Assembly (NCBI GenBank): GCA_964363305.1
Contig: CAYIHX010000005.1
Span: forward strand, 61,702-125,701
Reading direction: 5' to 3'
DNA from: an uncultured Bacteriovoracaceae bacterium
GTDB lineage: Bacteria; Bdellovibrionota; UBA1018
Length of the DNA stretch: 64,000 nucleotides
Shown here: piece after piece, positions 1 to 64,000 of the stretch
Position numbering within the stretch: the first letter of the stretch is position 1
Layout of the letters: each line of letters begins with the position of its first letter
The notes under the pieces: model-generated
The model's input: only the letters and a program-made list of their open reading frames with translations
Database searches by the model: none
Told to the model about the DNA's origin: nothing
Program-made: the position numbers and the translations under genes

Positions 1-672
1 GATGATTCGGGCAGAAGCATCTGGATGAGGCGGCGAGACCTGGGAACATCGTTGAAGCTCATTTCTCATGAATGCTGAAAAATTTACGGTGAACACGGGA
101 GAGGTAACAGTTGAGGTATAGAGGGCGTAATTTCCATTCCATTCGGCACACGGTTGGGTAGGCGGTTGCTTCTCGGAAGACGATTGTGCCCGGTGATCAA
201 CGCTCCGGCTTAAGTCATCGACGGACCGGCCAGCGAGAAAGAGGGCCATGACTGCGGCAGCTACTTCGATCGATTTTTGAGGGCGACCGAGTGCATTCAA
301 GGCGACGTGTCCCCCGACTGCAGCGAGGCATGCCTTGCATACGATTAAAAAGATGAAGACGCGAGGAACGAAATAGTAGTGCGGATGTGCGACTGCAAGA
401 GCGAGGGGGAAGAAGAGGAGCGTTTCACTGAGAATGATGACGCCGAGTCCAAAGGCATAGCGGTCACGTTTATTCCAGGTTGCCCTTCGTGACCAAAGAA
501 CCAGAGGTGAGAGCGATCCAAGCAGAACGAGGAGATTCAAAAGTTGTGATGAAACTCCTGTGGTGGGCCAAAAGACCCATCCTACGTGGGAGAGGAGGGG
601 GAAATCTCGTCTTTTTATTGTTTCGATCAGGTCGAATCTGGTGCGGTACGTGGTTCCATTGCTGCCATGCAT
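1..672 (-). CDS. Partial hydrophobic membrane protein (5' part only; gene runs off the window start)
   Basis: My translation of the minus strand from an ATG at about 670-672 reads MHGSNGTTYRTRFDLIETIKRRDFPLLSHVGWVFWPTTGVSSQLLNLLVLLGSLSPLVLW...ALAVAHPHYYFVPRVFIFLIVCKACLAAVGG... with no stop down to position 1. Several hydrophobic helices are visible. It is absent from the ORF track, presumably because it is truncated by the window edge. Confidence 0.35.
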   Translation of the reverse strand, partial: MHGSNGTTYRTRFDLIETIKRRDFPLLSHVGWVFWPTTGVSSQLLNLLVLLGSLSPLVLWSRRATWNKRDRYAFGLGVIILSETLLFFPLALAVAHPHYYFVPRVFIFLIVCKACLAAVGGHVALNALGRPQKSIEVAAAVMALFLAGRSVDDLSRSVDHRAQSSSEKQPPTQPCAEWNGNYALYTSTVTSPVFTVNFSAFMRNELQRCSQVSPPHPDASARII

Positions 673-840
673 TTATGCAGTGGCCGTTTTTTCTGTCTCG
701 CGGTTGAAATGTGTAATTGGAAAAACTTGATCGCCCTGGGGCGAAAGGCTTGCGTAAACGAATCTTAACTTGAGACGGCACTGCGTTGAAGTTAGGGTTT
801 TCGGGAACAGTTTAACTAACAGAATCCCAAGGAGAGGAAT

Positions 841-1395
841 ATGAAAGTTGCACAGCTTGTATTACTAATTGGTTCATTCTTCACTACATTTCAAGCTCAT
901 GCCGGAGAATGGCACTTATTTCGCGGAGCAGATTTTGGTGCTCCCGTAATCAATGGAAAATCGAATGTTCCTACGCCGGATATCGGAGATATCGTGTTCG
1001 ATAGTTCGGATTCAACGTTTTATGGGCGTATTAATTCTACATCTTGGACGGCGCTTTCTGGCGGTAGCGGTGGAAATGTTTCAAATCCGAGTGGTGTACC
1101 GACTGTTGTTGCGACTGCACTCGTAGATAATAGCAGTGGAACTCCTTCGATCACACGTTCTGACGATTCAGGGTGGTCGGTTTCCGCCTGCGGCACGGCT
1201 TGTGTAGATGTTACGATTTCGGGTACTTTTTCTTCGGCGCCCAACTGTACTTGTACAGTGTTTAAGTCGGGCGGGCATTGCGCCATTGATCCGACGGGAT
1301 ACGGGACGAGCACTGTTCGGGTGAAGGGATTCGCTCAGGGGTCAGCAAGTGCTGACAATCTTGCTTTTTTCTTAAACTGCGTCGGCCCTCAATGA
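841..1395 (+). CDS. Small secreted protein with a conserved 'G-D-I-x-F-[DN]-x-x-[DN]-S-T-F-Y-G-x-x-[NG]-[ST]-S-W' motif (paralog family)
   Basis: N-terminal signal peptide MKVAQLVLLIGSFFTTFQAHA. The motif DIVFDSSDSTFYGRINSTSWTALSG is shared with the ORFs at 30579..31133 and 1402..1737. An RBS-like ggagaggaa precedes the ATG. Confidence 0.55.
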   Translation: MKVAQLVLLIGSFFTTFQAHAGEWHLFRGADFGAPVINGKSNVPTPDIGDIVFDSSDSTFYGRINSTSWTALSGGSGGNVSNPSGVPTVVATALVDNSSGTPSITRSDDSGWSVSACGTACVDVTISGTFSSAPNCTCTVFKSGGHCAIDPTGYGTSTVRVKGFAQGSASADNLAFFLNCVGPQ

Positions 1396-1401
1396 TTGAT
1401 C

Positions 1402-1737
1402 TCAGTTTTCTTTGAGACGGCCCCCCCTCTGGACACAGTTCCCGAGGGGCCAGAGTTCCGACCGTGGTCCCCCGGTTGTTGACCCCATTAGCACCCAATT
1501 GGGGGTTGTTGAGCCGACAGCGCTCGGAGCCAGTCCGTAAAAGGCTCCCTGATTTGTATCAAAGACGATGGTTCCTACTGTGACATCGCCTAGATTGCTT
1601 CGATCAATAGTCACCGGTGCAGAGAAGTCGATTCCGTTGACTACGTTGAAGGTGCTTGGTGCAGTCGACTCAGAGGCGAGAACGGATTGGCTTTCCTTTT
1701 GTGGCTTCAAGTGGTTTAGTCCTGGAACTGATTTCAA
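1402..1737 (-). CDS. Fragmentary paralog of the FYG-motif secreted protein family (possible gene remnant)
   Basis: Contains FSAPVTIDRSN...GTIVFDTNQGAFYGL, matching the motif of 841..1395. It has no signal peptide, an apparent non-ATG (TTG) start, and sits convergently 7 nt from its paralog. Confidence 0.3.
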   Translation of the reverse strand: MKSVPGLNHLKPQKESQSVLASESTAPSTFNVVNGIDFSAPVTIDRSNLGDVTVGTIVFDTNQGAFYGLAPSAVGSTTPNWVLMGSTTGGPRSELWPLGNCVQRGGRLKEN

Positions 1738-1769
1738 CGCCAGCCTTCGCCAGTCTGATTACGAAGAGG

Positions 1770-3074
1770 TCACTGCTGCTGGGCGGGGAATTCAATTGTT
1801 GAGCAATCGATATCGTTGATTTCAAAAAGCTTGGCAGGCGGTAAGTGCGTCTCAGTCGCGAAGAGAGGAAAGGGCGCTTTCCTCTTTTCGAACGTACCGT
1901 AAGGCTCAAATGCCCGTTTGAGTTGGGGACAGCGTGGCTCTGCAAGAAGAGCGGCGCCTTCCACTCCCCAGATTCCATGAAGGCACATTCCTAGGCCTGC
2001 AACGGTCAAGGCTGTGAGGAGTACTGAATGCGGCATCTTTTGTTTCGCCGCCGTAATCAGCGCCACCCACGCCGGACCGAGCCCGATCCAGGTCATCACT
2101 GCATACTGTCTCGATGTCGGATAGAGAACGCACAGAGCTGCGAATAAAAGGCCGCTTCCGATTAAAAATCCCCAGGACCAAGCGGGTCCGTTTTTCTTGA
2201 TCAGCTTTTTGCGATTGCGGAAAGTACTCACCCCGATTCCGATCACAATGGCAATCACGAGTCCTCGAGGAAAATTGAGAAGGAGGTCGAGCCCTTTTGA
2301 CGTCGAATGAATTCCAGGAAAGAAGACGCCGACATGGGTCTTGATGGCCCAGGGTAGAGTGTAGCTCAGTGGCATCGCGCCGGCTTTACTGAGCATGTCA
2401 CCATACGACGAATAAACCAGTAGGGGTGCCCAGCGCATCAGGAGCGCAACGGAGAGTTGGCCGAGCACGACTCCAGAGCCACTGACACCAACAAAAGTCG
2501 CAAGCAGACGGATGGGCATTTTTGCGAGAAGTAGCGTGATGACAAAACCCGCGAGGAGGAGGCCCACCACTGAGTGTTGCGCAACGGCGAGTGCCCATAC
2601 GAAGGCGGAGAATATTGTAAGGGAGAGCGATTTCTTACGAAGGGCGTGGAGGCCGATGAGGGTTCCGAGTAAGCCCAGTCCGATGGCGCCCAGTGCCGGG
2701 TTAGCGCTGACGCCATATCGAAGGATTCCGTTGGAGAGGGCGAAGAACCCGATGCCCAGGCCCGATTCAATTCGTGAGAGTCCAAACCAAAGTCCGATCA
2801 CATAGAGACTGACGGCGCCGACTGTCGCGCCGAGTTCACTCACGATGCGGAGAGCGTCCCAGGCGCTGATTTCGAATCCAAAAAGGGAAGTGAAAGCCCA
2901 AACGGCGTATCCCGAAACCGAACTCAGCGCGTGATGGCTGAGGAAAAAAGATTCCCCCAGTCGAAGCCAAGTGGCGAATCGATATTCATCCGACCATGCG
3001 AACTCATTGGGAATGAGGTGAAGGAAGAGAAAGTAGGCGCAGGCAGCTATGATCTCGGGAATCCGTTTTTTCAT
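1770..3074 (-). CDS. Polytopic integral membrane protein (about 12 predicted helices; glycan polymerase/ligase-like?)
   Basis: Long hydrophobic ORF. The internal Met MKKRIPEIIAACAYFLF (about 3074) is the likely start. It is adjacent to the secreted FYG protein, mirroring the 30579/31290 pair. Confidence 0.5.
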   Translation of the reverse strand: MKKRIPEIIAACAYFLFLHLIPNEFAWSDEYRFATWLRLGESFFLSHHALSSVSGYAVWAFTSLFGFEISAWDALRIVSELGATVGAVSLYVIGLWFGLSRIESGLGIGFFALSNGILRYGVSANPALGAIGLGLLGTLIGLHALRKKSLSLTIFSAFVWALAVAQHSVVGLLLAGFVITLLLAKMPIRLLATFVGVSGSGVVLGQLSVALLMRWAPLLVYSSYGDMLSKAGAMPLSYTLPWAIKTHVGVFFPGIHSTSKGLDLLLNFPRGLVIAIVIGIGVSTFRNRKKLIKKNGPAWSWGFLIGSGLLFAALCVLYPTSRQYAVMTWIGLGPAWVALITAAKQKMPHSVLLTALTVAGLGMCLHGIWGVEGAALLAEPRCPQLKRAFEPYGTFEKRKAPFPLFATETHLPPAKLFEINDIDCSTIEFPAQQQ

Positions 3075-3131
3075 TGAGTTATTTTTGTAGTCGGAGTGGA
3101 GGTTAAGTACAAGCCCACGTGGCGGCCCCAT

Positions 3132-4088
3132 TTAGGAAGGGCTCTTCGCTGGCCACTTTCGTGGGTCGAGGACATCGGGATTTAAGTCGGAGAGCGCCTC
3201 ATCCAAGAGAAGCTCGATGTTGCCAGGAATCTCGGGGAGGTCCCAGCGGATCAGGTCGTCGAGTTCTTCGCGCCGGGTGAATCCCAGGACGGGCGAGAAA
3301 CGCTGGCCCCAGCTCAGCACGTAAGAAAGGCTGAAGGCTGGAAGCGTCGTTTTTAAACGTCGCGCCAGTTTTTCGAGTCTGAGAAGGGTCTCGTAAGCGG
3401 GAGCAAGAAAGGGAGGAAGCCGAGCGGAGCCTAAGAAGAGGAGTCCCTGCAAGAAAGCCGATCGAACGTGTACATCGGGATATTGAAGATCGAGGGTGCG
3501 GTAGCGTCGGTCAGCGCAGTTGCCAGGAACTTGAAGGCGATCCAGATCAAAGATTCCTCTCATTTTTGAGAGGTCGTCCTCGTCATAGAGCGATACCCCC
3601 AGCCTCTTGAGGCGCCCCATTTCTTTTTCAGCGACCAGCCAGTCGAGAGTCCCTTCAGGGTCTAATCTTGCCGCACGCACTGCGTCGTCAACCCGATGAA
3701 ACAGCCAGGTGTCGATTTGGTTGACGCCGAGGGTTCGATAAGATTCCTCGAACTGCCTCCGAAGGGTTTTGGAGATCCCCGGTGAGGGAGAGAGGGGGAG
3801 GCCGGGTTGAGGAGCAAATTTAGTGATGATCTGAAGGTCGGAATGTTTGGCGAGTCCATTGGATGAAAGCCATCTTCCGAGGACCGCTTCGCTTTCGCCA
3901 TATCCGCGCGCAGTGTCAAACGATCGAATCCCGACTTCCCAGGCCCGGTCTAAGAGCTGGAAGGCATCTTTCTCTCTGACACGGCCATTCGTATTGGAGA
4001 CGCCGTAGTCAGATCCCAGCTGCGCCGTGCCGAGCACGATTCGATGAACCCAGGCAGGGACTGCTTTTGAACCCGAAGTCTGAACCAT
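3132..4088 (-). CDS. Aldo/keto reductase family oxidoreductase
   Basis: N-terminal AKR signature IVLGTAQLGSDYGVSN...LLDRAWEVGIRSFDTARGYGESE, about 318 aa. Confidence 0.75.
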   Translation of the reverse strand: MVQTSGSKAVPAWVHRIVLGTAQLGSDYGVSNTNGRVREKDAFQLLDRAWEVGIRSFDTARGYGESEAVLGRWLSSNGLAKHSDLQIITKFAPQPGLPLSPSPGISKTLRRQFEESYRTLGVNQIDTWLFHRVDDAVRAARLDPEGTLDWLVAEKEMGRLKRLGVSLYDEDDLSKMRGIFDLDRLQVPGNCADRRYRTLDLQYPDVHVRSAFLQGLLFLGSARLPPFLAPAYETLLRLEKLARRLKTTLPAFSLSYVLSWGQRFSPVLGFTRREELDDLIRWDLPEIPGNIELLLDEALSDLNPDVLDPRKWPAKSPS

Positions 4089-4167
4089 GATGATTCAGAC
4101 ATAGCCTCTCCACTTGACACTACGCAACTCGATCCGAGATACGAGATTACAACGAGGAGTAGATTCA

Positions 4168-5355
4168 ATGCCCCAGGAAACGAAACGGCCGCTTTTGCCC
4201 TATGGTCGGCAGTGGATCGATGAGGATGATATCGCCGCAGTCGTCGAAACGCTGCGAAGCCCCCATCTCACTCAGGGACCGAAGGTGGCAGAGTTCGAAC
4301 GTGAACTCTGCAAGCTCACCGGCGCACGGTACGCCGTCGCTGTTAACTCGGCGACCTCGGGTTTGCACATTGCTTGCCTGGCCGCTGGCTTGAAGCCTGG
4401 AGACGAAGCGATAGCGCCTCCTATTACGTTCGTGGCGACGACCAATGCCGTTCTGTACTGCGGGGCGAAGCCTGTTTTTGCGGATATAGACAGCGACACC
4501 GTCCTCATTCGGCCCGACCAAGTGACGGCACGCATCACAGCCAAGACTCGCGCCATCCTACCTGTTCATTTCGCGGGGCAGTCGGCCAATATGGAAGCCC
4601 TGCAAATCATCGCGCAAGAAGCGCAGAAAAAGCATGGGCACAAGGTGTACGTGATTGAAGACGCAGCGCATGCGATCGGGGGAAGATACAAGGATAGTCC
4701 GATCGGGTCTTGCAAGTACTCAGACATGGCCGTTCTCAGTTTTCATCCGGTCAAACACATCACGACCGGAGAGGGCGGCGCCGTCCTCACAAATGATCCC
4801 GAGCTCTATCGCAAGCTTTGCCTGTTTCGGTCCCATGGCGTGACCCGTGACGACGACATGATCGAAGATCATTCGCTGCTCCCTTGGGGTTATGAGCAGC
4901 ACGAACTCGGTTATAATTATCGGATTACTGATATTCAATGCGCCCTGGGAATCAGTCAGATGAAGAAGCTTCAGCGTTTCGTGGAGCGCCGTCAGGAGAT
5001 CGTGCGCGCCTATGACCAGGCATTTGCAAACCACTGGACGATCCACCCCCTCGTGAATAAAGAGTCCAATGGACACGCCTATCATCTCTATGTCATTCGA
5101 GCCGATTTCGAGAAGGCCGGCGGAAGAAATACCGTGATGACGAAGCTTCGAGAGCGCGGTGTAATCACGCAAGTGCACTATATTCCTGTTCACACTCAGC
5201 CATACTACCGGAAGCATGCTGGAACGCGACACGGCGATCATCCTCATGCCGAGGCGCATTTCCGGCAGTGTCTTTCCATTCCTCTTTTTCCTTCTATGAA
5301 GAATGAGGATGTCAGTTGGGTGACTCAGTCTTTGCTTACAATACTGTCCGGCTAA
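4168..5355 (+). CDS. pseC: DegT/DnrJ/EryC1/StrS-family PLP aminotransferase; PseC-like UDP-4-keto-6-deoxy-sugar aminotransferase
   Basis: LPYGRQWIDEDDIAAVVETLRSPHLTQGPKVAEFERELC is a typical DegT N-terminus. An internal ATG at 4168 is preceded by aggagt. It sits in a context with pseB, pseG and pseI. Confidence 0.8.
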   Translation: MPQETKRPLLPYGRQWIDEDDIAAVVETLRSPHLTQGPKVAEFERELCKLTGARYAVAVNSATSGLHIACLAAGLKPGDEAIAPPITFVATTNAVLYCGAKPVFADIDSDTVLIRPDQVTARITAKTRAILPVHFAGQSANMEALQIIAQEAQKKHGHKVYVIEDAAHAIGGRYKDSPIGSCKYSDMAVLSFHPVKHITTGEGGAVLTNDPELYRKLCLFRSHGVTRDDDMIEDHSLLPWGYEQHELGYNYRITDIQCALGISQMKKLQRFVERRQEIVRAYDQAFANHWTIHPLVNKESNGHAYHLYVIRADFEKAGGRNTVMTKLRERGVITQVHYIPVHTQPYYRKHAGTRHGDHPHAEAHFRQCLSIPLFPSMKNEDVSWVTQSLLTILSG

Positions 5356-5399
5356 AACACGGGCTTTGATTTTTCTTTTAACTATGGAAATGTCGCACA

Positions 5400-6254
5400 A
5401 TGCAGCTTAAACGCCATCCCTTGGGCTTTATGGAAGTCACCCCAAAACCCGAGGAAAAAGAACTCGAACAGTACTACAACAGCAAATACTTCGGGGCCAA
5501 CAAAGGACAATACACGGCCACCTATACTTCGGAAGAGCTGATCAACAAGCAGATCCAAGGCCACGAGGCTCTAAGGTTCGCAGCCCCCGGATCCAAGACC
5601 GTGTTTGACATCGGCTGCGGAGAGGGATTCCTGCTTGACTACCTCAATCGTCAGGGCTGGGACGTGCACGGCGCGGATTTCACGCTAGATGGAATTTCTA
5701 AATTTTTCCCACACCTTCGAGATCGTATCGTCACGGGGAATATTTTTCAGACGATCGATGAAGCGATTTTGCAGGGCCGGATGTTCGATCTCGTGGTTTG
5801 TAATAACGTGCTCGAGCATGTGATTGATCCCATGCGACTCCTTCGGGGCATTAAATCCCTTCTTAAGCCAAACGGAGTTTGCCGAATTGTCGTTCCGAAC
5901 GACGACTCTCAAATTCAACACGAGATCGTATCGCAAAAATTCGCTGAACCGAACTTTTGGGTCGTGACCCCGGATCACTTGAATTATTTCAATTCAGAGT
6001 CTTTTCAAGCCACTCTTCGAGAATCTGGATTGAAAATGAAAGCACTCCTGGGGGATTTTCCGATCGATTTTTTCCTGCTTAATCCTGATTCAAATTATAA
6101 AAAGGACTCAACAAAAGGAAAAAATTGCCATTTTGCTCGCGTGATGCTCGAAAATCTTCTTGCCCAAGAGTCGATGGACAAACTGATTGCATTTCGCGAG
6201 GGCTGCGCAAAATCTGGACTCGGGCGCACCCTCATCGCCTATTGTACCCGGTAA
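5400..6254 (+). CDS. Class I SAM-dependent methyltransferase
   Basis: Motif I VFDIGCGEGFLLDYL and the post-I acidic NNVLEHVIDP. Confidence 0.7.
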   Translation: MQLKRHPLGFMEVTPKPEEKELEQYYNSKYFGANKGQYTATYTSEELINKQIQGHEALRFAAPGSKTVFDIGCGEGFLLDYLNRQGWDVHGADFTLDGISKFFPHLRDRIVTGNIFQTIDEAILQGRMFDLVVCNNVLEHVIDPMRLLRGIKSLLKPNGVCRIVVPNDDSQIQHEIVSQKFAEPNFWVVTPDHLNYFNSESFQATLRESGLKMKALLGDFPIDFFLLNPDSNYKKDSTKGKNCHFARVMLENLLAQESMDKLIAFREGCAKSGLGRTLIAYCTR

Positions 6255-6269
6255 CAGGAAAAACACAGT

Positions 6270-6827
6270 ATGCATTCGCCACCTGAAATCCAGGGATTAA
6301 AAATCATTCTGCGGCCCATGTCGTTAGAGTATGTTACACCTCGCTATCTCGGGTGGCTCTCAGACCCAACGGTGACGCGACATTTAAGTACTTCAAACTA
6401 CACAATCGCTCAGCTCACGACCTACGTCGAGGAACGTATTGAGCAGCCGAACATCTGTTTTTGGGCAATCATCGAGCGATCGAGTGGCATGCATATCGGC
6501 AATGTAAAACTTGAGCCGATCGTCCTGGAGAGTTCACGCGCAACCTTTGGTATTCTCATTGGCGAGAAGGATTTCTGGGGAAAAGGCATCGCAACGGAGG
6601 TCGCGGTTCTGGTAGCAGATTTTGCGTTTCAGAGCCTCGGTCTGAGCAAAGTTGACCTGGGCGTTCAGGATGCGAACGCGGCCGCCATTCGAGCGTACGA
6701 AAAAGCGGGTTTCCATGTCGAGGGACGGTTACGTCGGCATAGCCTTGTCGGAGGCTGTCTGCGAGATGTTATCTACATGGCGAAGTTTGCAGATGGATCC
6801 AATGCAACAAATTTTCATTCTGTGTAA
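6270..6827 (+). CDS. GNAT family N-acetyltransferase (PseH candidate)
   Basis: About 185 aa with a GNAT core (...FWGKGIATEVAVLVADFAF...YEKAGF). Its position in the Pse locus supports a role in sugar N-acetylation. Confidence 0.65.
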   Translation: MHSPPEIQGLKIILRPMSLEYVTPRYLGWLSDPTVTRHLSTSNYTIAQLTTYVEERIEQPNICFWAIIERSSGMHIGNVKLEPIVLESSRATFGILIGEKDFWGKGIATEVAVLVADFAFQSLGLSKVDLGVQDANAAAIRAYEKAGFHVEGRLRRHSLVGGCLRDVIYMAKFADGSNATNFHSV

Positions 6828-6891
6828 AACGTGATTCACTTTTGGCATCGCTATTATTTTTAGAAAAAAACAGTCAACAGAATTACATGAA

Positions 6892-7656
6892 ATGCACAAA
6901 TTTTCGAGTAAAAGGCCGCAATCCATGCAACCGATAAATGCCTATACAGCACAATCTAAACACTCCCCTCTTAGCTGTTTAGCCGTTATTGGCGCCACGT
7001 CAGGAATCGGAAAAGCATTTTTTGACTACTGTGAAAAACAATCAGTTAACCATCTTATTTCCATTTCAAGAAGAAAAAGGCCACCTCAGTCGAATCCACG
7101 TTTTGAGGAGATAGAAATTGACCTTGCATCAAGCGAGTCGGTGCAAGCGGGCTGCCAACGTCTTGGAGTGATGTCATTAAAAGGAGAACGGGCAGTAGGC
7201 GTTTTGGTTAGTGCCGCCACAATAGATCCAATCAATAGCTCATTGACGGTCGCCTCAGATGCATTTGATAGGGCCTTTCTTGTCAATTGCTTGAGTCCGT
7301 TAAAAATACTGCGCACAATTATTCAGGTCTCTATGGAAGCTGAAACACGCCTTCGCGTAGTATATCTCGATACGGGGGCGGCAGATCGACCCATTTTGGG
7401 CTGGGGAGCATATTGTGCCTCTAAGGCGGCGATGCGCATGGCGTTACGAGTTATGGCAGCCGAAGCCGACCCTGAGCGAGTGCAGATTGATTTCTTTGAT
7501 CCAGGGATAGTTGATACCCCTATGCAAGAACAGATTCGAAACTCAGATAGACATGAATTTCCTGATCGTGAAACATTTCGCGCATACAAAAATGAAGGAA
7601 AACTTAGAGATGCCGAAAGCGTTGCTTTGGATATCTGGGAGCGGTTCTGCTCCTGA
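6892..7656 (+). CDS. Short-chain dehydrogenase/reductase (SDR)
   Basis: Gly-rich NAD(P) motif VIGATSGIGKAF and a YxxxK-type segment (YCASKAA). The true start is probably an internal Met (about 6925). Confidence 0.65.
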   Translation: MHKFSSKRPQSMQPINAYTAQSKHSPLSCLAVIGATSGIGKAFFDYCEKQSVNHLISISRRKRPPQSNPRFEEIEIDLASSESVQAGCQRLGVMSLKGERAVGVLVSAATIDPINSSLTVASDAFDRAFLVNCLSPLKILRTIIQVSMEAETRLRVVYLDTGAADRPILGWGAYCASKAAMRMALRVMAAEADPERVQIDFFDPGIVDTPMQEQIRNSDRHEFPDRETFRAYKNEGKLRDAESVALDIWERFCS

Positions 7657-7771
7657 CGATCGTTTCGTTCTTAGCGATAGCTGCTACCTATGGGTGATGA
7701 GTGAACTAATGAACTTGAGACAAAGTTGACAAGTTCACAACAAACTGGAGATATCAGAGCAGTAATGCGAA

Positions 7772-8830
7772 TTACCCAATCAGATCCCAGCTCAAGGGAG
7801 TTCCTCGCTCAACCGAACGGTTGACCCGTTTCCCCAGTACTAGATCCATCTGGCTTGGAGGGAGGCCCATGCCCGGTCGGATCGTTCGAATATTCTCTGT
7901 CGTCAGTGTCTCACCCGATTTCAAATCGGTCACGATGTAGATGGAGCGGCGGTATTTCAAGGATGCTTTTTCTTTGCCGTTGGGGCCGTAGCTCACCTTG
8001 CCAATGGCTTGCCAGCCACGTTCTGTCTCGATGACCAGCTGGCGAAGTTCTTCAGGCTCTAGGGAAAACGCAGAATCCACACCGCCATCCGCGCGGGCCA
8101 GCGTAAAGTGTTTCTCGATGATTGTAGCTCCCATCGTGACGCTCGCGACTGAAACTCCAATTCCCATGGTGTGGTCGGAGAGGCCCACCTGTAGATCAAA
8201 AAGTGATCTCATATGGGGAATAGTAGAAATATTCGTGCTCTCAGGAGTCGTCGGGTAGGTGCTCGTACATTTTAAAAGCACAAGGTTTTTGCAGCCCGCC
8301 TCACGTGCAGCGCGTACCGTTTCATCCAACTCAGCAATGCTCGCCATCCCGGTTGAAATAATCATCGGTTTTCCGGTTTTTGCGATCTTGCGGATCAAAG
8401 GAATATCCGTGTTCTCGAAAGAAGCCACCTTGTAGAGCGGCACGTTGAGTTTTTCTAGGAACTCGACGGCCGAGTCATCAAAGGGGGTGCTAAAACCGAT
8501 CATTCCGTGATCGCGGCACCGATCAAAGATGGGCTTGTGCCACTCCCAAGGCGTGTAAGCCTGCTTGTATAAATCGTAAAGGGTTTGGCCTTTCCAAAGG
8601 CTTCCCTCATCATTGATTGCAAAGTTGCCAGAACTCAAATTTAACGTCATCGTGTCTGCCGTGTAGGTCTGAATCTTGAGCGCATGCGCCCCAGCCTTAG
8701 CTGCGGCATCGACGATTGCCAAAGCTCGTTCGAGCGAGTGGTTGTGGTTCCCCGACATCTCCGCGATGACGAAAGGTCGGGACTCCGAGCCAATAGTTTT
8801 TCCTTCGACGGTGAATGAATGGCTACCCAT
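7772..8830 (-). CDS. pseI: Pseudaminic/N-acetylneuraminic acid synthase family (NeuB/PseI) with C-terminal SAF domain
   Basis: FVIAEMSGNHNHSLERALAIVDAAAKAGAHALKIQTYTADT is the canonical NeuB/PseI N-terminus, about 352 aa. Confidence 0.85.
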   Translation of the reverse strand: MGSHSFTVEGKTIGSESRPFVIAEMSGNHNHSLERALAIVDAAAKAGAHALKIQTYTADTMTLNLSSGNFAINDEGSLWKGQTLYDLYKQAYTPWEWHKPIFDRCRDHGMIGFSTPFDDSAVEFLEKLNVPLYKVASFENTDIPLIRKIAKTGKPMIISTGMASIAELDETVRAAREAGCKNLVLLKCTSTYPTTPESTNISTIPHMRSLFDLQVGLSDHTMGIGVSVASVTMGATIIEKHFTLARADGGVDSAFSLEPEELRQLVIETERGWQAIGKVSYGPNGKEKASLKYRRSIYIVTDLKSGETLTTENIRTIRPGMGLPPSQMDLVLGKRVNRSVERGTPLSWDLIG

Positions 8831-8847
8831 ATATTAATTTCCTTTCA

Positions 8848-9804
8848 CTAGGGAGAAACAAAGACCTCATGAGAGGTGCGATAAAATCGAGTGCCAGTTG
8901 TCGGCGGAGTATACGGAGGTACCGGCATTCCTTGATCGTCGGCGATCATCCACAGGAGATCACTGAATCCCAAGAGGTGCCTAAATACCAAGGTACTGGA
9001 AAGCCTCGGGTTGATTTCAAAAACGACCGGGCCCCGTTCCGTTAGGCGGAGTTGAACATTAATACAGCCACGGAGATTCAACCGGTCTGCCATCTTTCGC
9101 AGTAAGCTCTCGATTTCCGGGTCGGAGACTACTTGCCCTTTGCTTGTTACGCCCTCAAGCAGAGTCCTTCGGAATACAACGGAGCGCGTCTCGCCACTGC
9201 GGCTTCGAAACACCCCACAAGTGTATTCCTGATCATCAGGCCTTAAATATTCCTGCCAGATGTCATCGGCGCGGCCTCTTTGATAGTGCGGGGCTAATTC
9301 CTCATTAACCAGTGCCACATCGCGGCCCCCCGATCCGAATCGTTTTTTGATGATACAGGGGAACTCCCGAGGAGCGCCTTCAGAAACACTCTGGGTCCAG
9401 GGAAAAGGGAGTCCGGCGTCTTCAAGAAAACGCGCGGTTGCCAATTTATCAAACCCTGTAGTCAGAGCTTCCGGGTTGGCCATCAGAAGTCGTGCTCCCT
9501 CGATAATGCGCTTCGAGCACGACTTCGTCAAAAACCTCAGCTCATGTTCCGACGTAGGAAGGATCCATTGTGCAGAGACTTTATTGACCAGCTCTCCAAG
9601 GCGCAAAAGATAGGTCGGATCCGAGGCGGGAGGCAGCAATTCACACACGTCAAAAACGGCTGATCCCGCGTGATCAGGAGTAAGATCGCATCCCACAATC
9701 CTTTGCGCGATACCCGCCATTTTAAGAATTCGCCCGGCTCCTAAGCCAATGTCACCTCCGCATCCGGTGACGATAATGGTAATTGGGTTGGTTTCCTTAT
9801 TCAT
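8848..9804 (-). CDS. ATP-grasp domain ligase
   Basis: ITIIVTGCGGDIGLGAGRIL N-terminus plus central and C-terminal ATP-grasp-like segments (CIIKKRFGSGGRDVALV, VFEINPRLSS). Confidence 0.65.
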   Translation of the reverse strand: MNKETNPITIIVTGCGGDIGLGAGRILKMAGIAQRIVGCDLTPDHAGSAVFDVCELLPPASDPTYLLRLGELVNKVSAQWILPTSEHELRFLTKSCSKRIIEGARLLMANPEALTTGFDKLATARFLEDAGLPFPWTQSVSEGAPREFPCIIKKRFGSGGRDVALVNEELAPHYQRGRADDIWQEYLRPDDQEYTCGVFRSRSGETRSVVFRRTLLEGVTSKGQVVSDPEIESLLRKMADRLNLRGCINVQLRLTERGPVVFEINPRLSSTLVFRHLLGFSDLLWMIADDQGMPVPPYTPPTTGTRFYRTSHEVFVSP

Positions 9805-9818
9805 ACTTTCGAGAAGAG

Positions 9819-10520
9819 TTAGCAGTTTCGTCTGAGAATCTCATGTAAATAGGGACAAAACGGGTCAAGGTGCCGCGCTTCATCCTCCAGGAGAGACGGA
9901 TCATAGACCGTCCGCCTGAGTCCAAAGGTGCGACGCGAAGTATCCAGAATCCCCCAGCTGGCGACCATACCCTGATCTCTTGCTTGACCGACGGAGCCGA
10001 CATTAGCGATGAGGGTTCCTGCTCTCTCCCGAATAAAAGGGCGGTGGGTATGGCCCATGAAAACGAAATGTGCTCCTTCGATAAAGCAGCGATCGATCAC
10101 TTCTTGCGGTGCATCAGGGTAGACGTAGAAGTCTCGATCCCAAGGTGATCCATGGCAAAGCTCAATCTTCAGCCCATCGAGTTCAATCGAGCGGCGGGCC
10201 GGCAATGACGCAAGCCAGGACAGCTCATCCTGAGAGAGAGATCTTAGCGCTACGTCGATGCCACTTCCATACCTCTTTCGGATCTGGTCCGCGAGAACTT
10301 CATTCCCAGCTGCCGCCATGAGCATTGCTTCGTGATTGCCCGCGATCACATCTGACGGCCATTCTGTGAGCATCTTGAGGACAGAGTCCGGCCGACAGTA
10401 GTAGCCAACTAAGTCTCCCAGAACGAAAAGGCGCTCTACCCCTAAGCGGCGGCACTCATCTAACACACGGCCCAAAGCGATATCATTGCCATGAATGTCA
10501 GAGAGAACAGCAATGATCAT
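9819..10520 (-). CDS. Metallophosphoesterase (calcineurin-like, YfcE-type)
   Basis: MIIAVLSDIHGNDIALGRVL...GDLVGYY...GNHE...GHTHRP metal-binding motifs. Confidence 0.65.
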   Translation of the reverse strand: MIIAVLSDIHGNDIALGRVLDECRRLGVERLFVLGDLVGYYCRPDSVLKMLTEWPSDVIAGNHEAMLMAAAGNEVLADQIRKRYGSGIDVALRSLSQDELSWLASLPARRSIELDGLKIELCHGSPWDRDFYVYPDAPQEVIDRCFIEGAHFVFMGHTHRPFIRERAGTLIANVGSVGQARDQGMVASWGILDTSRRTFGLRRTVYDPSLLEDEARHLDPFCPYLHEILRRNC

Positions 10521-11623
10521 CGTGGCACCGGCGCCAGCGCATCCAAGATTCGCTGGCAGCCCAAGCCATCTACCATCTTAGTGGAATTGATTTCGATCTG
10601 CGTGAGTTGATCTGGCTGAGCGATCAAGGTGATGAGGGCTTCTCGGATTTGTTCTTCGGTCACGTCAGAGGAGGGCCCTAGATCAACGACGGCACCCATT
10701 TTCGCCATGCACTTTGCCAAAGGTACTTGATTGTCTGCGATGGAAACGACAACACCTGGAAGGCCGAGGCAGCATCTTTCCCAGGTTGTAGTCCCGCCTG
10801 CACCGACATACAGATCTGCGCTCACCATTAGCGCGGCCATATCTTTGATGTTAAAGTGGGTCCGTGCTCCCGGTATCTCGAGAGCTATTGATTCAATGGA
10901 TGCTCGGTGAGGATTCAAAGAACCGATGACGATGTCAATTTGTACATTCGCAAACGGAATCGTCCGAAGGGCCTGAAGAGCCTTGCCTGTTTCATTCTTT
11001 GGATCAGCGCCTCCAAAAAAAACTAAAATGCGGTTGACCCTCCCCCGACGATGACGAATCTGGGCGCGGGCCTCGACAAACTGACGTCGCAAGATTGCGA
11101 AACGAGGACCCAGTAGCTTCTGGCAATGATCGCTAACGCGCAGATCATAGCGCGTCTCGAAATTCTCGTAGAGATTTTGGTCAACGAGAACATCGCAATC
11201 ATGATCCCGATCCGCAAGATCATCAATTACGAGAACCCGATCCACTAACGAACGGACCGCCGATTCCCATGATCGATCGATCGCGTAGTGATCTACCACT
11301 AGCCAGTTCTGCGAGCCTCTTTCCCGGCTAATGACTTCACGAGTTTCTTCAATATCCCGCGGTATGCCAACACCGAGCCAGTGGGCGTGAGGAACAGAAA
11401 AGCTGGGTACGTCAACTGGTTTATGTGGCGCTGGGAGTAGTTTTATCTCAAACCCCTCGGACTCCACGAGTGCTTTGGGGGATTGCTGAGAATCTCGGCA
11501 AATAAAAACCGTCCGAACCCCCTGACTCCTCATGCTATTCGCAAATGCCAGACAGCGCATGAGGTGCCCCAGTCCCATGAACGGGGAGGCGTCGACACGA
11601 ATGAATGCGGTAATGTCGCTCAT
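10517..11623 (-). CDS. pseG: UDP-2,4-diacetamido-2,4,6-trideoxy-L-altropyranose hydrolase (PseG, GT28-like)
   Basis: IRVDASPFMGLGHLMRCLAFA is the PseG N-terminal signature. A 4-nt overlap with the upstream gene indicates an operon. Confidence 0.8.
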   Translation of the reverse strand: MSDITAFIRVDASPFMGLGHLMRCLAFANSMRSQGVRTVFICRDSQQSPKALVESEGFEIKLLPAPHKPVDVPSFSVPHAHWLGVGIPRDIEETREVISRERGSQNWLVVDHYAIDRSWESAVRSLVDRVLVIDDLADRDHDCDVLVDQNLYENFETRYDLRVSDHCQKLLGPRFAILRRQFVEARAQIRHRRGRVNRILVFFGGADPKNETGKALQALRTIPFANVQIDIVIGSLNPHRASIESIALEIPGARTHFNIKDMAALMVSADLYVGAGGTTTWERCCLGLPGVVVSIADNQVPLAKCMAKMGAVVDLGPSSDVTEEQIREALITLIAQPDQLTQIEINSTKMVDGLGCQRILDALAPVPR

Positions 11624-13683
11624 CGAAGTTTAAAAAGTGGTTCGAGTGGCTTACAGCGCAGGACTTCCCGAAGAGACCGTCTCTCCACACAATTGCGGAG
11701 CAGTGGCAGAACCTCGTCGTAAGCACGAAGCAATTGCGCCAAATCTTCATCCGTATGGGCATAGCTCATATTGTGCGAACTTAAGATGAGGATCCCCCGG
11801 GCAAACATCTCTTGCAGAAACAGCGTCTTCATATCCCACTGCGTGTAAGAGGCTGTATCCTTGAAGCCCAGAATTGACCAGCTGGGGTGACCCGAAATCG
11901 AGAGAATCGCTTGGCATTGGTGTTTCTCGATGAGCCGGGCAACTTCCGAGATGATCTTCTGTCCTTGTCTCGCAACCACCTTGAGCACCGGCTCTTTCTG
12001 AAGTTTGGTCAGGGTTGCCAACGCAGCAGCCAAAGAAAGTGCCTCTCCTCCGAACGTAAAGGAAAAGAAGACCTCTTCCATCAGCTTCATGATATCTGAG
12101 CGTCCTGCAACCGCAGAAACGGGATAACCGTTGGCCAGGCCCTTTCCAAAGGTTGAAAGATCAGGCGTTACGTTAAAGAATTCTTGAGCGCCGCCGTTGG
12201 AATAGCGAAACCCGGTGACCGTCTCGTCGAAAACCAATACAGCCCCATTCTTAGCTGTCAGCTCCTTTATTTTTTCTAAAAAGTTGTCCTTTGGCTCGGT
12301 TGTATTCATGGGCTCCAGGATGACAGCGGCAAATTCACCTGGATGTTTCTCAAAGAGACGGTGGAGGGAATCAACGTCATTGTAGGTGAATGTATGGGTG
12401 AGTTCACGTGTGGACACCGGAACCCCCAAATTCCTGGCCGTTGCGCCAATGTACCAGTCTTGCCAGCCGTGGTAGCCGCAAATCGCAACATGATCCCGTC
12501 CCGTATAGGCTCGAGCGAGGCGAATGGCTCCACTTGTGGCATCCGACCCATTTTTTCCGAAGCGGACTTTTTCAGCACAGGGAACCATTTCGACGATCTT
12601 TTCGGCCACTTGCATTTCTAGCGAATGAGGGAGGGAGAAAATGACACCGTCTTCGAGCTGTGCCTTGACGGCAGAGGTGACGTCCGGGTCGTTGTAACCT
12701 AAGGTCACGGCGGCCAGGCTGTTGATGAAATCTACGTACTCATTACCATCTACATCCCAAGCGCGACTGCCCTTTGCGCATTTAATGAAGTAAGGTGAGA
12801 CCCCAAAAGGGAACTGGGTCTTGCTCTTACTGAAGGTCTGCGATCCTAGCGGGATTGTTCTCTGCGCTCGTTCAAGGAGTTCTTCTGACTTCTGATAGCG
12901 GGAGTCCATCTGTCTTTCTCCATCCTCTTTCAAAGATTTCGCGTATCCCTCGTTCCGTCGGATTTGCGTGTTCCAGGTTTTAAGTGCGGGATTTTTTTCT
13001 AGGAGATCTAAAATATCCTGACTCCCAAAGTTTGGATTTTCCGGATAAAGAGTCTCGTAAATTTGAGTTACCAATTCAAAATCGAGCGGCTCGTCAACGG
13101 TCCAGCGCAGGAAGGAATGATCAGACGCCCCTCTGTAGTGGCCAATTCGAAATCGCTCGGGATTTCCGTGAATAAAAGGGGTGACATGCTGACGCTCCGA
13201 GGGAAGCTTGGCTTCCTTCCAAGCGACTTGGAGACTTTCGAATCGCATGACCTCCACGTCTAGGCCGTCGGGGTATGTCGGTTGTAGCCCGTTTGTTGCG
13301 TAGTCGAAGCCTCCTTCAAAAAAATACCGAAGAACTTGATCAATCACCTCTGGATCCGTGAGCGGACAATCTCCAGTTAGCCGTACTACGTATTCAGGGT
13401 GATAATGTTTAGCCGCGACATAAAAACGGTCCAAAACATCGTCGAGACTCCCTCGGAAGCACTCAATGTCGTTTTGGGCGCACATGCCGGCCAGGTGATC
13501 GTCGGAGGCTTCCACGCTGGTGGCGACAACGAGTTTGTTGATCTCTTTCGCTCGTCGAATTCTTTCAATCTGGCGCATCAACATGGGCTGCCCGAGGATG
13601 GGCTTCAGTACTTTTGCGGGCAAACGATGGGAGGAAGATCGAGCTTGGAGGATTGCCAAAGTTTTAAGTTTTGGAGGCATCAC
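11620..13683 (-). CDS. Bifunctional fusion of an N-terminal PseF/SpsF-like cytidylyltransferase and a C-terminal class-III (GSA-aminomutase-like) PLP aminotransferase
   Basis: N-terminus LAILQARSSSHRLPAKVLKPILGQPM matches the PseF 'IIQARMGSTRLPGKV' type. The C-terminal half carries the class-III aminotransferase PLP region (ICGYHGWQDW, VFDETVTGFR). It is a single 687-aa ORF. Confidence 0.75.
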   Translation of the reverse strand: MMPPKLKTLAILQARSSSHRLPAKVLKPILGQPMLMRQIERIRRAKEINKLVVATSVEASDDHLAGMCAQNDIECFRGSLDDVLDRFYVAAKHYHPEYVVRLTGDCPLTDPEVIDQVLRYFFEGGFDYATNGLQPTYPDGLDVEVMRFESLQVAWKEAKLPSERQHVTPFIHGNPERFRIGHYRGASDHSFLRWTVDEPLDFELVTQIYETLYPENPNFGSQDILDLLEKNPALKTWNTQIRRNEGYAKSLKEDGERQMDSRYQKSEELLERAQRTIPLGSQTFSKSKTQFPFGVSPYFIKCAKGSRAWDVDGNEYVDFINSLAAVTLGYNDPDVTSAVKAQLEDGVIFSLPHSLEMQVAEKIVEMVPCAEKVRFGKNGSDATSGAIRLARAYTGRDHVAICGYHGWQDWYIGATARNLGVPVSTRELTHTFTYNDVDSLHRLFEKHPGEFAAVILEPMNTTEPKDNFLEKIKELTAKNGAVLVFDETVTGFRYSNGGAQEFFNVTPDLSTFGKGLANGYPVSAVAGRSDIMKLMEEVFFSFTFGGEALSLAAALATLTKLQKEPVLKVVARQGQKIISEVARLIEKHQCQAILSISGHPSWSILGFKDTASYTQWDMKTLFLQEMFARGILILSSHNMSYAHTDEDLAQLLRAYDEVLPLLRNCVERRSLREVLRCKPLEPLFKLR

Positions 13684-13724
13684 GACTATCTATAACCCCA
13701 TTCTTGCCGGTAAAATCGCCCAAA

Positions 13725-14429
13725 TCATGTCGCATTTCCACCTTTTACGACAGATATCGTAACACTTGCTTCAATTCGGCCCCTTCTCAGGGCTGGTCGC
13801 GAGAATTCAAGGCGTGCTTCACCTATTTGAACGAAGGCTCGAGGATAGCCTTCGGCGTCGAGCATTCTGATGTAATCAAACCACTTGGACAGGTCGGAAT
13901 CATTGGGAATTCTACTTTGCGCTGGGGTTCTCCGTTTGAAGAGAGTGACCTCGCCAGACTGCTCGGTGGGTTTAGGCTCTTCCCTTGATATCTGCAGGAT
14001 CATCTCCTGGACCTGGCGAGACATTCGGATAAAAACTTCGTCCCCTCCTCCCAGGAGGGACACCTTGCTCCGAGCATAAACAGGACCTGCGTCAAGTTCT
14101 TTCATCATGCGCAAAGCCGAAACGGTGGTCTCTTCTTTTCCGAGAAGAATCATATTCTGAACGGGAGATCCTCCTCGCCCAAACGGCACTGGCGTGGCGT
14201 GAAAACACACGCATTCATACTTTGAGGTAATCGACTCTGAAACAATATTTGACCAATGAGGAAAAAAAATGAAACGCGGGTTAAGCTCCTCGACCAGCTT
14301 CAACTGAAGTTGATCAGGTTCACGAATCTCAACCCAAATGTCTTCGCCGACAGGTGCTTTCCACTCATCCCAAAACCAGGGGGTCCTGCATGCGATGATG
14401 TAAGTTTTTTTCATTTCAACATCCTTCAT
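13725..14429 (-). CDS. Formyltransferase (Fmt/PurN-like N-terminal domain) for sugar N-formylation
   Basis: FHATPVPFGRGGSPVQNMILLG resembles the formyltransferase 'HxSLLPxxRG' motif. The likely start is MKKTYII (about 14414). Confidence 0.75.
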   Translation of the reverse strand: MKDVEMKKTYIIACRTPWFWDEWKAPVGEDIWVEIREPDQLQLKLVEELNPRFIFFPHWSNIVSESITSKYECVCFHATPVPFGRGGSPVQNMILLGKEETTVSALRMMKELDAGPVYARSKVSLLGGGDEVFIRMSRQVQEMILQISREEPKPTEQSGEVTLFKRRTPAQSRIPNDSDLSKWFDYIRMLDAEGYPRAFVQIGEARLEFSRPALRRGRIEASVTISVVKGGNAT

Positions 14430-15103
14430 CTGGTAATTCTTCGTACCGTCCGAAATGCTTCAGCCCGCATTAGACCGCTTTGCATCCCGCGAAACCTAGA
14501 AAGCGCATCAATGCCCACCACCGAGCGAGGGTGGGGAAATGCACGCAACTCCTTCTCGTAGGAGTGAAGGGCCTGGACTTTCGCGTCCCATGTACTTTCA
14601 GCGCAAACAAATAATTCTGGAATGAAAGTACTGGCAATCTGAATGTCAGACCACTCGGTCGAAGACGGCACTTCAAACGTTCTGATTTCGGTGCAAACCT
14701 CGCCAGACAGCATTCGAAAGGCTGTTAAAGTCGCCTGAAATGCAACGCGATGATCTATGTTTAAATCGGAGCCGTTGTGCGTGTACACCAGATCAGGCTG
14801 TATGCTTTGTTTTGCCGATTCAATGAATTTTACGACTTCCAACAAGGGAATGGAATCCAGTCTGTTATCGGGAAAAGTTCCTCTCTGAATCCATTTAAAC
14901 CCAAGGATTGATGCTGCCGCTTCAGAGCTTTTGACTCGATCAGTAGTCAGCTCATCATCTTGATCCAAGCGTGCGCCAATTCCATCCGTTAGGTGGAGAG
15001 CAAAAACTTCATCTCCATCGGTCGCATGCCGACGAAGTGTTGCGCCGCAACCTAAGGTCTCATCGTCTGAGTGTGCCACAACTACAAGTATGCGGTGCGC
15101 CAT
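14426..15103 (-). CDS. PIG-L/LmbE family N-acetylglucosaminyl deacetylase
   Basis: MAHRILVVVAHSDDETLGCGATL is the PIG-L signature. Confidence 0.75.
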   Translation of the reverse strand: MAHRILVVVAHSDDETLGCGATLRRHATDGDEVFALHLTDGIGARLDQDDELTTDRVKSSEAAASILGFKWIQRGTFPDNRLDSIPLLEVVKFIESAKQSIQPDLVYTHNGSDLNIDHRVAFQATLTAFRMLSGEVCTEIRTFEVPSSTEWSDIQIASTFIPELFVCAESTWDAKVQALHSYEKELRAFPHPRSVVGIDALSRFRGMQSGLMRAEAFRTVRRITR

Positions 15104-15250
15104 TTTTCTTTTTTAATTCCCCTTTCGCCCGTGAGTATCAGGAGTAGATTTAGACAATCAAGCAGTTCAGATCGCCGGTCTATATTTATAGACTCTGAAA
15201 GGCCTGCCTGAGTGGCAATCGCTATATCATTTTTTGAGGCTGGGCGGGAC

Positions 15251-17044
15251 TTACGTACTTATAAAATTCGAAAATGAGGTCATCCTGCGGTCACTGACGG
15301 GTTCGAAGTACCTTCGGCCGACGTCTTTTCCATATTCTCTCAGAAGTAATTTCTGTGAACTTGATTTTTCGGCAATCCTTACAATTTCTTCGGGCTCCAT
15401 TGCAAAAATGACGTGACTGGCACTTTCCCAAAGTGTGTCCAGGTCTATCACCGCTTCGAGACACGGAACGATGACTAGGTGTCCTGATGAGATTATTTCA
15501 AGATACGATACGGAGCTTCTCGATGTCAGCACCGCCCAAGATCGCGCAATTGTCTGATCGATGGGGCCTTCTACAATTTCAAAATTTTCCAAACCGTATT
15601 CATGACAGAGTGCTTCGAGCCACTGAGATGAAAGAGCGGGATGTGGCTTGAGAAGTAGCCTATATCGTCGGCTCAGGGCGCCTCTTCGTGCAATCCAACG
15701 AATCATCGCAACAGCCTGACCGGGAAATTGGTGAATCAGCACGGCAAGGGAGTTTTTATCGTCCCTCGATCCCGAATCATTGAGCGGTTCATCACGACGA
15801 TTAGCCGCGGTAAAACGGAGATTACATCCTTCGAATAGAATAGACCGGGGATATCCCGCGAATTCAAGGATTCTCAGATATTCGTGGCCGCTGGTGATGA
15901 TCCGGTCTGGAAAAGGTTGCCTCTGTCGAAGTGCTTTGCTGAGTTCCATGCCCGAATGCTTGCGGAACCAGACCGAGTGTTGAAATGCGAGCAGTTTGGT
16001 TTCGAGTCCCATCCTCCGAACTTCAGAAATCAAAGCATTCTCGGCTAAATTACTTTCGTAGGGGAAATAGATGGCGCCGGGCAGGGATTCTTGATTTTTC
16101 AGCTCACTTAAGACGGCGCCGGCAGAGGCAAGAACCAGGCTTTCTTGGTAGATTCCGGTTTGAAGGTGGCACTCTCTTAGGACGTCGGTCGTGTCGATTT
16201 CGAGGGTGACGGCGTTTCCTTGAAGTTTGGACGCCCGGAAGAGTCGGCTGACTACCTTGAGGCTTGGTGAAAGGCGAAGAAGTTCTAAGTCATGGATGAC
16301 TTTGATGCCCTTGTCTCGCAGTTTTGCGACGGCGGCCGATTTCGTGTCTTTGAGAAGATGAAATTGCGGCCAGACCCAAACCTGCCTATTTTCGTGTACA
16401 AGAAAATTTTGAAATTCACCGAAATTTCGATTGAGGTAGGGTGCCGGGCGATTGATGCAGTCTTGCGTTACCCAGGTCTTGAGGAGGATTGAATGCCGAC
16501 TGGGTAATTCGTTTTTTTTCGTTTTTTTCGTCAAGATGATGCTTTTGAGAAATCTCAGTGCATGGACAAACTGCCTGCCTCGAAGTGCCGCAAAATAGAT
16601 CCACAATGGAGGCACTCCGGTGAGGCAAACCTGCCGCTTTGTTTTTTTGAGAATTTCTCGCTTGAGCGTGCGTGCGACTGATGGCGAGGTAACCAGGAGA
16701 AGGTAGTTTTCCTTTTCTTGACCTGAGAGGGCGAGCAGGCAGGAGGCGATCAGTCTACACCTGACCAGGTAGGGAAATGCAAAGGGATTTCTTGCGCCAA
16801 GATGGGTTTGCCAAAGAACGCCATCCACATCGCGAGACAGGAGATCGTCGAAGACCGTGTCGATGTCTTCGCCGAGTTTGGATTCGTTATCGGGACTGAG
16901 CGGGATATACTGAGCGTGCTGGGTCCATTCTCCCGCGAGAGATTGAAGGCGATCGAGTTCTTCACTCGCAAGGAGGATGGTACTTTTTATGTTGGATTTT
17001 CGAGGACGCTTGGAAAATCGCCCCGGTAACCAGATTTCGATCAT
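15251..17044 (-). CDS. Large hypothetical protein in the glycan operon (possible capsule/glycan polymer biosynthesis protein)
   Basis: 597-aa ORF that overlaps the upstream epimerase gene by 4 nt, suggesting translational coupling. I see no motif I can name. Confidence 0.45.
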   Translation of the reverse strand: MIEIWLPGRFSKRPRKSNIKSTILLASEELDRLQSLAGEWTQHAQYIPLSPDNESKLGEDIDTVFDDLLSRDVDGVLWQTHLGARNPFAFPYLVRCRLIASCLLALSGQEKENYLLLVTSPSVARTLKREILKKTKRQVCLTGVPPLWIYFAALRGRQFVHALRFLKSIILTKKTKKNELPSRHSILLKTWVTQDCINRPAPYLNRNFGEFQNFLVHENRQVWVWPQFHLLKDTKSAAVAKLRDKGIKVIHDLELLRLSPSLKVVSRLFRASKLQGNAVTLEIDTTDVLRECHLQTGIYQESLVLASAGAVLSELKNQESLPGAIYFPYESNLAENALISEVRRMGLETKLLAFQHSVWFRKHSGMELSKALRQRQPFPDRIITSGHEYLRILEFAGYPRSILFEGCNLRFTAANRRDEPLNDSGSRDDKNSLAVLIHQFPGQAVAMIRWIARRGALSRRYRLLLKPHPALSSQWLEALCHEYGLENFEIVEGPIDQTIARSWAVLTSRSSVSYLEIISSGHLVIVPCLEAVIDLDTLWESASHVIFAMEPEEIVRIAEKSSSQKLLLREYGKDVGRRYFEPVSDRRMTSFSNFIST

Positions 17045-17988
17045 GAACGGAGATTTTTCACCGTCATCCGGATTCCCTCAAACGGACTGACTTTAGGCTC
17101 CCACCCCAGGTCCCTTTTTGCGCTCTCGCAAGAGCCGAAGCTCACCATAGGGTCTCCTGGTGTCCCTCCTTGCTCGATGATCGGATATTTCTCAGGGTCT
17201 TTTCCAAAATTCTGAATCAATTCATGAAGGAGTTCGCGAATCGAGAGGCTGATTCCCGTACACATGTTGTAGGCTTTTTGTATGGCCCGAGGATTATCTA
17301 CGCATCGAGTCATGGCGTCGACGACGTCGCTGACGTGAACGATGTCCCTTTTCCTATCAAGAGGTCCCTTAACGACAATAGGCTCTCCCTTGACGAGGTA
17401 CGCCAGGTAGATGCTTAAGAGGCCCTGCTCTAGATTCTCCAGGTTCTGCGATGCTCCATAGGTGGTGTACAGTCGGAACACCGTCCACTCGATGCCGTAC
17501 TGAGCACCGTAGACCCGAGCCATCATTTCTCCAGCGGCCTTGTTGGCGCCATAGGGTGATTTTGGACGCAAGGGTTCTTGCTCCGTCGTCGGAAAATGCT
17601 CGGGATCGCCATAGGCACTCATCGAACTCGCAAAAATAAATCTCTTGCACCCGGATTCGCGCGCAAATTCCAGAGTCTGTACTGTGCCGAGGAGATTCGA
17701 GTGAGAATCCAAAATGGGATCACGGAAAGAAACGGCGTTTGAGGCCTGCGCTCCCAAATGGAAGATCGCGTCGAATACCTGGCCCTTGAGCGTTTCCCTC
17801 CAGCCCTTCTCAGCCAGATCTTCGTGGAGGAACGCCGCTTGGACGGGAAGGTTAGATTTTTTGCCGTTGGAGAGGTTGTCGACGATAGTGACTCTTGCTC
17901 CGGCTTGAATGAGGTCGTGCGCGAGACTGGAGCCGACGAATCCGGCTCCACCGGTGACCAGGAAGTTCTTTCCATCAAATTTCTTCAT
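17041..17988 (-). CDS. NAD-dependent epimerase/dehydratase (UDP-sugar epimerase/decarboxylase family)
   Basis: FLVTGGAGFVGSSLAHDLIQAGARVTIVDNLSNG Rossmann motif and a YxxxK-type YGANKAAGE segment. Confidence 0.8.
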   Translation of the reverse strand: MKKFDGKNFLVTGGAGFVGSSLAHDLIQAGARVTIVDNLSNGKKSNLPVQAAFLHEDLAEKGWRETLKGQVFDAIFHLGAQASNAVSFRDPILDSHSNLLGTVQTLEFARESGCKRFIFASSMSAYGDPEHFPTTEQEPLRPKSPYGANKAAGEMMARVYGAQYGIEWTVFRLYTTYGASQNLENLEQGLLSIYLAYLVKGEPIVVKGPLDRKRDIVHVSDVVDAMTRCVDNPRAIQKAYNMCTGISLSIRELLHELIQNFGKDPEKYPIIEQGGTPGDPMVSFGSCESAKRDLGWEPKVSPFEGIRMTVKNLRS

Positions 17989-18974
17989 GGGTTCACCTGA
18001 CTGCGGGGGCGTTCGCCTCGAAGGACGCGCAGTGCTTCCATGGCCGCTTTGTATCGCATTTCATCCTCAGCTTCCCGTGAAAAGAAAGCGCAGTGCGGGG
18101 TGATGATCAAGCGCGAAGTGATTTCCGGATCCCCATTGATCCAACGGGCTAAAAGGGGGTCGGCGTCGTCGATGGGTTCAGTGGGGAGAACGTCAAAGCC
18201 CGCGTGATATACTTTTTTCTCTAAAAAAGCTTCGCGGAAAGCGGGCCAGTCCATCACGGGTCCGCGACTGGTGTTGATGAGCACGGCCTCCTGAGGGAGG
18301 GCGTCAAAGAAGGCCTTTCCAATCATACCCCGTGTTTCGACGGTCAAGGGCGTATGAAGAGAGATGATCTCGGAGTTTCTGGCAAGTTCCAGAAGGTCAT
18401 GGTGTCTTTCAAGTCCTAGGCTTTTTTCCCAACCGATGGGAAGGTAGGGGTCATAAAAGCTGACCGTCATCCCGAGTGCCTTTGCCCGTAACGCAAAAGC
18501 GGCGCCAATTCTTCCAAGTCCGACGATTCCCAATTTTCGTTTGGTGAGTCGAAACGTTTTGGGGCCTTCCCAAACCCAGGTCTTCTTGGCTTTGGCTTGG
18601 ACGGCATAAGGGAAAAGGCCACGAGCCAATGCGAGCAGGAGAGCAAGCGCGTGATCCGCTACGTCATTGGTTCCGTAGTCGGGAACATTCGATATGACAA
18701 TGCCAAATTCCTTGGCAGCCACGAGATCCACGTTATCAAATCCCGCACCCACTCTAACAAGGGACCGGCAATTTTTAAGGGACGCCAGGGTGGCGCGGTC
18801 CCACTTGAGGTCATGCCAGGCCAGAATCGCGTCGGCTTCCTCGATTTTTCCTCTGATTTCGTCATTTGACTTGGCTTTCAGCGTGATCACATCCGCCTGA
18901 TTACCGAATACGGTCATTTCAACTTTTGGTTCTGATGTGACTCGGTCGGGTATGAAGACTTTCCACTTACTCAT
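17985..18974 (-). CDS. D-isomer-specific 2-hydroxyacid dehydrogenase (SerA/PdxB/CtBP-like)
   Basis: GIVGLGRIGAAFALRAKALGMTV NAD-binding motif plus catalytic-domain architecture. The likely real start is MSKWKVFIP (about 18974), giving a 4-nt overlap with the HAD gene. Confidence 0.75.
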   Translation of the reverse strand: MSKWKVFIPDRVTSEPKVEMTVFGNQADVITLKAKSNDEIRGKIEEADAILAWHDLKWDRATLASLKNCRSLVRVGAGFDNVDLVAAKEFGIVISNVPDYGTNDVADHALALLLALARGLFPYAVQAKAKKTWVWEGPKTFRLTKRKLGIVGLGRIGAAFALRAKALGMTVSFYDPYLPIGWEKSLGLERHHDLLELARNSEIISLHTPLTVETRGMIGKAFFDALPQEAVLINTSRGPVMDWPAFREAFLEKKVYHAGFDVLPTEPIDDADPLLARWINGDPEITSRLIITPHCAFFSREAEDEMRYKAAMEALRVLRGERPRSQVNP

Positions 18975-19745
18975 ACAGAAACTTCCTTTTGAACTTCGTC
19001 GAGGAGGGTCCGCTGCGTCAGGACACGAATGCCGCTCTGGGTGCAAAGGTCGAGATCTTCCGGTTGTGTGTATCCCCAGCTCGCCCACCGGCAATTGAAG
19101 CCGTCGCGATGGGCGGGAAGCAAGTGCTCCACGTAGTCGTCGATGAAAACAACGTTGGAACGAGCGATTTTAAGGGGGGCCGCCCAATGCTCAAGCACGG
19201 CAGACTTCGTTCCTTTCGATGCGCGCGGAAGAATGATGCGAGGATCCGGCGGTTCATCGATAAAATATTGAATGATCTTGGATATGGAGTCTGAGTCTCG
19301 GGTCGAGAGAATACTCGCCAGGTCACGCTTTTTAGCCGCCTCGAACGCCGCTAACGCTTCGGGGTATGGCTTCACTTCCGCAAGCCAAAGCCGGGTATTT
19401 TTCTGCAGCTCAATGCGGGTCGCGAAGTACGAATCTTCAAAGCCCTGGAAGGACTCCCGCAAGGTCTGTGCCTTGGCGAGAAATGCCTCTCTCGACTCGC
19501 TGATTTCCCCTTGGAAAATTTCAAGCAAGAGAGGTCCGTACTGCCATGGGGGACCGACCCAGGCGCGATTTTTGAGAAACGGAACCAGCACGTCTTGAGA
19601 TATTTTTTGTCCTGGTTTCCAGGATTGGGGAAAACCCCATTTGTGATTCTGACGGGAGGCTGTATCAAAGGCGACACGGAGGCACTCCGGCGCCGTATCA
19701 AAAAGGACACCATCGAAATCGAAAACAAAAGACTTGCTGCCCACG
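18971..19745 (-). CDS. HAD-superfamily hydrolase/phosphatase
   Basis: Motif I FVFDFDGVLFDT. The start is probably a GTG near 19745, abutting the GAPDH-like gene. The ORF track extends it to 19837 through an overlap. Confidence 0.55.
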
Positions 19746-20792
19746 TCAAGTCTCGTTCTGGGCGATGAGATCGATGGCGTCAGCCACCCTCGATGAGTAG
19801 CCCCATTCGTTATCATACCAGAGTACGAGCTTAACAAGGCGACCCCGGTTGACCATGAGCCAACGGGTATCGAAAATAACGGAATGGGGATCCGCCTGGT
19901 AATCGACGGAGATCAAGGGTTCGTCAGACACCCTGAGAACTCGCCTCAAGTTCTTGTCTTGGAGGGCAACGTCCATTGCCTCCAGGATCTGTTTTTCAGT
20001 GACGTCACGAGAGAACTCAATCGTCATATCCGCGCTGGTGACTGTTTGGGTGGGCACTCGGTAACTGAGGCACTGAAGGCGTCCGCTCAAGTGCGGCATG
20101 ACTTTTTCGAGGGCGGAAACAAGAGTAGTGGGTTTTGGGATCAAGGTGCCGATCGAGGAGCGACCGAGCGGGTAATGGGAATAAACCTGCCCGGGATAGC
20201 TCTGCGATCTTGACGAGCCATCCATGAGGTTTTGATAAGAGAGCCAGGGGTGCAATGAGGTAATGAAGCCGCCCGCGACCCCAAAAGCGCGATCTAAGAC
20301 ATTAAGAACGGGAGCGCAGGCATTGACGTCGCAGATGCTTGTGCAGAGAAGTTTGTGCTCTTGAGGCCTGAATTTCGATTCGTTGACCCCGAAAAGAAGG
20401 ATAAAGTCCGCGATCGATGACGAGTTCGTCACAATTACCGAAATGCCTTTTTTGGTGAGGTTGCGAGAGAGTTCCTCATTTTGCTTGACGCCAGTGGCTT
20501 CGATAACGACGTCGACTCCATTTGTTTTCCAGTCGACTGCGTCAATAGCTTCTTGGTGGGAAACTGAGACCCAATTCTCATCGATGCGGATGCCTTTGGA
20601 TTCGGCCGCTATCACATCGGGCAGCCGTCCGTAGGTGGAATCATACTTCAGCAGGTAAGCAAGGTTGGCCGAATCTGGGTTCAGATCATTGATGTGAACG
20701 AGGTCGTGTTCCCGCTGTTCAAGAAGAATGCGTGCGACGATTCTTCCAATTCTTCCGAAACCGTTGATTCCGACTCGAAGGCGTTTTTTCAT
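19746..20792 (-). CDS. Glyceraldehyde-3-phosphate / erythrose-4-phosphate dehydrogenase family protein (divergent)
   Basis: LRVGINGFGRIGRIVARIL N-terminus and ...YDSTYG...; an active-site-region Cys is present (TSICDVNACAPV) but diverges from the canonical SCTTNC. Confidence 0.8.
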   Translation of the reverse strand: MKKRLRVGINGFGRIGRIVARILLEQREHDLVHINDLNPDSANLAYLLKYDSTYGRLPDVIAAESKGIRIDENWVSVSHQEAIDAVDWKTNGVDVVIEATGVKQNEELSRNLTKKGISVIVTNSSSIADFILLFGVNESKFRPQEHKLLCTSICDVNACAPVLNVLDRAFGVAGGFITSLHPWLSYQNLMDGSSRSQSYPGQVYSHYPLGRSSIGTLIPKPTTLVSALEKVMPHLSGRLQCLSYRVPTQTVTSADMTIEFSRDVTEKQILEAMDVALQDKNLRRVLRVSDEPLISVDYQADPHSVIFDTRWLMVNRGRLVKLVLWYDNEWGYSSRVADAIDLIAQNET

Positions 20793-21640
20793 GGTGAGTT
20801 CCGGCGTTCAAAAATAGTATTCCTGCACTTGAAACCACTGTTCTCATAGACCCAGTCACTGACGCTTGATGGCCTCAGTCCGGCTTTTTCAAGAATTGCG
20901 GGAATCTTGCTGGGTTCGCCCGGGGCGTCGCTCACCTCTACAAGGATGCTCCTGAGTCTAGGGTCTGACAAAACGCCCATTCCACCCGCCAAGATGTTTT
21001 CTTCCAGGCCATCCACGTCGAGCTTGATCAGAGAAGGAAAGGGACTTGAGTTCCTCCCGAACCACTGATCAAGCGTGATGCAATAGGTTCCCTGAATGAA
21101 TGGAATCTTTTTGGTACCTTGGGTCGAAAAACTCGAAGGTTGACCAACATTGTGAAAGGAAGATCCTGGCGTGAGATCGCTTACAAAGAAGGAAGAAGGT
21201 TTGGTTTGATCCGAAAATGCGAGGGGGAAGGGCAAGATATTCTCAAAGCCGTTTCTGTGAATATTCAGGCAAAGCCGCGCGTAGTTTTGAGACTCAGGTT
21301 CGAAAGCGAGGACTTGCGCTTTGGGTTGTACCTTGGCAGCGAAAAGAGAATAGATTCCTACGTTGGCTCCGATGTCGAGGAAGACGTCTCCGGGCTGGAG
21401 ACATTTACGTATCCACTCGAGGGTCTCCGGTTCCTTTTCTAAAAAGGATTCGGCCCGATATCTCTCGACTGGGCTCATCACGCCAATGAAAAACGCGGAG
21501 GGTCCGGCCCCACAGGCCATCTGCTGGTTGCCTATGAACCGCCATCTGAATTCACGAAGAGATTGTATCAAGTCCCAGACGAGGCTCTTCACGGGGCTTG
21601 GAATGATTGCTTTGAGGGAATTTTTAACCACTTCTGACAT
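20789..21640 (-). CDS. FkbM-family SAM-dependent methyltransferase
   Basis: VFLDIGANVGIYSLFAA FkbM motif. An internal Met (MSEVVKN, about 21640) avoids overlap with the divergent gene at 21753. Confidence 0.7.
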   Translation of the reverse strand: MSEVVKNSLKAIIPSPVKSLVWDLIQSLREFRWRFIGNQQMACGAGPSAFFIGVMSPVERYRAESFLEKEPETLEWIRKCLQPGDVFLDIGANVGIYSLFAAKVQPKAQVLAFEPESQNYARLCLNIHRNGFENILPFPLAFSDQTKPSSFFVSDLTPGSSFHNVGQPSSFSTQGTKKIPFIQGTYCITLDQWFGRNSSPFPSLIKLDVDGLEENILAGGMGVLSDPRLRSILVEVSDAPGEPSKIPAILEKAGLRPSSVSDWVYENSGFKCRNTIFERRNSP

Positions 21641-21752
21641 TGAGTTTTCTCGGCGAGAAGATGGCCTTACCGATAGAGCGTTGTAAAGTGATTTTGTGCA
21701 TGCCATGTTCATTTTCGAGGTCAATATCCACCATAGGGAGGGAAGGTGAGCC

Positions 21753-22514
21753 ATGATTCCAGCACTCATGATCGGACGAAAGGGGAGCCGCGTTAAAGAC
21801 AAGAATGTTCGTCCGGTACTCGGACGACCACTGTGTCTCTACCCGATTCTCGCAGCTAAAAACTCGAGTTCGGTGAGCCAAGTCTATGTTTCGACCGACT
21901 GTGATAAAATTCACCAAGTCGCGCTTGAACAGTCGTGCACCTTGATCGAACGACCCGCGCACTTGGCGACAAATGAGGCTCTGGCGGAAGACGCTTTTCA
22001 GCATGGCTATGAGTGGATCGGTCGCCAATTGGAGACTGAGCATCCAAGGGAGAAAATCGAATTCATTGTTCTTCTCTTCGCGAATGGAATCACGATTACG
22101 CCCGGACTGATTGATGAGGGAGTTAGGTTTTTGAGGGCAAATCCGGACTTCGATTCAGCTGTATCAGTCAGTAAATATAATATGTTCAGCGCGTTACGGG
22201 CGCGAAAAATTGAGAACGGTTTGGTTCGCCCGTTTGTCGATCCCGCCCTGTTCTCGAATGCAACTTGTGACCGTGATTCACAGGGTGACACCTATTTTGT
22301 CGACTGCTCTATTTTTGTGCTTCGGCCGCGATGTTTTGATTACTCAAAGGGGGAATTGCCCTTTCGCTGGATAGGCCGAAAGGTTCATCCGCTTCATCAG
22401 GAGGCGGGATTTGATGTCGATTTTGAATGGCAGTTCCCTGTCGTCGAGTGGTTTTTGAAGCAGAACGGGTTCACCGAGTCTTCGACGCCTTACGAGAAGA
22501 TGAAGCAAAAATGA
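21753..22514 (+). CDS. Acylneuraminate (nonulosonic acid) cytidylyltransferase, NeuA/LegF-like
   Basis: MIPALMIGRKGSRVKDKNVRPVLGRPLCLYPILAA...VYVSTD matches the CMP-NeuAc synthetase N-terminal pattern. Confidence 0.8.
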   Translation: MIPALMIGRKGSRVKDKNVRPVLGRPLCLYPILAAKNSSSVSQVYVSTDCDKIHQVALEQSCTLIERPAHLATNEALAEDAFQHGYEWIGRQLETEHPREKIEFIVLLFANGITITPGLIDEGVRFLRANPDFDSAVSVSKYNMFSALRARKIENGLVRPFVDPALFSNATCDRDSQGDTYFVDCSIFVLRPRCFDYSKGELPFRWIGRKVHPLHQEAGFDVDFEWQFPVVEWFLKQNGFTESSTPYEKMKQK

Positions 22515-23353
22515 GTCAAAAAGTGGAGCGGTTTGTCCGATATCGGGTGAAATCACCGAGTTTTGGGGTGACGGAGCCCGCTTGGGGCCGGATCGAGGGG
22601 GAATGGGTCTACTCGATAGCGACCGCTCCGTGGCACATACCCCATTTGTCTCCCGTTGACCGATCTCGCTCCCTCAAAAAAGATGACCTTGAGTTTCTCG
22701 CGCCGGCGGAGCCGGAGAAGATTGTCGCCCTGGGATATAATTACCGAGATCTCGTGGTAGACCCTACCGCAGTTTTAGGTGGCAAAGCCCTGGAGTTTGA
22801 GCAGCCGGGTTTTGAACCCGTGATTTTTTTGAAGGCGCCCAATGCTCTTTCTGATCCGTTCGGGGATATTCGTGTTCCCTCTTTTTCTAAAGAGACCTGG
22901 GTTGAAGTCGAATTGGCGCTCGTGATGGGGCGGAGGGTGTCGGGCGAAATTTCGAAAGAGGAAGCCGCGCGTGCGATATTTGGAGTGACAATCGGGAACG
23001 ATGTGAGCTGTTTTAAGGTTGCAGCGAGTGATTGGCACTTGGCGCGATCGAAGAGTCTGGATGGGTTTTGTCCGTTGGGTCCTGAGCTGGTGAGGGGACT
23101 CGACGATTCAAATCTGAGACTCACGACGGCGATCAATGGACGTATCACTCAGGATGGTCAAACGGGGAATCGGATTCTCTCTAGCGTGGAGGCGGTTCAG
23201 TTCGTAGCTCGTTTTATTACCTTGATGCCTGGGGACGTTTTGTTGACCGGGTCTCCACGGGGGGCGCGGCAGTCGTTGATTCGACCCGGCGATCAAATCA
23301 CTCTTTCGATAGAAAATTTGGGTTCCCAGGTGTGCCGAGGGGCGCGGTGGTAG
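22511..23353 (+). CDS. Fumarylacetoacetate hydrolase (FAH) family protein
   Basis: FAH-fold segments (GYNYRDLVVDP, FLKAPNALSDPFGDIRVP, ELALVMG, GTPRGAR-like LTGSPRGAR). The start ATG at 22511 overlaps the upstream stop. Confidence 0.7.
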   Translation: MSQKVERFVRYRVKSPSFGVTEPAWGRIEGEWVYSIATAPWHIPHLSPVDRSRSLKKDDLEFLAPAEPEKIVALGYNYRDLVVDPTAVLGGKALEFEQPGFEPVIFLKAPNALSDPFGDIRVPSFSKETWVEVELALVMGRRVSGEISKEEAARAIFGVTIGNDVSCFKVAASDWHLARSKSLDGFCPLGPELVRGLDDSNLRLTTAINGRITQDGQTGNRILSSVEAVQFVARFITLMPGDVLLTGSPRGARQSLIRPGDQITLSIENLGSQVCRGARW

Positions 23354-23376
23354 GCTATGCTATTGTGGTGTGACGG

Positions 23377-24393
23377 TTAGTATTCCTGGTCATACTTTTG
23401 CTCTTCTTTGAGCAAGGCATGAAGTCCATGCTCATCGAGCCACTGGGTATTGTTATCGCTCGAATAGCTAAAATCTTCAGGGACGTTTCGAGCTCCGCTG
23501 GGCAGGTCGGCAGCGGAAATTTTTCCATTCTTCAAGTTACTCTTCTGTGGAAGAATGACGTAGAGGTGGTCATATTCGATCGTATTCCGCGCATCATCGG
23601 CACTGATCAATGATTCGTGCAGTTTTTCACCGGGCCTAATTCCGATGATACGTGTAGCGACCCCAGGCGCAATAGCATTCGCCGTTTTCATAACGGTCAT
23701 AGAAGGAATTTTGGGAACAAAAATTTCCCCTCCATTCATAGTTTCGAAAGCGGTCATGACTAGCTTGATGCCTTGCTCGAGTGTGATCATAAACCGAGTC
23801 ATTCTTTCGTCGGTAATGGGAATCTCGCCCGTTCTTTTAATCCTTTCGAAAAAGGGAATTACCGATCCTCGGCTGCCGACAACATTGCCATATCGTACTA
23901 TTGAAAAGCGGGTTGGGTGTGAGCCAGAATATTGATTCGCCGCAATAAAAAGTTTATCCGAACAAAGCTTGGTTGCTCCATACAGATTTACCGGATTGGC
24001 AGCTTTATCCGTCGACAGTGCGACCACTTTCTTAACGCCTCGGTCAATTGCCACATCGATGATATTCATGGCTCCAAGAATGTTGGTTTTTACCGCCTCG
24101 GTGGGGTTATCCTCGGCAGCCGGGACTTGCTTCTGCGCTGCAGCGTGAACCACGTAGTCAATCCCCTCGAAAAGACGGCTGAGCCGATTTCGATCTCGTA
24201 CATCGCCGATACAATAACGGAGGGCCGGGTAGCGCTCCGGGCTATAAATTTGAGCCATCTCGAATTGTTTGAGTTCATCTCGACTAACGACGATAAATGA
24301 CTCCGGTTTGAAATTCCCCAAAACGTAACGAGTGAAGCGCTTGCCAAATGACCCTGTTCCGCCCGTAAGCAAGATTCTTTTTCCGTTGAACAT
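23377..24393 (-). CDS. pseB: UDP-N-acetylglucosamine 4,6-dehydratase (inverting), PseB/FlaA1 family
   Basis: MFNGKRILLTGGTGSFGKRF is the PseB N-terminal signature, about 338 aa. Confidence 0.85.
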   Translation of the reverse strand: MFNGKRILLTGGTGSFGKRFTRYVLGNFKPESFIVVSRDELKQFEMAQIYSPERYPALRYCIGDVRDRNRLSRLFEGIDYVVHAAAQKQVPAAEDNPTEAVKTNILGAMNIIDVAIDRGVKKVVALSTDKAANPVNLYGATKLCSDKLFIAANQYSGSHPTRFSIVRYGNVVGSRGSVIPFFERIKRTGEIPITDERMTRFMITLEQGIKLVMTAFETMNGGEIFVPKIPSMTVMKTANAIAPGVATRIIGIRPGEKLHESLISADDARNTIEYDHLYVILPQKSNLKNGKISAADLPSGARNVPEDFSYSSDNNTQWLDEHGLHALLKEEQKYDQEY

Positions 24394-24404
24394 GTAAGTG
24401 TCGT

Positions 24405-25427
24405 ATGGATTCCATCAGTGAATTGTCAAGGGCAACTTGCCCATTCGAACTGCAAGTGATTAGAGTTCCATCACGGATGAAGATACCTATTGTTTGCCCA
24501 GTCTGCTGCGCCGAGTCTGATGGATCGAGAAAATTTCCTTATAAAGCAGGAGGGAGGTCACTCGCCCTTGGTCAGGAGATCATACTTTGTAGAGCTTGCG
24601 GAGGTGGGTTTCTTTCTCCGGGATTTAGTGAGTCGCAGATTAAAAGCCTGTATGAGCAGGGTGATTTTTGGGGCCGCTATGCTCAACCCGATGGCTTGAG
24701 GGAACTTGCTTGCCCTTTTGTAATGGCTGAAGCGAGATGGGAATACTTGCGCTCCGTAGTTACGGACATAGAGCAGCGTCCTTTGCGAGTACTGGATGTG
24801 GGAGCGGGACATGGGCTGTTCGGTCTTAGCGGTGTTCTGTATAATTCGAATGCTATTTCGGAGTACGTGGCTGTCGATTCTGATGCACGTCTCAGACAGA
24901 CGATCAGAACCCTTTGGGACAAGCATGTTACGGGGGTACCTTTACGAGTCTTGGCGTCAACTGATTTTTTGGAGAAAGGCGACCGTTTCGACTTGATCGT
25001 GTTGTCGCACGTTCTGGAGCACATCCCGGAACCTGTTCAGTTTCTCGAGCATTTAACGTCCTTTGCTCGAGGTGGAGCCTTGCTTTTTGTAGAGACGCCG
25101 TTTCAGGATAATAAGTACAAAGAGGATGTTTTTGGGCACGTTCTGTTCTTGGGGCCAGACCATCTTCAGCGGATATTGGCTCGTACGCGCTGGAGGTCTC
25201 TGTCTACAGGTTGTTTTGGGCGCTCGAAAGAGTTGACCCCTATGAATTTGAGTTCCCCTGTTGTCTTTTTAAGAATTATTGAACGGATAGTGGGGAAATT
25301 GAAAAGGTATTTGCCCTTGAGGTTTTTGATGGTTTTTTATGATTGGTATTTCGGAATTCGGCACAGGAATTCCGATGGCACTTGGATTCGGCAGGTAGCT
25401 ATTTTCGAAGGAGTGAACAGGCCCTGA
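24405..25427 (+). CDS. Class I SAM-dependent methyltransferase with N-terminal Cys4 zinc-ribbon
   Basis: CPVCCAES...CRACGGG ribbon, then LDVGAGHGLF and VLSHVLEHIPEP methyltransferase motifs. Confidence 0.65.
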   Translation: MDSISELSRATCPFELQVIRVPSRMKIPIVCPVCCAESDGSRKFPYKAGGRSLALGQEIILCRACGGGFLSPGFSESQIKSLYEQGDFWGRYAQPDGLRELACPFVMAEARWEYLRSVVTDIEQRPLRVLDVGAGHGLFGLSGVLYNSNAISEYVAVDSDARLRQTIRTLWDKHVTGVPLRVLASTDFLEKGDRFDLIVLSHVLEHIPEPVQFLEHLTSFARGGALLFVETPFQDNKYKEDVFGHVLFLGPDHLQRILARTRWRSLSTGCFGRSKELTPMNLSSPVVFLRIIERIVGKLKRYLPLRFLMVFYDWYFGIRHRNSDGTWIRQVAIFEGVNRP

Positions 25428-25674
25428 CGATGATCTTCTTGGAGAAGCCATTTCTGTTTTGAGGTATGGAGTTCACGGAGGCCGGGTGCGGGTAAGAGTT
25501 ATTTGAGGTCCAAATTTTCACGATTTATTTCCCGTTATGGTCATTTACTACTATTCCTCTCGATTTCTGGAGTTGGTGATTCCGTAGGGTAAAATGATCT
25601 GCCGACCGGATTTGCGTGGTCTTTTGCTGATTTTGCTTGCGTGGATCTGGGTATCCACCGAAGAAAGATGACTG

Positions 25675-26607
25675 GTGAAACCTCAGCGAGTGCTCCTTAC
25701 TGGAGCGTCAGGTCTACTTGGTTCAAATTTTTTGGCGTCGACCCGAGGCATGGAAGTGCTTGGAGTAAGTCGTAAGCGCTCAGTTCATGTTAATTCACCT
25801 CAGTATTGGAAGCCTTTGGATCTCGGGGACAGTGAGGGGTTCCAAAAAATATTAGAACAGTTTCGGCCGGATATTGTGGTACATGCTGCTGCATTGGCTA
25901 GTGTTGATGAATGCGAGATCGATCCGGCCCGCGCGTTTGTTCAGAATGTTGAAATTTCTGAACGCTTGGCCATGCTCGTACAGAGGGCTTCATCGCGATT
26001 CGTCTTTATTTCAACAGACGCATTTTTTGACGTTGACGGGCAGGCGGCCCTGGAAAAGGATATCCCGAGGCCGTGTAACGTCTATGGTGAGTCAAAGGCG
26101 GAGGCGGAGAAGCGGATCGCGGTTGCTTGTCCTGGCGCACTTATAGTGCGGACAAATTTTTTTGGCTGGTCGGGAAGTCCGGCGGCCAGTGGGACCGGGA
26201 TTGTCGATTGGCTCGTCGGGAGTCTCAAGGCGGAGAAGCCTATTCCACTCTTTGCAGATGTCGAATTTTGTCCGCTCTATGTAAGGACTTTAGTTGAAGC
26301 AATTTTAGAACTTTCGGATCAGGGACGGTCGGGCATCGTGCACTTGTTGGGCTCAGACCGGGTTAGCAAACATGATTTCGGCCTGATGGTTGCGGCCGAG
26401 CTTGGGTCAGGCATTTCTCACGTGTTTTCGGCTGCCATTTCAAGTGCTGATCTTCGTGCGAAGAGATCGAAGCGGATGTGGTTATCGAACGCTTTGTCTC
26501 GGCAATGGCTGCCGCATTTCGACTTCTCTCTTGCAACGAGCGTTCAGCGATTGGCGGCTGACATGGGAGACTATAGGGACGAGCTATTTCGCATGCTTTC
26601 GGCGTAA
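25675..26607 (+). CDS. NAD(P)-dependent sugar-nucleotide reductase/epimerase (RmlD-like)
   Basis: VLLTGASGLLGSNF Rossmann motif. A YxxxK segment (YGESKAEAEK) is present. The protein is about 310 aa. Confidence 0.7.
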   Translation: MKPQRVLLTGASGLLGSNFLASTRGMEVLGVSRKRSVHVNSPQYWKPLDLGDSEGFQKILEQFRPDIVVHAAALASVDECEIDPARAFVQNVEISERLAMLVQRASSRFVFISTDAFFDVDGQAALEKDIPRPCNVYGESKAEAEKRIAVACPGALIVRTNFFGWSGSPAASGTGIVDWLVGSLKAEKPIPLFADVEFCPLYVRTLVEAILELSDQGRSGIVHLLGSDRVSKHDFGLMVAAELGSGISHVFSAAISSADLRAKRSKRMWLSNALSRQWLPHFDFSLATSVQRLAADMGDYRDELFRMLSA

Positions 26608-26687
26608 AAGAGGATAGATGACAGTAGAGGAGTCATAGGCACGCCCCGCGGCTTTCGGATTTGAGCCCTTTAGAAAGGTAGACTTGT

Positions 26688-28418
26688 TTGTTGCGATTCA
26701 ACTCGACGCCGAGGAAGCTACGCATTCAAGAAATTCGGGAATTTCTTGGTTCGAGGCTAGAACGACGGCTTCTTCTAGGAATTGGAGTTGGCTTTGCTCT
26801 TTTTGGGGTTGAAGTTGCCTTCGCTTACTCTCTTCAGCTCGTGCTTGCTACCTTGGGAACCATACAATGGGAGAGTGTGGGGTTTTTGAAGGCTATGGAC
26901 TCCCGTCCGTCCGTTCCTCTGTCTCTGGGAGTATTCGTTGCGCTGGGTTGTTTGCGCGCGCTGATTCTTTCGGCACAGCTCCTTAATGTGGGGACGAGCA
27001 GTGAAGAGTATCGCTTTGTTCAACGGACTCGAATCACAAAATGGGCGATGCTCATTGGCGTGACCAGCGCCTCAAGGGCCATTAACTTATTTAATGAGAG
27101 GGTTGTTAACGGCGCTGCTTATTTGAGAACGGCTCAAGATGTCTTTATTCGGGTTGTGACTGCTGTATTTCTGGCTCTTGCTCTGTTTCGTATTTCACCG
27201 CTGACCACCTCATTAGGGATTACGGCGATGGTGCTGGTGGGCCTGTTTCTTCGTAAGTTGGATCATGGGATCACCGTTTCCAGTCTTGCGGTAAAGATTT
27301 CTTCTAATAAAATCAATGAGAGCCTGATTCGAAATCTACGGAACCTTCTTTTCATCCAGATTGTTGGAATGGAAAAGCGCGAGGAAAAAAAGGCTCAGGC
27401 CTTCCTCCAGGACGCGAAAAACAGTTTTACCTACTATCAGCAGCTTATTGGTCTAAAGTTCGCGGTTCCTCAGATAGCGGGCGCATTTATGGTAGGCGCG
27501 ATTGTCTGGGTACTTCATTCTACGGAGATTGGTCATTCTGGGAACGTGGTCACCTTTCTTTACCTATTTGTCCGTTTTGTGCAGATTTTTGCGGATGTCG
27601 TAAAGTCGTCCTCCGAACTTGCCTATTATCGGCCTCACCATGTTGAACTTTTTGAGTGGTGGCGGTCGAATAGATTGGGGTTGACTCATGGTGTCGCAGG
27701 AGGGGAGCCAGAGAAATCGAGTGGAGCACTCTTTCATGGCCCGATTGGATGGGAATTGAAGAATGTGACGTTCTCTTATCCCGGTGAGAAGCAACCTATT
27801 CTCCGCGAGTTCAGTATGTCGATTCACGCGGGAGAATTTTTCGCGATCCGCGGTCGCTCTGGGATTGGAAAGAGCACGCTTATAGGTGTTCTTCTTGGTA
27901 TTCTAAAACCCCAAGAGGGCGAGGTATTAGTTATAGATTCTCAGGGCAAATCCCTTCCATTAAGTGGGGCAAAAAATTCACTTCTGAAGTTGGTTGGATA
28001 TGTCGGTCCAGAAAATTTTTTGATTGAAGGAACTATTCGAGAAAATCTGCTTTACGGGGCCGACCTGCGAACCGTCCCTGATGATGCCACTTTATTGGAG
28101 GCACTTGCTTTTGCGAATTGCGATTTTGTTCAGTCTCTTGACAGAGGTCTTGATCACTTTCTTACGGACCAAGGTCACGGGCTTTCGGCCGGGCAGAAGC
28201 AACGGCTTGCATTGGCTAGGGCGGCATTACGAAATCCTACAGTTCTGATTCTTGATGAGGCCACTTCAAACCTGGATAGTAGAACGGAGATGGAAATTGT
28301 AGAACGAACTCGAACGCTCAAAGGTAGAATGACTATCGTCGCCATTAGTCATCGAGAGGCACTTTTTCTGGCAGCTGATCGGACGCATACAATGGAAGTT
28401 CGCGGACCATCGCTATGA
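26688..28418 (+). CDS. Fused ABC exporter (transmembrane domain plus ATPase), glycan/lipid flippase-type
   Basis: Six-helix N-terminal domain. Walker A GRSGIGKST, signature LSAGQKQRLALARA and Walker B LILDEATSNLD. Confidence 0.8.
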   Translation: MLRFNSTPRKLRIQEIREFLGSRLERRLLLGIGVGFALFGVEVAFAYSLQLVLATLGTIQWESVGFLKAMDSRPSVPLSLGVFVALGCLRALILSAQLLNVGTSSEEYRFVQRTRITKWAMLIGVTSASRAINLFNERVVNGAAYLRTAQDVFIRVVTAVFLALALFRISPLTTSLGITAMVLVGLFLRKLDHGITVSSLAVKISSNKINESLIRNLRNLLFIQIVGMEKREEKKAQAFLQDAKNSFTYYQQLIGLKFAVPQIAGAFMVGAIVWVLHSTEIGHSGNVVTFLYLFVRFVQIFADVVKSSSELAYYRPHHVELFEWWRSNRLGLTHGVAGGEPEKSSGALFHGPIGWELKNVTFSYPGEKQPILREFSMSIHAGEFFAIRGRSGIGKSTLIGVLLGILKPQEGEVLVIDSQGKSLPLSGAKNSLLKLVGYVGPENFLIEGTIRENLLYGADLRTVPDDATLLEALAFANCDFVQSLDRGLDHFLTDQGHGLSAGQKQRLALARAALRNPTVLILDEATSNLDSRTEMEIVERTRTLKGRMTIVAISHREALFLAADRTHTMEVRGPSL

Positions 28419-30337
28419 GATCGTCCCTTTTTGTGCATAGAGTGCACCGTTTCAACCTTCCCCTTGTTCTGTTCTTTTCGTTATTTAAGAGGGTTCGATA
28501 CTGGAAGTCCGAATTGTCGGATATTTCTGTTCGTTTTCCGCAGTTGGAGTGGCTGGATCCAGAGAAACTTTCGGACCTTGATTCCTGGAATTCTGCTCAG
28601 CAGGGTGCTTACGAAAAGTGGTCCGTCTTGGTTTTAAAGGTTCGTGATCGTCTCGTCGGACAGGCGAGGGGGGTCGCTCGAGGCGTGGAACAAAGGGTGG
28701 CTCTTGCTTTTGAGGCAGAAATCCTCTTTGAGCACTTGGTTTCTCAGTGCGTCGAGGCGGACGCTACTGCTATCATTTTACAAACAGCCTGGGGGCAGTT
28801 TTTCAGAAAAATCGGTTATCGATCGTCATTAGGGGGGCGGGGTTCTTCCGTGCGTACATCAGCGGCTTCTATCCCGTTTGAAGTCGCTAGTTATTGGATG
28901 AGGACTGCGAAGAGTCACGCTGGCCAGGTTTGGAAGTGTTTTGCGAGAGTATCCGCTGACGGTCGGAATGCCGTTCGTGAAAATTTAGAGCGGAATGCGA
29001 AAATTCTCGTATCAGGCATTTCTCTCACTGAGTATCCCAGATCAGACGTTCATTTGGATTTTTCCTTTCTCGTTAGCAATCACCACCTTTTAGCGGAGGA
29101 TGTTCTCTATCTGCTTCCTCGTGCGCCCGATTTAGTAACTCAACAATTTTTAGCGAAGGGTGGTGTTCGTTGGTTAGATGCTTCAACTTATCGCGGAATC
29201 CTCAACGGGACCGAGTGCATTTTTGCTGCCGCACACGTGTTGTTCTCTGCTGTTTTTAAGGCCGCGCGTTGGACTCATCTTTTTTACTCTGAGATTGATC
29301 AGATCACATCCTGCACCGCTCCTTGGCGCCTCATTTGGCAGCGGTATCGGCCTGCGATTTATTTGTACTCAGTGAGTGTATCTATCCCCGAGCCTAGTGA
29401 GGCCTCGGCTTTCGACGGTTTCGGTGTTGCAAACGTGCTTTGGTTTTATAGCGCAAACTGCTTTCCGTTGCGGAAGCATTCTTCTTCTTCTCTCGCAAAG
29501 CGCGTGCACTGGTCGAATCCCGTGGCCCAAACGATCTTAGGCTGGAACGAAGAGTTTGGCGCTCTAGTCCGAAACCGCCTTCTGGTTGCGGGAACGATTC
29601 CGAAGATCGTGGCGCTTGGCCCGATCATGTGTGGAGATAGCCGAGATCTCCAACTGGATGGTCAACAGAGTCGTAGAAAAATTGGCATCGTACCGAGTGG
29701 AGAAGGAGCGACAGGGGATTATTTTCTCTCTGTTTTTGATGTTTCTCCTGTACGAGCGCAGATACGGGAATCGGTAGGCCTTGGTCCCGATGTTTACAGT
29801 TTTGAATTCTGCGATTTTTTTTACCGCGACCTAAAGCTATTGCTTGAGCGAAATCCACGTATTCGACTTATCATCAAGAGAAAGAGAAGTGATCCTCGTA
29901 ATTTGCGACCGATTGTGGGCGGCCTGGCGCAACTCATTGCAGACGATGGGCCTTGGCGTCGGTCGAACCGGGTGATTCAAATTGATCCAGAAATTTCTCC
30001 ATATTTGGCGATAGCAGCTGGGGACTTGTCCATTGGGCCGCCCTATACGTCTCCAGTTTTAGGGGCAATTGGGGCGGCCCGCGGTGGTATCTTTTATTGT
30101 CCGTCTGGTCTGCGTCTTACCGGAGCAAATGATGAATTTTCTTTATTTGAGGTGGAGGGGCTGGGTGCACTTGAAAACAGGATTCATGACTATATTGAAA
30201 AGGGAGCAAATTGCGTGAATCAGGGTCTTCTGAAAAATGGGCATGCTGAGGGACGAATTATTTCTAGCGAAGCAGATAGTATCAATTGTATTGAAGCCTT
30301 CGCCGCTACTCTTTTAAAAACTCGGTTGAGCTTATAA
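28415..30337 (+). CDS. Large hypothetical protein translationally coupled to the ABC exporter
   Basis: 640-aa ORF beginning 4 nt inside the exporter stop. No motif I can name. Confidence 0.45.
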   Translation: MRSSLFVHRVHRFNLPLVLFFSLFKRVRYWKSELSDISVRFPQLEWLDPEKLSDLDSWNSAQQGAYEKWSVLVLKVRDRLVGQARGVARGVEQRVALAFEAEILFEHLVSQCVEADATAIILQTAWGQFFRKIGYRSSLGGRGSSVRTSAASIPFEVASYWMRTAKSHAGQVWKCFARVSADGRNAVRENLERNAKILVSGISLTEYPRSDVHLDFSFLVSNHHLLAEDVLYLLPRAPDLVTQQFLAKGGVRWLDASTYRGILNGTECIFAAAHVLFSAVFKAARWTHLFYSEIDQITSCTAPWRLIWQRYRPAIYLYSVSVSIPEPSEASAFDGFGVANVLWFYSANCFPLRKHSSSSLAKRVHWSNPVAQTILGWNEEFGALVRNRLLVAGTIPKIVALGPIMCGDSRDLQLDGQQSRRKIGIVPSGEGATGDYFLSVFDVSPVRAQIRESVGLGPDVYSFEFCDFFYRDLKLLLERNPRIRLIIKRKRSDPRNLRPIVGGLAQLIADDGPWRRSNRVIQIDPEISPYLAIAAGDLSIGPPYTSPVLGAIGAARGGIFYCPSGLRLTGANDEFSLFEVEGLGALENRIHDYIEKGANCVNQGLLKNGHAEGRIISSEADSINCIEAFAATLLKTRLSL

Positions 30338-30529
30338 TTTCGAAGTGGCCAAATATGGGTCGTTTGCCCATGGCATTTCGTACTCATCCCAGATCACCCA
30401 CCGAGACGGCGGACTTCTTCGGTTGTCACGGGCTACTCGGCTCTTTCATCAGTAGTAGCTGAACAAATTCTAGCTAAGAAGGCTTCTCGTCTGTCGGCGA
30501 GTCACTTTTGAAGAGCCAAAAATGTCAGC

Positions 30530-30565
30530 CCATGGAAAGAGACCGATGAGTGGTCTTTTCCATGG
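30530..30565. terminator. Imperfect hairpin between convergent genes (candidate bidirectional terminator)
   Basis: ccatggaaagagacc-gatgagt-ggtcttttccatgg, with one mismatch in a 15-bp stem. It lies between the convergent genes ending at 30337 and 30579. Confidence 0.3.
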
Positions 30566-30578
30566 GTTGATCTAGGTT

Positions 30579-31133
30579 TTAGATTGCCACGCAGATAATA
30601 TTGAAGCCGACGTCAGCTACGGCCGTCTCGCCCCCATTAGCAGTTCTTACTCTGATTTTACGATTTACCGTGTCAACAGAGGTAATCGCCGCATTGAAGC
30701 TGGCTGCAGGATCGTTGCTGCTAACGACACAAATCGGTGCATTCGTAAAAAATCCAGAATTATAAATGAGTTCCGTGTCCCCAGTTCCCACTTCATTGAT
30801 GGGGGAAGCTGCTAACCAATCCCCTCCCTCTTCTTGAGCTAAGCTATAGGTGCCGGCCGACACAGTAAGTTTTGCACTTACAACCTTTGCTGCACTGGCA
30901 CCGGTAGAAAATGCGGCCCAAGAAGTTCCATTATATCCATAGAAGGTCGAATTAGCCGTATTGAAAATAATGTCGCCCTTTTCAGGATATGTAACGACGT
31001 CAGTACTGTTAATCGGAGGCGCCGTAAATCCAAGCGACAAGAGAAAACTCGATTCATCTGCGCCGAAAGCCAATTGGGTAACCATAATCAGTTGAGCTAC
31101 TAGAAAAACGATCAGGTGTTTGCTGTGTATCAT
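30579..31133 (-). CDS. Secreted FYG-motif protein, paralog of 841..1395
   Basis: Signal peptide MIHSKHLIVFLVAQLIMVTQLAFGA (internal Met at about 31133). PPINSTDVVTYPEKGDIIFNTANSTFYGYNGTSWAAFS aligns with the 841 paralog. Confidence 0.55.
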   Translation of the reverse strand: MIHSKHLIVFLVAQLIMVTQLAFGADESSFLLSLGFTAPPINSTDVVTYPEKGDIIFNTANSTFYGYNGTSWAAFSTGASAAKVVSAKLTVSAGTYSLAQEEGGDWLAASPINEVGTGDTELIYNSGFFTNAPICVVSSNDPAASFNAAITSVDTVNRKIRVRTANGGETAVADVGFNIICVAI

Positions 31134-31289
31134 TGCTGTTCCTTTTGTTAGTTGAGAATTCGACTGCTTGGTTTTGGAATGATAGTTTGAGTTGAATGAC
31201 TGAATCAAGGCCTTTGCTTCTTGGTGGCATCCTCCCCATGTTTGGCTGTGGCAAACATTTGACGAGGCGGTATACCGTACTCTTTTTGT

Positions 31290-32669
31290 TTAAAAGGTCG
31301 GTGCACGAGCGACCAAGACATTTCGTGGGGTCTCCCGGCTCATTGCAAACCACCCACCGAGAAAAATCCAAAACCAATTTCCATTGTGCGGATTTTCTAA
31401 CCCGACGTTGAAAACTGCGTAAGCTGCGGCACTTAAGAAAACAGCGGCCGCCAACTCAGGGACACCCAGCCGGAAACGCCGTAAGGCCCATGAGCGGACG
31501 CCCGAGAGGCCCACCGACACAAGCATTGCGAGCAGGGGGAGGGAGCCTAGTATCCCACCGCGGAAAAGGACGGTGAGGTAGCTGTTGTGCGGTCCAGAGA
31601 TCCAGCGCCCGTCCTGGATCGCCGGGTAGCCGTTGAACACGGTGGTTACGACGTGGGGCCCGAACCCTTTGCCGAACCAGGGGCTTGAAACAAACCCCTC
31701 CCAGGCCTGAGCCCAAAGGTGTTTGCGCCAACGCATATAAGTGTAAGATTGTGTCGCTTCTCCGTTTCGATCTTTTATTGGGCCACTCTCATGATGAAAA
31801 GCCCATCCCTGAAGGTCCGTATATGTTCGCGACCACATACTGGGCAAAATGGAGGGGTCCTTCCCGAGGCGTTTGAGCACGATCACTTCAGCGCCCACGG
31901 CAACTCCGAGTCCTAACGCAAGAGCAAGAAGACTCGGAACCAGTCGAGCGGCGAGGATGCGGCGTACGCCACCTACTGGTGCGTCCGCGCCTCCCAGGAA
32001 TTGCAAGGGCGCCGCAAAAAGAAAAGCTGCGAGGAGCCAGCTTCGCTTGAGGTAGACGGTGAAAATTCCCAATAAGGTCAACCCCGAGAACGCATAGAGC
32101 ACAGATGCAAAAAACGGAGAGATGAGGGCAAAAGCGAGACCGATGAGCGGGCTGACTACTTCGCTGCCCGGCGGGCTGGAGAGTTCAGGAAAAATCGAGT
32201 CGATGGCTTGGCCTTTGATGAGGAAGTGGATCCAGTGCTCTCCTTGAGCGGCCACCGCGCCCAACAGGGCAGCGAGGATCAGCCTTTTGATTTCCAGGCG
32301 AGTCAGGCTGACGCCCACAATGACCCAGGCAGCTTGATAGACGAGTGCGCTGTCTCGGAGTATCTGAACGACTCCGGTGTCTGGTTTTTCTATGAAAAGG
32401 CTGATGAGGAGTCGAAGCAACCCGAAGCCAAGAAACAGGCAGAGGGCTAGGCCGAATCCGCTCTTGAGTTTGGTCAGTGCCTGGTCCCTGCGGCGGAGGG
32501 CCACCCAAGTCAGCATCGTCGCGAGTGCGAACTCGCCGACATAGAGGGGTAATGGCCCGATATCCACGTGCAGGTAAGAGAAACCCTTGGTGCGCCAGGC
32601 GAGGCAGAATGCATAGAGAAAAAATCCGAATATGGGCAGTTGATTCCAGTCAAAGCGTTGGGGCTTCAT
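31290..32669 (-). CDS. O-antigen ligase/polymerase family membrane protein (Wzy_C-like)
   Basis: Polytopic. GPHNSYLTVLFRGGILG resembles the Wzy_C/O-antigen ligase conserved loop. Confidence 0.6.
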   Translation of the reverse strand: MKPQRFDWNQLPIFGFFLYAFCLAWRTKGFSYLHVDIGPLPLYVGEFALATMLTWVALRRRDQALTKLKSGFGLALCLFLGFGLLRLLISLFIEKPDTGVVQILRDSALVYQAAWVIVGVSLTRLEIKRLILAALLGAVAAQGEHWIHFLIKGQAIDSIFPELSSPPGSEVVSPLIGLAFALISPFFASVLYAFSGLTLLGIFTVYLKRSWLLAAFLFAAPLQFLGGADAPVGGVRRILAARLVPSLLALALGLGVAVGAEVIVLKRLGKDPSILPSMWSRTYTDLQGWAFHHESGPIKDRNGEATQSYTYMRWRKHLWAQAWEGFVSSPWFGKGFGPHVVTTVFNGYPAIQDGRWISGPHNSYLTVLFRGGILGSLPLLAMLVSVGLSGVRSWALRRFRLGVPELAAAVFLSAAAYAVFNVGLENPHNGNWFWIFLGGWFAMSRETPRNVLVARAPTF

Positions 32670-34132
32670 ACGGCTCCGACGCCTCGCACGACTGAGAGGA
32701 TGGTCTTCACAATGATGGAGAGGTCGAGCAGAAGGGACTGGTTGTGAATGTAGAAGAGGTCGTATTCGAGATTTTGATGAATCGGTTCACCACGGACCGC
32801 GCTGATTTGCCAGACCCCGGTGATGCCGGGTTTGACGAGGAGTCGTTGGCGCTCGAGAGCGGTGTAGCCTTCAACAATAAAGGGCATCTCCGGGCGAGGT
32901 CCAACTAAGCTCATGTCACCGCGAAAGACGTTAAAAAGCTGGGGAAGTTCATCGAGGCTGGTCCGTCTGAGCCATTTTCCGACTCGGGTGATGCGTGGAT
33001 CATGGGGGTCGGAGGGCGTGCGGGCGTACCGGGGAGCTTCGACGTGCATGGTTCGGAATTTATAGATGCTGAATTGCCGTCCGCGGAGGCCTACGCGCTT
33101 TTGTTTAAAGAGGACTGGCCCCCTTGAATCGAGTCGAATCGAGAGGCCAAAGAGTAGAATGAGAGGAGATAGCAGCAGGATGAAGAGGGAGCTGAGTGCG
33201 AAGTCGACTAATTTTTTTAAGACCCTAAAATAAAAAGAGACCCGACTGTTTTTACGCCTGAGAATAGGAATTCCACCGATTTCAAAAAGTTCAACATTCT
33301 GGATAAAGCGTTCATAAGCATTGGGGACGATCGCGTAGTCGACTCCCGCTTGGATGCAGCGCTCGACGAGCTTTTGATTTCTTTCAAACGTAGCCGAAGG
33401 GAGAGCGATCAGAACGAGTTCGACTCCGAGCTGTGAAGCTTGGTCGATCCATTCTTCTCCACCGAGCACCTTCAGGCCTTTGTTGGGCCCGATTCCTGAC
33501 CATTTTAACCATTGCTGGTGCTTCAAAGGGTTGTCGTCTGCCATCCCAACGGGAAGCAGGCCGAGGGCTGGGCTCTCGAAAAGACGCTTGGCCAAATGTG
33601 TACCGATATTGCCCGCTCCGTAGATGAGTACCTTTCTTTGCGACCAGCCCTTGAGATGAAAAAGAACGTGCAAGCGGTAAAAAATCTGCCTCTGTATGTA
33701 AAGAGCGAACGGAGAGAGGACGAGGCCCGTCGTCATGGTGATCCGAGAGAGATCGACTGACCGCAGATAGAACGAAAGACTGAGCACCACCGCTGCGGCA
33801 TAGAAACCGGTTCTGAAAATGCCGCGAAGTTCTTGGATATTGAGCAGGCTGATTTCTCTTTCGTAGAGGCCGACTCGATCTAGAATGAGAACATAGACCA
33901 GGCCGATCCCGGCGGAGATCAATGCAAATTCAATGAAGGATTGAGGCGAGCTTCTGCTGAGCCCTGACGTGTAGAGAAGATAACCGAGCTGGAAACAGGC
34001 AACGACCACGGCGAAGTCTGCTCCCCTTTGGAAGGTGGAAATCAGAAATCCAAAATAACGTCGCCAGGGACCGTCGTGTTGTTTCTCTGAAGGGGCGGGT
34101 CTCGGTTGAGAAACGGCGGCGGTGGAATCCAT
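32666..34132 (-). CDS. Polyprenyl-phosphate sugar phosphotransferase (bacterial sugar transferase, WbaP/CpsE-like)
   Basis: C-terminal LFKQKRVGLRGRQFSIYKFRTM...RITRVGKWLRRTSLDELPQLFNVFRGDMSLVGPRP is the Bac_transf signature. N-terminal TM segments and a Rossmann-like linker are present. Confidence 0.8.
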   Translation of the reverse strand: MDSTAAVSQPRPAPSEKQHDGPWRRYFGFLISTFQRGADFAVVVACFQLGYLLYTSGLSRSSPQSFIEFALISAGIGLVYVLILDRVGLYEREISLLNIQELRGIFRTGFYAAAVVLSLSFYLRSVDLSRITMTTGLVLSPFALYIQRQIFYRLHVLFHLKGWSQRKVLIYGAGNIGTHLAKRLFESPALGLLPVGMADDNPLKHQQWLKWSGIGPNKGLKVLGGEEWIDQASQLGVELVLIALPSATFERNQKLVERCIQAGVDYAIVPNAYERFIQNVELFEIGGIPILRRKNSRVSFYFRVLKKLVDFALSSLFILLLSPLILLFGLSIRLDSRGPVLFKQKRVGLRGRQFSIYKFRTMHVEAPRYARTPSDPHDPRITRVGKWLRRTSLDELPQLFNVFRGDMSLVGPRPEMPFIVEGYTALERQRLLVKPGITGVWQISAVRGEPIHQNLEYDLFYIHNQSLLLDLSIIVKTILSVVRGVGAV

Positions 34133-34158
34133 CTAAGAAAGGAAACTATTCGTTTCTG

Positions 34159-34965
34159 TTGAGAAATCCAGAGAAAAAGCGTGGATGTTTGATGGGGCTT
34201 CGGCTACACCCAAGGGGCTTGGCTCACCATCCGACGGTCGATATTTTAGGAGTGCGGGTTTCTCGCTTCGGTTTTCGCGAAACGAAGGAAATGTGCGTGA
34301 AGGAGTTGGACGCGAAGCAAGGCGGATACGTCTGCTTCGCGAATGTTCACACGGTCACGGAATCGTTGGATTCTCCGGACTTGTGTGGCGCGTTAAATCA
34401 AGCCGTCTTTGCGGTGGCAGATGGAAAACCCTTGGTTTGGGTTTCTCGGTTGCTGAGAGCGCCGATCAGCTCGAGGGTTTGCGGCCCGGATTTCATGGCT
34501 GATTTTTTGAAGCATCATCCGAACTATCGGCACGCGTTCGTCGGCGGAAAGCCGGGAGTGGCGGACCGCTTGATTCAGAAGTTTGAGCTCAAGAGCGCTG
34601 TCGCTTATTGCCCTCCGTTTCGGCCGTATTCCGACGCGTATGCTCGCGAAGATTGGACTGCTCTTCTCAAGGCATCGGGGGGCCTCCCGCCGGACTGTGT
34701 TTGGGTGGGGCTGGGGGCTCCGAAGCAGGAGCTTTGGATGCGGTCGGTCTCTCAGTTAGGGGTGACCTCTTTATTTTTTGGTGTGGGAGCGGCCTTTGAT
34801 TTTTTAACCGGAGGCGTGGCTCGGGCTCCGGCATGGATGCAATCGATGGGGTTGGAGTGGTTCTATCGCCTCACGCAGGAGCCGAGGCGATTGTGGCGTC
34901 GTTACCTTTCGACAAACCCGAGGTTCGTCTGGCGGGTTTTTCTCCAATGGATGAGTCGAGTTTGA
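34159..34965 (+). CDS. WecB/TagA/CpsF-family glycosyltransferase
   Basis: DILGVRVSRF...VCFANVHTV...GKPLVWVSRLL...FVGG...GLGAPKQELW is the Glyco_tran_WecB pattern. The start is possibly an internal Met (about 34192). Confidence 0.75.
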   Translation: MRNPEKKRGCLMGLRLHPRGLAHHPTVDILGVRVSRFGFRETKEMCVKELDAKQGGYVCFANVHTVTESLDSPDLCGALNQAVFAVADGKPLVWVSRLLRAPISSRVCGPDFMADFLKHHPNYRHAFVGGKPGVADRLIQKFELKSAVAYCPPFRPYSDAYAREDWTALLKASGGLPPDCVWVGLGAPKQELWMRSVSQLGVTSLFFGVGAAFDFLTGGVARAPAWMQSMGLEWFYRLTQEPRRLWRRYLSTNPRFVWRVFLQWMSRV

Positions 34966-36272
34966 GTGCCTTGAGTTGGCTTGTGACAACGGTTTTATCG
35001 ATGGCTGTTCTTCCCTCTTGGACGGCAGTATCGGTTCGGATTTACGAGCGGCTGGGCCTCTCAAGCTCGTTGTTGGGGCCGATTAATCCATTGAAGATCG
35101 CGGCGCCCGCTCTTCTGATCTTTTTATATACGCAGCGCACCAGGATCAGTGAGTTTCTCCCGAAGGGGTTGGCGATTTTTCTTGGGGTGACCTATTTATT
35201 GGGATCGGGGGCGGTGCTTTATGGCGCGTTTCAATGTCAGTGGAATCTGACTCTCTTTCGAGAGTGGTTTCTTCATGGATGGGCGGCTCTGTGGGCGCTC
35301 TCTTTCTTTTTCCTTTCGAATCGGCAGAGGAAATGGGTCATCGGGGCATGGCTCACCTGGGTTGGCGGTTCCTGTTTGATGGATTGGCTGGCCCCCGCCT
35401 GGCAGGATTGGCTATTTGCGCATATCTTTGATCCGGATACGCGGGTTCTGGACGTTCGCGAGGTCGGCGATGTGTTGACCGGGGTGTTTGGGCGGCAAAC
35501 CTTGGGTAAGTTTCTGGCCTGGATTCCGTGGCTCTGGCTGCTCACTTTGAAGCCGGTGGCGAAACCTTCGAGTCAGCGTTTTCGTTTCGCTCTGGGGATG
35601 GCGGCGGTGATTTTCTCTGCTGGCATCGTGTTGGCGACCAGCCAGCGGGGGCCATTCGTTTCGGTGCTGGCTGCGGCGTTGGTGACGATTGTCCTCTATG
35701 CTCGGAACGAGGGTTTTCGAAAGCGAACCCTTTTGATGATGATTGGAGGCTTCGCGCTGAGCGTGGGAGTTCTCACGGTCTCGTTCGTGCCCCGCCCCAT
35801 CCTCGAGAGCCGGATTCGCTCGATGATTGGGCTATCGTCCACTGGGTCTCTAGGCGATCAGGCCGAACAGAACACGAAGTTCCGGTGGGGAATGCTCTCG
35901 TTCTCGACTCAAGTTATTTTAGAGAATCCGATGGGCCGAGCCTGCTTTCCCAATGAGCGGTATTTCTGGGATCGAGGAACAACGGCTGGGCATGCGCATC
36001 ATCTTTTTCTGCAAGAGTATCGAGCTCGTGGTTGGATCTGGGGCACTCTTCACCTCTTGATGTGGATTTTTTGCGGCTGGGCTTTTTTTCGAGCGTTGCC
36101 CTCTGCTCAAGAGAATTTTTTTTGGTTCGGTGGGTTTCTCAGCATAGTGTTTGTGGGGCAGTTCGACTACCCCTGGATGGCTCTTTCGCAGTCCATCGTG
36201 ATCTGGGTATTTCTTTGGAAGGGATTCTCATTATGGGGAAGCTTGAATATTCGGCGTTGGTCCCGACTTTAA
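34947..36272 (+). CDS. O-antigen ligase-like polytopic membrane protein
   Basis: Multiple TM helices and a large loop with HHLFLQEYRARG (a Wzy_C-like His-containing loop). Start chosen at the internal ATG at about 34947. Confidence 0.55.
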   Translation: MDESSLSALSWLVTTVLSMAVLPSWTAVSVRIYERLGLSSSLLGPINPLKIAAPALLIFLYTQRTRISEFLPKGLAIFLGVTYLLGSGAVLYGAFQCQWNLTLFREWFLHGWAALWALSFFFLSNRQRKWVIGAWLTWVGGSCLMDWLAPAWQDWLFAHIFDPDTRVLDVREVGDVLTGVFGRQTLGKFLAWIPWLWLLTLKPVAKPSSQRFRFALGMAAVIFSAGIVLATSQRGPFVSVLAAALVTIVLYARNEGFRKRTLLMMIGGFALSVGVLTVSFVPRPILESRIRSMIGLSSTGSLGDQAEQNTKFRWGMLSFSTQVILENPMGRACFPNERYFWDRGTTAGHAHHLFLQEYRARGWIWGTLHLLMWIFCGWAFFRALPSAQENFFWFGGFLSIVFVGQFDYPWMALSQSIVIWVFLWKGFSLWGSLNIRRWSRL

Positions 36273-37150
36273 ATCGTCCACAGCTTTTGACGAGATTGTT
36301 GGCCTCCCTCGCTTCGCAGACGAGACCCCCGGCAGAGGTGGTGGTCGTCGATCAAAGCGATGATGACGAGACCCGGCGTGCGTTTGAAAGTTGGAACCCG
36401 CCTGGCATCCGGAAAATCTACTGTCGAAACGAGGTTAAGTCGCTGAATTTGGCCAGAAATCGTGCATTTCGCGAATGCTCGATGCCCCTCGCGGCGTTTT
36501 TTGACGATGACCTCGTGCTCGAACAGGATTATTCGGAGAAGGTGGTCCGTATTTTTGAAGGTGATTCAGAGCTTCGTTTCGGGGGCGGAATGGGGACGAT
36601 TTCGAGCAGTCGCTATCACTTTCGACCTTTAGAACGATTTTTTTTAATGCCCCATGAGGGGAATGGAAAATTTTTAGCCAGTGGCGCGCCGACCTACCCG
36701 CATTGGATCAAAGAGTTTACGGAAGTAGATTTCCTCTCTGGCGGTCTGACTTTCTGGCGCCGTGAAGTATTCGAAACGATCCAATTCGACGAGGCATTGA
36801 TCGGGTACGGGTATGGTGATGATCTCGATTATTCGTTTCGAGTTTCTCGGAAATTTAAATTGTTCTTTGAGCCTCAAGCCGTCTGTCACCACGAGGACCA
36901 CGCGCCAGGGAAAGATCACGAAGCGTTGAAGCAGAAGGTCTGGATTCAGAACATGTATTATTTGGCGGTGAAGAATAACTTCTCTCGAGGGGCTTTCTTT
37001 TGGTTCGCGCTCGGGCATCTCTACCGTGATTTGATTCATCTACGATTTGCTCGCTTTGCCGGTGGGATTCGGGGTCTGAGAAATGTGCTGACGAGTCAAA
37101 TCGATTCCGTGAAAGGTTTTGTCGGTGCGAGTCACACACTTCGTCAATGA
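36233..37150 (+). CDS. Family 2 glycosyltransferase
   Basis: LVPTLNRPQLLTRLLASLASQT...VVVVDQSDDD and a DDD-type motif (FFDDDLV). The internal ATG at about 36233 (MGKLEYS) is the likely start. Confidence 0.7.
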   Translation: MGKLEYSALVPTLNRPQLLTRLLASLASQTRPPAEVVVVDQSDDDETRRAFESWNPPGIRKIYCRNEVKSLNLARNRAFRECSMPLAAFFDDDLVLEQDYSEKVVRIFEGDSELRFGGGMGTISSSRYHFRPLERFFLMPHEGNGKFLASGAPTYPHWIKEFTEVDFLSGGLTFWRREVFETIQFDEALIGYGYGDDLDYSFRVSRKFKLFFEPQAVCHHEDHAPGKDHEALKQKVWIQNMYYLAVKNNFSRGAFFWFALGHLYRDLIHLRFARFAGGIRGLRNVLTSQIDSVKGFVGASHTLRQ

Positions 37151-38234
37151 TTATCGCGGTGGTCTTGCTCGGTATGTTGAGCGCCTTGTAGCGGCGCAGC
37201 GAAATGCTCCTGGTACGAGTTGGGTGGTCGATGTTTTCGGGCCGAAGCAACTGAATATTGGAGAGGGGGTTGGCCGCGCTCTTTATCGCCCCGTAGAGAA
37301 GACGTGGGGGCTCAATCAATGGAAATTCGCCTACGATTCGTGGCGGTGGAGCCGGCCGGGTCTTCGGCATTTTCACAATTACACTTTTGGTAAGATCGAT
37401 GTCCTGACTTGTCACGGCCTGTATACGCATAATTGGTTGGCGAAGTATGGGCATGGGCGGGTGCCGCCGCAGCGGAGGGCCCAGTTTACCGCCCTGTCAG
37501 CGCTCGAGCGACGTTGCCTGGCGAGCGCGAAGGTCGTTGTTTTTCAGTCAGTTGAGAACCAGGAATTTGTCGAGGAGCACTTTCAGTTGAAACGCTCGCC
37601 TGGCGTATTTAGGAGAATTTTGCAGGCTGTTGATACGGGGAGGTTTCGTCCCTTTGCTGAGGGCGAGCGTCTTAAGCGGCGCGGGGTAGTTTTTCCTCAA
37701 ATTTCCGCTTCGAGCCGCTGGCTTCTTTTTGTGGGGCACGATTTCGAGGGCAAAGGGCTGATTCGAATTCTTCAGGAGTTTGCTGCGCGCCGGGTTCCGC
37801 TGGGCCAGTACTCCGTATTAGTTTTTGGCGACGACGCTTTGAATCGATCGAGGGCGGGGGCTCTTGCTGAGAAGATGGGGCTTTCGATTCATTTTCTTCC
37901 GAGTGATCAGCTTCTCGATGCTTATCGATGCTCTGATTTTCTTTTGCTCGACTCGGTTTCAGAGGGGGCGCCTTTAGTTCTTTTAGAGGGGATGGCCTGT
38001 GGTTGCGTGCCTATTTTTACGCCTTGTGGGGGCGTGCGAGAGACGATTCAGCATGGCGTGAATGGCTGGGTGGCTGATTCCGCCGCGGGGATTGTCGAGT
38101 GTGCGATGGTGACTTCGGAGGTGGAGAGGATGACTCTTTCGCTGGAGTCTGTTCGTACCGTTCAGACGAGAAGCCTGTCTGAGTTTGAGAGACAGTATCG
38201 GATGATTTACGAGTCGTTGGGGTCAGGGTTGTGA
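37119..38234 (+). CDS. Family 1 (GT4-like) glycosyltransferase
   Basis: C-terminal GT-B donor-binding region (LLLDSVSEGAPLVLLEGMACGCVPIFTPCGGVRETIQHGVNGW) is the EX7E-type motif region. Confidence 0.7.
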   Translation: MSVRVTHFVNDYRGGLARYVERLVAAQRNAPGTSWVVDVFGPKQLNIGEGVGRALYRPVEKTWGLNQWKFAYDSWRWSRPGLRHFHNYTFGKIDVLTCHGLYTHNWLAKYGHGRVPPQRRAQFTALSALERRCLASAKVVVFQSVENQEFVEEHFQLKRSPGVFRRILQAVDTGRFRPFAEGERLKRRGVVFPQISASSRWLLFVGHDFEGKGLIRILQEFAARRVPLGQYSVLVFGDDALNRSRAGALAEKMGLSIHFLPSDQLLDAYRCSDFLLLDSVSEGAPLVLLEGMACGCVPIFTPCGGVRETIQHGVNGWVADSAAGIVECAMVTSEVERMTLSLESVRTVQTRSLSEFERQYRMIYESLGSGL

Positions 38235-39358
38235 CCATGCACCTCACCTTCGTCTTCGGCACCCGACCCGAAACCATCAAGATGGCCCCCCTTATTCTCG
38301 CAGCTAGGAAGCTCGGCCATCGTGCTGAAGTGGTACTGACGGGGCAGCACCGCGAAATGGCCCGGCAGATGTTGCGCGTGTTTGGCATCGAGGCGGATCT
38401 CGACCTCGGCGTCATGGTTCCCAATCAGACGTTGGCTGGGTTGAGCGCGCGAGTGCTTCTCGCTTTGGATGAAAAACTCTCGCCCTCGGTGAAGCGTGAC
38501 TGGCTGCTTGTTCAGGGCGATACAACGACGGCTTTCATCGCCGGATACTGGGCGTTTATGCGCGGCATCCCCGTCGCGCATGTGGAAGCGGGCCTGAGGA
38601 CGCATGACCTGCGGGCGCCTTTTCCCGAAGAGGCGAATCGGCAGCTGCTTTCTCGGATTGCGACGATGCACTTTGCGCCGACCGCGCAGGCGGCGCGGGC
38701 GTTGGGGCGCGAGGGGATTCCGCGCGCCCTCGTCAAAGTGGTGGGGAACTCGGGCATTGACGCTTTGCTCTGGGTAGTGGAGCGGCTCAAACGCCCGGGT
38801 TCGGGGGGCGTGTCGGCCGAGGATCGGCTGCCTCGTGATTTGCTCGCGCAGCTGGGCGACCGGCGCGTCGTGCTCATCACGGCTCATCGACGAGAGAGTT
38901 TTGGGCCGGACTTCGATGATCTTTGCATGGGCATCCAGACTGCGGCGCTGAAGCATTCTGACTGTGTGTTCGTGTATCCGGTTCACCCGAACCCGAACGT
39001 GCGCGCCCCGGTCGAGAAGTGGCTCAGTGGAATTCCAAACGTGCTGGTGATCGAGCCGCTTTCGTATGTTCCGTTCATCGAGCTGATGATGCGCGCGTCG
39101 GCGTTGCTGACGGATTCGGGTGGCATGCAAGAGGAGGCGCCGACGTTAAAGAAGCCAGTCATCGTGATGCGCAACACAACGGAGCGGCCGGAAGGGGTGA
39201 AGGCGGGGTTTTCTCGCTTAGTGGGAACCGACTCGCGAAAGATCGAGCAGGCCGTGACTCGTGCTTTGAAGCGGGGGTGCGAGGGGCGGGGCAAGAACCC
39301 TTATGGGGATGGGAAGGCTTCCGAGCGGATGATTCGGGCGCTAAATAGATGCTCCTAA
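38231..39358 (+). CDS. wecB: UDP-N-acetylglucosamine 2-epimerase (non-hydrolysing)
   Basis: MHLTFVFGTRPETIKMAPL...HVEAGLRT...DSGG are Epimerase_2 family hallmarks. Confidence 0.85.
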   Translation: MTMHLTFVFGTRPETIKMAPLILAARKLGHRAEVVLTGQHREMARQMLRVFGIEADLDLGVMVPNQTLAGLSARVLLALDEKLSPSVKRDWLLVQGDTTTAFIAGYWAFMRGIPVAHVEAGLRTHDLRAPFPEEANRQLLSRIATMHFAPTAQAARALGREGIPRALVKVVGNSGIDALLWVVERLKRPGSGGVSAEDRLPRDLLAQLGDRRVVLITAHRRESFGPDFDDLCMGIQTAALKHSDCVFVYPVHPNPNVRAPVEKWLSGIPNVLVIEPLSYVPFIELMMRASALLTDSGGMQEEAPTLKKPVIVMRNTTERPEGVKAGFSRLVGTDSRKIEQAVTRALKRGCEGRGKNPYGDGKASERMIRALNRCS

Positions 39359-39547
39359 AGAGCCTACTGGAGAGTGGGTCTTTATCGTCGCTCGTGCTGC
39401 TCACGTTTTGGCGAGGCAGGAGATCAATACGATCATATGGATATTCGTGACATTTGGGGTGTGTATCCCCATGTAGAGGATAAAATCCATACTATCGTAT
39501 ATGTTTTATTGTTTTTGATGTTCGATTTGCGTCAAAATGAGAACTAT

Positions 39548-39563
39548 CTATACGATCGTATAG
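39548..39563. promoter_or_regulatory. Perfect 16-bp palindrome ctatacgatcgtatag (candidate HipB operator), with a related half-site copy at about 39489..39502
   Basis: Read directly. It lies about 18 bp upstream of the hipB start in an AT-rich leader. A second similar site, atactatcgtatat, sits 45 bp upstream. Confidence 0.4.
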
Positions 39564-39580
39564 AAAATGGGGTGTAGACC

Positions 39581-39832
39581 ATGCAGGTAATGACCAACAA
39601 ACGGGGATCGCCTCTCGCGGAAGTACTGCTCAGGCGCCGACGGGCACTGGGTATTACTCAGGAGCAACTGGCCAAATTTGCAGAATGCAGTGTTCCTTAC
39701 ATCTACTTGCTGGAGAGTGGAAAAACCACCGTTCGTATCGACAAGCTGATCGCCGTTCTCTCGGTTCTAGGGCTTCAGTTAAGGGTAGAGGCCGGTAAAG
39801 AAGGGCTGAAAATCGACGAGAAACTCAAATGA
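39581..39832 (+). CDS. hipB: XRE-family HTH antitoxin/regulator, HipB-like
   Basis: LRRRRALGITQEQLAKFAECSVPYIYLLESGK is an XRE HTH. It has a 4-nt overlap (ATGA) with the downstream hipA. Confidence 0.7.
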   Translation: MQVMTNKRGSPLAEVLLRRRRALGITQEQLAKFAECSVPYIYLLESGKTTVRIDKLIAVLSVLGLQLRVEAGKEGLKIDEKLK

Positions 39833-41070
39833 CCTGGGAGGAGATCAAGCACGTCAATACCGCTGATGTTTTTAGAGACTCGGTCTTGGTGGGAAAGATT
39901 TCGCGTATAGATCGGGGATCGGCTTTTGAGTACGACACAAATTACCTGGAGGGAGCGGACCGCGGCGGCGGAATCGCGTTTCATCTTCCTCATTTACGGA
40001 GAAGGCATGAGACGTCGGGAGTGAATCTCCACACCTACTTCGCGGGTCTTCTCCCTGAGGGCCTTCGCTTGAGAGCCTTGACGAAGCGGATGAAGACCTC
40101 GGAAGACGATCTCCTGAGCTTGCTGATTGCCACGGGTGGCGATTGCATCGGTGATGTTTCAGTTGTTCCTGAAAATCAACAACCCTCGAAGAAGGCGGTG
40201 CCTACGGTCGAGGTAAAAAATTTGAGAAAAGTCGTGTTCGCTGAGCTCTTCGAGCGAAGCATCGACTATGATGCGACTCAAAGTCCGGAACCTGAATCCA
40301 GCATCCCCGGTGTGCAGGAAAAAATATCAGCCGCGACGATTTCTTTTCCTGTGAAAACAAAAAAGACTCATGGTTCGTTTATCTTGAAACTCAATCCTCC
40401 CGACAAGCCGCGACTTGTTGAAAATGAGGATTTTTTTCTTCGCATGGCCAGAGCCTGTGGCCTCGAAGTGCCGAATGCCAAGCTTGTCAGGGACCGAGAA
40501 AACAATACCGGAATTTTGATCGAGAGATTTGACCGGATCCTTGTCCCCAAGGATCGGACGACTTTGAAGGTGCATCAGGAGGACGCCTGCCAGTTTCTTA
40601 ATCGCTACCCGTCTGAAAAATATCGCATCAAGTGCTCGGAAATCGCGGAAGGCCTCGCTGAATTTTGTTCCAGCTCTTCAGTGGAAACCTCGCGTTTCAT
40701 TCGTCTGCTTGCGTTTTCGTACCTGATTGGAAACGGGGATTTGCATGCGAAGAACGTCAGCGTTCAAGTCAAACCAGATACAAACGTCGTTACGATGACC
40801 CCGGCCTACGACCTTCTGACTACCTTGCCTTATGGTGATTCCCGAATGGCGCTTCAGTTCGAGGGACGGAGCGATAATTTCAAGAGGGCTTACTTCGTTG
40901 ATTTCGGTGAAAGATACGGAGTGAATAGAGCGATGACCCAATCGATCCTTGACGAGGTTTGCTCCCAGTCACAGTGCTGGGTGGATCGAGTGGGCGAAAT
41001 CGGTTTAGCCGCGAAAAAGACGGCGCAACTTAAATCTCTCATGAGAAAACGTCTCCTGGATCTCCGCTAA
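39829..41070 (+). CDS. hipA: HipA-family serine/threonine kinase toxin
   Basis: HipA N- and C-domain organisation. The catalytic loop IGNGDLHAKNVSV matches the D-x-H-x-K-N motif, about 413 aa. Confidence 0.8.
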   Translation: MTWEEIKHVNTADVFRDSVLVGKISRIDRGSAFEYDTNYLEGADRGGGIAFHLPHLRRRHETSGVNLHTYFAGLLPEGLRLRALTKRMKTSEDDLLSLLIATGGDCIGDVSVVPENQQPSKKAVPTVEVKNLRKVVFAELFERSIDYDATQSPEPESSIPGVQEKISAATISFPVKTKKTHGSFILKLNPPDKPRLVENEDFFLRMARACGLEVPNAKLVRDRENNTGILIERFDRILVPKDRTTLKVHQEDACQFLNRYPSEKYRIKCSEIAEGLAEFCSSSSVETSRFIRLLAFSYLIGNGDLHAKNVSVQVKPDTNVVTMTPAYDLLTTLPYGDSRMALQFEGRSDNFKRAYFVDFGERYGVNRAMTQSILDEVCSQSQCWVDRVGEIGLAAKKTAQLKSLMRKRLLDLR

Positions 41071-41160
41071 TTCGAGGTAAAGGGCGAATCGCCTCCGGGC
41101 TGGGCAGTGGGAGCTTGAGGTAGTCCTGGCCGCTTTCTGGATCGCGACTGATTTCATGAA

Positions 41161-41748
41161 TTGGTTGAGGCGGCCCGAGATTGTCGGTATATCCACGGAA
41201 TGCAAAAGTCTCTCGAGACCGATCGTCTCATTTTGCGTCCCTTGAAATTGAGCGATTATGCCTTCGTGCGCACGCTTCATACAGATCCGAAAGTGATGCG
41301 CTACATTGCAAGCGGGCCCGCCAGGTCGGAAGCCCAAACGCGGGAGTCCATTCAAAAGTCTCTCGCCATGAAAGAGGCAAATCCATGCCTGGGAACCTGG
41401 ATCGCGGAGCTGCGCGAAACTCAGGTGACGATGGGGACATTGATTTTGAGAACACCCGCTACGGCCGAAAAGACCGAGGGCATTGAGATTGGCTTTATTT
41501 TCGCCGCCGAACACTGGGGCAAGGGTTACGCGACCGAAGCGTCCCGCCGGTTGATCCAGTATGTGCATGATGCCCTGGGTGATGTGCGTATCGTGGCGCT
41601 GATCAATGCCGCGAATCAGGCCTCGAGAAATACGCTTCAGAAGCTTGGCTTCAAGACCGTCGGCACCACCGAATACGTGAATCCCGTCGGGGGCGAGGTT
41701 CTGCCCAGCGAGATCCTTGAGTACCAGACCTTAGACCCCACTCCATAA
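41161..41748 (+). CDS. GNAT N-acetyltransferase (RimJ/RimL-like)
   Basis: TDRLILRPLKLSDYAFVRTLHTDPKVMRYI...FIFAAEHWGKGYATEA...LQKLGF is a RimJ/L-type GNAT. The likely start is MQKSLETDRL (about 41200). Confidence 0.7.
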   Translation: MVEAARDCRYIHGMQKSLETDRLILRPLKLSDYAFVRTLHTDPKVMRYIASGPARSEAQTRESIQKSLAMKEANPCLGTWIAELRETQVTMGTLILRTPATAEKTEGIEIGFIFAAEHWGKGYATEASRRLIQYVHDALGDVRIVALINAANQASRNTLQKLGFKTVGTTEYVNPVGGEVLPSEILEYQTLDPTP

Positions 41749-42011
41749 ATGGCAGACAATTATGGAGCATGCTCAAGAGACGTCTGCTGGTTGATCAGTA
41801 CTCCAGTTTTTTGGCTGAACTGCACGCGGCCTGAGCGGATATAGCTTCCGGGAATTCGTTTTTCATCGAATAGAAGCGGAGCTTTGCGCGGCTCGATCAA
41901 GGGTTACGTAGTTTTTTGAGGGACGGTCCTTTAGGCAGAGGGTTCTGAGAAAGAAGCTCTTTCCGCATTGACGGGGTTCGAGGAGAAGGGCGACGTGTTC
42001 TTGGAAGTGGC

Positions 42012-42058
42012 ATATATGTTCAATTATTGCAGTCTGAGTGCAATAATTGAACATATAT
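42012..42058. repeat. Perfect AT-rich inverted repeat with 20-bp arms and a 7-nt spacer
   Basis: atatatgttcaattattgca-gtctgag-tgcaataattgaacatatat, read and reverse-complemented by hand. It lies in a 466-bp intergenic region of an otherwise GC-rich genome. Confidence 0.6.
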
Positions 42059-42215
42059 AACTTCTGATTTGGGGGGATTGCGATCGTGCCAGTAGGGACG
42101 AGAAGTCAGCGTTCTGAGCGAAAGGGGCTCTGGTTCGGCGTAGCTGGTGGTTTTGACATCGGCCAGTCAGTGGGTCAGGATTGGGACATAAGCGGACCTG
42201 TTGGGAAGGTAGTCA

Positions 42216-42626
42216 ATGCCAAAGAAGAAGAATGACAAGAGAGCTGAAATCCATCCTTGGCGGCCTTGCCCAGCAGGTGAGCACTGGGTCGCGACTCACT
42301 CATTGCAGATTCCTCCAAGTGGCAGACATCCCGCCGGCACCGTAACGACCCGGCACGCGCATTGTGCATTGAATCCTTCGAAGAAAGATCAACTCTATCC
42401 TGCGGAAATTCATGAAATCGCCGTTCGGCATTTTTTGAAATTGGAGAAGATGCCCTGCCCACTTGCTCTAAAGTTTGGCAAAGAGGGGAACGCGTATGAT
42501 GATCTCATTGCCGGTTGGGTTCAGTATCCGAACCTTTTCAAGGCTCTCGTCGCTTCGGAGTCCAGATTCAAACCAGACATTTTAGCCGACAAGAAAAATC
42601 AGAACAGCAGCGTGCCAAGGAGCTGA
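42216..42626 (+). CDS. Hypothetical protein
   Basis: 136-aa ORF with a Lys-rich N-terminus (MPKKKNDKR) and no recognisable domain. ggaaggtag precedes the ATG. Confidence 0.4.
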   Translation: MPKKKNDKRAEIHPWRPCPAGEHWVATHSLQIPPSGRHPAGTVTTRHAHCALNPSKKDQLYPAEIHEIAVRHFLKLEKMPCPLALKFGKEGNAYDDLIAGWVQYPNLFKALVASESRFKPDILADKKNQNSSVPRS

Positions 42627-42663
42627 TGGGCCGCTTCCTAGGATACCTGGAGGAGTATAAGAA

Positions 42664-43221
42664 ATGTGGCAAGTCCTCATCATAGGTCTGTTCGCGCCTT
42701 TCACGGTGAATGCCGAGGTGCCATCGGCGCACTTGGGCGCGAGGTTTCCGTATGGCCTTCTTGGGGATGACTTCGGGCTCCTCGCGGCATGCATTGCCAC
42801 ACCCGAGCCTTTCTCACCTGACTCTACCGAGTACCCCTACTGGCAGTGCTTTTCGGTCCAAGAGGCATCCTTTGAATGCGACAGCACGGGCTATGACGGG
42901 AGTGAAAAGTCAGTCATGGCGATCATGGCCATTGTCGCTCGGAAAAACGGCGAAGAGCATGAATACCTATCTCGACGGGCGATTCCCATGAAAGGGTGTC
43001 GCGCCCATGAGAGTGAATGGAAAAAACTGACGGCGCGCCGAAAACATGTCTGTCTGTCGGGGGCACTGATCAGGATTGAGACGACCACGGAGGGGAAGAG
43101 CGTCGGACACTGGATCTTTGAAGCACTCAAGACCGACAAAGGGTGCGATTCCTATTTCGCCGGGGGATGCGATTTAAAGTACCAGGTGAAACACGGGTGC
43201 GAGATCGCGCGGAGGAATTGA
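42664..43221 (+). CDS. Secreted cysteine-rich hypothetical protein
   Basis: Signal peptide MWQVLIIGLFAPFTVNA and about 10 Cys including CDSTGY, KGC, GGCDLKYQVKHGC. ggaggag lies 6 nt upstream. Confidence 0.5.
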   Translation: MWQVLIIGLFAPFTVNAEVPSAHLGARFPYGLLGDDFGLLAACIATPEPFSPDSTEYPYWQCFSVQEASFECDSTGYDGSEKSVMAIMAIVARKNGEEHEYLSRRAIPMKGCRAHESEWKKLTARRKHVCLSGALIRIETTTEGKSVGHWIFEALKTDKGCDSYFAGGCDLKYQVKHGCEIARRN

Positions 43222-43269
43222 AGAGTTCGCTTTTCCAACTTGCCAGGCCCTCGCGATGAGGCGACACCA

Positions 43270-43788
43270 TCACCCCAGTTCGTCGAATAGCTCTTCCAGA
43301 AAAAACTGCGTCTTGGCGGGGATCGCTTTTCGTGGGTAATAATTTTCGATGAGTTCAAAAACTTGTTCTGGGCTTTTGATTTTAAAAAAACGGATGAGGG
43401 TTTTGAGATCTTGAGCGTCGTGGGTGTCGAAGCGAGCGCTGATCGCTTTCATCGCAAGCAGGTAAGGAGTGGGAGGAATCCAGACCGTGAGGTGAGGCAG
43501 GTCGAGGATGACTTGTCTTGGGCTGGAGTTGGCCGGCATGAACCCTTTGACGGCGTCGTTAATCCAGTCGTTGGGGAGCCCGAGTCGAGGGGCGATCCGC
43601 GCCGCGGCTTCCCGAATCTGAGACGAAGGCTCGAAAATGGCGTCGACATCTTTCGTGGCTTTCCTTGCGTTGAAGGCTAGCACCATCGCTGCACCGCCCA
43701 CGATGCCGATCTCGCCTCGTAGTCCCTCTTTCGAAAGTTCTTCCTCAAGTCGGTGAAGTGCCTGAATGATCTGATCCTGAGTCATGTT
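43270..43788 (-). CDS. Minimal nucleotidyltransferase with an AbiEii-like GG[ST]A-x(n)-R-x-[ST]-x-D-[IV]-D motif
   Basis: GIVGGAAMVLAFNARKATKDVDAIFEP resembles the AbiEii/DUF1814 NTase motif, but the protein is only about 171 aa. The likely start is MTQDQII (about 43788). Confidence 0.55.
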   Translation of the reverse strand, partial: NMTQDQIIQALHRLEEELSKEGLRGEIGIVGGAAMVLAFNARKATKDVDAIFEPSSQIREAAARIAPRLGLPNDWINDAVKGFMPANSSPRQVILDLPHLTVWIPPTPYLLAMKAISARFDTHDAQDLKTLIRFFKIKSPEQVFELIENYYPRKAIPAKTQFFLEELFDELG

Positions 43789-43792
43789 TTTT

Positions 43793-44173
43793 CTATACTC
43801 GGTTGAGAAAATTTCCCAAGACGAAGATATTATTTTGCCTGAAAGGGGTTGGGCTTTCCTGAAGCGCACTGGCTTTCAGATTTTCTATTCCAGAGACGAA
43901 GTAAGGTGCAGGTAGAAACTGGGGGCGCGTTGCCCACCATGGTTCGGGAATGTCGAGTTCTTGTGCCAGCGCTCGGGCGGTCGCATTGATGACCGCGCGC
44001 TCTCGCGTTCGCCGGGAGCGCGAGTAAAGGCGTTTCAATGCTTCGAATGTGCGGGTGCGACGAGCCTCATCGACCGCATCAAAGAAGGGCACCCAATCGG
44101 TGAGGTCACGACGCGGGGGGCGTCCGGCTTTTCTGGTGAGGCGTGGTGCCGGGAGCATACGAGGGTGACTCAT
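43793..44173 (-). CDS. Small Arg-rich basic protein upstream of the NTase (candidate partner or DNA-binding component)
   Basis: 126-aa ORF with N-terminus PRLTRKAGRPPRRDL (AT-hook-like). It abuts the NTase gene with a 4-nt gap. Confidence 0.4.
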   Translation of the reverse strand: MSHPRMLPAPRLTRKAGRPPRRDLTDWVPFFDAVDEARRTRTFEALKRLYSRSRRTRERAVINATARALAQELDIPEPWWATRPQFLPAPYFVSGIENLKASALQESPTPFRQNNIFVLGNFLNRV

Positions 44174-44279
44174 CTCTTCAGGGTAGATGATTTCGTGAAT
44201 TAAGGCAATTATGTATAACTATATAATATTACGTGATTATATCATATTATCGATTTGCTCCATCTGAAAGAACCTTGAG

Positions 44280-44327
44280 TATACAATACACCGAATCGAC
44301 ATAAGTGTCGATTCGGTGTATTGTATA
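44280..44327. repeat. Perfect inverted repeat with 22-bp arms and a 4-nt spacer in a divergent promoter region
   Basis: tatacaatacaccgaatcgaca-taag-tgtcgattcggtgtattgtata. It lies between the divergent genes at 44173(-) and 44548(+), flanked by a very AT-rich stretch (44195..44270). Confidence 0.6.
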
Positions 44328-44547
44328 AATATGACAGAACGGCACTCATTTCTCTCGGTCTCCAAAAATCATTCAGACATCCGAGCCGAAACAAACGGAG
44401 ACGACGCAGAGATGGAAACTCTCTTTGAGTTTGGCGAATAGCGAGTCGCTTCTGCATACAAAAATCGAGTTTTCCCGTCGGCAGGCGGCCCGCCATGCGA
44501 TTTGACGCTGGAGAGGGGGTGGTTGATCAGTTGGAGAAGATGAAGTC

Positions 44548-45171
44548 ATGAATCTGGTCGACGCTTTCTCCAGACTGCGGGGACTCAAGCCGGGTACCTT
44601 TCAGACCTCGGATGCGGCAGTTTGCCTGGGGGTCACTCGGGGTGCCGCTAGCAAGATTCTCTCGCGGCTCGCCGACCGTAAGCTTCTGGTTTGCTTGACC
44701 CGCGGGCGGTGGGGGATGGCTGGAAAAGTGGATCGTCTGGCCGTACCCGAGGCGCTCACGGCGCCCTGGCCGAGTTACGTTTCCTTGCAGAGTGCGCTGT
44801 TCCACCATGGAATGATTGAGCAGATCCCGGAGGTGATTTATGCCGTCTCTCTGAGTCGCGCTCGTCGATTCGAAAACGCGCTCGGAGTGTATTCCATTCA
44901 TCAGGTGCAGCCCGATTTTTTTTGGGGATTTGATACGGTGGGCCCGCAGGGACTGAAAATCGCCACGCCGGAGAAAGCTTTGCTCGACGTGCTTTATCTC
45001 AGCACCGCGCGATCTAGGCTCTTCAAGAGACTGCCCGAGCTTGAGCTGACAAAAAAATTCAGTGTCAAGCGGGCCCGTGAAATGATCGGGCGGATCAAAT
45101 CACCCCAGCGCCGCAGTCTCGTGGCCTCTCGGTTTGAGGCGATGATTCTAAATCTAAAGAGGGCGCGGTAA
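44548..45171 (+). CDS. AbiEi-like antitoxin/transcriptional regulator (N-terminal wHTH, AbiEi_4-type)
   Basis: FQTSDAAVCLGVTRGAASKILSRLADRKLLVCLTRGRWGMAG matches the AbiEi N-terminal pattern, about 207 aa. Confidence 0.6.
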   Translation: MNLVDAFSRLRGLKPGTFQTSDAAVCLGVTRGAASKILSRLADRKLLVCLTRGRWGMAGKVDRLAVPEALTAPWPSYVSLQSALFHHGMIEQIPEVIYAVSLSRARRFENALGVYSIHQVQPDFFWGFDTVGPQGLKIATPEKALLDVLYLSTARSRLFKRLPELELTKKFSVKRAREMIGRIKSPQRRSLVASRFEAMILNLKRAR

Positions 45172-45199
45172 GGCGAGATGGAAGTCCGGATGCGCGCCA

Positions 45200-46114
45200 C
45201 TAAAATAAGAATATTTCGCGCGAACCGGATCGAATGAGTTCCCGTATGTCAGGCGTCTCATCGAGGACGATTCGATGGACCCGACAGTAACGGGACCAGG
45301 GGCCGGGCACGGCTCGGTCGCATAAGATGGGGGAGCGCAGTGTAATCGACTGAACTTTGGATGTTGATCGAGCTGCTATTCGGTCTCGAAAAAGGTCATA
45401 TCCGGTTTGAGTGGAAAAAAAGTAGGCTCGTTTCTCATAGAGATCTCTCAGTTGGTCGGAAGATTCACCAGAACTGATGCGTAGGGCCTCTACATTTCTT
45501 AGAAGCTCGATCTTTGCGTGAGCTAATGCTTCGGTTTCATTTGCCCTACAAGAGAAGCCAAATGCGTAACGTCCGGGCGCGTATGTGTTTTGAATCAAGG
45601 CGAAATAGTAGGTGTGGGAGTCAAAGTAAATTTGAGCGCCGAACGTATCTTGGGTTCTGAAATCTCGTTGGAGGGAGATGGATCCACGCCAGGCATTGAG
45701 GAGGACGTGTCGCTCGAGAGCCTCGCATAAGGCGTGCTGACGACAGGCCTTGAGGTCCGAAACTCCACGTGCAGCCATCCCATGTGTAGAGGTGGACCAG
45801 TCGAGGGCAAGTTGGCTCTTTCGAGAACTGTCCGGCGAGGACATGCATTCAACGAAAGCCCACCGTTCCATCGCCTCAAAGATGGCCTTTCGAATGGAGT
45901 GAATCCGGCTTGCATCGGTTCCACAGCCAGGTGCTGAGCTGTAGAGCAGGCTATGCGGCGCAAGCGAGTGGAGAAGGTCGGGGTGAATCCATGCGGAAGC
46001 TTGCCAGAAGTTTTCTGATTTGAGTTGAATGGTGGTAATTTTAGAAATGGGTCCGGTGGGCAGCGTGGATTGAAAAAGGCGTAAATCGTTTTGGAGCTGT
46101 TTGAAGATACTCAC
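45200..46114 (-). CDS. Short YcaO-domain protein
   Basis: Two YcaO hallmark motifs. GCGTDASRIHSIRKAIFEAMER resembles E. coli YcaO GKGATKKAALASALGEYFER. GMAARGVSDLKACRQHALCEALER resembles SAGNTRNEARVQGLSEVFER. It is about 304 aa and overlaps the upstream SBP gene by 4 nt. Confidence 0.6.
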   Translation of the reverse strand: MSIFKQLQNDLRLFQSTLPTGPISKITTIQLKSENFWQASAWIHPDLLHSLAPHSLLYSSAPGCGTDASRIHSIRKAIFEAMERWAFVECMSSPDSSRKSQLALDWSTSTHGMAARGVSDLKACRQHALCEALERHVLLNAWRGSISLQRDFRTQDTFGAQIYFDSHTYYFALIQNTYAPGRYAFGFSCRANETEALAHAKIELLRNVEALRISSGESSDQLRDLYEKRAYFFSTQTGYDLFRDRIAARSTSKVQSITLRSPILCDRAVPGPWSRYCRVHRIVLDETPDIRELIRSGSREIFLF

Positions 46115-47565
46115 TCATAGAGCCCTAGGAAATGAAGTGCGGTCGGTGGTTGAATCGTATTCAGTAAGCTTGCGTCTACTCTCTTTGATACCCAAATTCC
46201 GGGTCGGAAATGAGCAAGGGGGAGGACTAGGGCGTCTTCCTTGAGGTTTTTTTCTATTGCTGCGAAGTCCACCTTTTCTTGGTCGAGAATTTTAGAAATT
46301 TTCCCGGTAGGGTCGGGCAATTGAATACCTTCCTTAGACCTGAACATGAATCGGACGTCATCTTCCGGGTATTCCAGCAAGACCCCGGAAGAGAGAGTGA
46401 TGAGATCAACCGCGGGATCCGCTGGGTCTGAAAAATGACGAAATAATTCCTGGGGGCGAATCGGAATCTCGATCAAGTGAATCTTGTTTTTCGAGCAGAC
46501 GCTTCTGAGTGCGTCAAAAAATGACATAATTGCTTTGTTTTGGGTGGTTCGAACCCCAATACGAAGTGTTTTCGTCGCTGTTGGGCGGATCCTTGCCTCG
46601 GCGTGGGAGTGCTGCGCTTCTGGAGAAACGGGGAGGAGTCGATCCGGGATGAGGATATTTCGGATTCGTATCTCACCGGCAATCGCGTCGAAGAGCCAGC
46701 GCCGGTTTTCTTGGCTGGCGCAGAAGGATTGAATGTCATGACTCGAAACACAGCGCACGAAGCTGAAGTTTGAAACGGCGCCGCCGAGAAATGAATACTT
46801 CGATTTTTCCGGCATGGACAGGATGTCGAGGTCGGTTCCTGGAATCACATCGGAAGAACCGGATTCTTGCTGGGAAACAGCAATTTCGTGTGGCGATTTC
46901 GGATGCCTCCAGTCAGACGGAAAGGCGGAGAGATCTCGGAGTTCGAGGGTGTAAGAATTTTGAGTCCAACTCTTGATGCGGTAGGGTCCGGAGGCGATTG
47001 CAGTTTGGGGGTTTCGCCATGTCAGCGATTTTGGATCAAAGTCTTTCTCGGAACAAATGGCATATTGCCCGAAAGAAAGAAAATCGAGAAGACGTGGGAT
47101 AGGTTTCTTGAGCTGAATCTCGAGGGTAAATTTCTTGTCGTCGGCTTTAAATTTCGCCACGTGTTCGAGAAAACCGGCATTTGATTTTTTCCGAGCGAGA
47201 ACGGCCGAAGCGCGTCTCCAGCACTTCTCGATCGACGAAGGCAGGAGGGGTTCACCGTCATCAAAGTGTAGTCCTGAGCGGATATGGAATAACCATCGGA
47301 GGCCGTCTGGCCCGACCTGCCACGAGGAGGCAATCATTCCCGTGGGCTCGCCGAGTTTGTACTGTGTGACGAGGGTAGCGAGAACAGGCGACTGAGTCAC
47401 GTGGTGGACATGATAGTCAAATTCAAGTGGGTCGGTGGAAAAAGGCATGGACTCGAGCCTTACCTGGAGAGGCTGAGTATCGTGCCGTTCAGAGGTGCAG
47501 TGTGTCGTCGTTAGAAATATTAAGGAGAGGATACCGATTGAAAGCCCGAATCGCGCATTTTCCAT
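46111..47565 (-). CDS. Family-5 extracellular solute-binding protein (peptide/oligopeptide SBP type), secreted
   Basis: Signal peptide MENARFGLSIGILSLIFLTTTHC and SBP_bac_5 architecture over about 484 aa. No adjacent ABC permease or ATPase genes. Confidence 0.7.
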   Translation of the reverse strand: MENARFGLSIGILSLIFLTTTHCTSERHDTQPLQVRLESMPFSTDPLEFDYHVHHVTQSPVLATLVTQYKLGEPTGMIASSWQVGPDGLRWLFHIRSGLHFDDGEPLLPSSIEKCWRRASAVLARKKSNAGFLEHVAKFKADDKKFTLEIQLKKPIPRLLDFLSFGQYAICSEKDFDPKSLTWRNPQTAIASGPYRIKSWTQNSYTLELRDLSAFPSDWRHPKSPHEIAVSQQESGSSDVIPGTDLDILSMPEKSKYSFLGGAVSNFSFVRCVSSHDIQSFCASQENRRWLFDAIAGEIRIRNILIPDRLLPVSPEAQHSHAEARIRPTATKTLRIGVRTTQNKAIMSFFDALRSVCSKNKIHLIEIPIRPQELFRHFSDPADPAVDLITLSSGVLLEYPEDDVRFMFRSKEGIQLPDPTGKISKILDQEKVDFAAIEKNLKEDALVLPLAHFRPGIWVSKRVDASLLNTIQPPTALHFLGLYE

Positions 47566-47763
47566 GTGTGTGAAGTATGCACCCTACGAGCGATGAATAC
47601 CCCAGCATTTTCTGAGCCAGAACCTTCGCTTTTTGTACTTTCTGAAACACTTTGCGTGAGTGGATGAAGTTTCTCGCTCGCTTGCGAGAGTCCAAAAAAA
47701 GACAATAAAACCAAAAGATAAGGAGAAGATAGCTTCTCATGTCTGACCTCGGGAGTTGGTTTA

Positions 47764-48930
47764 TTGCATTTAATGCGATATGTCAAATTTGTGTTTTTTC
47801 CAGAACGTCGGCTCCCGATAGGTAGGCGCTCTCTATTGGCCTTTTTGGCAATTGTATTGCTTGGGCTTCTTTCAATTGCGTCGATTCGCTTTGATCAGAT
47901 TCGAGAGGGAGACCAGCTCGAGCTGGTTCTTCCTCGCGCCATTCGAGGTGCGTTAGATAACTCGACTCGGCCTTCCGATCTGATTGTTTCCGTGGGGCGG
48001 ACGCTCGATATTTTTCATTGGAAACGGGTAGAGATTTGGAAAAAAGACGAGCTGCTCTTTGAGAGAAGGAGGGGTTGGAGTTTACCCGTGTTTTTGCTTC
48101 GGGAACTGAGAATTCAGCCTACGCCAAGTGATCCCCAGTTATTTCTCAAGGTTTGGATTCCGCCTAACTTTGAAAATGGTTTCGTTTTTTCTCTGTTTAT
48201 CGTTTTAGCCGCTGCGGGAGTTTGGATCATTGTCCGGTTGCAGTTTGAATGGAACGAGCGGTTGATGGCGGCGCGGGCTGAGTACTTTCATTTGGCGAAG
48301 CAAACCGCTCATGATTTGCGGTCGCCTGTCGGCGCATTGAGGATACTGGTCCGGTCGGCCGGGGGCAGCATAGAGCCAGAGCTTCGCACACTATTGGAAT
48401 CCGCTGTCCGTAGTATCGGACAGATTTCTGATTCCCTGCTCTTGAAGTCCAATGCCTCGCGGGGCGCCAGTATTTCTGAAATTGAATTGCAGCTACGAAA
48501 GGTGATTGATCTTAAGAAGCTGGAATGGAGCTTGGGGCCGAGCATTGCTATGGAGGTCGAACACGAGATAGCCGACGCCACTACCTGTTTTAGGATGCCA
48601 CACGGCGGGCTGGATTCGATTCTTTCCAATCTTCTCAATAACGCGAAGGAGGCGGGGCATCCATTGGATCGACCGATTTTGGTTCGGATGGTGAGTTCGG
48701 CGGGTGAGCTACGGGTTGAAGTGGTTGATGCCGGGAAGGGAATTCCTGTGGGAGTGTTGAAGTCTCTTCTGAAGGGTGAAAGCGGGGTATCGACCAAGCA
48801 ATCCGGAAATGGATTGGGTTTGTCAGGTGCCATGAAAAAGATGAGAGAGGTCGATGGTCGGCTCGAACTCGATTCGGAGGACGGAGTGGGTACTCGAGTT
48901 CGGCTGTATTTTTCAGAGAATGGAGTTTGA
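47764..48930 (+). CDS. Sensor histidine kinase with periplasmic loop (orphan; no adjacent response regulator)
   Basis: Two TM segments flank a loop of about 120 aa. H-box AHDLRSPVGAL, N-box LSNLLNNAKEAG and G-boxes DAGKGIP / GNGLGLS. Confidence 0.75.
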   Translation: MHLMRYVKFVFFPERRLPIGRRSLLAFLAIVLLGLLSIASIRFDQIREGDQLELVLPRAIRGALDNSTRPSDLIVSVGRTLDIFHWKRVEIWKKDELLFERRRGWSLPVFLLRELRIQPTPSDPQLFLKVWIPPNFENGFVFSLFIVLAAAGVWIIVRLQFEWNERLMAARAEYFHLAKQTAHDLRSPVGALRILVRSAGGSIEPELRTLLESAVRSIGQISDSLLLKSNASRGASISEIELQLRKVIDLKKLEWSLGPSIAMEVEHEIADATTCFRMPHGGLDSILSNLLNNAKEAGHPLDRPILVRMVSSAGELRVEVVDAGKGIPVGVLKSLLKGESGVSTKQSGNGLGLSGAMKKMREVDGRLELDSEDGVGTRVRLYFSENGV

Positions 48931-48989
48931 TCGGGATTTTCCGTATTTAGGAATTGGCGATCGGGCCCTGATTTGAGACGAGAGGAAGT

Positions 48990-49958
48990 ATGAGTTCTGG
49001 AAAACCCATCTTAGTCACCGGCTCCTCCGGCTTCATCGGGACCCATCTGGTGAGCCTGCTCTCCGCCCAGGGCGCCACGGTGACAGGCTTTGATCTGAAG
49101 CCAGCGACGGCTTCGGGCTATCGCGCAGTCGAAGGGGACCTCCGCAAGCTGACGTCCGCCGGATGGGATGATTTGCTTTCGGGCGTCTCGGCGGTGTTTC
49201 ATTTGGCGGCGACGGTGAGTATTCCGGCTTGCCAGGAAGACCCGATCGCGAGTGAAGAGAATAATGTCGCCGTGACGCTGCGGCTTCTCGATGCTTTGCG
49301 GAGGCAGAAGACTCGGTCCGGGGAGTGCGCGCGTTTCTACTTTGCGAGCTCGGCGGCGATCTATGGCGCTCGGGGCGACTCCGGGGATGCTTTGCGTGAA
49401 GAGGATGTCCCAGATCGATTTCTTTCGTTCTACGCGGCTCAGAAAGGGGCGAGCGAACAGCTGGCCCATCAGTACGCGGAACATTTTGCGATTCCGGCGC
49501 TGTCGTTTCGCTTCTTCAATGTGTACGGCGCGGGACAGGACCCGGTTTCGCCGTATTCGGGCGTGATTTCGCGATTTTTGCATTTTCTGGCTCAGGGGCA
49601 GCCGCTCGTTTTACAAGGGGGCGGCAAGGCGGTTCGAGATTTTATTCAGGTGTCCGACCTCGTGGGCGCGATAGTGCGGGCGCTGGATGTTCCCGTGGCT
49701 CAGATGAAGGGGCAGGCCGTGAATCTGGCCAGCGGAACCAGCGTGTCGATTCGAGAGATGGCCGAGGCTTTTGAGCGGATCGTGAAGGCCGCAGGTCGCC
49801 CCTGGCCGGGATTTCAGGAGGCTCCTCCTCGGGGGGGCGATGTTCGATTTTCGCGCGCGGATCTCACGCGCTGCCGCTCCCTGCTCGGTCAGGCGCAGCC
49901 TCATTCTCTCGAGGCGGGCTTGCGGGAGCTGCTTGCGGGGGAATCCGGCGCTTGCTAA
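48990..49958 (+). CDS. NAD-dependent epimerase/dehydratase (UDP-sugar 4-epimerase-like)
   Basis: ILVTGSSGFIGTHLVSLL Rossmann motif. A YxxxK segment (YAAQKGASEQ) is present. Confidence 0.8.
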   Translation: MSSGKPILVTGSSGFIGTHLVSLLSAQGATVTGFDLKPATASGYRAVEGDLRKLTSAGWDDLLSGVSAVFHLAATVSIPACQEDPIASEENNVAVTLRLLDALRRQKTRSGECARFYFASSAAIYGARGDSGDALREEDVPDRFLSFYAAQKGASEQLAHQYAEHFAIPALSFRFFNVYGAGQDPVSPYSGVISRFLHFLAQGQPLVLQGGGKAVRDFIQVSDLVGAIVRALDVPVAQMKGQAVNLASGTSVSIREMAEAFERIVKAAGRPWPGFQEAPPRGGDVRFSRADLTRCRSLLGQAQPHSLEAGLRELLAGESGAC

Positions 49959-49973
49959 CTTGCCTTTAGACCT

Positions 49974-50066
49974 ATGAATGTCACCCCGCTGAAGAATGCA
50001 TATGCGTCGTTGGAAGAAGTTTTGGCTCAGCCCTATAACGACTTTATTCGAGACGCGAGAGTATGA
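49974..50066 (+). pseudogene. Possible 30-codon remnant of a HEPN (HI0074-like NTase-substrate-binding) gene
   Basis: MNVTPLKNAYASLEEVLAQPYNDFIRDARV* resembles the N-terminus of HI0074-family proteins (...kkAlerLeEal...iirDa..) but stops after 30 codons. Its stop overlaps the MNT start (ATGA). Confidence 0.25.
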
Positions 50067-50347
50067 ACGATCAGGTGGCAGGATCAGGAGTGACTCCGCC
50101 GCAGCGAGATCTCATTCTCAAGTCAAAAGTGCTCCTGTTCGGCTCGCGCGCCAAAGGCTCGGCGCGGCAGTATTCAGATTTGGATCTCGCCCTCCAACCC
50201 AGTCGGTCGCTCACTTCAGCGCAGCTGCGGGCCATTCGAGAAATTTTTTCAGAGAGCGATCTCCCTTTTTTGGTCGACTTGGTGATATGGGAGGATCTGG
50301 ATCCCGAATTTCAGAAGTTGATTGAGCGGGAGTGTGTCGAGTTTTAA
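50063..50347 (+). CDS. Minimal nucleotidyltransferase (MNT/MntA-like, Pol-beta superfamily)
   Basis: LLFGSRAKGSARQYSDLDLAL is the GS-x(n)-D-x-D NTase motif, about 94 aa. Confidence 0.7.
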   Translation: MNDQVAGSGVTPPQRDLILKSKVLLFGSRAKGSARQYSDLDLALQPSRSLTSAQLRAIREIFSESDLPFLVDLVIWEDLDPEFQKLIERECVEF

Positions 50348-50367
50348 AGTTTCGGGGGTTTTCTCGG

Positions 50368-51159
50368 TTACCGACTCGCCCGAATCAGTCCAACCCCTTC
50401 GGGGGATGAGTTTTCAAGGAAATGCCGAAAGCCAGCCTTCTGGAGCCTGCGCAGGACGCGATCGTGGGCTCCCGGGCGTAGATTGTCGTGAAATTCTACC
50501 GCAATTTTTCGGACTCGTTCGAGGGCGGCATCAAGGGCCCCTTCGAGGATCTCGATTTCCGCGCCTTCGGTGTCGATTTTGAGGAATGAAACCGGGCCGT
50601 CAGGAACGCGACTCAGGGCTTCTTCGAGAGTAATGCATGGAACGGTTTCAGTGGTGGCTTCGGCCGAGTGGCCAAAAATGGAACGATTGCCGCTTTCGGC
50701 ATTCTGATCGAGGCGTAGCTCGCCCTTCCGGTCGAAGACGGCATCGTTGAAGCTCTGTACTTGCGTTTGCAGGTGATTGGTTTCGATGTTCTCTCGAAGA
50801 CGTTGGAAACTCGAGCGGCCGGGCTCGAAGCAGTAGAGGAGGGTTTGTGGTTCCAGCCATTGGAAGTAAAGCATGAACATCCCGATGTTGGCCCCAATGT
50901 CGACGATGATGTCTCCGGGGCGCGGCCGGTAAAAGTTTTTTTTGAGGTAGCAGTCTTCGAGAAAAATCTCGGAGAAGAGAAACCACGGAAGGTCTTGGCT
51001 GCCGTGGTGAATGATTTTTCCGTCTCGCAGGCGAAGTTCGGGGAGCGGTTTTTTTACGCGGTTGCTGATCCAGACGGGCGCCCAATTTTTTAAGATCTGG
51101 ATGGTTTTGATTTTATAGCGGATGCGTTCGCTCAGGGTCAGCGGCATGGCTCTAGCCAT
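50368..51159 (-). CDS. FkbM-family methyltransferase
   Basis: IIVDIGANIGMFMLYF and EPGRSSFQRLREN. An internal Met (about 51159) is the likely start, divergent from the GT2 gene at 51189. Confidence 0.65.
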   Translation of the reverse strand: MARAMPLTLSERIRYKIKTIQILKNWAPVWISNRVKKPLPELRLRDGKIIHHGSQDLPWFLFSEIFLEDCYLKKNFYRPRPGDIIVDIGANIGMFMLYFQWLEPQTLLYCFEPGRSSFQRLRENIETNHLQTQVQSFNDAVFDRKGELRLDQNAESGNRSIFGHSAEATTETVPCITLEEALSRVPDGPVSFLKIDTEGAEIEILEGALDAALERVRKIAVEFHDNLRPGAHDRVLRRLQKAGFRHFLENSSPEGVGLIRASR

Positions 51160-51188
51160 AACATGAGGTTCAGCGGTAGTGTGAGGCC

Positions 51189-52064
51189 TTGATGCAGCCC
51201 GATAGAAAATCTCCTCTGATCTCTGCTGTTCTGCCGAGCCGAAACGGGGCCCGTTATCTGGCGTCCTCGATCGAGAGCATTCTGGCCCAGACCTATCGTA
51301 ATTTCGAGTTGATTTTAGTGGATGACGGATCGATGGATTCAACTCCGCAGATCATGCGAAAGTATGCCGAAGCCGACTCGCGAGTGAGGTTTGAGCCCAA
51401 TCCGACAAACCTGCGGCTCCCTCTGAGTTTGAATCGAGGATTCGCCTTTGCGCGAGGGGAGTGGCTGACTTGGACATCGGATGACAACCTCTATCTGCCA
51501 ACGGCGTTTGAGAGGCTCATCACGACGGCTCTGACCACCGATGCGGATGTGGTTTACGCCGATATGCAGAATATGGATGACGGCGGCGCGGTCACTGGCC
51601 CTGGCTTGACGGGTGAGCCTGTGGATATGTGGGCGGGAAATCCGGTGGGGGCGTGCTTTCTCTATCGCAAAGAGGTGCAGGAGAGTCTCGGCGGCTATGA
51701 TGATTCGATGCGTTTGGCGGAAGATTATGATTTTTTTCTTCGGGCCTCGACCCGGTTTAAGTTTCATCACCTCCGAGAGGTGCTTTATCTTTATCGTCTT
51801 CACTCCGGAGCCCTGACTTCAACTCATCAGCATTTGACCGGCAAGATGGCGGATCTGGCCTTAGAACGATCGTTGAAAAAGATGACCTGGCTCGGGTTGG
51901 ATCGACAGATGGAAGGACGGTTTCGCCTTGGGGTGCTCGGATGGAAGCGGCGGGACTGGTGTCAAGTAGCGCGGCAACTGGGGCCGATCCTTTTTGATTT
52001 CCCCCGGGCGGGCAGGGTCATTTTAAGGAAGTGGTCTCGAAGGTCGAGGCGCCTGAGGTCGTGA
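51189..52064 (+). CDS. Family 2 glycosyltransferase
   Basis: ISAVLPSRNGARYLASSIESILAQTY...LILVDDGSMD...TSDDNL are GT2 DxD-type motifs. Confidence 0.7.
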   Translation: MMQPDRKSPLISAVLPSRNGARYLASSIESILAQTYRNFELILVDDGSMDSTPQIMRKYAEADSRVRFEPNPTNLRLPLSLNRGFAFARGEWLTWTSDDNLYLPTAFERLITTALTTDADVVYADMQNMDDGGAVTGPGLTGEPVDMWAGNPVGACFLYRKEVQESLGGYDDSMRLAEDYDFFLRASTRFKFHHLREVLYLYRLHSGALTSTHQHLTGKMADLALERSLKKMTWLGLDRQMEGRFRLGVLGWKRRDWCQVARQLGPILFDFPRAGRVILRKWSRRSRRLRS

Positions 52065-53232
52065 TGAGTTGCCGGGTGCGGTAAAACTCAAAATGCGCCA
52101 GCGCCGTCTTCCGCACGGAGTACTGTGCCGCATAGGCTTTTGCCTGGGTGCGAAGCTGATCGCGTGACGATGCTTGAGACAGGGTTTCGAGCAGCGTCTG
52201 TTCGGAGAGAAAACGCAGACACCCGGGCACGCGGGCTTCCAGCTCGCGATTGAGCGGAAGGTCGCTGGCAAGGACGGGCGCTCCGTAGCTGAGGGCGGTG
52301 GGAATCGACCCGGAGCCGGTGGTTTCGCGAAAAGGGGCGAGCACGAGCGAGGCCTTCGTGAGGAGTGCGGGAAGATCGGCCGCGTCGAGGAAGCCGGTGA
52401 GATCGAGTCGATCGCGCACGCCGAGGCGTTCGGCGAGGGCGAGGCAGGTCTCCAGATAAGCTTGATCGTCCGGAGTGCGCGCTTCGCCCGCGAAAATGAG
52501 GCGAGCTTCGGGGAGTTGCGCGCGAGTCTTCGCGAAGAGCTCGATGGCGAGATCGTGTCCCTTGCTCGGAGTGATGAAGCCGAAGATGACGAGATGGGGG
52601 CCGTGGCCCTGGGCGAAGATTTTTTCGAGCTCGTGGGGAAGGGGTCGGAGCGGCAGCGGATCGGGAACGTAGTGAGGGATGCAATACGCACGGGCGTAGG
52701 GGCGAACCCAAGGCAGCTGCAGCTCGGAATGCACGAGAACGCCGTCGAGCGGTCCCCAGGATTTTTCGCGCCATGACTGTCCCAGGTAGGACAGGAGAAA
52801 GAGGTTGAACAAGGAGCGCGCGATTTTACCCTTCCAGGTGCCGTGAATGGGGAAGCGGTAATCGGGAGGGATGACCGTGTGAGCGGTCGCGATGATTTTT
52901 GCGCCAGGGAGCTGGGACCGTAGACTCCGGATGAACTCCGGGAAGCGGTACGCGGGCGGATTCTTCCCGCCCCAGTGACCGAACTCGTGCTGGATGTGGA
53001 TGAGCGTCGGGCGGTGCCGGACGATGGCTTCGATCAGTACGTCGTTGGAGAGATCCCGGTGTTCGCCGATGGCGTCGGTGGCCACTAGCTGGGCGGTCAC
53101 TCCGTGCTCGCCTGCCGCGCGCTCGATGGCGGGAAAGAGGCCGTGCGAGTAGGTCGAGATGCCGCTGCGGCTGTGCCAGGGGGAGACCCAGCACAGAGTG
53201 ATCCGATCCCTTTTTGATGCTTGTTGCGTCAT
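52018..53232 (-). CDS. Family 1 (GT4-like) glycosyltransferase
   Basis: GT-B C-terminal region (LAPFRETTGSGSIPTALSYGAPVLASDLP), about 404 aa. The many overlapping antisense ORFs here are GC-frame artefacts. Confidence 0.65.
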   Translation of the reverse strand: MTQQASKRDRITLCWVSPWHSRSGISTYSHGLFPAIERAAGEHGVTAQLVATDAIGEHRDLSNDVLIEAIVRHRPTLIHIQHEFGHWGGKNPPAYRFPEFIRSLRSQLPGAKIIATAHTVIPPDYRFPIHGTWKGKIARSLFNLFLLSYLGQSWREKSWGPLDGVLVHSELQLPWVRPYARAYCIPHYVPDPLPLRPLPHELEKIFAQGHGPHLVIFGFITPSKGHDLAIELFAKTRAQLPEARLIFAGEARTPDDQAYLETCLALAERLGVRDRLDLTGFLDAADLPALLTKASLVLAPFRETTGSGSIPTALSYGAPVLASDLPLNRELEARVPGCLRFLSEQTLLETLSQASSRDQLRTQAKAYAAQYSVRKTALAHFEFYRTRQLITTSGASTFETTSLK

Positions 53233-53300
53233 AATTGAGGCAGCCTAGTACGGTCCGGTGGATCTCTCAAGTCTTGAGAGTCTGAGGAGGGGTTGTTAGG

Positions 53301-54716
53301 TTGCGAGGGCCCATGAACACGAAAAAGAGAAATGAAGCCATCCCGTATTTTTTCTTCAGTCTGCTGGCGTTCATTTTTTTGGTGGAGGTGCCCGTCTTTG
53401 TGAATTACGGGCGTGCTTGTTTCAATTTGTGGGACTTGGGAATTTATTCTCAGGCGTTGGGGCAGATTTCGTGGAGTGATTTGAATCCCCTGATCACGGC
53501 TCGGGGAATTCGGATTTTTAATGATCACTTTGATCCCATTCTTCTGCTTGCTGCCCCGTTGGCCCATATTATGGATGCAGGGCGAGCCGCGCTATGGGTT
53601 GAGTTTATGTTTGTGATGGCGGCGGCGGGGGTTCTGTTCGCTTTGGCCACCAAAAGAGAGTGGAACCCGACGACGCTGCTCCTTCTCCTGATTGTTTTTT
53701 TGTTTGGGGGGACGATCTCCTCAGCGGTGAGTTTTCCTGTTCATCCAGGGGCCTGGGCAGTTTTTCCTCTTCTTTTGCTGAGTGTGTCGCTTGTTTACGA
53801 GAGACCCATTCCGATTCTCGCGTCCCTCCTTTTTCTGTTTCTGTTCAAGGAGGAGTTCCCCTTTCTGGGAATAGCCCTGGCCATCACATTTTTTTTGCGG
53901 CGTCGGTTTTTACTCGGAGTGGGCATACTGACCATGTCCTTGGGTTGGTTGTGGCTTGTTTTTTCAGCGAGAGAGGCCATCGTCGGGCCGATCGTGCACT
54001 ATCCTTCGGTTCTCGCCGAGGGCTGGCTTGAGTCGCCCATTCAAAAGATCAGCAGTTTTCTTTTCAGTTCAGGTCGATGGAAGACAAATTTGAGTCTCCT
54101 GGCGCCGTTCGTTCCGTTAGCAGTTTGGTCGTATCGGTCGAAAATGAAATTTCACTGGGGATTGCTTGCGCTCTTTGTCGTTCATTTCGGAATTCGCCTG
54201 GTCAGTCAGCGATGGGGGTACCACTACGAGTGCACTTTGGCGGCTCTTTTGATCGGTGCTTCATTGCCGCTGGCGTTTCAGCAGGAGGATGCACCTTCGC
54301 GGTGGGTTTGGGCTTCGACGCTGATGCTCCTCCTGGCCGTTCAAGCGCCCTTTATCGGGAGGTACTCGGGGAGGACGCTCTTTCGAGGAGGATTGGCTCG
54401 TTGTCCGGCTGATCCGGTACGTTTACTGGAGCTCGAAGAGCTGCGTGTTCGTCTGAAAAACTCGGAGGGAACTCCCGTGATGGCCATGGGAAATCTTTTT
54501 CCGATGCTGGCCTACCGGGGCGCGTTTGTTCTTCCCATGGAGACGCGTACTCTTCCGAATCCACCCTTCTGGGTAGCGTTAGAAAAGGAGCCAACTGGAG
54601 ACCCATGGCCGGTCGGCTACGACGGGATTGAGCGTATGCTGAACCAATTTGGGAAGCAGTACTCAGCTGAAGTGCTTCTCGATGGACGGTTTGTGAAGCT
54701 CGTTCGATTCAATTGA
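53301..54716 (+). CDS. Polytopic membrane protein, DUF2079-like (putative GT-C-type glycosyltransferase)
   Basis: About 11 TM helices. The N-terminal segment NLWDLGIYSQALGQISWSDLNP...FNDHFDPILLLAAP resembles DUF2079 proteins. Confidence 0.5.
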   Translation: MRGPMNTKKRNEAIPYFFFSLLAFIFLVEVPVFVNYGRACFNLWDLGIYSQALGQISWSDLNPLITARGIRIFNDHFDPILLLAAPLAHIMDAGRAALWVEFMFVMAAAGVLFALATKREWNPTTLLLLLIVFLFGGTISSAVSFPVHPGAWAVFPLLLLSVSLVYERPIPILASLLFLFLFKEEFPFLGIALAITFFLRRRFLLGVGILTMSLGWLWLVFSAREAIVGPIVHYPSVLAEGWLESPIQKISSFLFSSGRWKTNLSLLAPFVPLAVWSYRSKMKFHWGLLALFVVHFGIRLVSQRWGYHYECTLAALLIGASLPLAFQQEDAPSRWVWASTLMLLLAVQAPFIGRYSGRTLFRGGLARCPADPVRLLELEELRVRLKNSEGTPVMAMGNLFPMLAYRGAFVLPMETRTLPNPPFWVALEKEPTGDPWPVGYDGIERMLNQFGKQYSAEVLLDGRFVKLVRFN

Positions 54717-56637
54717 GGAGTTGCCGGAGGTCGATCACTCGTTGGCCGTCTTTTTCAAAAACGGTCGCCTCCGAGAGGAGTTGATCCGGGAGCGAAAGCG
54801 CCTTTCTGAGCCGAAGAGGAAAGCCTGGCCCTTCGAGGAACCATCGCGCATCGATTTTTCGAAGAGAGGCGGCAACCAGGGCAGGTGTCGGAGAAGAGAC
54901 AAGAAGTTTATCGAGATCGGGATCCTTGTCGGTGATTCGGATGTCGTAGCCACCGAGGTAGTAGAGTTCGTTGTCGCCGTCAGAAATAATGAGATCCGTT
55001 TTTTTTGCGTGAGCGCGTAGCCAGGCCTTCGCATAGCCATTGCTGTCTTTGAGCACTGCTTGGTGCGGGAATTGGTAGCGCTGGGGGGAAAGCTGCATGA
55101 GGGGATACAGAGGAATGAGGCCACATGCGATGGCGGTCAGCCAAGGAAGAAGAGGGATCAGGTAACGTCGAACGAAGGGGAATGGCGGGCAGGAGAGTAG
55201 CCAGGACGTTGAGGCTCCGAAGGAGAGTCCGAGAAGGACGAGCCCGGGGCCCAGGAGGCGAAGTTGTGCGTTTCCCTTCAGGCCGAAAACGAAAAGAAGA
55301 AATGAGAGGAGACTGGTTACATAGATGCTCATCGCCATCGAAGGGGACGGAAGGGCGGGGCGAATCTTCTTCGCAAGGAATGCGATTGCGGCAATGGGGA
55401 GGAGGCTGAGCAGCGCTGGTTTTTGAAGCGCGAAAAGTTCTAGAACTCTCTGCGCTAGAACGTAGGGGACTTCAACGAGGATGTGTGCATAGCGGTAGCT
55501 GGACAGGATGCTTGATTCAGTGGGTCCGAGTACCGAGCTGGGCCAGAAGGAAAGAGAGACCGGAAAGAACGGGGTACCGGTGAGACTGAGATTGCGCACG
55601 GAGATCGGTATGAGGATCACGAGCGCGCCGATGCCCAAGCTGAGCGCAGGTTTCACTCGTTTCTCTAAGGCAAGGAGGGGCAGGATCCAGAGCAGTAGAG
55701 GGAGCAAAGCGAATACACTGGTAAATTTTGTAACGAAAGAAAGCGCCGAGAATAGACCGATGAGGAAGGCATCTTTTGGGTTCAGTATCTTTTTTGAATA
55801 AGAGTAGATCAGTACAAGAGCGGAGAGCGAGAGCCAGTAGGTGGCTCCCCAGTCGTTCTTTGCGAGAGGGGCCGTCCAAATCATGGGTCCCGCTCCAATC
55901 GCGAGCGCGGTACAGAAGAGGCGTAATTCAGTTCGGGCAGTCACAAATTTTGTGAACGAAAAAATGGCGAGGACTGTTCCGCCGAAGCCGATCAGCACGT
56001 GAATCCATTGCGAGAACCATTGCGCCAGTGCGAGACCTCGGTCGGGTGACTGGGTCAGCATGAGCTGTGGCCAGAGGTAGAGGTATTCCCAAGTAGACGC
56101 CAGGAGCGTGATGGGATGCGAGGGTGAAAGGGCCACTTGCCCTTCTTGGAGCCAAAAACGAGGAGCTTCCAGGTGATAGTAGAGGGCGTCTCCGTGCCCC
56201 AGGAGGCGCATCGCCATGGCGATGCGAAGGAGGATGATCATTCCGATAAAGAGGAACACCCCCCAGGGGGGACGTCGGTAGGTGGCCAGGAAAGAGCCTC
56301 GAAGCATCAGACCGAGCGAGATGAGGATCGCAAGGAACCATTTAGTTTGAGGGAGAAGGAGTCCGAGTTGGGCAAGGGTGAATGTGGTGGAAATAAAGAA
56401 AACGGCACCTAGCCCCATGGAAATGGAAAATTCGGTTTCACGTTTTGAGAGAAGCTGGCCCCAGGCGATTAGGCCGAGGAGCCACCAGATGAAAACAACC
56501 CCAGTGAGTAAGAGGTCGTTCCATTGATGGATGTCGTCAATTTTTTTTCCGGTGCTGAGAAAAACCAGAGAGAGGAATCCAACGAAATTGAGTAGGGCAA
56601 CCGATGTTTGCCGTGACTTGATAAGGGAATTCAACAT
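54709..56637 (-). CDS. Large polytopic membrane protein, ArnT/PMT (GT39/GT-C)-like
   Basis: 642 aa with at least 12 TM helices, periplasmic loops and a soluble C-terminal domain. It is convergent with, and overlaps by 8 nt, the DUF2079-like gene. Confidence 0.45.
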   Translation of the reverse strand: MLNSLIKSRQTSVALLNFVGFLSLVFLSTGKKIDDIHQWNDLLLTGVVFIWWLLGLIAWGQLLSKRETEFSISMGLGAVFFISTTFTLAQLGLLLPQTKWFLAILISLGLMLRGSFLATYRRPPWGVFLFIGMIILLRIAMAMRLLGHGDALYYHLEAPRFWLQEGQVALSPSHPITLLASTWEYLYLWPQLMLTQSPDRGLALAQWFSQWIHVLIGFGGTVLAIFSFTKFVTARTELRLFCTALAIGAGPMIWTAPLAKNDWGATYWLSLSALVLIYSYSKKILNPKDAFLIGLFSALSFVTKFTSVFALLPLLLWILPLLALEKRVKPALSLGIGALVILIPISVRNLSLTGTPFFPVSLSFWPSSVLGPTESSILSSYRYAHILVEVPYVLAQRVLELFALQKPALLSLLPIAAIAFLAKKIRPALPSPSMAMSIYVTSLLSFLLFVFGLKGNAQLRLLGPGLVLLGLSFGASTSWLLSCPPFPFVRRYLIPLLPWLTAIACGLIPLYPLMQLSPQRYQFPHQAVLKDSNGYAKAWLRAHAKKTDLIISDGDNELYYLGGYDIRITDKDPDLDKLLVSSPTPALVAASLRKIDARWFLEGPGFPLRLRKALSLPDQLLSEATVFEKDGQRVIDLRQLLN

Positions 56638-56693
56638 TTCCTCTCAAATGGAGCACCGAAAGGCGGGAGACTCAAGTGCTTTGGGTGAGAGGC

Positions 56694-57071
56694 CTACTTC
56701 AACCGCAACCCACTGACCCGTTCGAAGTGTTTCCGGTTGCGGGTCAGCAGTGAGGCCCGTTTTTCGAGGCAGATGCCCGCGATGAGGGAGTCGGCCATTC
56801 CAATGGTGGCGCGCTTTTCTTCGAGTTCTTTGCGCACGCGGGCGGCTTTCTCGGCGGAGGGGGCGTCCAAGGGGAAGAGGGTGAGGGCGGCGAGCAGGGT
56901 CTCTACCGCTGCGGCTTGCATCTTGGAATGAGCGCCGGCCCAGAGCTCGAACGCCGTGATGGCAGTGGTGGAAAGCGAGCCGGCCTTTAAGAGCGCCTCG
57001 ACCTGGCTGGCCGCGCCCCGCCCTCTGAGGAAGTCGATCAAGACATCAGTGTCCGCGATGGTCATCGCCAT
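56694..57071 (-). CDS. vapC: PIN-domain toxin VapC
   Basis: MAMTIADTDVLIDFLRG...; the PIN acidic residues are present (D at about positions 7 and 9, E, and a D in the C-terminal NRKHFERV region), about 125 aa. Confidence 0.75.
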   Translation of the reverse strand: MAMTIADTDVLIDFLRGRGAASQVEALLKAGSLSTTAITAFELWAGAHSKMQAAAVETLLAALTLFPLDAPSAEKAARVRKELEEKRATIGMADSLIAGICLEKRASLLTRNRKHFERVSGLRLK

Positions 57072-57301
57072 TTCTCCCGGAGCGTGGAAGCTCTCGATTC
57101 GAACTCTTCGCCGCCCTTGCCGGAGAAGGCGCCGCGAGTTTCGAGAGCGGCCAGAATGAGGTGTTGTTTGCGTGATTCCCGAAGAAGGTATTCGTCGAGA
57201 GCATCTTCGATGATGGAGGAGAAGCCCTTGATCCCTCTTTTTGCAGCGAGCCGGAGGAGTTCGGCTCGCTGCGCTGGCTTGAGTTCAATAGTCGTTCTCA
57301 T
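57062..57301 (-). CDS. VapB-type antitoxin (ribbon-helix-helix / CopG-like)
   Basis: 79 aa, MRTTIELKPAQRAELLRLAAKRGI. It overlaps vapC by 10 nt. Confidence 0.6.
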   Translation of the reverse strand: MRTTIELKPAQRAELLRLAAKRGIKGFSSIIEDALDEYLLRESRKQHLILAALETRGAFSGKGGEEFESRASTLREKWR

Positions 57302-57319
57302 TTCTCCATAGGGGAATCA

Positions 57320-59341
57320 TTACAGTTTTGCCCCGTCCGCGCTGGCCGAGCCGATCGAGTACCCTCGGATCGAGACCGTGCCGCCGAACAGCACCGCCGG
57401 GGTGTATTGCTCGGTGTGAGTGGCGTCGACGTGTCGACCATCCCAGTAGTCGGTGATCGTCCCGGCCGTGTAGCTCACCGGTTGCTGGATGCGATTCACC
57501 AGGTGCAGCATCACGGCGTAGCCCGGAGGGACATCGTCGAAGACTCGGCAGCTTGCGCGAGGCTCGAGTCGAAGACGAAGCGACAGCCCATCCCCTTCTT
57601 GTGGGAAGGCATTCAACGGACACTCCTTAGTGACTTCGGTGGAGGTGGCGCTCTCATCAGTGCCGCTCTCTTTCCGGTAGACGAATTTGAGAAAGAGCCC
57701 ACCGAAGATCTGCTGAAGCTGCCCGACCGGCTGGTCGATGCGGATCATCAAAGGGTCTCTCCGCTCATAGGTCTTGGTGTCCACGTATTGATCCTGCGTT
57801 TCCGCGCAGCCTCGATCGACCGTGTAGGGCTTGCAATGGTAGTGGCGTTCGCTGCCGCCGGAGTCGCAGTCCATGAGCGTTTCCGTGCGTCGACGGATGC
57901 AGACCGGGTTGGAGGCATGACTTCTCGCCTCATGGCTGAGTTCACGCTGCTCCATCTCGATGAAGGAGGGCGTGATCTCCAGCAGGTCGCCGGCGAGAAC
58001 GGTGAGGCCGGTTTCGATCGAGCGACCGTCGTTGCCGAGCGAGCGTCGGCATTGCGGACGTCCGCCCTCTCCGGTTTCGTTGCAACGACCTTCTACCGCA
58101 CTCTCTCCAATCACGATCGATCGATCCTGGAGGGGCTGAAGCTTGCTCCAGGTGAGATAGTTCTGCGTGGTGAGCGCGGTGCTCGAATGCTGCCACGATA
58201 CCGTGAAGGCGCGCTCGGCGGTGGCTCCATTGGGCACGATCTTCAGTTGCATGCAGCTTTGCGCCGCCATCCGGCATTCGATGACTTGAGTTTGCGCTTC
58301 CGCTGGCATCGGTTCGAAGAAGGCCTGAATCGCGAGGTCAACGACGCGATTGAGCGCATCGCCTTGCTCGCCTTGAATACCCACTTTGATGGCTTGTTGG
58401 CGCACGACCCGCTGAATTTTCGAACCCAGCTCGTGCCGGAACCAGTAGCCGCCTTCCGCCTGGATGGCGTTTTCGAGCGCATCGCGCAGGCGCGTGCGAT
58501 CGAACTCAAGGCTCAGCTGGCTGACCGTGAACGGCACCCGTGTTTGATACGTGGCTCGAACATCGACGGCTCCGGCATAGAGCGCGTTTTCGAGCAGGTA
58601 ACGGGCGTCGCCCTCGCTCAAGGTGAGTGAGGCGGTGAAGGGTCGATTCAGCGGACAGAAGTCTCCGCTCGTGGCATCTTGTGGGGTCAGGTCGTACTCC
58701 TGATTGGCCACGCGCACGATGATCCGGGTCGGGCAACCAGGGAGAGGTGCGAGCTGCATGGCGCGACCTTCAGCCCGACTGACGTAGGCCTGCAATCCCT
58801 CCGGGTCTTGCACGAGGAGGTCGCTCGGAAGGCGGATGGTTCCGACTCCACTCGGGGCGGTGATCTCGGCGGCGAGACCGTCGGCGAGCACGAGCGGGAA
58901 CGAAAGAGTGACCGTGCCGTCCGGGTTTCTTCGGTGGGCGAGGCGAGCGCCGTCGCTGCTGCGATAGGCGAAGATGCGCGGGCCGATGAGGGCCGTCTCC
59001 CGCATCTGAGGGTTGTTGCGAATGAGGAAGACATTGGTTCTATAGGCGCCGGGAACAGGCAACGCCACAAGATCGGTTTGCTGGTACTGCGTGCGCCAGT
59101 AGTCTTGCTCTTCACGAGTCATCTGGGTTCGGTGCAGGGTGACGGATTGATCGGCCGCGGTCACGCTCTCGGTTGGCCACGGTCGCCGTTGGGCTGCTTC
59201 GTCTGAGGGGGGGCCATGGGGAGTTGCCTCGGGAGCAGGCTCTTCGAGACGGTAGCCGCAGCCCATCAGGGTGAGTAGGGCCGTAGTGATGAGTGATGCG
59301 AGCCAGATGCTGAGGTAGAACTTTCGGTCTTTCGTGATCAT
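57320..59341 (-). CDS. Large lipoprotein of unknown function
   Basis: An internal Met at about 59341 gives MITKDRKFYLSIWLASLITTALLTLMGCGY (lipobox LMGC), then about 650 aa with several Cys pairs and no motif I recognise. Confidence 0.5.
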   Translation of the reverse strand: MITKDRKFYLSIWLASLITTALLTLMGCGYRLEEPAPEATPHGPPSDEAAQRRPWPTESVTAADQSVTLHRTQMTREEQDYWRTQYQQTDLVALPVPGAYRTNVFLIRNNPQMRETALIGPRIFAYRSSDGARLAHRRNPDGTVTLSFPLVLADGLAAEITAPSGVGTIRLPSDLLVQDPEGLQAYVSRAEGRAMQLAPLPGCPTRIIVRVANQEYDLTPQDATSGDFCPLNRPFTASLTLSEGDARYLLENALYAGAVDVRATYQTRVPFTVSQLSLEFDRTRLRDALENAIQAEGGYWFRHELGSKIQRVVRQQAIKVGIQGEQGDALNRVVDLAIQAFFEPMPAEAQTQVIECRMAAQSCMQLKIVPNGATAERAFTVSWQHSSTALTTQNYLTWSKLQPLQDRSIVIGESAVEGRCNETGEGGRPQCRRSLGNDGRSIETGLTVLAGDLLEITPSFIEMEQRELSHEARSHASNPVCIRRRTETLMDCDSGGSERHYHCKPYTVDRGCAETQDQYVDTKTYERRDPLMIRIDQPVGQLQQIFGGLFLKFVYRKESGTDESATSTEVTKECPLNAFPQEGDGLSLRLRLEPRASCRVFDDVPPGYAVMLHLVNRIQQPVSYTAGTITDYWDGRHVDATHTEQYTPAVLFGGTVSIRGYSIGSASADGAKL

Positions 59342-59499
59342 GATTTGAATCTCCGGGGTTTGAAGTGCCTCATCGACCGAGAGCAAGGGGCGGGCCAGGA
59401 CCGGGGAGAGAATAAAGAAGGGCTCGGGTTGCAGGTGCCTGCTCGAACCCACGCGGCCTGTGGGCTGAAGCCCACGACTCGGAGTGGCTTGGTAAGTTT

Positions 59500-60282
59500 G
59501 TGAGGATCTGGCATGTATCGTTCATGGACTTGCAGGAGAGCGCATTGGCGAATCAGCTGACGCAGCAGGGGTTTCGGCACCCCTGGGAACGGGCGCGATT
59601 TCGGTTTTTTGATCGCGTTCTGAGACGAGGCTGGAAGAACGGGGACCGCGTTCTTGATGTCGGCGCCGGTGACGGCTGGTTTGCCGAGCAACTCTTGCTG
59701 AATCACTGGGTGGTTTCGCGCGTGGTCTGCTGGGATTCCGGCTATTCCGACGCGAGTTTCGCCGTGAAGGAGGGGGCGCGCCTGGAGCGCACGGCATCTC
59801 AGCCGACTGAAAAGTTTGAGAAAATCCTACTCCTCGATGTCTTAGAACACGTGGATGGCGATGCCGCGTTTCTCAAAGGAATCGTCGAACAAAACCTGGC
59901 GCCGCGCGGGGAGGTGCTGATTTCGGTGCCGGCCTGGCAGCCGCTTTTCAGCGCCCATGATCGTTTTTTGAGGCATTTTCGGCGTTATTCATTCGAGCAG
60001 CTTCGCGTGTTGGTTCGGAGTGCCGATCTCGAAGTGGTTGCGAGCGGGGGCTTGTTTCATTCGTTGCTGTTGCCGCGCGCGTTAAGCGTGGTGCGGGAGC
60101 GTTTATTTCGGCGCACCGGTCCGGAGGTCGGGCTCGCCTCCTGGAATCATGGCCCCCTTGTGACGGGCTTGATCGGCTTCGCGTTGGCGATCGACAATCT
60201 GTTTTCGTTTCTTTTCTCTCGATGGGGTTGGCAGGTTCCAGGCTTGAGTGGGTGGGTGCGATGTCGCAAGCGCGGGGAGTAG
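59500..60282 (+). CDS. Class I SAM-dependent methyltransferase
   Basis: VLDVGAGDGWFAEQL and LLLDVLEHVDGD motifs. Confidence 0.65.
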   Translation: MRIWHVSFMDLQESALANQLTQQGFRHPWERARFRFFDRVLRRGWKNGDRVLDVGAGDGWFAEQLLLNHWVVSRVVCWDSGYSDASFAVKEGARLERTASQPTEKFEKILLLDVLEHVDGDAAFLKGIVEQNLAPRGEVLISVPAWQPLFSAHDRFLRHFRRYSFEQLRVLVRSADLEVVASGGLFHSLLLPRALSVVRERLFRRTGPEVGLASWNHGPLVTGLIGFALAIDNLFSFLFSRWGWQVPGLSGWVRCRKRGE

Positions 60283-60998
60283 CCGTTGTTCCTTGTTATA
60301 ATGAGGAGCGGCGATTTGTCGGTGCTTCTTTTGCGCTCCTGGTGAAGGCCGGGGCCCGCGTGCTCTTTGTGGACGATGGTTCGCGGGATGGAACTTTGGG
60401 CGCTCTTCAGCGTTTTCAGGCGGAGTGCGCGGCGGGTGAGGTGGAGATCTTGTCGCTGCCTCGGAACGGGGGCAAGGCGGAAGCCGTTCGCCAGGGAATG
60501 GCGCATGCTTTGACGCGAGGGGCGGCTTGGGTGGGTTATCTCGACGCCGACGGGGCGACGCCGGCTGCTGAGTTTCTGCGACTCGTGCATGAGCTGGAGA
60601 CTCGCCCGGTCAAAGTGGTGCTGGGTTCGCGGGTGAATCTGCTGGGGACTCGCATCGAGCGGACGGCGTTGCGACATTACCTGGGCCGGATCTTCGCCAC
60701 GGTGGCCTCGATGTCGCTGCGTTTGTCGGTGTATGACACGCAGTGCGGGGCAAAGGTTTTTCGTTCGACGGAGGCGATTCAGCGCGCGGTTGAGCGGAAG
60801 TTCTCCTCCCGCTGGGTGTTTGACGTCGAGCTGATCGGACGACTTTTGAACGGGGGATTAAACGCGCGAGATTTTGTTGAGGTCCCTTTGCAGGAGTGGC
60901 GGGATATCGCCGGTTCGAAGTTGGGTCTGCGGGCGATGCTTCGAGCGGGTTACGATCTATTGAAGCTTTTGCTGCGTCGGAGAGAGGGGTTCGACTAG
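60261..60998 (+). CDS. Family 2 glycosyltransferase (polyprenyl-phosphate sugar synthase / DPM1-like)
   Basis: VAVVPCYNEERRF...VLFVDDGSRDGT...YLDADG is the GT2/DPM-synthase pattern. The ATG at about 60261 overlaps the methyltransferase stop. Confidence 0.7.
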   Translation: MSQARGVAVVPCYNEERRFVGASFALLVKAGARVLFVDDGSRDGTLGALQRFQAECAAGEVEILSLPRNGGKAEAVRQGMAHALTRGAAWVGYLDADGATPAAEFLRLVHELETRPVKVVLGSRVNLLGTRIERTALRHYLGRIFATVASMSLRLSVYDTQCGAKVFRSTEAIQRAVERKFSSRWVFDVELIGRLLNGGLNARDFVEVPLQEWRDIAGSKLGLRAMLRAGYDLLKLLLRRREGFD

Positions 60999-61615
60999 CG
61001 CATTCCTGGAATCATCGGGCCCATCATTTGAGTGCCGGGCAGGAACGGCGCGCCGGTGAAGTTTTGTTTGCGTTTGAGGAGGCGAGCCTTCTCAAAAGGG
61101 GTCCAGTAGTTCAGCGCCACGGTGGTGACGTCGAGCTTCCAGTAGAATTCGAATTTTGAAAGATCGGCGAGGCTTTGTTTCCCTTCAGGAAGCTCGAAGA
61201 AGATGCTGGCGATCCGACTTTCACTGGTCCGGATGTTGAGCCACGGCAGGAGATCGGAATCGGCCTTCACGATGAGCGGCGCGATTCCAGTGGTTCCTTC
61301 AAAGCGAATACGGCAGTCGTTGAGGTTGATCTTCCAATCGGCGCGATCGCGATTGGAGATCAGCAGATGCATCCAGAGGGCGTGAACTTTTCCGCGCCCC
61401 GGAACTTCGACCCGCTCGAATCCGTAGGAGTCGACTCGGATGTAACTCTCTTTGCTGTCGGGCGGGTAAGGATACGTGGCTCCGGGGACTTGCTTGGGCG
61501 TGTGCTCGGTATTTTCGGTGGGCGCGTAGTGAAACTGGGCGCCGGCGCACCCGAGGAGCGTTCCCCCGAGAAGGCTCATGAACAGGAGGTGGTTGGAGAG
61601 ACGCACTGCGCGCAT
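60995..61615 (-). CDS. Hypothetical lipoprotein
   Basis: N-terminal MRAVRLSNHLLFMSLLGGTLLGCAGAQ (lipobox LLGC), about 206 aa, no recognisable domain. Confidence 0.45.
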   Translation of the reverse strand: MRAVRLSNHLLFMSLLGGTLLGCAGAQFHYAPTENTEHTPKQVPGATYPYPPDSKESYIRVDSYGFERVEVPGRGKVHALWMHLLISNRDRADWKINLNDCRIRFEGTTGIAPLIVKADSDLLPWLNIRTSESRIASIFFELPEGKQSLADLSKFEFYWKLDVTTVALNYWTPFEKARLLKRKQNFTGAPFLPGTQMMGPMIPGMR

Positions 61616-61671
61616 GGCGAGAGACTAGCTTAAGGAGTGACAAAGAGGAAGCGACCTGCCATTTTTCAGCG

Positions 61672-62484
61672 ATGCTTTGGATTTTGATCACGGCACTAGC
61701 CCTCGCGGGGTCGGTAGAGGAGCGTGCGTGCACGAAATCCAAGCGCCACGAAGGGCTGGTGGCCTGGCAGCGGAGTCTTTATAGAGATCGCGCGTTGCGG
61801 GAGGCGACCGGCGGAGTGATCGATCTCGAACTGCGAGACCGTTTTCAGGCGATGACCAGCGACGCTCTTTTTGGACGAGCGGGCTCAGTCCTTCACCGTC
61901 GAAACAGCGAGCTCCTCGCGCAGTACGCCCGGCGATTGGAGAAAGCGGGGCTGGAGTGGCCCGCAAAATTCGGTAGGCAAGTAATTCGGGCGATCGAAGC
62001 GAAGTTGAAGCCAGCCGAGATTCGGCAGCTGGGGTTGCGCAGGGTGGAGTTCGTTCCGGTTCGGCGCTGGCCCTCTTTTGCGTCGGGCCCGGAGCTGCTG
62101 AGGTCTTGTGGAAACGATCTTTTGGAAGCCGGCGTTGCGTTACATCATGATCGAGTGGTGCTTTGTCCGGGCGCTCTTTTGAGGACGGGCGTTTCGGCCT
62201 GGGGTGTGGAGGTTCGTGCTCCGGTGGCGGATTCACCGTCGGAAGGCGAGCCACTGGCGGTGAAGTACTCGGAGGACCAACTGTGGGGCTGGGCGCTGGA
62301 AGCGCTGCGAGCCTGGGGTGAGCGGGCCTCGGAGGGTCGAAAAGATCGTGAGGAGTGGCGTGCGCTTCTTCGGCGCGCGTTAGCAGCGGCGAGCGGCTCT
62401 TCGGAGACCTGGAAGATCATGAACTACGAACCGATGTGCGGGACGTCGGCGGCGACTCGGGTATTCAACGCACCAGCTGAGTAA
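61672..62484 (+). CDS. Hypothetical secreted protein
   Basis: Signal-peptide-like MLWILITALALAGSVEE, then an Arg/Ala/Leu-rich sequence with no recognisable motif. Confidence 0.4.
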   Translation: MLWILITALALAGSVEERACTKSKRHEGLVAWQRSLYRDRALREATGGVIDLELRDRFQAMTSDALFGRAGSVLHRRNSELLAQYARRLEKAGLEWPAKFGRQVIRAIEAKLKPAEIRQLGLRRVEFVPVRRWPSFASGPELLRSCGNDLLEAGVALHHDRVVLCPGALLRTGVSAWGVEVRAPVADSPSEGEPLAVKYSEDQLWGWALEALRAWGERASEGRKDREEWRALLRRALAAASGSSETWKIMNYEPMCGTSAATRVFNAPAE

Positions 62485-63982
62485 TGAGCTTTTTCTTGAA
62501 GAGGGCTTCGAAAAGATCCTTTTTTTGTTCGATGCGCAGCAGCTCAAGATCGATCGGGCCCTGACCGGACACCGACAGGTGAACGTTCTTCCCTCGGATG
62601 CTGATCTTTCGGATGCGGACGGTCCCCTGGTGTCCACGGTCGAGCGCGTCCGCGATACGAAGGAATGAGAGAATTTTGAGAAACGCGTCTTTTCGCTGAG
62701 CGGAGACTTTGGCGGAACCACCGAGCTTAACGTTGTCGGTGTCGATCGCTCCGGCTCCGCGGTGGTGCAGGCAGAGCTGCGCGATGAACTCGTTCTCCCA
62801 GGGATCCATCGAAGGGAAATCGGCGTTTTTGACAATGTAGTACGAATGCTGTTCGTGATGGGTCGGAGTGATGGCTTCTCCCACGTCATGCAGAATCGCA
62901 GCCGCGGTGAGGTACATTTTCCATTTCGGTGCGAGGCGATGAATTCGCCTGAGCCTGTCGAATAGAAGTTCGGACAACTTCGCGACCGCTTCGAGGTGAA
63001 CTTGGTTCATGCCGAAGCGCTGCGCGCTGGCGAGAAGATCAGGGAGGTGGAATGCGATGGGCGATGATTGGGTGGACCGCAGAAGTTGGAGCTGCTCTTC
63101 GAGAATGCCGTCCCGCAGGGAGTACTCGGTGAGTAGGACTTGTTTGGTCTTGAGCGCCTGGAGAATCTCGTCGAGCAGCACGGCGCCGGCCAGAATCATG
63201 TCGGCCCGCTTCTCCTCCATCTGCGGAAGCGCCAGGAGCTGCGCGGTCGTCATCTTGCTCATCGTTTTGACGAGCTTGGTGAGCTGGTTTCCTTCGAAGC
63301 TTTTCGCGTGAAAATTGTTGCGAATGATTCGCGCCAGCGCGCGGGCCGTACCCGAGGAGGCGTAGACCTCAGCGGCCTTCGGCCATTCGTCGGCGATGAA
63401 GCGCGGTAGAACGACGCTCTTGATGTAACGTCGGAGATGGGGAATGGCGTCCGAGTTTTTCGGAGGGCTGCTCTTCAGGAAGACCTGCTGAAGTCGAGCC
63501 GTTCCGAGGGGGAAGCTTTCTGAATGGAGGAGTTGGCGGTTTCGAATGATGCTGACTTCGGTGCTTCCCCCTCCGATGTCGATGAGAGCGATCTTTTTTC
63601 GATCAGCGGTCTCGTGCGCGAGAACACCTAGCGCGATGAGACGGGCTTCTTCTTCTCCGGAAATCACACGGAGGTCGATCCCGGTTTTGGCTTTCACAGA
63701 CGCGAGGAAGCGTTTGGAATCGACTGCTTCTCGAAGTGCGCTCGTCCCGAACGCCACGATTTTATTGGTATGAAGCACCTGGGCCGTGTGCTTGAAACTC
63801 GCAAAGGCCTGAAGCGTTCGGCGAATGGCCTGCGGGTCGAGCTTTCCGTCGATGAAAACACCTTGGCCTAGCCGCACCATGAGTTTCTCACGGTGAAGCC
63901 GCCTCACCTGGGAACCTGGCCCAAGCTGGTGCACGTCGAAGCGCACCGAGTTGGTTCCGAGGTCGATGATCGCTAGTCTCAT
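62465..63982 (-). CDS. Ppx/GppA-family exopolyphosphatase/guanosine pentaphosphate phosphohydrolase with C-terminal HD domain
   Basis: MRLAIIDLGTNSVRFDV...LIDIGGGSTE is the ASKHA/Ppx-GppA N-domain. The C-terminal HDVGE is an HD motif. Confidence 0.8.
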   Translation of the reverse strand: MRLAIIDLGTNSVRFDVHQLGPGSQVRRLHREKLMVRLGQGVFIDGKLDPQAIRRTLQAFASFKHTAQVLHTNKIVAFGTSALREAVDSKRFLASVKAKTGIDLRVISGEEEARLIALGVLAHETADRKKIALIDIGGGSTEVSIIRNRQLLHSESFPLGTARLQQVFLKSSPPKNSDAIPHLRRYIKSVVLPRFIADEWPKAAEVYASSGTARALARIIRNNFHAKSFEGNQLTKLVKTMSKMTTAQLLALPQMEEKRADMILAGAVLLDEILQALKTKQVLLTEYSLRDGILEEQLQLLRSTQSSPIAFHLPDLLASAQRFGMNQVHLEAVAKLSELLFDRLRRIHRLAPKWKMYLTAAAILHDVGEAITPTHHEQHSYYIVKNADFPSMDPWENEFIAQLCLHHRGAGAIDTDNVKLGGSAKVSAQRKDAFLKILSFLRIADALDRGHQGTVRIRKISIRGKNVHLSVSGQGPIDLELLRIEQKKDLFEALFKKKLITQLVR

Positions 63983-64000
63983 TATGGCTCGTTAAGCCAT

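Follow-up and report, generated by a model that had tools for sequence, protein, structure and literature searches.

Introduction

Toxin–antitoxin (TA) cassettes have been described as stabilising variable gene arrays and integrated elements, among them SezAT and AbiE on ICESa2603 (PMC11062541) and plasmid hipBA (PMC11487325). TA genes are also found in a surface-polysaccharide locus, that of non-encapsulated Streptococcus pneumoniae, where the cps locus carries aliB-like oligopeptide-binding genes and the ntaAB TA pair, and the authors suggest that the TA pair maintains the cluster (PMC3541774). At the level of single modules, Escherichia coli K-12 hipBA has an HTH antitoxin gene that overlaps a full-length HipA kinase gene and multiple palindromes upstream (PMC3376134). 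The AbiE type IV TA and abortive infection system (PMC3985639, PMC7319586) pairs AbiEi with AbiEii, and in the published AbiEi operators two inverted repeats of 23 bp are separated by 3 bp (PMC7319586).

Here we analyse 64 kb of DNA (the window) from an uncultured bacterium of groundwater, probably a member of the Bdellovibrionota, in which a run of glycan genes is interrupted by 9.6 kb of unrelated genes. Like TA-rich variable regions and defence islands, this block clusters small self-regulated TA-type modules with orphan and degraded genes, and an addiction or stabilisation role is presumed. Unlike them, it has no mobile backbone and no complete PADLOC defence system, it is embedded in a polysaccharide locus, and half of it consists of genes other than TA. 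The block shares with the pneumococcal cps locus the combination of a family-5-type solute-binding gene and TA genes in a surface-polysaccharide locus. However, the aliB-like and ntaAB genes replace capsule genes in the pneumococcus, whereas here the glycan genes all remain on both sides; the TA pair is Fic/Doc there and HipBA here, and the organisms belong to different phyla. An earlier note on this DNA had described the block as a single old islet. We instead favour, with a probability of about 0.6, an accretion-and-decay zone at the junction of two modules in a shuffled polysaccharide locus, rather than a single mobile island.

Results

The interruption of the glycan locus is real and its coordinates, 39359–48989, are exactly those given in the earlier note. 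On the left lies an intact wecB gene, encoding a UDP-GlcNAc 2-epimerase (38237–39358, alternative start 38231, plus strand; Pfam Epimerase_2, E 3e-98), and on the right an intact NAD-dependent sugar epimerase gene (48990–49958, plus strand; Pfam Epimerase, E 1e-49). Pfam identifies further glycan genes on both sides. Between the two flanks are 12 non-glycan genes in seven transcription units with six strand switches, an arrangement that looks like several separate pieces rather than one unit. The gene list proposed previously was essentially correct: we found hipB, hipA (HipA_C and Couple_hipA), an Acetyltransf_3 GNAT, two small unannotated ORFs, a DUF6036 nucleotidyltransferase, AbiEi, an SBP_bac_5 protein, a YcaO-like protein and a HATPase_c kinase. 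TA and defence functions do not account for around half of the coding length, namely the GNAT, the solute-binding protein with YcaO, the kinase and the secreted protein.

The first genes after wecB form a candidate hipBA module. The 83-residue product of hipB (39581–39832, plus strand) is an Xre-type HTH antitoxin (Pfam HTH_3, E 2e-10) that scores 61 bits against NCBIfam couple_hipB, under the cut-off of 71.65 bits. It overlaps by 4 bp (39829–39832) with hipA (39829–41070, plus strand), which encodes a full-length Ser/Thr kinase toxin of 413 residues (Pfam HipA_C, E 1.7e-46; Couple_hipA, E 1.2e-17) with the catalytic-loop motif GDLHAKN in its translation. By its predicted domains, HipA_C plus N-terminal coupling domains, and its overlapping upstream HTH gene, the pair is classed as hipBA. 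The closest plasmid-borne HipA homologues are 33–40% identical to this HipA. Upstream of hipB are three operator-like sites (39423–39564) that share a 14-bp palindromic consensus, TATACGATCGTATA, and are spaced by 61–62 bp, with the last copy adjoining the ribosome-binding site. This last site (39547–39564) is an 18-bp perfect palindrome. Allowing up to three mismatches, the consensus matches four times in the window, three of them upstream of hipB, where 0.71 matches would be expected window-wide. By analogy with the cooperative HipB operators of E. coli (PMC3376134), the three palindromes would be HipB operators, although the K-12 operon differs in its consensus (TATCCN8GGATA) from the three sites with 61–62-bp spacing found here.

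An AbiE-like module had also been reported, which proved incomplete. The abiEi gene (44548–45171, plus strand) encodes an antitoxin/regulator of 207 residues (PADLOC AbiEi, E 2.9e-27; weak match to NCBIfam TAA_AbiEi) and is an orphan: downstream there is no gene before the converging YcaO gene, whose stop codon is only 28 nt away from that of abiEi, and no AbiEii toxin was found. The sole nearby nucleotidyltransferase is a DUF6036 protein of 171 residues (43270–43785, minus strand; Pfam DUF6036, E 5e-8). Its gene diverges from abiEi, and the protein fits none of the AbiEii models in PADLOC; it shares 31% identity with a DUF6036 protein encoded downstream of wecB in a relative from the Bdellovibrionales. 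Preceding the DUF6036 gene is an ORF of 121 codons (43793–44158, minus strand), which the independent assembly L089 calls as a gene and which matches no Pfam or NCBIfam family; its product is a possible partner of the DUF6036 protein. Between the DUF6036 operon and abiEi, in their divergent promoter region, lies a perfect inverted repeat (44280–44327) whose 22-nt arms are separated by 4 nt and which includes symmetric promoter-like hexamers on both strands. Its resemblance to the published operators suggests that it is probably the AbiEi operator. Thus, AbiEi and its upstream repeat are as in AbiE, but the DUF1814 toxin AbiEii is absent, and with it the bicistronic operon.

Together with a second repeat at 42012–42058, the repeat at 44280–44327 is the longest local inverted repeat of the entire 64-kb window. 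Three perfect palindromes had been noted in the block; those at 44280–44327 and 39547–39564 are indeed perfect, whereas the arms of the one at 42012–42058 (2 × 23 nt, 1-nt gap) carry one mismatch (96%). This imperfect repeat lies across the apparent start codon of the first of two broken genes, a 5′ remnant of 63 codons from an AAA_14/DUF4143 ATPase gene that covers the Walker A region (41863–42054, minus strand). The remnant is 55% identical to residues 28–57 of a 416-residue AAA_14+DUF4143 protein (pairwise E 2e-8) and matches Pfam AAA_14 weakly (E 0.0034); beyond its stop codon there is no further homology. The repeat may be an orphan operator or a rearrangement scar. The second broken gene is an internally deleted pseudogene of the SLT (lytic transglycosylase) family (42216–42679, plus strand), made up of an ORF of 136 codons and an out-of-frame C-terminal tail. 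Its family comprises 218 representatives, with 63% identity for the top match, and the full-length members carry Pfam SLT. Twelve residues and the catalytic core are missing after KKNQNS, while the tail, RFLGYLEEYKKC, can still be read at 42593–42679. Homologues in the family show a weak Phage_lysozyme2 match, and in one, P0281, the protein is fused to an MNT domain. The orphan AbiEi and these two wrecks make three decay lesions in the block.

Next, we compared the locus with those of related genomes. In the nearest relative (wecB 63% identical to P0002, aligned end to end; right-flank epimerase 57% identical to P0125), for which gene tables and these two proteins were compared, wecB is followed by the 329-residue epimerase P0125 with a 4-bp overlap. 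P0125 ranks fifth among all database matches to the right-flank epimerase. The relative's glycan cluster of 13 genes (14.6 kb) matches in families and gene lengths and is free of accessory genes. In relative L082, GT1r, wecB and GT2r are contiguous, so that wecB adjoins glycan genes that stand to the right of the block here. The earlier note had proposed a search for empty sites. At the corresponding position, the block is lacking in the nearest relative (57–63% amino-acid identity) and in L082. Since the relatives are distant (55–63% amino-acid identity) and their loci heavily rearranged, the direction, insertion here versus loss there, rests on 2/3 outgroups. No close relative was found in the searched collections, and among ~15 billion proteins none matched a protein of the block at 90% identity or more outside this population.

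The same note had found it biologically coherent that TA and defence genes lie in a glycan locus, and in related genomes such genes are again found within or next to the glycan loci. In L090 an unrelated hipBA (22% identical) adjoins the orthologous epimerase gene, in L085 DUF6036 and a BrnA-like pair surround wecB, and the nearest relative has JetABC and AAA_14 beside its glycan locus; the accessory gene sets after wecB differ among genomes. In the window itself, the picture of a single islet with clean borders did not hold. Just past the epimerase is an orphan MNT-type nucleotidyltransferase gene, antitoxin-like (50063–50347, plus strand; Pfam Polbeta, E 7.5e-10), whose product is a homologue of the MNT domain in the SLT-family fusion protein P0281. 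A further 7 kb on, in the same locus, is an intact VapBC pair (56694–57301, minus strand; PIN toxin, Pfam PIN, E 6e-16), which has no PADLOC match. Its PIN toxin gene is overlapped by an ORF of 79 codons (N-terminus MRTTIELKPAQRAELLRLAAKRG), whose translated product looks like a ribbon-helix-helix (RHH) antitoxin.

No mobility genes had been seen at the borders, and none were found: no ORF from 34 to 57 kb has an integrase, recombinase or transposase domain in Pfam, ARAGORN found no tRNA or tmRNA, there were no Rfam matches, and the block had no nucleotide match to phages. The direct repeats that might mark the borders were likewise not recovered, the longest shared word being 8 nt, a length attained in 42% of shuffles. 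An integrative genomic island or mobile element would be recognised by a recombinase, att repeats, a tRNA target and distinct composition, none of which was found. Nor is the block an integron cassette array, having no integrase and alternating orientations; the palindromes are perfect or near-perfect, each is single copy and, on reading the sequences, the attC core is absent. The label of defence is also weakly founded because PADLOC finds no complete system, its output being limited to AbiEi and to weak, HipA-like matches for PDC-M03A (E 1e-5); a defence island would cluster at least two complete known anti-phage systems.

These results bear on the proposal of a single old integrative defence/TA island that arrived once between wecB and the epimerase gene and whose integrase and att sites then disappeared. 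The absence of the block between orthologous genes in the nearest relative accords with it, as does the type of SLT family, one found on phages and conjugative elements. The pseudogenes and orphans show age, and this part of the earlier proposal stands: the contents are old and decaying, with two wrecks, an orphan antitoxin and unremarkable composition. The single islet is not supported, and we consider one arrival unlikely, given the missing recombinase, tRNA, repeat and compositional signatures, the lack of any copy at 90% identity or more elsewhere among ~15 billion proteins, homologues of the parts in unrelated contexts, and accessory genes that go on past the epimerase.

Composition was compared within the window, against the other glycan genes. 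Intergenic segments had been described as AT-rich, unlike the rest of the window, but mean intergenic GC is 0.499 inside the block (n = 9) and 0.489 outside (n = 22; Mann–Whitney p = 0.98). GC3 is 0.584 in the block versus 0.571 in the other glycan genes (p = 0.56), and 78% of equal-size windows deviate more than the block in tetranucleotide usage. Because none of the three measures differs from the rest of the glycan locus, the compositional argument for an islet fails; uniform GC and codon usage was among the outcomes that the earlier note itself had named as refuting. Such uniformity is equally expected of a native, ancestral region. The only compositional outliers are the two flank genes, which are alike to each other: wecB (GC 0.618, GC3 0.737) and the epimerase gene (GC 0.617), both full length, share a GC of 0.62 that exceeds that of every gene in the block.

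The arrangement could then be ancestral, the relatives having lost the intervening genes or joined wecB and the epimerase gene secondarily. This is less probable still, even though the composition is that of the rest of the locus, the adjacency of wecB and epimerase occurs in only one of the relatives' rearranged loci, and L085 also has accessory genes after wecB. The 4-bp overlap in the nearest relative indicates a co-translated unit, and the flank genes have a GC level distinct from all genes between them. Moreover, wrecks are unexpected in a conserved native block, and the accessory sets after wecB vary by genome.

The remaining genes are neither TA nor defence. A RimJ/RimL-like GNAT acetyltransferase gene of the Acetyltransf_3 family (41200–41748, plus strand; Pfam E 5e-31) follows hipA, and a 185-residue protein (42664–43221, plus strand), with a signal-peptide-like N-terminus and eight cysteines in its translation, has no Pfam, NCBIfam or PADLOC match. 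An exported family-5 solute-binding protein (SBP) of 484 residues (46111–47565, minus strand; Pfam SBP_bac_5, E 3.7e-18; weak matches to NCBIfam NikA/Opp-like models) has no ABC permease or ATPase gene nearby, and the end of its gene overlaps by 4 bp with the start of the gene for a compact YcaO-domain protein of 304 residues (45200–46114, minus strand; Pfam YcaO, 27.9 bits against a cut-off of 25.7). The AF2 model of the latter (pTM 0.76) was compared with the PDB using Foldseek, and the top seven matches were all YcaO proteins (McbD, E 9.5e-7; Mk-YcaO; Ec-YcaO). The acidic motifs SEAxERW and EAxER are invariant in 16 homologues. The predicted YcaO fold and the ATP/Mg-binding acidic motifs thus place the protein in the YcaO superfamily. 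It resembles the ATP-dependent, peptide-backbone-modifying McbD, Ec-YcaO and Mk-YcaO in these features but has only ~300 residues, shows no sequence-level match to solved YcaO structures and is coupled to an exported SBP. A YcaO-dependent RiPP pathway would include an E1-like, TfuA or dehydrogenase partner and a precursor peptide gene, but the neighbours include no such partner and no evident peptide gene; an 83-aa ORF upstream has low GC and overlaps the SBP signal-peptide region. The pairing with an SBP is not kept among the YcaO homologues, which occupy core contexts. Divergent from the SBP–YcaO operon is the gene of an orphan membrane histidine kinase (47773–48930, plus strand; Pfam HATPase_c, E 4.5e-15), whose translation has an H-box, HDLRSPV, and hydrophobic segments.

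These genes might be tied to the glycan pathway, with kinase, SBP and YcaO sensing a periplasmic signal and controlling the downstream epimerase operon and the GNAT modifying a sugar. The kinase gene is co-oriented with the epimerase gene and 59 nt upstream of it, an SBP with no transporter partner is typical of sensor SBPs, the sugar pathway region of the locus has a second Acetyltransf_3 GNAT (6270–6827), and the pneumococcal aliB-like ORFs are a precedent for SBP genes in a capsule locus (PMC3541774). We nevertheless regard such a tie as improbable, for no response regulator was found in the window, neither the SBP–YcaO nor the kinase–glycan association occurs in any relative examined, and the two GNATs are only 27% identical.

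Finally, the junctions agree across three assemblies from two replicate samples: L081 spans the wecB–hipB junction, L089 runs from the GNAT through the kinase and epimerase genes, and L095 from the replicate sample repeats the kinase–epimerase order. A chimeric join of two MAG contigs is very improbable despite the low coverage (~4x) and a break of the alternative assembly inside hipA (41007–41050), since both borders are crossed by independent contigs and hipA is in frame over the 44-nt gap.

Discussion

We propose that the 9.6 kb grew by accretion and decay at the junction of two glycan modules. As to the order of events, wecB and the epimerase gene would once have been an adjacent, co-translated pair, between which small self-regulating units accumulated over a long time, probably by the same recombination as shuffles glycan modules in this lineage. 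Intact TA units would persist because their loss is costly; these include hipBA, presumably repressed by HipB at the three palindromic operators, and possibly the pair of the 121-residue and DUF6036 proteins. As a side effect, such units may shield neighbouring DNA from deletion, and any anti-phage role is as presumptive as addiction or stabilisation. Units that had lost a toxic partner or their selective value would erode, as may have happened to the AbiEi that lacks its AbiEii and to the two broken genes (ATPase and SLT). The SBP–YcaO operon and the divergent kinase would be unrelated cargo, most plausibly a module for sensing or modification of a periplasmic ligand.

Two extensions are speculative, and we give them little weight: that glycan-module junctions in this Bdellovibrionota-like lineage are preferred sites of TA landing or retention, or that the SBP, the compact YcaO and the kinase form an undescribed unit. 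If the first were true, TA modules would serve either as 'staples' against deletion or as the points at which modules break and reshuffle, and TA turnover would be mechanistically linked to surface-glycan diversification. If the second were true, an exported SBP coupled by 4 bp to a compact YcaO, with a divergent orphan kinase, would be a unit for modification or sensing of periplasmic ligands.

Interruption of the glycan region

According to Pfam annotation, nearly the entire window is a single very large surface-polysaccharide region. The left part encodes NeuB, DegT, a cytidylyltransferase-aminotransferase and a PseB-like dehydratase, all of nonulosonic-acid type, together with methyltransferases and an ABC exporter, and is followed rightwards by two Wzy-like genes, an initiating Bac_transf, WecG, GT2, GT1 and wecB (38237-39358). 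The nonulosonic-acid-type pathway (4114-25427) also includes ATP-grasp, formyltransferase and PIG-L deacetylase genes, and its CTP-transferase is fused to the aminotransferase. Several large ORFs in the left half, including 15251-17044 and 28415-30337, have no family match. An NAD epimerase (48990-49958), an FkbM methyltransferase, GT2, GT1 and DUF2079 lie to the right of the islet. The DNA comes from a groundwater metagenome (sample ERZ1292616, 'Hain_H52_01um'), and the top homologues of wecB and Bac_transf are found in Oligoflexia/Bdellovibrionales MAGs, which makes a Bdellovibrionota host probable.

The glycan run is broken where the earlier note had placed the break, between the wecB stop codon at 39358 and the epimerase start at 48990, which has a good RBS upstream; both flanking genes are full length. 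The gene content proposed for the intervening block (39359-48989) was correct in outline: hipB-hipA, an Acetyltransf_3 GNAT, two small unannotated ORFs, DUF6036, AbiEi, SBP_bac_5 (a solute-binding protein, SBP), a YcaO-like gene and an orphan histidine kinase, arranged as seven transcription units, with the coding strand changing six times. The reported lack of mobility and tRNA genes was borne out, with neither a tRNA nor a recombinase found. Rfam yielded no families, only sub-threshold hairpin look-alikes, and there was no nucleotide match to phages.

The block carries no compositional mark. It had been described as having AT-rich intergenic DNA, but intergenic GC is 0.499 inside and 0.489 outside (p=0.98). 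GC3 is 0.584 ± 0.051 for the islet genes versus 0.571 ± 0.084 for the other glycan genes (p=0.56), and by tetranucleotide usage the islet is among the most average 9.6-kb stretches, with 78% of equal-size windows deviating more. Relative to the rest of the glycan locus, GC and codon usage are thus uniform, one of two observations, along with conserved gene order, that the earlier note had set against its own proposal. Direct repeats at the borders occur at chance level only. The flanking genes match each other (wecB, GC 0.618 and GC3 0.737; epimerase, GC 0.617 and GC3 0.681) and lie above every islet gene and above their other neighbors, as would be expected if wecB and the epimerase once formed a unit. 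Among the genes of the glycan region, such high GC (0.62) and GC3 (0.68-0.74) are unusual, exceeding almost all the others.

Accessory genes continue past 48989. An orphan MNT-type nucleotidyltransferase gene (50063-50347, + strand) lies just right of the epimerase, placing accessory material on both sides of that gene; the ORF downstream was considered as a HEPN partner and rejected. An intact VapBC pair (56694-57301, - strand), in which a 79-aa ORF with an RHH-like N-terminus overlaps the PIN toxin gene, sits between two large unannotated glycan-region genes. Thus, the right half of the locus is peppered with genes of toxin-antitoxin (TA) type, and the islet is the densest patch.

Both borders and most of the interior were recovered at 99.95% identity or above in independent assemblies from two replicate samples, which leave only 44 nt, within hipA, unspanned. 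At 41007-41050, the 3' end of hipA, an alternative assembly of the same sample breaks while the window ORF reads through, and coverage is only about 4x. Three contigs that match the window (L081, L089, L095) were rejected as independent strains, being from the same population.

Comparison to related loci

No close relative was present in the collections searched, the next wecB being 63% identical. A wecB search of species-representative genomes gave no match closer than 56% identity, and an epimerase search of JGI metagenome contigs gave only a 28% match. Each islet protein forms a singleton 90% cluster confined to this population.

In the nearest relative (wecB homologue P0002, on a 116-kb contig of JGI 3300059473), wecB is followed by a 329-aa epimerase gene with a 4-bp overlap. 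This epimerase (P0125) is 57% identical to that of the window and ranks as its fifth best match among 5.8 billion proteins. The surrounding 14.6-kb cluster contains genes whose families and lengths correspond to those on either side of the islet, in a different order, and has no accessory genes within it. A full-length AAA_14/DUF4143 ATPase gene and a JetABC (Wadjet) defense operon border this cluster. In L082, a second relative, wecB has an orthologue of the window's right-hand GT1 (38%) on one side and of its right-hand GT2 (52%) on the other. The simplest reading is that the interruption is derived, a polarity that rests on distant, rearranged outgroups.

Two further loci have accessory genes of their own. 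In a third relative, Bdellovibrionales RIFOXYD1_FULL_53_11 (L085), the cluster ends with wecB, and the small genes after it differ from those of the islet, although one of them is a DUF6036 gene (31% identical). In L090, a convergent hipBA (3442-5050, - strand) comes directly after the orthologous epimerase gene (63%); since the HipA encoded there is only 22% identical to that of the window, sequence comparison indicates an independent acquisition at the same glycan gene. Searching the islet proteins against 93 loci by tblastn matched only relatives of DUF6036 and YcaO.

Decay and probable regulatory sites within the islet

We found three signs of decay in the block. The first is a remnant of an AAA_14/DUF4143 ATPase gene (41863-42054), comprising the first ~15% with the Walker A region; it aligns with residues 28-57 of a 416-aa protein at 55% identity, and nothing homologous follows its stop codon. 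The second is a gene (42216-42679) whose 136-aa ORF had passed as a hypothetical protein. It belongs to a widespread family (218 representatives) whose full-length members have an SLT lytic-transglycosylase domain. In the window copy, 12 residues and the entire catalytic core are missing, while the C-terminal tail of the family is legible out of frame at 42593-42679. Judged by its sequence, the gene is a pseudogene. No plasmid matches to the 136-aa ORF were found. The third is an AbiEi gene without AbiEii.

The SLT family combines a Cys/His-rich N-terminal domain with the lytic transglycosylase. Elsewhere, its members are predicted to be fused to a HepT (HEPN RNase) domain (homologue P0277) or an MNT domain (P0281), which suggests a TA-linked lytic-transglycosylase family. 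The MNT domain in P0281 has a homologue in the orphan MNT protein encoded at 50063-50347 (34%, E 1e-10).

The hipBA pair is canonical, with the HTH antitoxin gene overlapping hipA and HipA retaining both HipA domains and the catalytic-loop motif. Upstream are three copies of a 14-bp palindrome, spaced by 61-62 bp, the last beside the RBS. By analogy with E. coli hipBA, which is under cooperative control through multiple operators (PMC3376134), these are probably HipB operators.

Three perfect palindromes had been noted in the islet, near 39548, 42012 and 44280. They are real, and the repeat at 44280 is a perfect 2 x 22 nt, but that at 42012 (2 x 23 nt) carries one mismatch. Across the 64 kb, no other local inverted repeat is as long as these last two. 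The 44280 repeat, which includes symmetric promoter-like hexamers, is located where the promoters of abiEi and the DUF6036 operon diverge. Its layout resembles that of published AbiEi operators, in which two 23-bp inverted repeats are separated by 3 bp (PMC7319586), and by this likeness it is probably an AbiEi operator. The 42012 repeat shares the layout but adjoins no regulator gene, and it extends over the apparent start codon of the ATPase remnant; an orphan operator of AbiEi type is one possibility, a scar of rearrangement or inverted duplication another. The ATG of the remnant comes from the right arm of this palindrome (42012-42058), and that arm is an inverted copy of codons 7-14 of the remnant. 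Integron-cassette and REP/MITE readings of the palindromes were rejected, as these are single copies, perfect or near-perfect, with no IntI.

AbiEi itself is complete (PADLOC E 2.9e-27), and its gene stops 28 nt from the converging YcaO gene. No AbiEii gene lies downstream, and the DUF6036 nucleotidyltransferase, whose gene is preceded by a 121-aa ORF, did not match the AbiEii models of PADLOC. A conserved AbiEi-DUF6036 module, the 'AbiE-like' unit of the earlier note, has no comparative support, since the 237-aa neighbor of DUF6036 in L085 is not AbiEi.

The YcaO, SBP and kinase genes

The YcaO-like gene (45200-46114, - strand) overlaps the SBP_bac_5 gene. We used AlphaFold2 to model its product (pTM 0.76), and the top Foldseek matches were all YcaO enzymes; the acidic motifs are invariant in 16 homologues. 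On this predicted structure, the protein is a genuine compact YcaO, from a rare family of about 300 aa in which SEAxERW, EAxER and PGPWSRY are invariant. A sequence profile found no solved YcaO structures. The distant homologues (L091, 8001-8900; L093, 8001-8897) share a conserved core neighborhood of RsmD, RsmE, a response regulator, a hybrid kinase, PilC, a sigma-54 activator and CarB, with no SBP. Thus, the pairing of YcaO with an exported SBP is local to this genome. An 83-aa ORF upstream of the SBP gene was rejected as a RiPP precursor. We found no transporter partner for the SBP and, in the window, no response regulator for the orphan kinase; a sensory role is possible.

Nature and significance of the block

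The proposal of an old, decaying block absent in relatives stands, with the gene wrecks, the orphan AbiEi and the P0002 and L082 loci in its favor, but a single island, a compositional mark and a demonstrable defense function do not. PADLOC finds no complete defense system; therefore the label 'defense islet' overstates the evidence. The block adds one more case to a phenomenon already known. A published parallel is the cps locus of non-encapsulated pneumococci, a polysaccharide locus with aliB-like binding-protein genes and a TA pair; the authors of that study propose that the pair keeps the cluster in place (PMC3541774).

The most novel parts are the small side leads, among which the compact YcaO family and the SLT proteins with HepT or MNT fusions are leads for protein-family curators. 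The main value lies in annotation. What looks like an 'island' in a polysaccharide locus can turn out to be a patchwork that is eroding slowly, with neither mobility genes nor a composition signal, and a few TA names are insufficient to call a defense island on such a stretch. This is a single window; if junctions between glycan modules in predatory or groundwater bacteria were enriched in TA genes, selfish-gene retention would be linked to surface-antigen diversification.

Follow-up and report, generated by a model that had tools for sequence, protein, structure and literature searches.

The interval from 43270 to 45171 of the window (the whole 64-kb stretch of DNA analysed, from an uncultured Bacteriovoracaceae bacterium) holds, in all likelihood, two independent modules that are divergently transcribed, each one with its own control region within the 374-bp spacer between the divergent genes. 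Module A (43270..44239, minus strand) is a bicistronic unit in which a small partner gene is followed by a gene for a nucleotidyltransferase (NTase) of the DUF6036 family, and module B (44280..45171, plus strand) is the leftover of an abiEii-abiEi operon of a toxin-first subfamily (Table 1). The original prediction had joined all of these genes into a single rearranged variant of AbiE, which is the AbiEi/AbiEii type IV toxin-antitoxin (TA) and abortive-infection system (Dy et al. 2014, PMC3985639; Beck et al. 2020, PMC7319586). All the features that it claimed were found in the sequence, with two coordinates corrected: the NTase has the predicted 171 aa but its ATG lies at 43783-43785, as in the database gene call, and not at 43788, and the gap between the NTase and the small gene is 7 nt instead of 4. 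The AT-rich stretch between the divergent starts is also real, with a GC content of 0.41 in 44150-44449 vs. about 0.5-0.6 in the surroundings. This layout is not an artefact of a single assembly, because an ENA Hainich groundwater contig from a second public assembly is 99.945% identical to the window, without gaps, over positions 41051-50158. As for a genomic island, no tRNA genes and no clear GC shift were found in the 64-kb window.

Table 1. Features of modules A and B, in window coordinates
Feature	Position	Strand	Basis or remark
DUF6036-family nucleotidyltransferase, 171 aa	43270..43785	-	PF19502; putative toxin of two-gene cassette
Small partner protein, 126 aa; putative antitoxin/autoregulator	43793..44173	-	Conserved, operon-coupled to the NTase
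AT-rich upstream motif ...TAATCACGTAATATTATATAGTTATACATAATTG; putative promoter/operator of the small-gene/NTase operon	44206..44239	-	Conserved in relatives
Inverted repeat TATACAATACACCGAATCGACA-taag-TGTCGATTCGGTGTATTGTATA; putative abiEii-abiEi promoter/operator	44280..44327		Conserved inverted-repeat family
abiEii pseudogene remnant	44331..44547	+	tblastn and profile; supported piece 44362..44493 only
Intact abiEi, COG5340-type wHTH antitoxin/repressor, 207 aa, now orphan	44548..45171	+	PADLOC AbiEi

The NTase of module A had been taken for a minimal AbiEii, with DUF6036-type models suggested as a further search, and it was indeed Pfam PF19502 (DUF6036) that matched it above the gathering threshold (E 3.3e-8, 33.9 bits, cut-off 23.6 bits); 553 homologues were found, and nearly all of those among the matches listed carry PF19502. 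Residues G30, G31, D46, D77, K113, R118, and D120 are invariant, and D48 nearly so, in 33 homologues. The catalytic motif, VGG(30-31)-x14-D46-V-D48, is that of the Pol-beta superfamily, hG[GS]-x(9-13 or so)-DhD, with an x14 spacing that exceeds by one residue the range quoted in PMC3985639. The motif seen by the original prediction stands as an intact Pol-beta GG...DxD core, but the family is DUF6036 and not AbiEii. A member of AbiEii/DUF1814 is recognised by a PF08843 match, by its four DUF1814 motifs, and by its size of about 250-300 aa, and this 171-aa protein showed no match to PF08843 (DUF1814/AbiEii) at E<=1 in the Pfam search, only a 30-residue match to PADLOC AbiEii (E 0.049), and an hhalign probability of 0.9% (E 0.061) against a 16-sequence AbiEii alignment, in which only the generic GG...DxD catalytic core was aligned. 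The fold was assigned from Pfam and the motif, because the catalytic loop is modelled with low confidence and the Foldseek search gave no significant PDB match for the NTase, nor for the small protein. Sequence and profile searches of the PDB found no relatives, and no mention of DUF6036 or PF19502 was found in the literature searched.

The 126-aa open reading frame that precedes the NTase is a real coding gene: some 72 close homologues, 60-78% identical, share many invariant residues with it, PWFVSGIENLK...FVLGNFL is a conserved segment, and the family has 787 clusters in a library of 1.84 billion proteins. Public gene calls place the start at M6 (44158) instead, which would give 121 aa. At its N-terminus the protein has a basic tail rich in Pro (KAGRPPRR), followed by a conserved domain of about 95 aa at the C-terminus, and in its AF2 model the helices of residues 22-67 have a pLDDT above 90 while the N-terminal 20 residues are disordered. 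No family matched it in Pfam, NCBIfam, PADLOC, or PHROGs, and hhalign was negative for a relationship either to AbiEi or to the C-terminus of AbiEii. Its distant homologues are longer (187-205 aa) and have an XRE helix-turn-helix (HTH) at the N-terminus; this HTH is present in most of the relatives and absent in the clade of the window, and the C-terminal domain is retained also in the members without HTH. The tail had been described as AT-hook-like, and when it is set against the R-G-R-P core with basic flanks that defines an AT-hook, the clade (consensus xPGKPPxxG) conserves G-[RK]-P and not the preceding Arg, with no Pfam match.

The small protein and the NTase form a tightly coupled autonomous pair. 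A genome scan for the small protein gave 133 relatives in many phyla, and in 67 of the 80 loci whose neighbourhoods were fetched the small gene is adjoined by the NTase, in either gene order, with gaps or overlaps of a few nt (median +2 or -4 nt), which bears out the predicted partnership; the other 13 small genes have no adjacent NTase, some of them at contig ends. The genes that flank the pair are unrelated between loci, with 143 Pfam families represented in 115 neighbours, and no conserved third gene was found beside it. Its occurrence over the phyla is patchy, lineages that are far apart show 60-78% identity, and some single MAGs hold two copies (L066/L074 and L076/L079). These are indirect signs of a TA system (tight operon, variable order, patchy spread, unrelated neighbours, an autoregulator-like partner, and orphan partner genes), and by analogy they point to a TA-like pair in which the small protein would be the antitoxin and autoregulator and the NTase the toxin. 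The NTase would then act as a growth-inhibiting effector by nucleotide transfer to an RNA or protein target, in analogy to AbiEii/MenT, and the small protein would neutralise it through the conserved C-terminal domain and repress its own promoter, through the XRE HTH in most members of the family; in the clade without HTH, the basic GRPP tail may act instead on the conserved AT-rich motif. We would give somewhat less than an even chance to the full proposal, namely, that the small protein and the DUF6036 NTase constitute an undescribed and widespread family of NTase TA systems, possibly anti-phage, with a new C-terminal domain of about 70-95 aa neutralising a toxin of about 170 aa, and that in the clade of the window an AT-hook-like G[RK]PP tail has replaced the XRE HTH and recognises an AT-rich operator.

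Two other readings of module A have to be weighed. It is rather unlikely that the pair is not a TA system at all, its NTase being a benign modifying enzyme (of the small-molecule/antibiotic or RNA-tailing type) and the small protein a transcription factor or specificity subunit: XRE regulators do precede genes of many kinds, the size of the NTase is near that of ANT(2'')-Ia (itself only a non-significant fold match, E 2.6), and neither protein is recognised by any defence or TA library, but the retention of the C-terminal domain even without the HTH, the spacing suggestive of translational coupling in both gene orders, the patchy occurrence among unrelated neighbours, and the double copies in single MAGs argue against it. 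Decidedly improbable is a reversal of the roles, as in the HEPN-MNT (type VII) systems, where the NTase would be an antitoxin that modifies a toxic small partner. Like these systems, module A couples a minimal NTase tightly to a small partner in a two-gene operon, the MNT antitoxins are themselves small NTases of the Pol-beta type and close to this one in size, and the gene order is variable in the family. However, the Rx4-6H motif is absent from the small protein, whose sole His is residue 3 (H3) and which matches no HEPN model, and thus the candidacy as a HEPN partner was rejected; besides, most members of the family have an XRE HTH with a cognate palindrome, which is a hallmark of antitoxins and regulators and assigns the roles the opposite way, and the small gene occurs at some loci without an adjacent NTase.

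The TA-like reading, with the small protein as the putative antitoxin, also agrees with the general design of classical type II antitoxins (e.g., the HigA and HipB types), which combine an XRE HTH with a C-terminal toxin-binding region. Most relatives of the small protein likewise combine an XRE HTH at the N-terminus with a partner domain at the C-terminus, and a palindrome lies shortly ahead of their own gene. They differ from the HigA and HipB types in that this C-terminal domain is absent from the libraries searched, and the clade of the window differs further in having lost the HTH and kept only the short basic G[RK]PP tail.

Module A has conserved upstream elements of its own. The AT-rich motif at 44206..44239 has a GTTA-N8-TAAC-like dyad at its core, and a -10-like CTACCCT lies at 44180-44186, 6 nt ahead of the ATG of the small gene. 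In the upstream alignment of the window with its closest relatives (L003-L008), AGTTATACATAATTA followed by a TACCAT/TACAAT box is held in common at a fixed distance from the ATG, and the motif may serve as the promoter/operator of the DUF6036 pair, as judged from its conservation. The long forms of the small protein have a different element, a 20-bp palindrome of the TGACGTAAT-AT-ATTACGTCA type 15 nt 5' of the start; 26 of 49 long forms have it, vs. none of the 31 short forms. The 22-bp-arm palindrome of the spacer was rejected as the operator of the pair, since the closest relatives of the pair lack a long upstream inverted repeat and the HTH forms use another palindrome.

On the other side of the spacer, the divergent gene predicted to be AbiEi-like is a true abiEi. 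Its 207-aa product matches PADLOC AbiEi with an E of 2.9e-27, many of its 1156 homologues carry PF13338 or are named "transcriptional regulator of viral defense system", and it keeps all 26 invariant columns of a 39-sequence alignment; with 25.9 bits against a cut-off of 150 for NCBIfam TAA_AbiEi, it is not that particular equivalog. In its subfamily, abiEi stands directly 3' of abiEii, with a 4-nt overlap, in 62 of 62 informative loci, of which 60 have a full abiEii and the other two a truncated one; this toxin-first order is different from that of the described COG5340-COG2253 pairs, which are regulator-first (PMC3985639).

The toxin gene of this AbiEi is still recognisable as a fragment directly upstream of it. 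With three AbiEii proteins of related operons as queries, tblastn found 56-58% identity at 44353-44481 (E 1e-11 to 1e-13), and the 16-sequence AbiEii profile gave 56 bits (E 1.3e-18) at 44362-44493. This stump of 44 codons corresponds to residues ~83-126 of the ~250 of a full AbiEii and retains the invariant EPKQTETTQRWK and TKIEFSRR, and deletion has taken away the catalytic N-terminus and the greater part of the C-terminal half; consequently, an intact AbiE system at 44280..45171 was rejected, and module B no longer encodes a functional TA pair. The original abiEii ATG may possibly be that at 44331, and the tail ...VVDQLEKMKS*, which ends in an ATGA overlap with abiEi, is assigned to abiEii, both from position and short similarity only. 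Two internal deletions would have removed the missing parts and left the promoter/operator, the 44-codon fragment, and the intact abiEi, so that AbiEi would now persist as an autoregulated orphan antitoxin. Module B offers in this way a well-resolved case of TA decay, with the toxin deleted internally and the promoter-embedded operator and the antitoxin kept.

The palindrome at the head of module B is as perfect as had been predicted, with two arms of 22 nt (44280-44301 and 44306-44327) that are 100% complementary and separated by 4 nt; no match was obtained in 100 shuffles. Its plus strand contains a -35-like TCGACA (44296-44301) and a -10-like TATTGT (44319-44324), 17 nt apart, and by symmetry a mirror pair faces module A. 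Related operons (e.g., L157, L088, L162, and L083) have homologous repeats 5-28 nt 5' of abiEii that follow this design, (T)ACAATAC/ATAATAC-N5-6-TTGACA/TCGACA-N4-TGTC...GTATTAT/GTATTGTA, with half-sites as in the window and a TTGACA-17-TATTAT arrangement, and 19 of 58 upstream regions had an inverted-repeat score of at least 10, vs. 1 of 189 coding controls. Because this conserved family of repeats sits 5' of abiEii with the -35/-10-like pair, the palindrome is best taken as the abiE promoter/operator and not as one shared with the DUF6036 pair. It is also comparable to the long inverted repeat of the S. agalactiae abiE promoter, with 23-bp arms and a 3-nt spacer, to which the binding of AbiEi was demonstrated experimentally (PMC3985639). 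Very probably, then, the palindrome is the AbiEi operator that the original prediction had proposed, as its design and position in related abiEii-abiEi operons indicate. Some regulatory cross-talk toward module A through the mirror -35/-10-like pair is possible, and it is improbable that this mirror promoter places the DUF6036 cassette under the control of the orphan AbiEi. Other roles of the palindrome were also considered and rejected: a repeated or mobile element, as the window has a single copy and searches of JGI metagenome contigs and IMG/VR did not find its core; an RNA element, as the only Rfam matches were miRNA-hairpin noise below the threshold; and a terminator, as the hairpin is not followed by a T-run on the one strand or the other.

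The independence of the two modules is seen in their relatives. In profile searches, the 770 kb that surround 80 DUF6036 pairs gave 0 matches to AbiEi or AbiEii, and the 317 kb that surround 85 abiE loci gave 0 matches to DUF6036 or the small protein. It is exceedingly improbable, therefore, that the interval is one AbiE-like system in which a divergent AbiEi regulates or neutralises the NTase and its basic partner via a shared palindrome, even if the genes are adjacent and divergent around that palindrome, the Pol-beta core motif is common to the NTase and AbiEii, and the symmetric palindrome has a promoter-like pair facing the DUF6036 operon, since against this stand the absence of co-occurrence in these 80 and 85 loci, the abiEii remnant between the palindrome and abiEi, the fit of the palindrome to the repeats of intact abiEii-abiEi operons, the separate conserved upstream motif of the DUF6036 pair, and the fact that the NTase is not a DUF1814 protein. 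A false lead is thus removed, and the two modules can be compared separately with known systems.

Module A resembles the MenAT/DUF1814 NTase toxins (PMC7450476, PMC10435456, PMC11375011), which share with it a small operon, a Pol-beta-type NTase with an intact GG...DxD, and a small and diverse partner, and toxins of this kind that modify tRNA acceptor ends provide the best functional analogy. In contrast to them, the NTase of module A is a 171-aa DUF6036 protein, with similarity confined to the catalytic core at the profile-profile level. What emerges is a clean definition of an uncharacterised family, a DUF6036 NTase plus a partner domain outside Pfam, NCBIfam, PADLOC, and PHROGs, that covers two architectures and two candidate operator motifs. 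In the case of module B, the likeness to AbiE lies in the COG5340-type AbiEi, the DUF1814-type toxin fragment, and the long promoter repeat, and the toxin-first subfamily to which it belongs, with a readable operator consensus, is useful for studies of DNA recognition by AbiEi.

Every feature described in the original prediction is present in the sequence, ORFs, inverted repeat and AT-rich stretch alike, and the layout is reproduced by a second assembly, given that window 41051-50158 matches the ENA groundwater contig L001 at 99.945% identity without gaps. The nucleotidyltransferase (NTase) does have 171 aa, its start at 43788 having been set one codon too far, and the gap between it and the small gene is 7 nt instead of 4 nt. 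Public gene calls for the small ORF begin at Met6 (44158), giving 121 aa. What does not hold is the reading of the NTase, its basic partner and the divergent regulator as one rearranged AbiE-like system: profile searches found no AbiEi/AbiEii match in 770 kb around 80 DUF6036 pairs, and none to the DUF6036 NTase or small-protein relatives in 317 kb around 85 abiE loci, so the two modules never co-occur there, and the abiEi gene has its own abiEii fragment. From these searches, their side-by-side placing in this genome appears incidental.

Features of the locus, its surroundings and related loci (L-handles; other positions are those of the window)
Feature	Position	Strand	Detail
hipBA-like module	39581..41070	+	
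XRE-HTH ORF	39581..39832	+	83 aa
HipA kinase	39829..41070	+	413 aa
GNAT acetyltransferase	41161..41748	+	
Two ORFs	42216..43221	+	136 aa, 185 aa
NTase ORF	43270..43785, ATG 43783-43785	-	171 aa
Small ORF	43793..44173	-	126 aa
CTACCCT	44180-44186		
AT-rich upstream motif	44206-44239		
Inverted repeat	arms 44280-44301 / 44306-44327		perfect 22-nt arms, 4-nt spacer
AbiEi-like ORF	44548..45171	+	207 aa
YcaO-like/solute-binding operon	45200..47565	-	304 aa, 484 aa
MNT-like ORF	50063..50347	+	94 aa
20-bp palindrome of long forms, examples	L018:4830-4849, L038:5709-5728, L057:5694-5713, L062:5753-5772, others		
C-terminal abiEii fragments	L123:2184-2501, L125:1345-1791		

The NTase scores above the curated Pfam cut-off for DUF6036 (E 3.3e-8) and does not match the Pfam AbiEii/PF08843 model; it is thus a minimal Pol-beta/DUF6036-type enzyme, as predicted in part, and not an AbiEii. 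The match to the PADLOC AbiEii model is confined to 30 residues about the catalytic motif (E 0.049), and against a profile of 16 AbiEii sequences only the GG...DxD core of the NTase profile aligns (probability 0.9%, E 0.061). Since G30, G31, D46, D77, K113, R118 and D120 do not vary over 33 homologues, and D48 hardly does, the Pol-beta GG-x14-DxD signature is intact. The partner has no match in Pfam, NCBIfam, PADLOC or PHROGs and is nevertheless the genuine gene it was claimed to be, with ~72 homologues at 60-78% identity and a strongly conserved C-terminus of the pattern P[WY]FV[SA]GxENLKA...FRxxNIFVLGNFLxR[AV]. Distant homologues, 187-205 aa long, have an XRE helix-turn-helix (HTH) at the N-terminus (long forms, as opposed to HTH-less short forms such as the window's clade), and an exhaustive profile search placed the domain, always C-terminal, in 787 clusters whose lengths peak at ~114-125 aa and ~186-190 aa. 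The AF2 models of both proteins are moderate (pLDDT ~78), that of the small protein being disordered over its basic N-terminal tail, confident for the helical core (22-67) and less so for the conserved C-terminal segment; structure and sequence searches of PDB and BFVD gave no significant match for either protein.

One genome per species was scanned, which gave 133 small-protein relatives over many phyla (Pseudomonadota, Bdellovibrionota/Oligoflexia, Elusimicrobiota, Verrucomicrobiota/Kiritimatiellia/Lentisphaeria, Acidobacteriota, Chloroflexota, Planctomycetota and others), for which 80 loci were retrieved. A DUF6036 NTase adjoins the small gene in 67 of the 80, mostly with the small gene first (median spacing +2 nt) and in 11 loci with the NTase first (-4 nt), hence with a few nt between them or an overlap; the small gene stands without an adjoining NTase in 13 of the 80, some of these at contig ends. 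The neighbours differ by locus (143 Pfam families among 115 neighbours, the commonest only 5 times), and two MAGs carry two copies each. Judged by this comparison of loci, the small ORF and the NTase gene are an autonomous conserved pair.

Upstream of the long forms, typically 15 nt before the start codon, lies a near-perfect 20-bp palindrome, TGACGTAAT-AT/AC-ATTACGTCA, found in 26/49 long forms and 0/31 short forms and conserved across several phyla, which is a candidate operator for the small-protein family. In an upstream alignment, the window's HTH-less clade has a different AT-rich motif, AGTTATACATAATTA(AC), a GTTA-N8-TAAC-like dyad, followed 3' by a TACCAT/TACAAT-like box and then, 7-8 nt on, by the ATG. 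This motif being common to the clade, the AT-rich stretch beside the small gene belongs to the DUF6036 cassette, and the alignment also speaks for 44173 as the ATG at which the small ORF starts. The G[RK]PP tail and the conserved AT-rich motif together suggest AT-hook-like recognition, in which the basic tail would recognise this motif, although the tail is not a canonical AT-hook.

We read the architecture of the DUF6036 pair as that of a toxin-antitoxin pair: the partner joins a predicted DNA-binding N-terminus to a conserved C-terminal domain, its own promoter carries a cognate palindrome, the enzyme encoded in tight coupling with it keeps its catalytic site, and the pair is patchily distributed among unrelated neighbourhoods. 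The small protein would be the antitoxin and autorepressor and the NTase the toxin, with its nearest functional analogy in AbiEii/MenT, NTases that block translation via tRNA acceptor-end modification (PMC7450476, PMC10435456). That these two genes are instead a non-toxic enzyme and its regulator we hold to be unlikely, and reversed roles, as in HEPN-MNT, are disfavoured as very improbable, because the small protein lacks an Rx4-6H motif and its family usually carries an HTH. The DUF6036 pair is best filed, pending experiments, as a putative kind of NTase toxin-antitoxin module; it appears undescribed, its partner domain being absent from Pfam, NCBIfam, PADLOC and PHROGs, and no mention of DUF6036 or PF19502 was found in the literature searched.

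The divergent wHTH gene, on the other hand, is indeed an abiEi: its product matches PADLOC AbiEi (E 2.9e-27), has 1156 homologues, many with PF13338 or labelled viral-defence-system regulator, and retains every one of the 26 columns that are invariant in an alignment of 39 sequences. In its relatives, abiEii (PF08843, ~250 aa) lies directly 5' of abiEi with a 4-nt overlap in 62/62 informative loci (look-up and metagenome loci together, each with at least 800 nt upstream); the 5 loci found by exact look-ups all have this order. This toxin-first AbiE subfamily (loci L083-L167), with at least 536 relatives in one metagenome scan, has the opposite gene order to COG5340-COG2253 as described, where the regulator is 5' of the NTase (PMC3985639). 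Within the window, a tblastn search with three AbiEii proteins matched 44353-44481 (56-58% identity, E 1e-11 to 1e-13), and a 16-sequence AbiEii profile aligned its positions 83-126 (of 249) to 44362-44493 with 56 bits (E 1.3e-18). The fragment keeps the family-invariant EPKQTETTQRWK and TKIEFSRR, and is missing the N-terminal ~82 codons, including the catalytic GG...DxD, and ~120 C-terminal codons. By position, and not by statistics, the ATG at 44331, 3 nt past the palindrome, looks like the original abiEii start, and the tail ...VVDQLEKMKS-stop, ending in an ATGA overlap with abiEi, like its original end. By these matches, the abiEi gene is part of a decayed operon separate from the DUF6036 pair, and would be an orphan left after toxin-gene deletion, probably still autoregulated. 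Two related loci, L123 and L125, have only a C-terminal abiEii fragment (profile positions 156-248 and 195-248) 5' of abiEi despite ample upstream sequence, so that, with the window, toxin-gene decay with the antitoxin kept seems recurrent in this subfamily. The relic itself is ordinary biology; the toxin-first subfamily and the consensus of its operator come as a useful by-product.

The palindrome occurs once within the window and had no match in 100 shuffles. In L083, the closest relative with context, an inverted repeat with 20-nt arms and a 4-nt spacer (TATATTACTAGCAAGCGACA-ctta-TGTCGAGTGCAGGTAATATA) stops 5 nt short of the abiEii ATG, with an AT-rich tract 5' of the repeat. When the 130 nt upstream of abiEii were scored in 58 related operons, the best inverted repeat reached at least 10 in 19, against 1 of 189 coding-sequence controls. 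The common design is (T)ACAATAC or ATAATAC, N5-6 and TTGACA/TCGACA, mirrored about a 4-nt centre (ATAATAC-N5-6-TTGACA-N4-TGTCAA-N5-6-GTATTAT type), ending 5-28 nt before the start codon; L157 has TACAATACCTGTAGTTGACATA|TATGACAACTACAGGTATTGTA, and the window repeat, TATACAATACACCGAATCGACA-taag-TGTCGATTCGGTGTATTGTATA, is a perfect member of the family. Because the inner hexamer resembles a -35 box and a -10-like box lies within the outer GTATTAT/GTATTGT at 17-nt spacing, the putative operator coincides with the promoter core. In S. agalactiae, negative autoregulation by AbiEi was established by experiment, the protein binding inverted repeats whose 23-bp arms are separated by a 3-nt spacer (PMC3985639; see also PMC7319586); the window palindrome (22-nt arms, 4-nt spacer) fits autoregulation of this type. 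The comparison supports it as the putative promoter/operator of the decayed abiE operon, so that the earlier proposal of an AbiEi operator candidate is supported, though for that operon and not as an element through which the DUF6036 cassette would be controlled as well.

Around the locus, the 94-aa minimal nucleotidyltransferase is MNT-like (NTP_transf_2/Polbeta in the precomputed annotation of L001), and since the gene that follows it is convergent, no HEPN partner is obvious downstream. The hipBA-like module has a 4-nt overlap between its XRE-HTH ORF and the HipA kinase (HipA_C E 1.7e-46, Couple_hipA E 1.2e-17), directly 3' of which lies the GNAT acetyltransferase (Acetyltransf_3, E 5e-31). 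The 136-aa and 185-aa ORFs, convergent with the NTase gene, have no Pfam/NCBIfam match, nor the latter any in PADLOC; the 185-aa protein is Cys-rich, with a hydrophobic N-terminal stretch that may be a signal peptide. Convergent with abiEi, a gene for a 304-aa protein that matches YcaO weakly (E 1.9e-6 over 43 residues) and has a faint SagD-type match is translationally coupled to that of a 484-aa SBP_bac_5-type solute-binding protein, an unusual pairing.

Follow-up and report, generated by a model that had tools for sequence, protein, structure and literature searches.

The window analysed here is a stretch of 64,000 nucleotides from an uncultured Bacteriovoracaceae bacterium of the Bdellovibrionota (contig CAYIHX010000005.1, positions 61,702 to 125,701), and its part from 45200 to 48930 carries a gene for a YcaO-like protein, a gene for a family-5 solute-binding protein (SBP), a small precursor-like ORF and a divergent gene for a sensor histidine kinase. 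The first, second and fourth of these were named in a preliminary description made from the sequence alone, and we confirmed that all three ORFs are real and lie where it had placed them. The YcaO-like protein (45200..46114, minus strand) has 304 aa and a GTG start, with no predicted signal peptide or TM segment, and is referred to as a mini-YcaO since it represents a stand-alone, minimal YcaO domain. Its score with Pfam PF02624 (IPR003776) is 27.9 bits against a gathering score of 25.7, which is marginal, and only residues 108-150 are aligned; phmmer and profile searches against PDB sequences found no YcaO. However, both motifs noticed in the preliminary description exist, namely GCGTDAS...AIFEAMER (E80/E83/R84) and GMAARG...CEALER (E131/E134/R135). 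In an hhalign alignment E131/E134/R135 fall on E199/E202/R203 of E. coli YcaO, while E80/E83/R84 correspond to E75/E78/R79 by motif. The E202A variant served as the control enzyme in the E. coli uL16 thioamidation co-expression assay (PMC13063428).

The SBP gene (46111..47565, minus strand) encodes 484 aa, and its stop codon overlaps the start of the mini-YcaO gene (GTGA), so that the two form an operon and are translationally coupled. PF00496 scores 66.2 bits against a threshold of 32.4. The AF2 model (pLDDT 83) is predicted to have the two-lobed cluster-C fold and matches MppA, CntA, NikA, OppA and DppA over its full length, with Foldseek E~1e-24 and TM~0.7 to the first four over about 500 columns. 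The hydrophobic segment at residues 6-20 is conserved, as homologues align from residue 7-8 and mostly carry N-terminal hydrophobic segments, and this favours the 484-aa start over the 445-aa start used by a public gene caller. The segment looks like a signal-anchor or atypical lipoprotein signal rather than a cleanly cleaved signal peptide. The kinase gene (47764..48930, plus strand) encodes 388 aa from TTG 47764, but ATG 47773 or GTG 47791 is the more likely start. It contains a HATPase_c domain (E=4.5e-15), a weak HisKA hit (14.8 bits), and an H-box at H183 in AHDLRSP. Its predicted TMs at 22-41 and 139-157 leave a periplasmic loop of about 97 aa rather than the 120 aa estimated before.

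No permease, ATPase, TfuA, E1-like or dehydrogenase gene lies in 41-53 kb, and no REC-domain gene was detected anywhere in the window with two REC-containing queries. The toxin–antitoxin context proposed in the preliminary description is partly confirmed by HipA at 39829..41070 (E=1.7e-46) and AbiEi at 44548..45171 (PADLOC E=2.9e-27). GC content is 0.50-0.54 across 39.5-48.5 kb against about 0.60 in the flanks.

We further searched for a precursor peptide, which had been thought to be absent, and this claim proved wrong. A profile built from 28 peptides of other loci hits exactly one of 1841 six-frame segments of the window, with E=3.2e-4. The segment belongs to a small ORF at 47520..47786 (minus strand; ..KLSSPYLLVLLSFFGLSQASEKLHPLTQSVSESTKSEGSGSENAG...), directly upstream of the SBP gene as in the homologous loci. 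The aligned stretch, 47613..47708 (minus strand; LLSFFGLSQASEKLHPLTQSV...), covers the end of the hydrophobic leader and the conserved G-x4-A-x3-(D/H) motif, with H in the window where the family has D. The only canonical start in this frame is TTG 47786, which has no SD and overlaps the 5' end of the kinase gene. In contrast, ATG 47740-47738 is preceded by GAGG at 47750-47747, but its frame differs by one base from that of the conserved leader at a T7 run (47694..47700, minus strand; U_UUU_UUG in the ATG frame). This could be a frameshift mutation, a slippage site, or irrelevant if TTG 47786 is used. One extra T, or a -1 slip, would give MRSYLLLIFWFYCLF(F/L)GLSQASEKLHP.... An independent assembly (5 mismatches in 10.5 kb) has the same T7, and no significant RNA structure was found downstream (z=-0.42).

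As a result of searches for relatives, we found that the genes belong to a conserved, apparently undescribed four-gene module present in hundreds of Opitutaceae and Bdellovibrionota genomes, and no paper or curated model was found to cover the family. There are 816 cluster representatives of the mini-YcaO, nearly all of about 300 aa. Among 86 members of 276-330 aa, the E-x-x-E-R motifs and E203 are 100% invariant. The family ends in (E/D)xYF(L/F)(W/F), and the window protein in REIFLF. The window protein is the most divergent member, with six substitutions at positions invariant in all 85 relatives and 25-29% identity to both clades. Moreover, a peptide ORF of 50-70 aa lies upstream of the mini-YcaO in 77 of 85 related loci, and five of the 8 misses lack upstream sequence. 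All 90 profile hits in 1.1 Mb lie upstream on the YcaO strand. The leader is conserved, with 36% ungapped identity and invariant G(-10), A(-5) and D(-1), while the core is hypervariable with 19% identity. In four loci (L076, L022, L079 and L032 in our numbering) the cores are repeated 2-3 times within one precursor, as in multi-core RiPP precursors.

The linkage with the other genes is also conserved. All 7 Bdellovibrionota loci, and 21 of about 22 testable metagenome loci found through the SBP alone, carry the SBP and then the mini-YcaO, usually with a short-loop kinase, and in most of the latter loci the two genes abut. Two tandem SBP genes (locus L100) or four SBP genes, three of them co-directional (L109), can precede the YcaO gene. 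The kinase is found in three arrangements and two phyla. First, it is divergent in the window, and homologous short-loop kinases, with loops of about 90 aa flanked by TMs, lie divergently upstream of the peptide/SBP in L013, L030, L047, L048 and L086 and in 10 metagenome loci. Second, it lies downstream in the same operon in L091 and L094. Third, it is convergent in L089, which has peptide, SBP and kinase but no YcaO within 17 kb. In Opitutaceae there is no SBP; instead, 44 of 49 loci have a divergent propeller-type (Reg_prop) hybrid kinase, whose propeller domain lies between a signal segment and a TM at about 750, and 44 of 49 have a LuxR/GerE regulator. Extra PAS-kinases lie downstream, and there are up to three kinases per locus. 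No response regulator is adjacent in the Bdellovibrionota loci. No ABC permease/ATPase, exporter, immunity gene or TonB receptor is conserved next to the module, and no TfuA was seen in any inspected neighbourhood. An E1-like/Ocin-ThiF/RRE partner and an FMN dehydrogenase are likewise missing from the window and from the conserved neighbourhoods, with the single exception of L090, where a nitroreductase-family gene lies next to the YcaO-like gene.

The interpretation in the preliminary description is partly supported. The short YcaO with an intact ATP/Mg motif set, its operon with an exported family-5 SBP, the kinase without a nearby regulator and the functional link among the three genes all hold, the trio recurring in all testable Bdellovibrionota loci and in metagenome loci found through the SBP, and the outcomes named in advance as refuting it (no YcaO model hit, loss of the Glu/Arg residues, homologues that never co-occur) were not observed. 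Its suggestion of a peptide-sensing/modifying signalling module is the reading our evidence favours, whereas the lack of a precursor peptide and the option of a defence function are not supported, and the toxin–antitoxin islet is local to the window rather than a conserved part of the module.

Our preferred explanation, which remains tentative, is that the module most likely makes and senses a modified peptide signal. In this view the small ORF is translated as a peptide with a Sec-signal-like hydrophobic leader and a variable core, and before export the mini-YcaO would use ATP to activate a backbone amide of it and install an azoline, thioamide or amidine-type modification. The peptide would then reach the periplasm or outside and be bound by the tethered SBP, which would signal to the short-loop kinase. 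In Opitutaceae a roughly 700-aa periplasmic propeller domain of the hybrid kinase would bind the peptide directly and feed the LuxR-type regulator. Of these statements, the analysis shows the small ORF and its conservation, the assignment to the YcaO fold by sequence, and the invariant ATP/Mg residues, while the substrate, ATP-dependent activation, chemistry, export, binding and signalling are all inferred, the last from conserved gene linkage and predicted topology, and for SBP-kinase coupling from adjacency only. Several points weigh against this view. The two core types share no modifiable residue, since Opitutaceae cores have C-x2-4-C and SBP-type cores are Asn/Gly-rich with NNGW or DNGSG, and one common chemistry is thus not obvious. 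The leader has a basic residue at -7, and L/I/V at the would-be P1 in about 20% of cases, so that cleavage by signal peptidase I is not clean. A cytoplasmic enzyme must also act before Sec targeting, and L089 lacks the YcaO. In this particular window, which is an outlier, the circuit may be impaired, as the frame problem of the peptide and the six substitutions at otherwise invariant YcaO positions may mean that the local copy is not functional. If the reading is true, which is possible but less likely than not, the module would be a previously unrecognised class of Gram-negative peptide pheromone systems, in which a Sec-leader RiPP is matured by a minimal, partner-less YcaO and perceived in either of the two ways above, and hypervariable or multi-copy cores would act as pherotypes.

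Among the alternatives, an unlikely but surviving one concerns the window only, where the module may be a decaying remnant, with a frameshifted peptide gene, a drifting YcaO and a locus that no longer works, in a low-GC, toxin–antitoxin-rich island, as would suit an imported, degenerating cassette. The out-of-frame ATG with its SD, the T7 run in both assemblies, the His in place of the conserved Asp and the six YcaO substitutions agree with this. However, the YcaO, SBP and kinase ORFs are intact, all catalytic residues are kept, an in-frame TTG exists, U_UUU_UUG is a plausible -1 slip site, and the divergence could reflect a deep separate lineage. Somewhat less likely, the module makes a RiPP whose primary role is not signalling, such as an antimicrobial or metal-binding peptide; the kinases would merely regulate its production, and the SBP would recapture or sense it, as MbnE does for methanobactin, or protect the producer. 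YcaO plus a leader/variable-core precursor is the classic RiPP layout, Cys-x-x-Pro-Cys cores could bind metals, the nitroreductase-family neighbour in L090 recalls azole-forming clusters, and the best curated matches of the SBP are nickel and metallophore binders (NikA at 1.7e-12 and CntA at 3.4e-8), which are also among its top folds. But these matches are far below family cut-offs and reflect the general fold, SBP-type cores mostly lack Cys and His, no exporter, immunity gene, TonB receptor or ABC importer is conserved, and the density of kinases and the replacement of the SBP by a large sensor domain fit sensing better than production control. It is also doubtful that the small protein is an uncleaved membrane-anchored modulator of the kinase, like MgrB with PhoQ, whose periplasmic tail contacts the SBP or the sensor domain, while the mini-YcaO modifies the SBP pre-protein or the kinase or only chaperones the small protein. 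In its favour, the hydrophobic segment is flanked by basic residues on both sides and is more conserved than ordinary signal peptides, two periplasmic Cys are a feature of MgrB, YcaO enzymes can act on folded proteins (E. coli uL16, PMC13063428), the SBP and YcaO genes are translationally coupled, and L089 keeps the other three genes without a YcaO. However, the YcaO co-occurs with the peptide in both architectures but with the SBP in only one, repeated cores suggest released units rather than a single tail, and the invariant catalytic Glu/Arg argue against a purely structural role. An anti-phage defence or toxin-antitoxin-associated system is very unlikely despite the neighbouring HipA and AbiEi, since PADLOC gave no match for the YcaO, SBP or kinase, the conserved neighbours are signal-transduction genes, and among the other loci only L047 has a HipA-like ORF, judged by N-terminal sequence alone.

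Compared with known systems, the azoline-forming YcaO cyclodehydratases of linear azol(in)e peptide and cyanobactin pathways (McbD of McbBCD, LynD/PatD) differ from the mini-YcaO, which has only about 300 aa and no E1-like/Ocin-ThiF/RRE partner or dehydrogenase in conserved positions. The SagD-type model TIGR03604 gives 18.9 bits for the window protein and 15-21 bits for family members against a cut-off of 219, and the C-terminus lacks the Pro-rich PxPxP motif reported for such enzymes (Dunbar 2014). The leader here is hydrophobic and signal-like, and SBP-type cores mostly lack Cys. No TfuA is adjacent as in thioamide-forming YcaO-TfuA pairs, but TfuA-independent thioamidation exists (PMC13063428) and this chemistry is not excluded. 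The partner-independent YcaOs (E. coli YcaO thioamidating uL16, TfuA-less methanogen YcaOs for McrA, bottromycin YcaOs) have 365-586 aa and, apart from the bottromycin YcaOs, modify a housekeeping protein and have no adjacent small ORF (PMC13063428), while here a dedicated small ORF accompanies the enzyme. The ComQXPA (Bacillus) and AgrBDCA (Staphylococcus) pheromone systems share the proposed logic and the linkage of a modifying enzyme, a small precursor with variable core and a membrane histidine kinase, and in Opitutaceae also a LuxR/GerE-type regulator like ComA. In our preferred view the module would be such an autocrine/quorum peptide circuit built around a YcaO, but their enzyme is an isoprenyl transferase or the AgrB peptidase, whereas here the hosts are Gram-negative, export appears to use a Sec-like leader, and the SBP-type variant would insert a periplasmic binding protein between signal and kinase. 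Finally, binding-protein-dependent sensor kinases (LuxP-LuxQ, TorT-TorS) likewise have a periplasmic SBP encoded next to a kinase with a small periplasmic loop and no ABC transporter, although LuxP and TorT are not family-5 proteins. The predicted SBP fold matches OppA bound to a Phr pentapeptide (8are) and AapF bound to a signalling molecule (7kz9), but OppA, AapF and MbnE, which are family-5 proteins that bind peptide signals or RiPPs, deliver their ligands to importers, whereas here no permease or ATPase was found in the window region or the homologous loci and the SBP is translationally coupled to a cytoplasmic enzyme.

The three ORFs of the preliminary description are real, and all of them lie exactly at the positions reported there. 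The 304-aa product of 45200..46114 on the minus strand passes the YcaO threshold of Pfam only marginally, with 27.9 bits against 25.7 over residues 108-150. Neither phmmer nor a family profile found any YcaO among the PDB sequences, and only fold comparison and hhalign connected the family to known YcaOs. The profile-sequence alignment places E131/E134/R135 on E199/E202/R203 of the E. coli protein and E203 on E290, while the first motif, G63-x-G65...E80-x-x-E83-R84, matches G59-K-G61...E75-x-x-E78-R79. EcYcaO-E202A was the variant set against wild-type enzyme in the uL16 thioamidation co-expression assay (PMC13063428). The solute-binding protein (SBP), 46111..47565 on the minus strand, scores 66 bits on PF00496, and its predicted structure (pLDDT 83) matches MppA, CntA, NikA, AapF, OppA and DppA over the whole length; its stop overlaps the YcaO GTG start as GTGA. 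The histidine kinase, 47764..48930 on the plus strand, has HATPase_c, an H-box at H183 and TMs at 22-41 and 139-157, so that the predicted periplasmic loop is about 97 aa. No REC domain was found anywhere in the 64-kb window with two REC-containing queries.

We further examined the surroundings of these genes. The contig comes from Hainich groundwater metagenomes. A full-length HipA-family kinase toxin (Couple_hipA + HipA_C, E=1.7e-46) lies 4 kb from the module at 39829-41070 on the plus strand, and a HipA-like ORF, judged by its N-terminal sequence only, also lies upstream of the module in L047 (here and below, L numbers designate the fetched loci). An AbiEi-type antitoxin/regulator (44548-45171, plus strand; PADLOC E=2.9e-27) ends 29 bp from the convergent end of the mini-YcaO gene at 45200 with no AbiEii toxin gene after it, and looks like an orphan AbiEi. 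A DUF6036 nucleotidyltransferase at 43270-43869 on the minus strand is overlapped at its 5' end by an unannotated 126-aa ORF (43793-44173, minus strand), which may be another TA-like pair. GC drops to 0.48-0.55 over 39500-48500, across the TA genes and the module, against about 0.60 on both sides, which is consistent with an acquired island. Farther along, a 94-aa minimal nucleotidyltransferase (50063-50347, plus strand; NTP_transf_2/Polbeta in the public annotation), of the kind often paired with HEPN toxins, sits among polysaccharide-synthesis genes. Promoter and terminator scans were uninformative.

The YcaO belongs to a distinct family, here referred to as "mini-YcaO". A word-indexed search found only 15 relatives at 28-35% identity, all about 300 aa, while a full profile scan of 1.84 billion cluster representatives found 816 at E<=1e-3 and 314 at E<=1e-30, again nearly all of 280-310 aa. 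Among species-representative genomes, relatives were found in 262, most of them Opitutaceae or other Verrucomicrobiota, and seven loci come from Bdellovibrionota. In an alignment of 86 members (276-330 aa, median 297), G63, G65, E80, E83, R84, W85, G112, A115, E131, E134, R135, W142, E203, R229, G238, G271, W273 and R281 are 100% invariant, and the ATP/Mg site is therefore under strict selection. The family lacks a Pro-rich C-terminus and ends in a conserved aromatic ..YF(L/F)(W/F). NCBIfam has no model for it, and the only hit is the SagD-type TIGR03604 at 15-21 bits against a cut-off of 219. The member in the window is the outlier of the family, with 25-29% identity to every clade and substitutions at six positions that are invariant in all 85 others (L43I, A73S, S79F, F104L, P117G and W280H), although all catalytic residues are kept.

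The preliminary description had recognised no precursor peptide, but a precursor-like peptide was in fact missed. In the first neighbourhoods, an ORF of 58-64 aa sat directly upstream of the mini-YcaO, and the five Bdellovibrionota loci with enough flank have an equivalent ORF directly upstream of the SBP. We then built a profile from 28 such peptides and searched six-frame translations of 1.1 Mb of fetched loci. All 90 hits in YcaO-bearing loci lie on the YcaO strand and upstream, 84 of them within 700 nt and 6 upstream of an intervening SBP; 77 of 85 loci have a hit, and five of the eight misses simply lack upstream sequence. The 28 training sequences are included in these counts, but the remaining hits are independent of them, as are the window, two loci of other gene order (L089 and L091) and 13 metagenome loci. 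The peptides match no curated family, and NCBIfam has no model for them.

The leader of these peptides is conserved, with the consensus ..R-L-L-L-G-L-x-S-S-L-L-L-A-x-G-F-x-R-A-A-E-R-(L/F)-D. G at -10 is invariant (73/73), A at -5 occurs in 71/73 and D at -1 in 70/73, while the remainder of roughly 31 aa shows only 19% pairwise identity. Opitutaceae cores usually carry a C-x2-4-C motif such as CTLPC, CTVPCAY or CVPC, which is present in 45 of 83 peptides. In L076 (peptide upstream of 8001), L022, L079 and L032 the Cys-containing core unit is repeated two or three times within one precursor, for example 3 x SSLGCAQLPCYHRDF, which resembles multi-core cyanobactin precursors. One Opitutaceae sub-clade (L023, L029, L060, L062, L064, L066, L069, L078 and L083) has two different precursors in tandem, one ending in C-(I/V)-(I/V)-(P/E)-H and the other Cys-free (..FDPVF(L/F)GGR..ADD..RLS), and a PAS-hybrid kinase lies downstream in the two loci checked, L029 and L078. 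SBP-type cores, in contrast, are Asn/Gly-rich, for example NNGW, DNGSG, SNGGGGGG and GENGSGGW.

In the window, the peptide profile hits exactly one of the 1841 six-frame segments, at E=3.2e-4. The hit is 47613-47708 on the minus strand, LLSFFGLSQASEKLHPLTQSV, immediately upstream of the SBP. The start of this ORF is ambiguous. The only in-frame canonical start is TTG 47786, which has no SD and overlaps the kinase 5' end. ATG 47740 is preceded by GAGG at the right spacing and lies 25-50 bp from the kinase start, like the gaps of 20-80 bp in homologous loci, but it is one base out of frame, and the two frames meet at a T7 run (47694-47700). One extra T, or a -1 slip on U_UUU_UUG, would give MRSYLLLIFWFYCLF(F/L)GLSQASEKLHP.., and an independent assembly of the same population (5 mismatches in 10.5 kb) has the same T7. 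We also tested for a frameshift-stimulating RNA structure downstream of the run, and it was not significant (z=-0.42). All three forward frames of the minus strand are open at 47520-47565, namely the 83-aa ORF, the 88-aa ORF and the SBP start, and a public gene caller therefore chose an 83-aa ORF plus a truncated SBP of 445 aa.

The linkage proposed in the preliminary description would have been refuted if homologues of the genes never co-occurred in other genomes, and this was clearly not the case. All seven Bdellovibrionota loci have an SBP homologue directly upstream of the mini-YcaO, and the alignment starts at SBP residue 7-8, which supports the 484-aa start and its hydrophobic N-terminus. 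The five of those loci with enough flank have a divergent homologous kinase. In one of them, the L013 locus of a Bacteriovoracaceae MAG, the SBP gene is split into two ORFs (6420-7921; 247 + 241 aa), by either a frameshift or an assembly error. We then searched metagenomes with the SBP alone and obtained 29 loci. Of about 22 with sequence downstream of the SBP, 21 encode a mini-YcaO, most of them abutting it, and a kinase is divergent upstream in ten of these loci and downstream in L094. Two tandem SBP5 paralogues in L100 (1072-4058) and four SBP5 genes in L109 (1598-8285), three of them co-directional, precede a single mini-YcaO, suggesting receptor diversification.

Other arrangements also occur. 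In L091/L092, SBP, YcaO, hybrid kinase, HATPase and Hpt lie on one strand, with a peptide-like ORF divergent. L089 has peptide, SBP and a convergent kinase, and a search for a degraded YcaO in its 680-nt gap and across the whole 17.5 kb found none. L090 has an SBP, then a peptide-like ORF, then a nitroreductase-family gene (10435-11448, minus strand) directly next to a mini-YcaO-like gene cut by the contig end; azoline dehydrogenases belong to that family, and it is the only locus with such a neighbour.

Opitutaceae have no SBP. Greedy longest-ORF clustering of neighbourhoods picked antisense ORFs in these GC-rich loci, and targeted tblastn was used instead. Of 49 loci with at least 4.5 kb of upstream sequence, 44 have a divergent hybrid kinase of about 1,250-1,290 aa with Reg_prop repeats, whose N-terminus lies within 1.5 kb, and 44 have a LuxR/GerE regulator beyond it, while three of the other five have a different kinase there. 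Further PAS-kinase-receiver genes follow the YcaO in L019, L029 and L078. T2SSF and a sigma-54 regulator downstream of the YcaO first looked like module members, but they occur in only ten loci of one sub-clade and were rejected as lineage synteny. Two separate copies of the module, L026 and L058, occur on different contigs of the same Opitutaceae MAG (SMAG_U4837), with different peptides and different kinase sensor regions.

As to predicted topology, the mini-YcaO has no hydrophobic segment, and the SBP has one at its N-terminus; some SBP homologues carry a lipobox, such as LAGC in the homologue P0018. The SBP-type kinases have two TMs around a loop of 85-97 aa. Three propeller-type kinases were examined, and in the two where the hydropathy scan found TM segments (L019 and L024; none in L001), a TM lies at about residue 750 after an N-terminal domain of roughly 700 aa, and L019 also has an N-terminal hydrophobic segment. 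By these predictions, both architectures therefore put a ligand-binding module in the periplasm next to a peptide with a signal-like leader.

Taken as a whole, the earlier interpretation is partly supported, since the genes are linked but the supposed lack of a precursor does not hold. Our data establish a conserved module of a leader-bearing small ORF plus a mini-YcaO with an intact ATP site, its tight linkage to sensor kinases in two phyla and at least three gene orders, and the presence of either a transporter-less SBP5 or a large predicted periplasmic sensor domain in every architecture. The functional steps, however, are all inferences: that the mini-YcaO modifies the peptide in the cytoplasm, that the peptide is exported through its hydrophobic leader, and that the SBP or the propeller domain binds it and controls the kinase. 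Against this most likely mechanism stand R/K at -7 and non-small residues at the would-be P1 in about 20% of leaders, the YcaO-less locus L089, and the possibly defective peptide gene in the window, whose copy of the module may be impaired. As for the chemistry, Cys cores, the weak SagD-type hits and McbD as the best fold match hint at azolines, while Gly/Asn cores, the similarity to TfuA-less archaeal YcaOs and the absence of partners leave thioamide or amidine formation possible, and ATP-dependent cleavage is also possible (Zheng & Nair 2022, cited in PMC13063428). The only feature shared by both core types is the G-x4-A-x3-D leader motif, which may be the recognition element.

Modified-peptide quorum sensing is well established in Firmicutes but barely known in Gram-negative bacteria, and YcaO enzymes are studied almost only as antibiotic or cofactor maturases. 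The module is compact, widespread and experimentally tractable, and at least one cultured strain, Horticoccus sp. 23ND18S-11 (L032), carries it. It offers a test case for how a 300-residue YcaO recognises its substrate without an RRE partner, a way to learn which chemistry it installs on two very different core types, and a test of whether a transporter-less SBP5 can hand a peptide signal to a histidine kinase. It also offers candidate cell-cell signals for Opitutaceae and for predatory Bdellovibrionota.

Our literature searches found no description of the module, and no curated model and no defence-system model that we searched describes it. The mini-YcaO does not conform to SagD-type cyclodehydratases in score, partners or C-terminus, nor to YcaO-TfuA pairs. 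The SBP is a member of family 5, but it lacks the transporter that normally defines the family's function. The logic of the proposed circuit resembles that of ComQXPA and Agr. We regard the module, with its function inferred, as a YcaO-dependent RiPP-like system with an unusual minimal enzyme, a signal-like leader and dedicated sensory partners.
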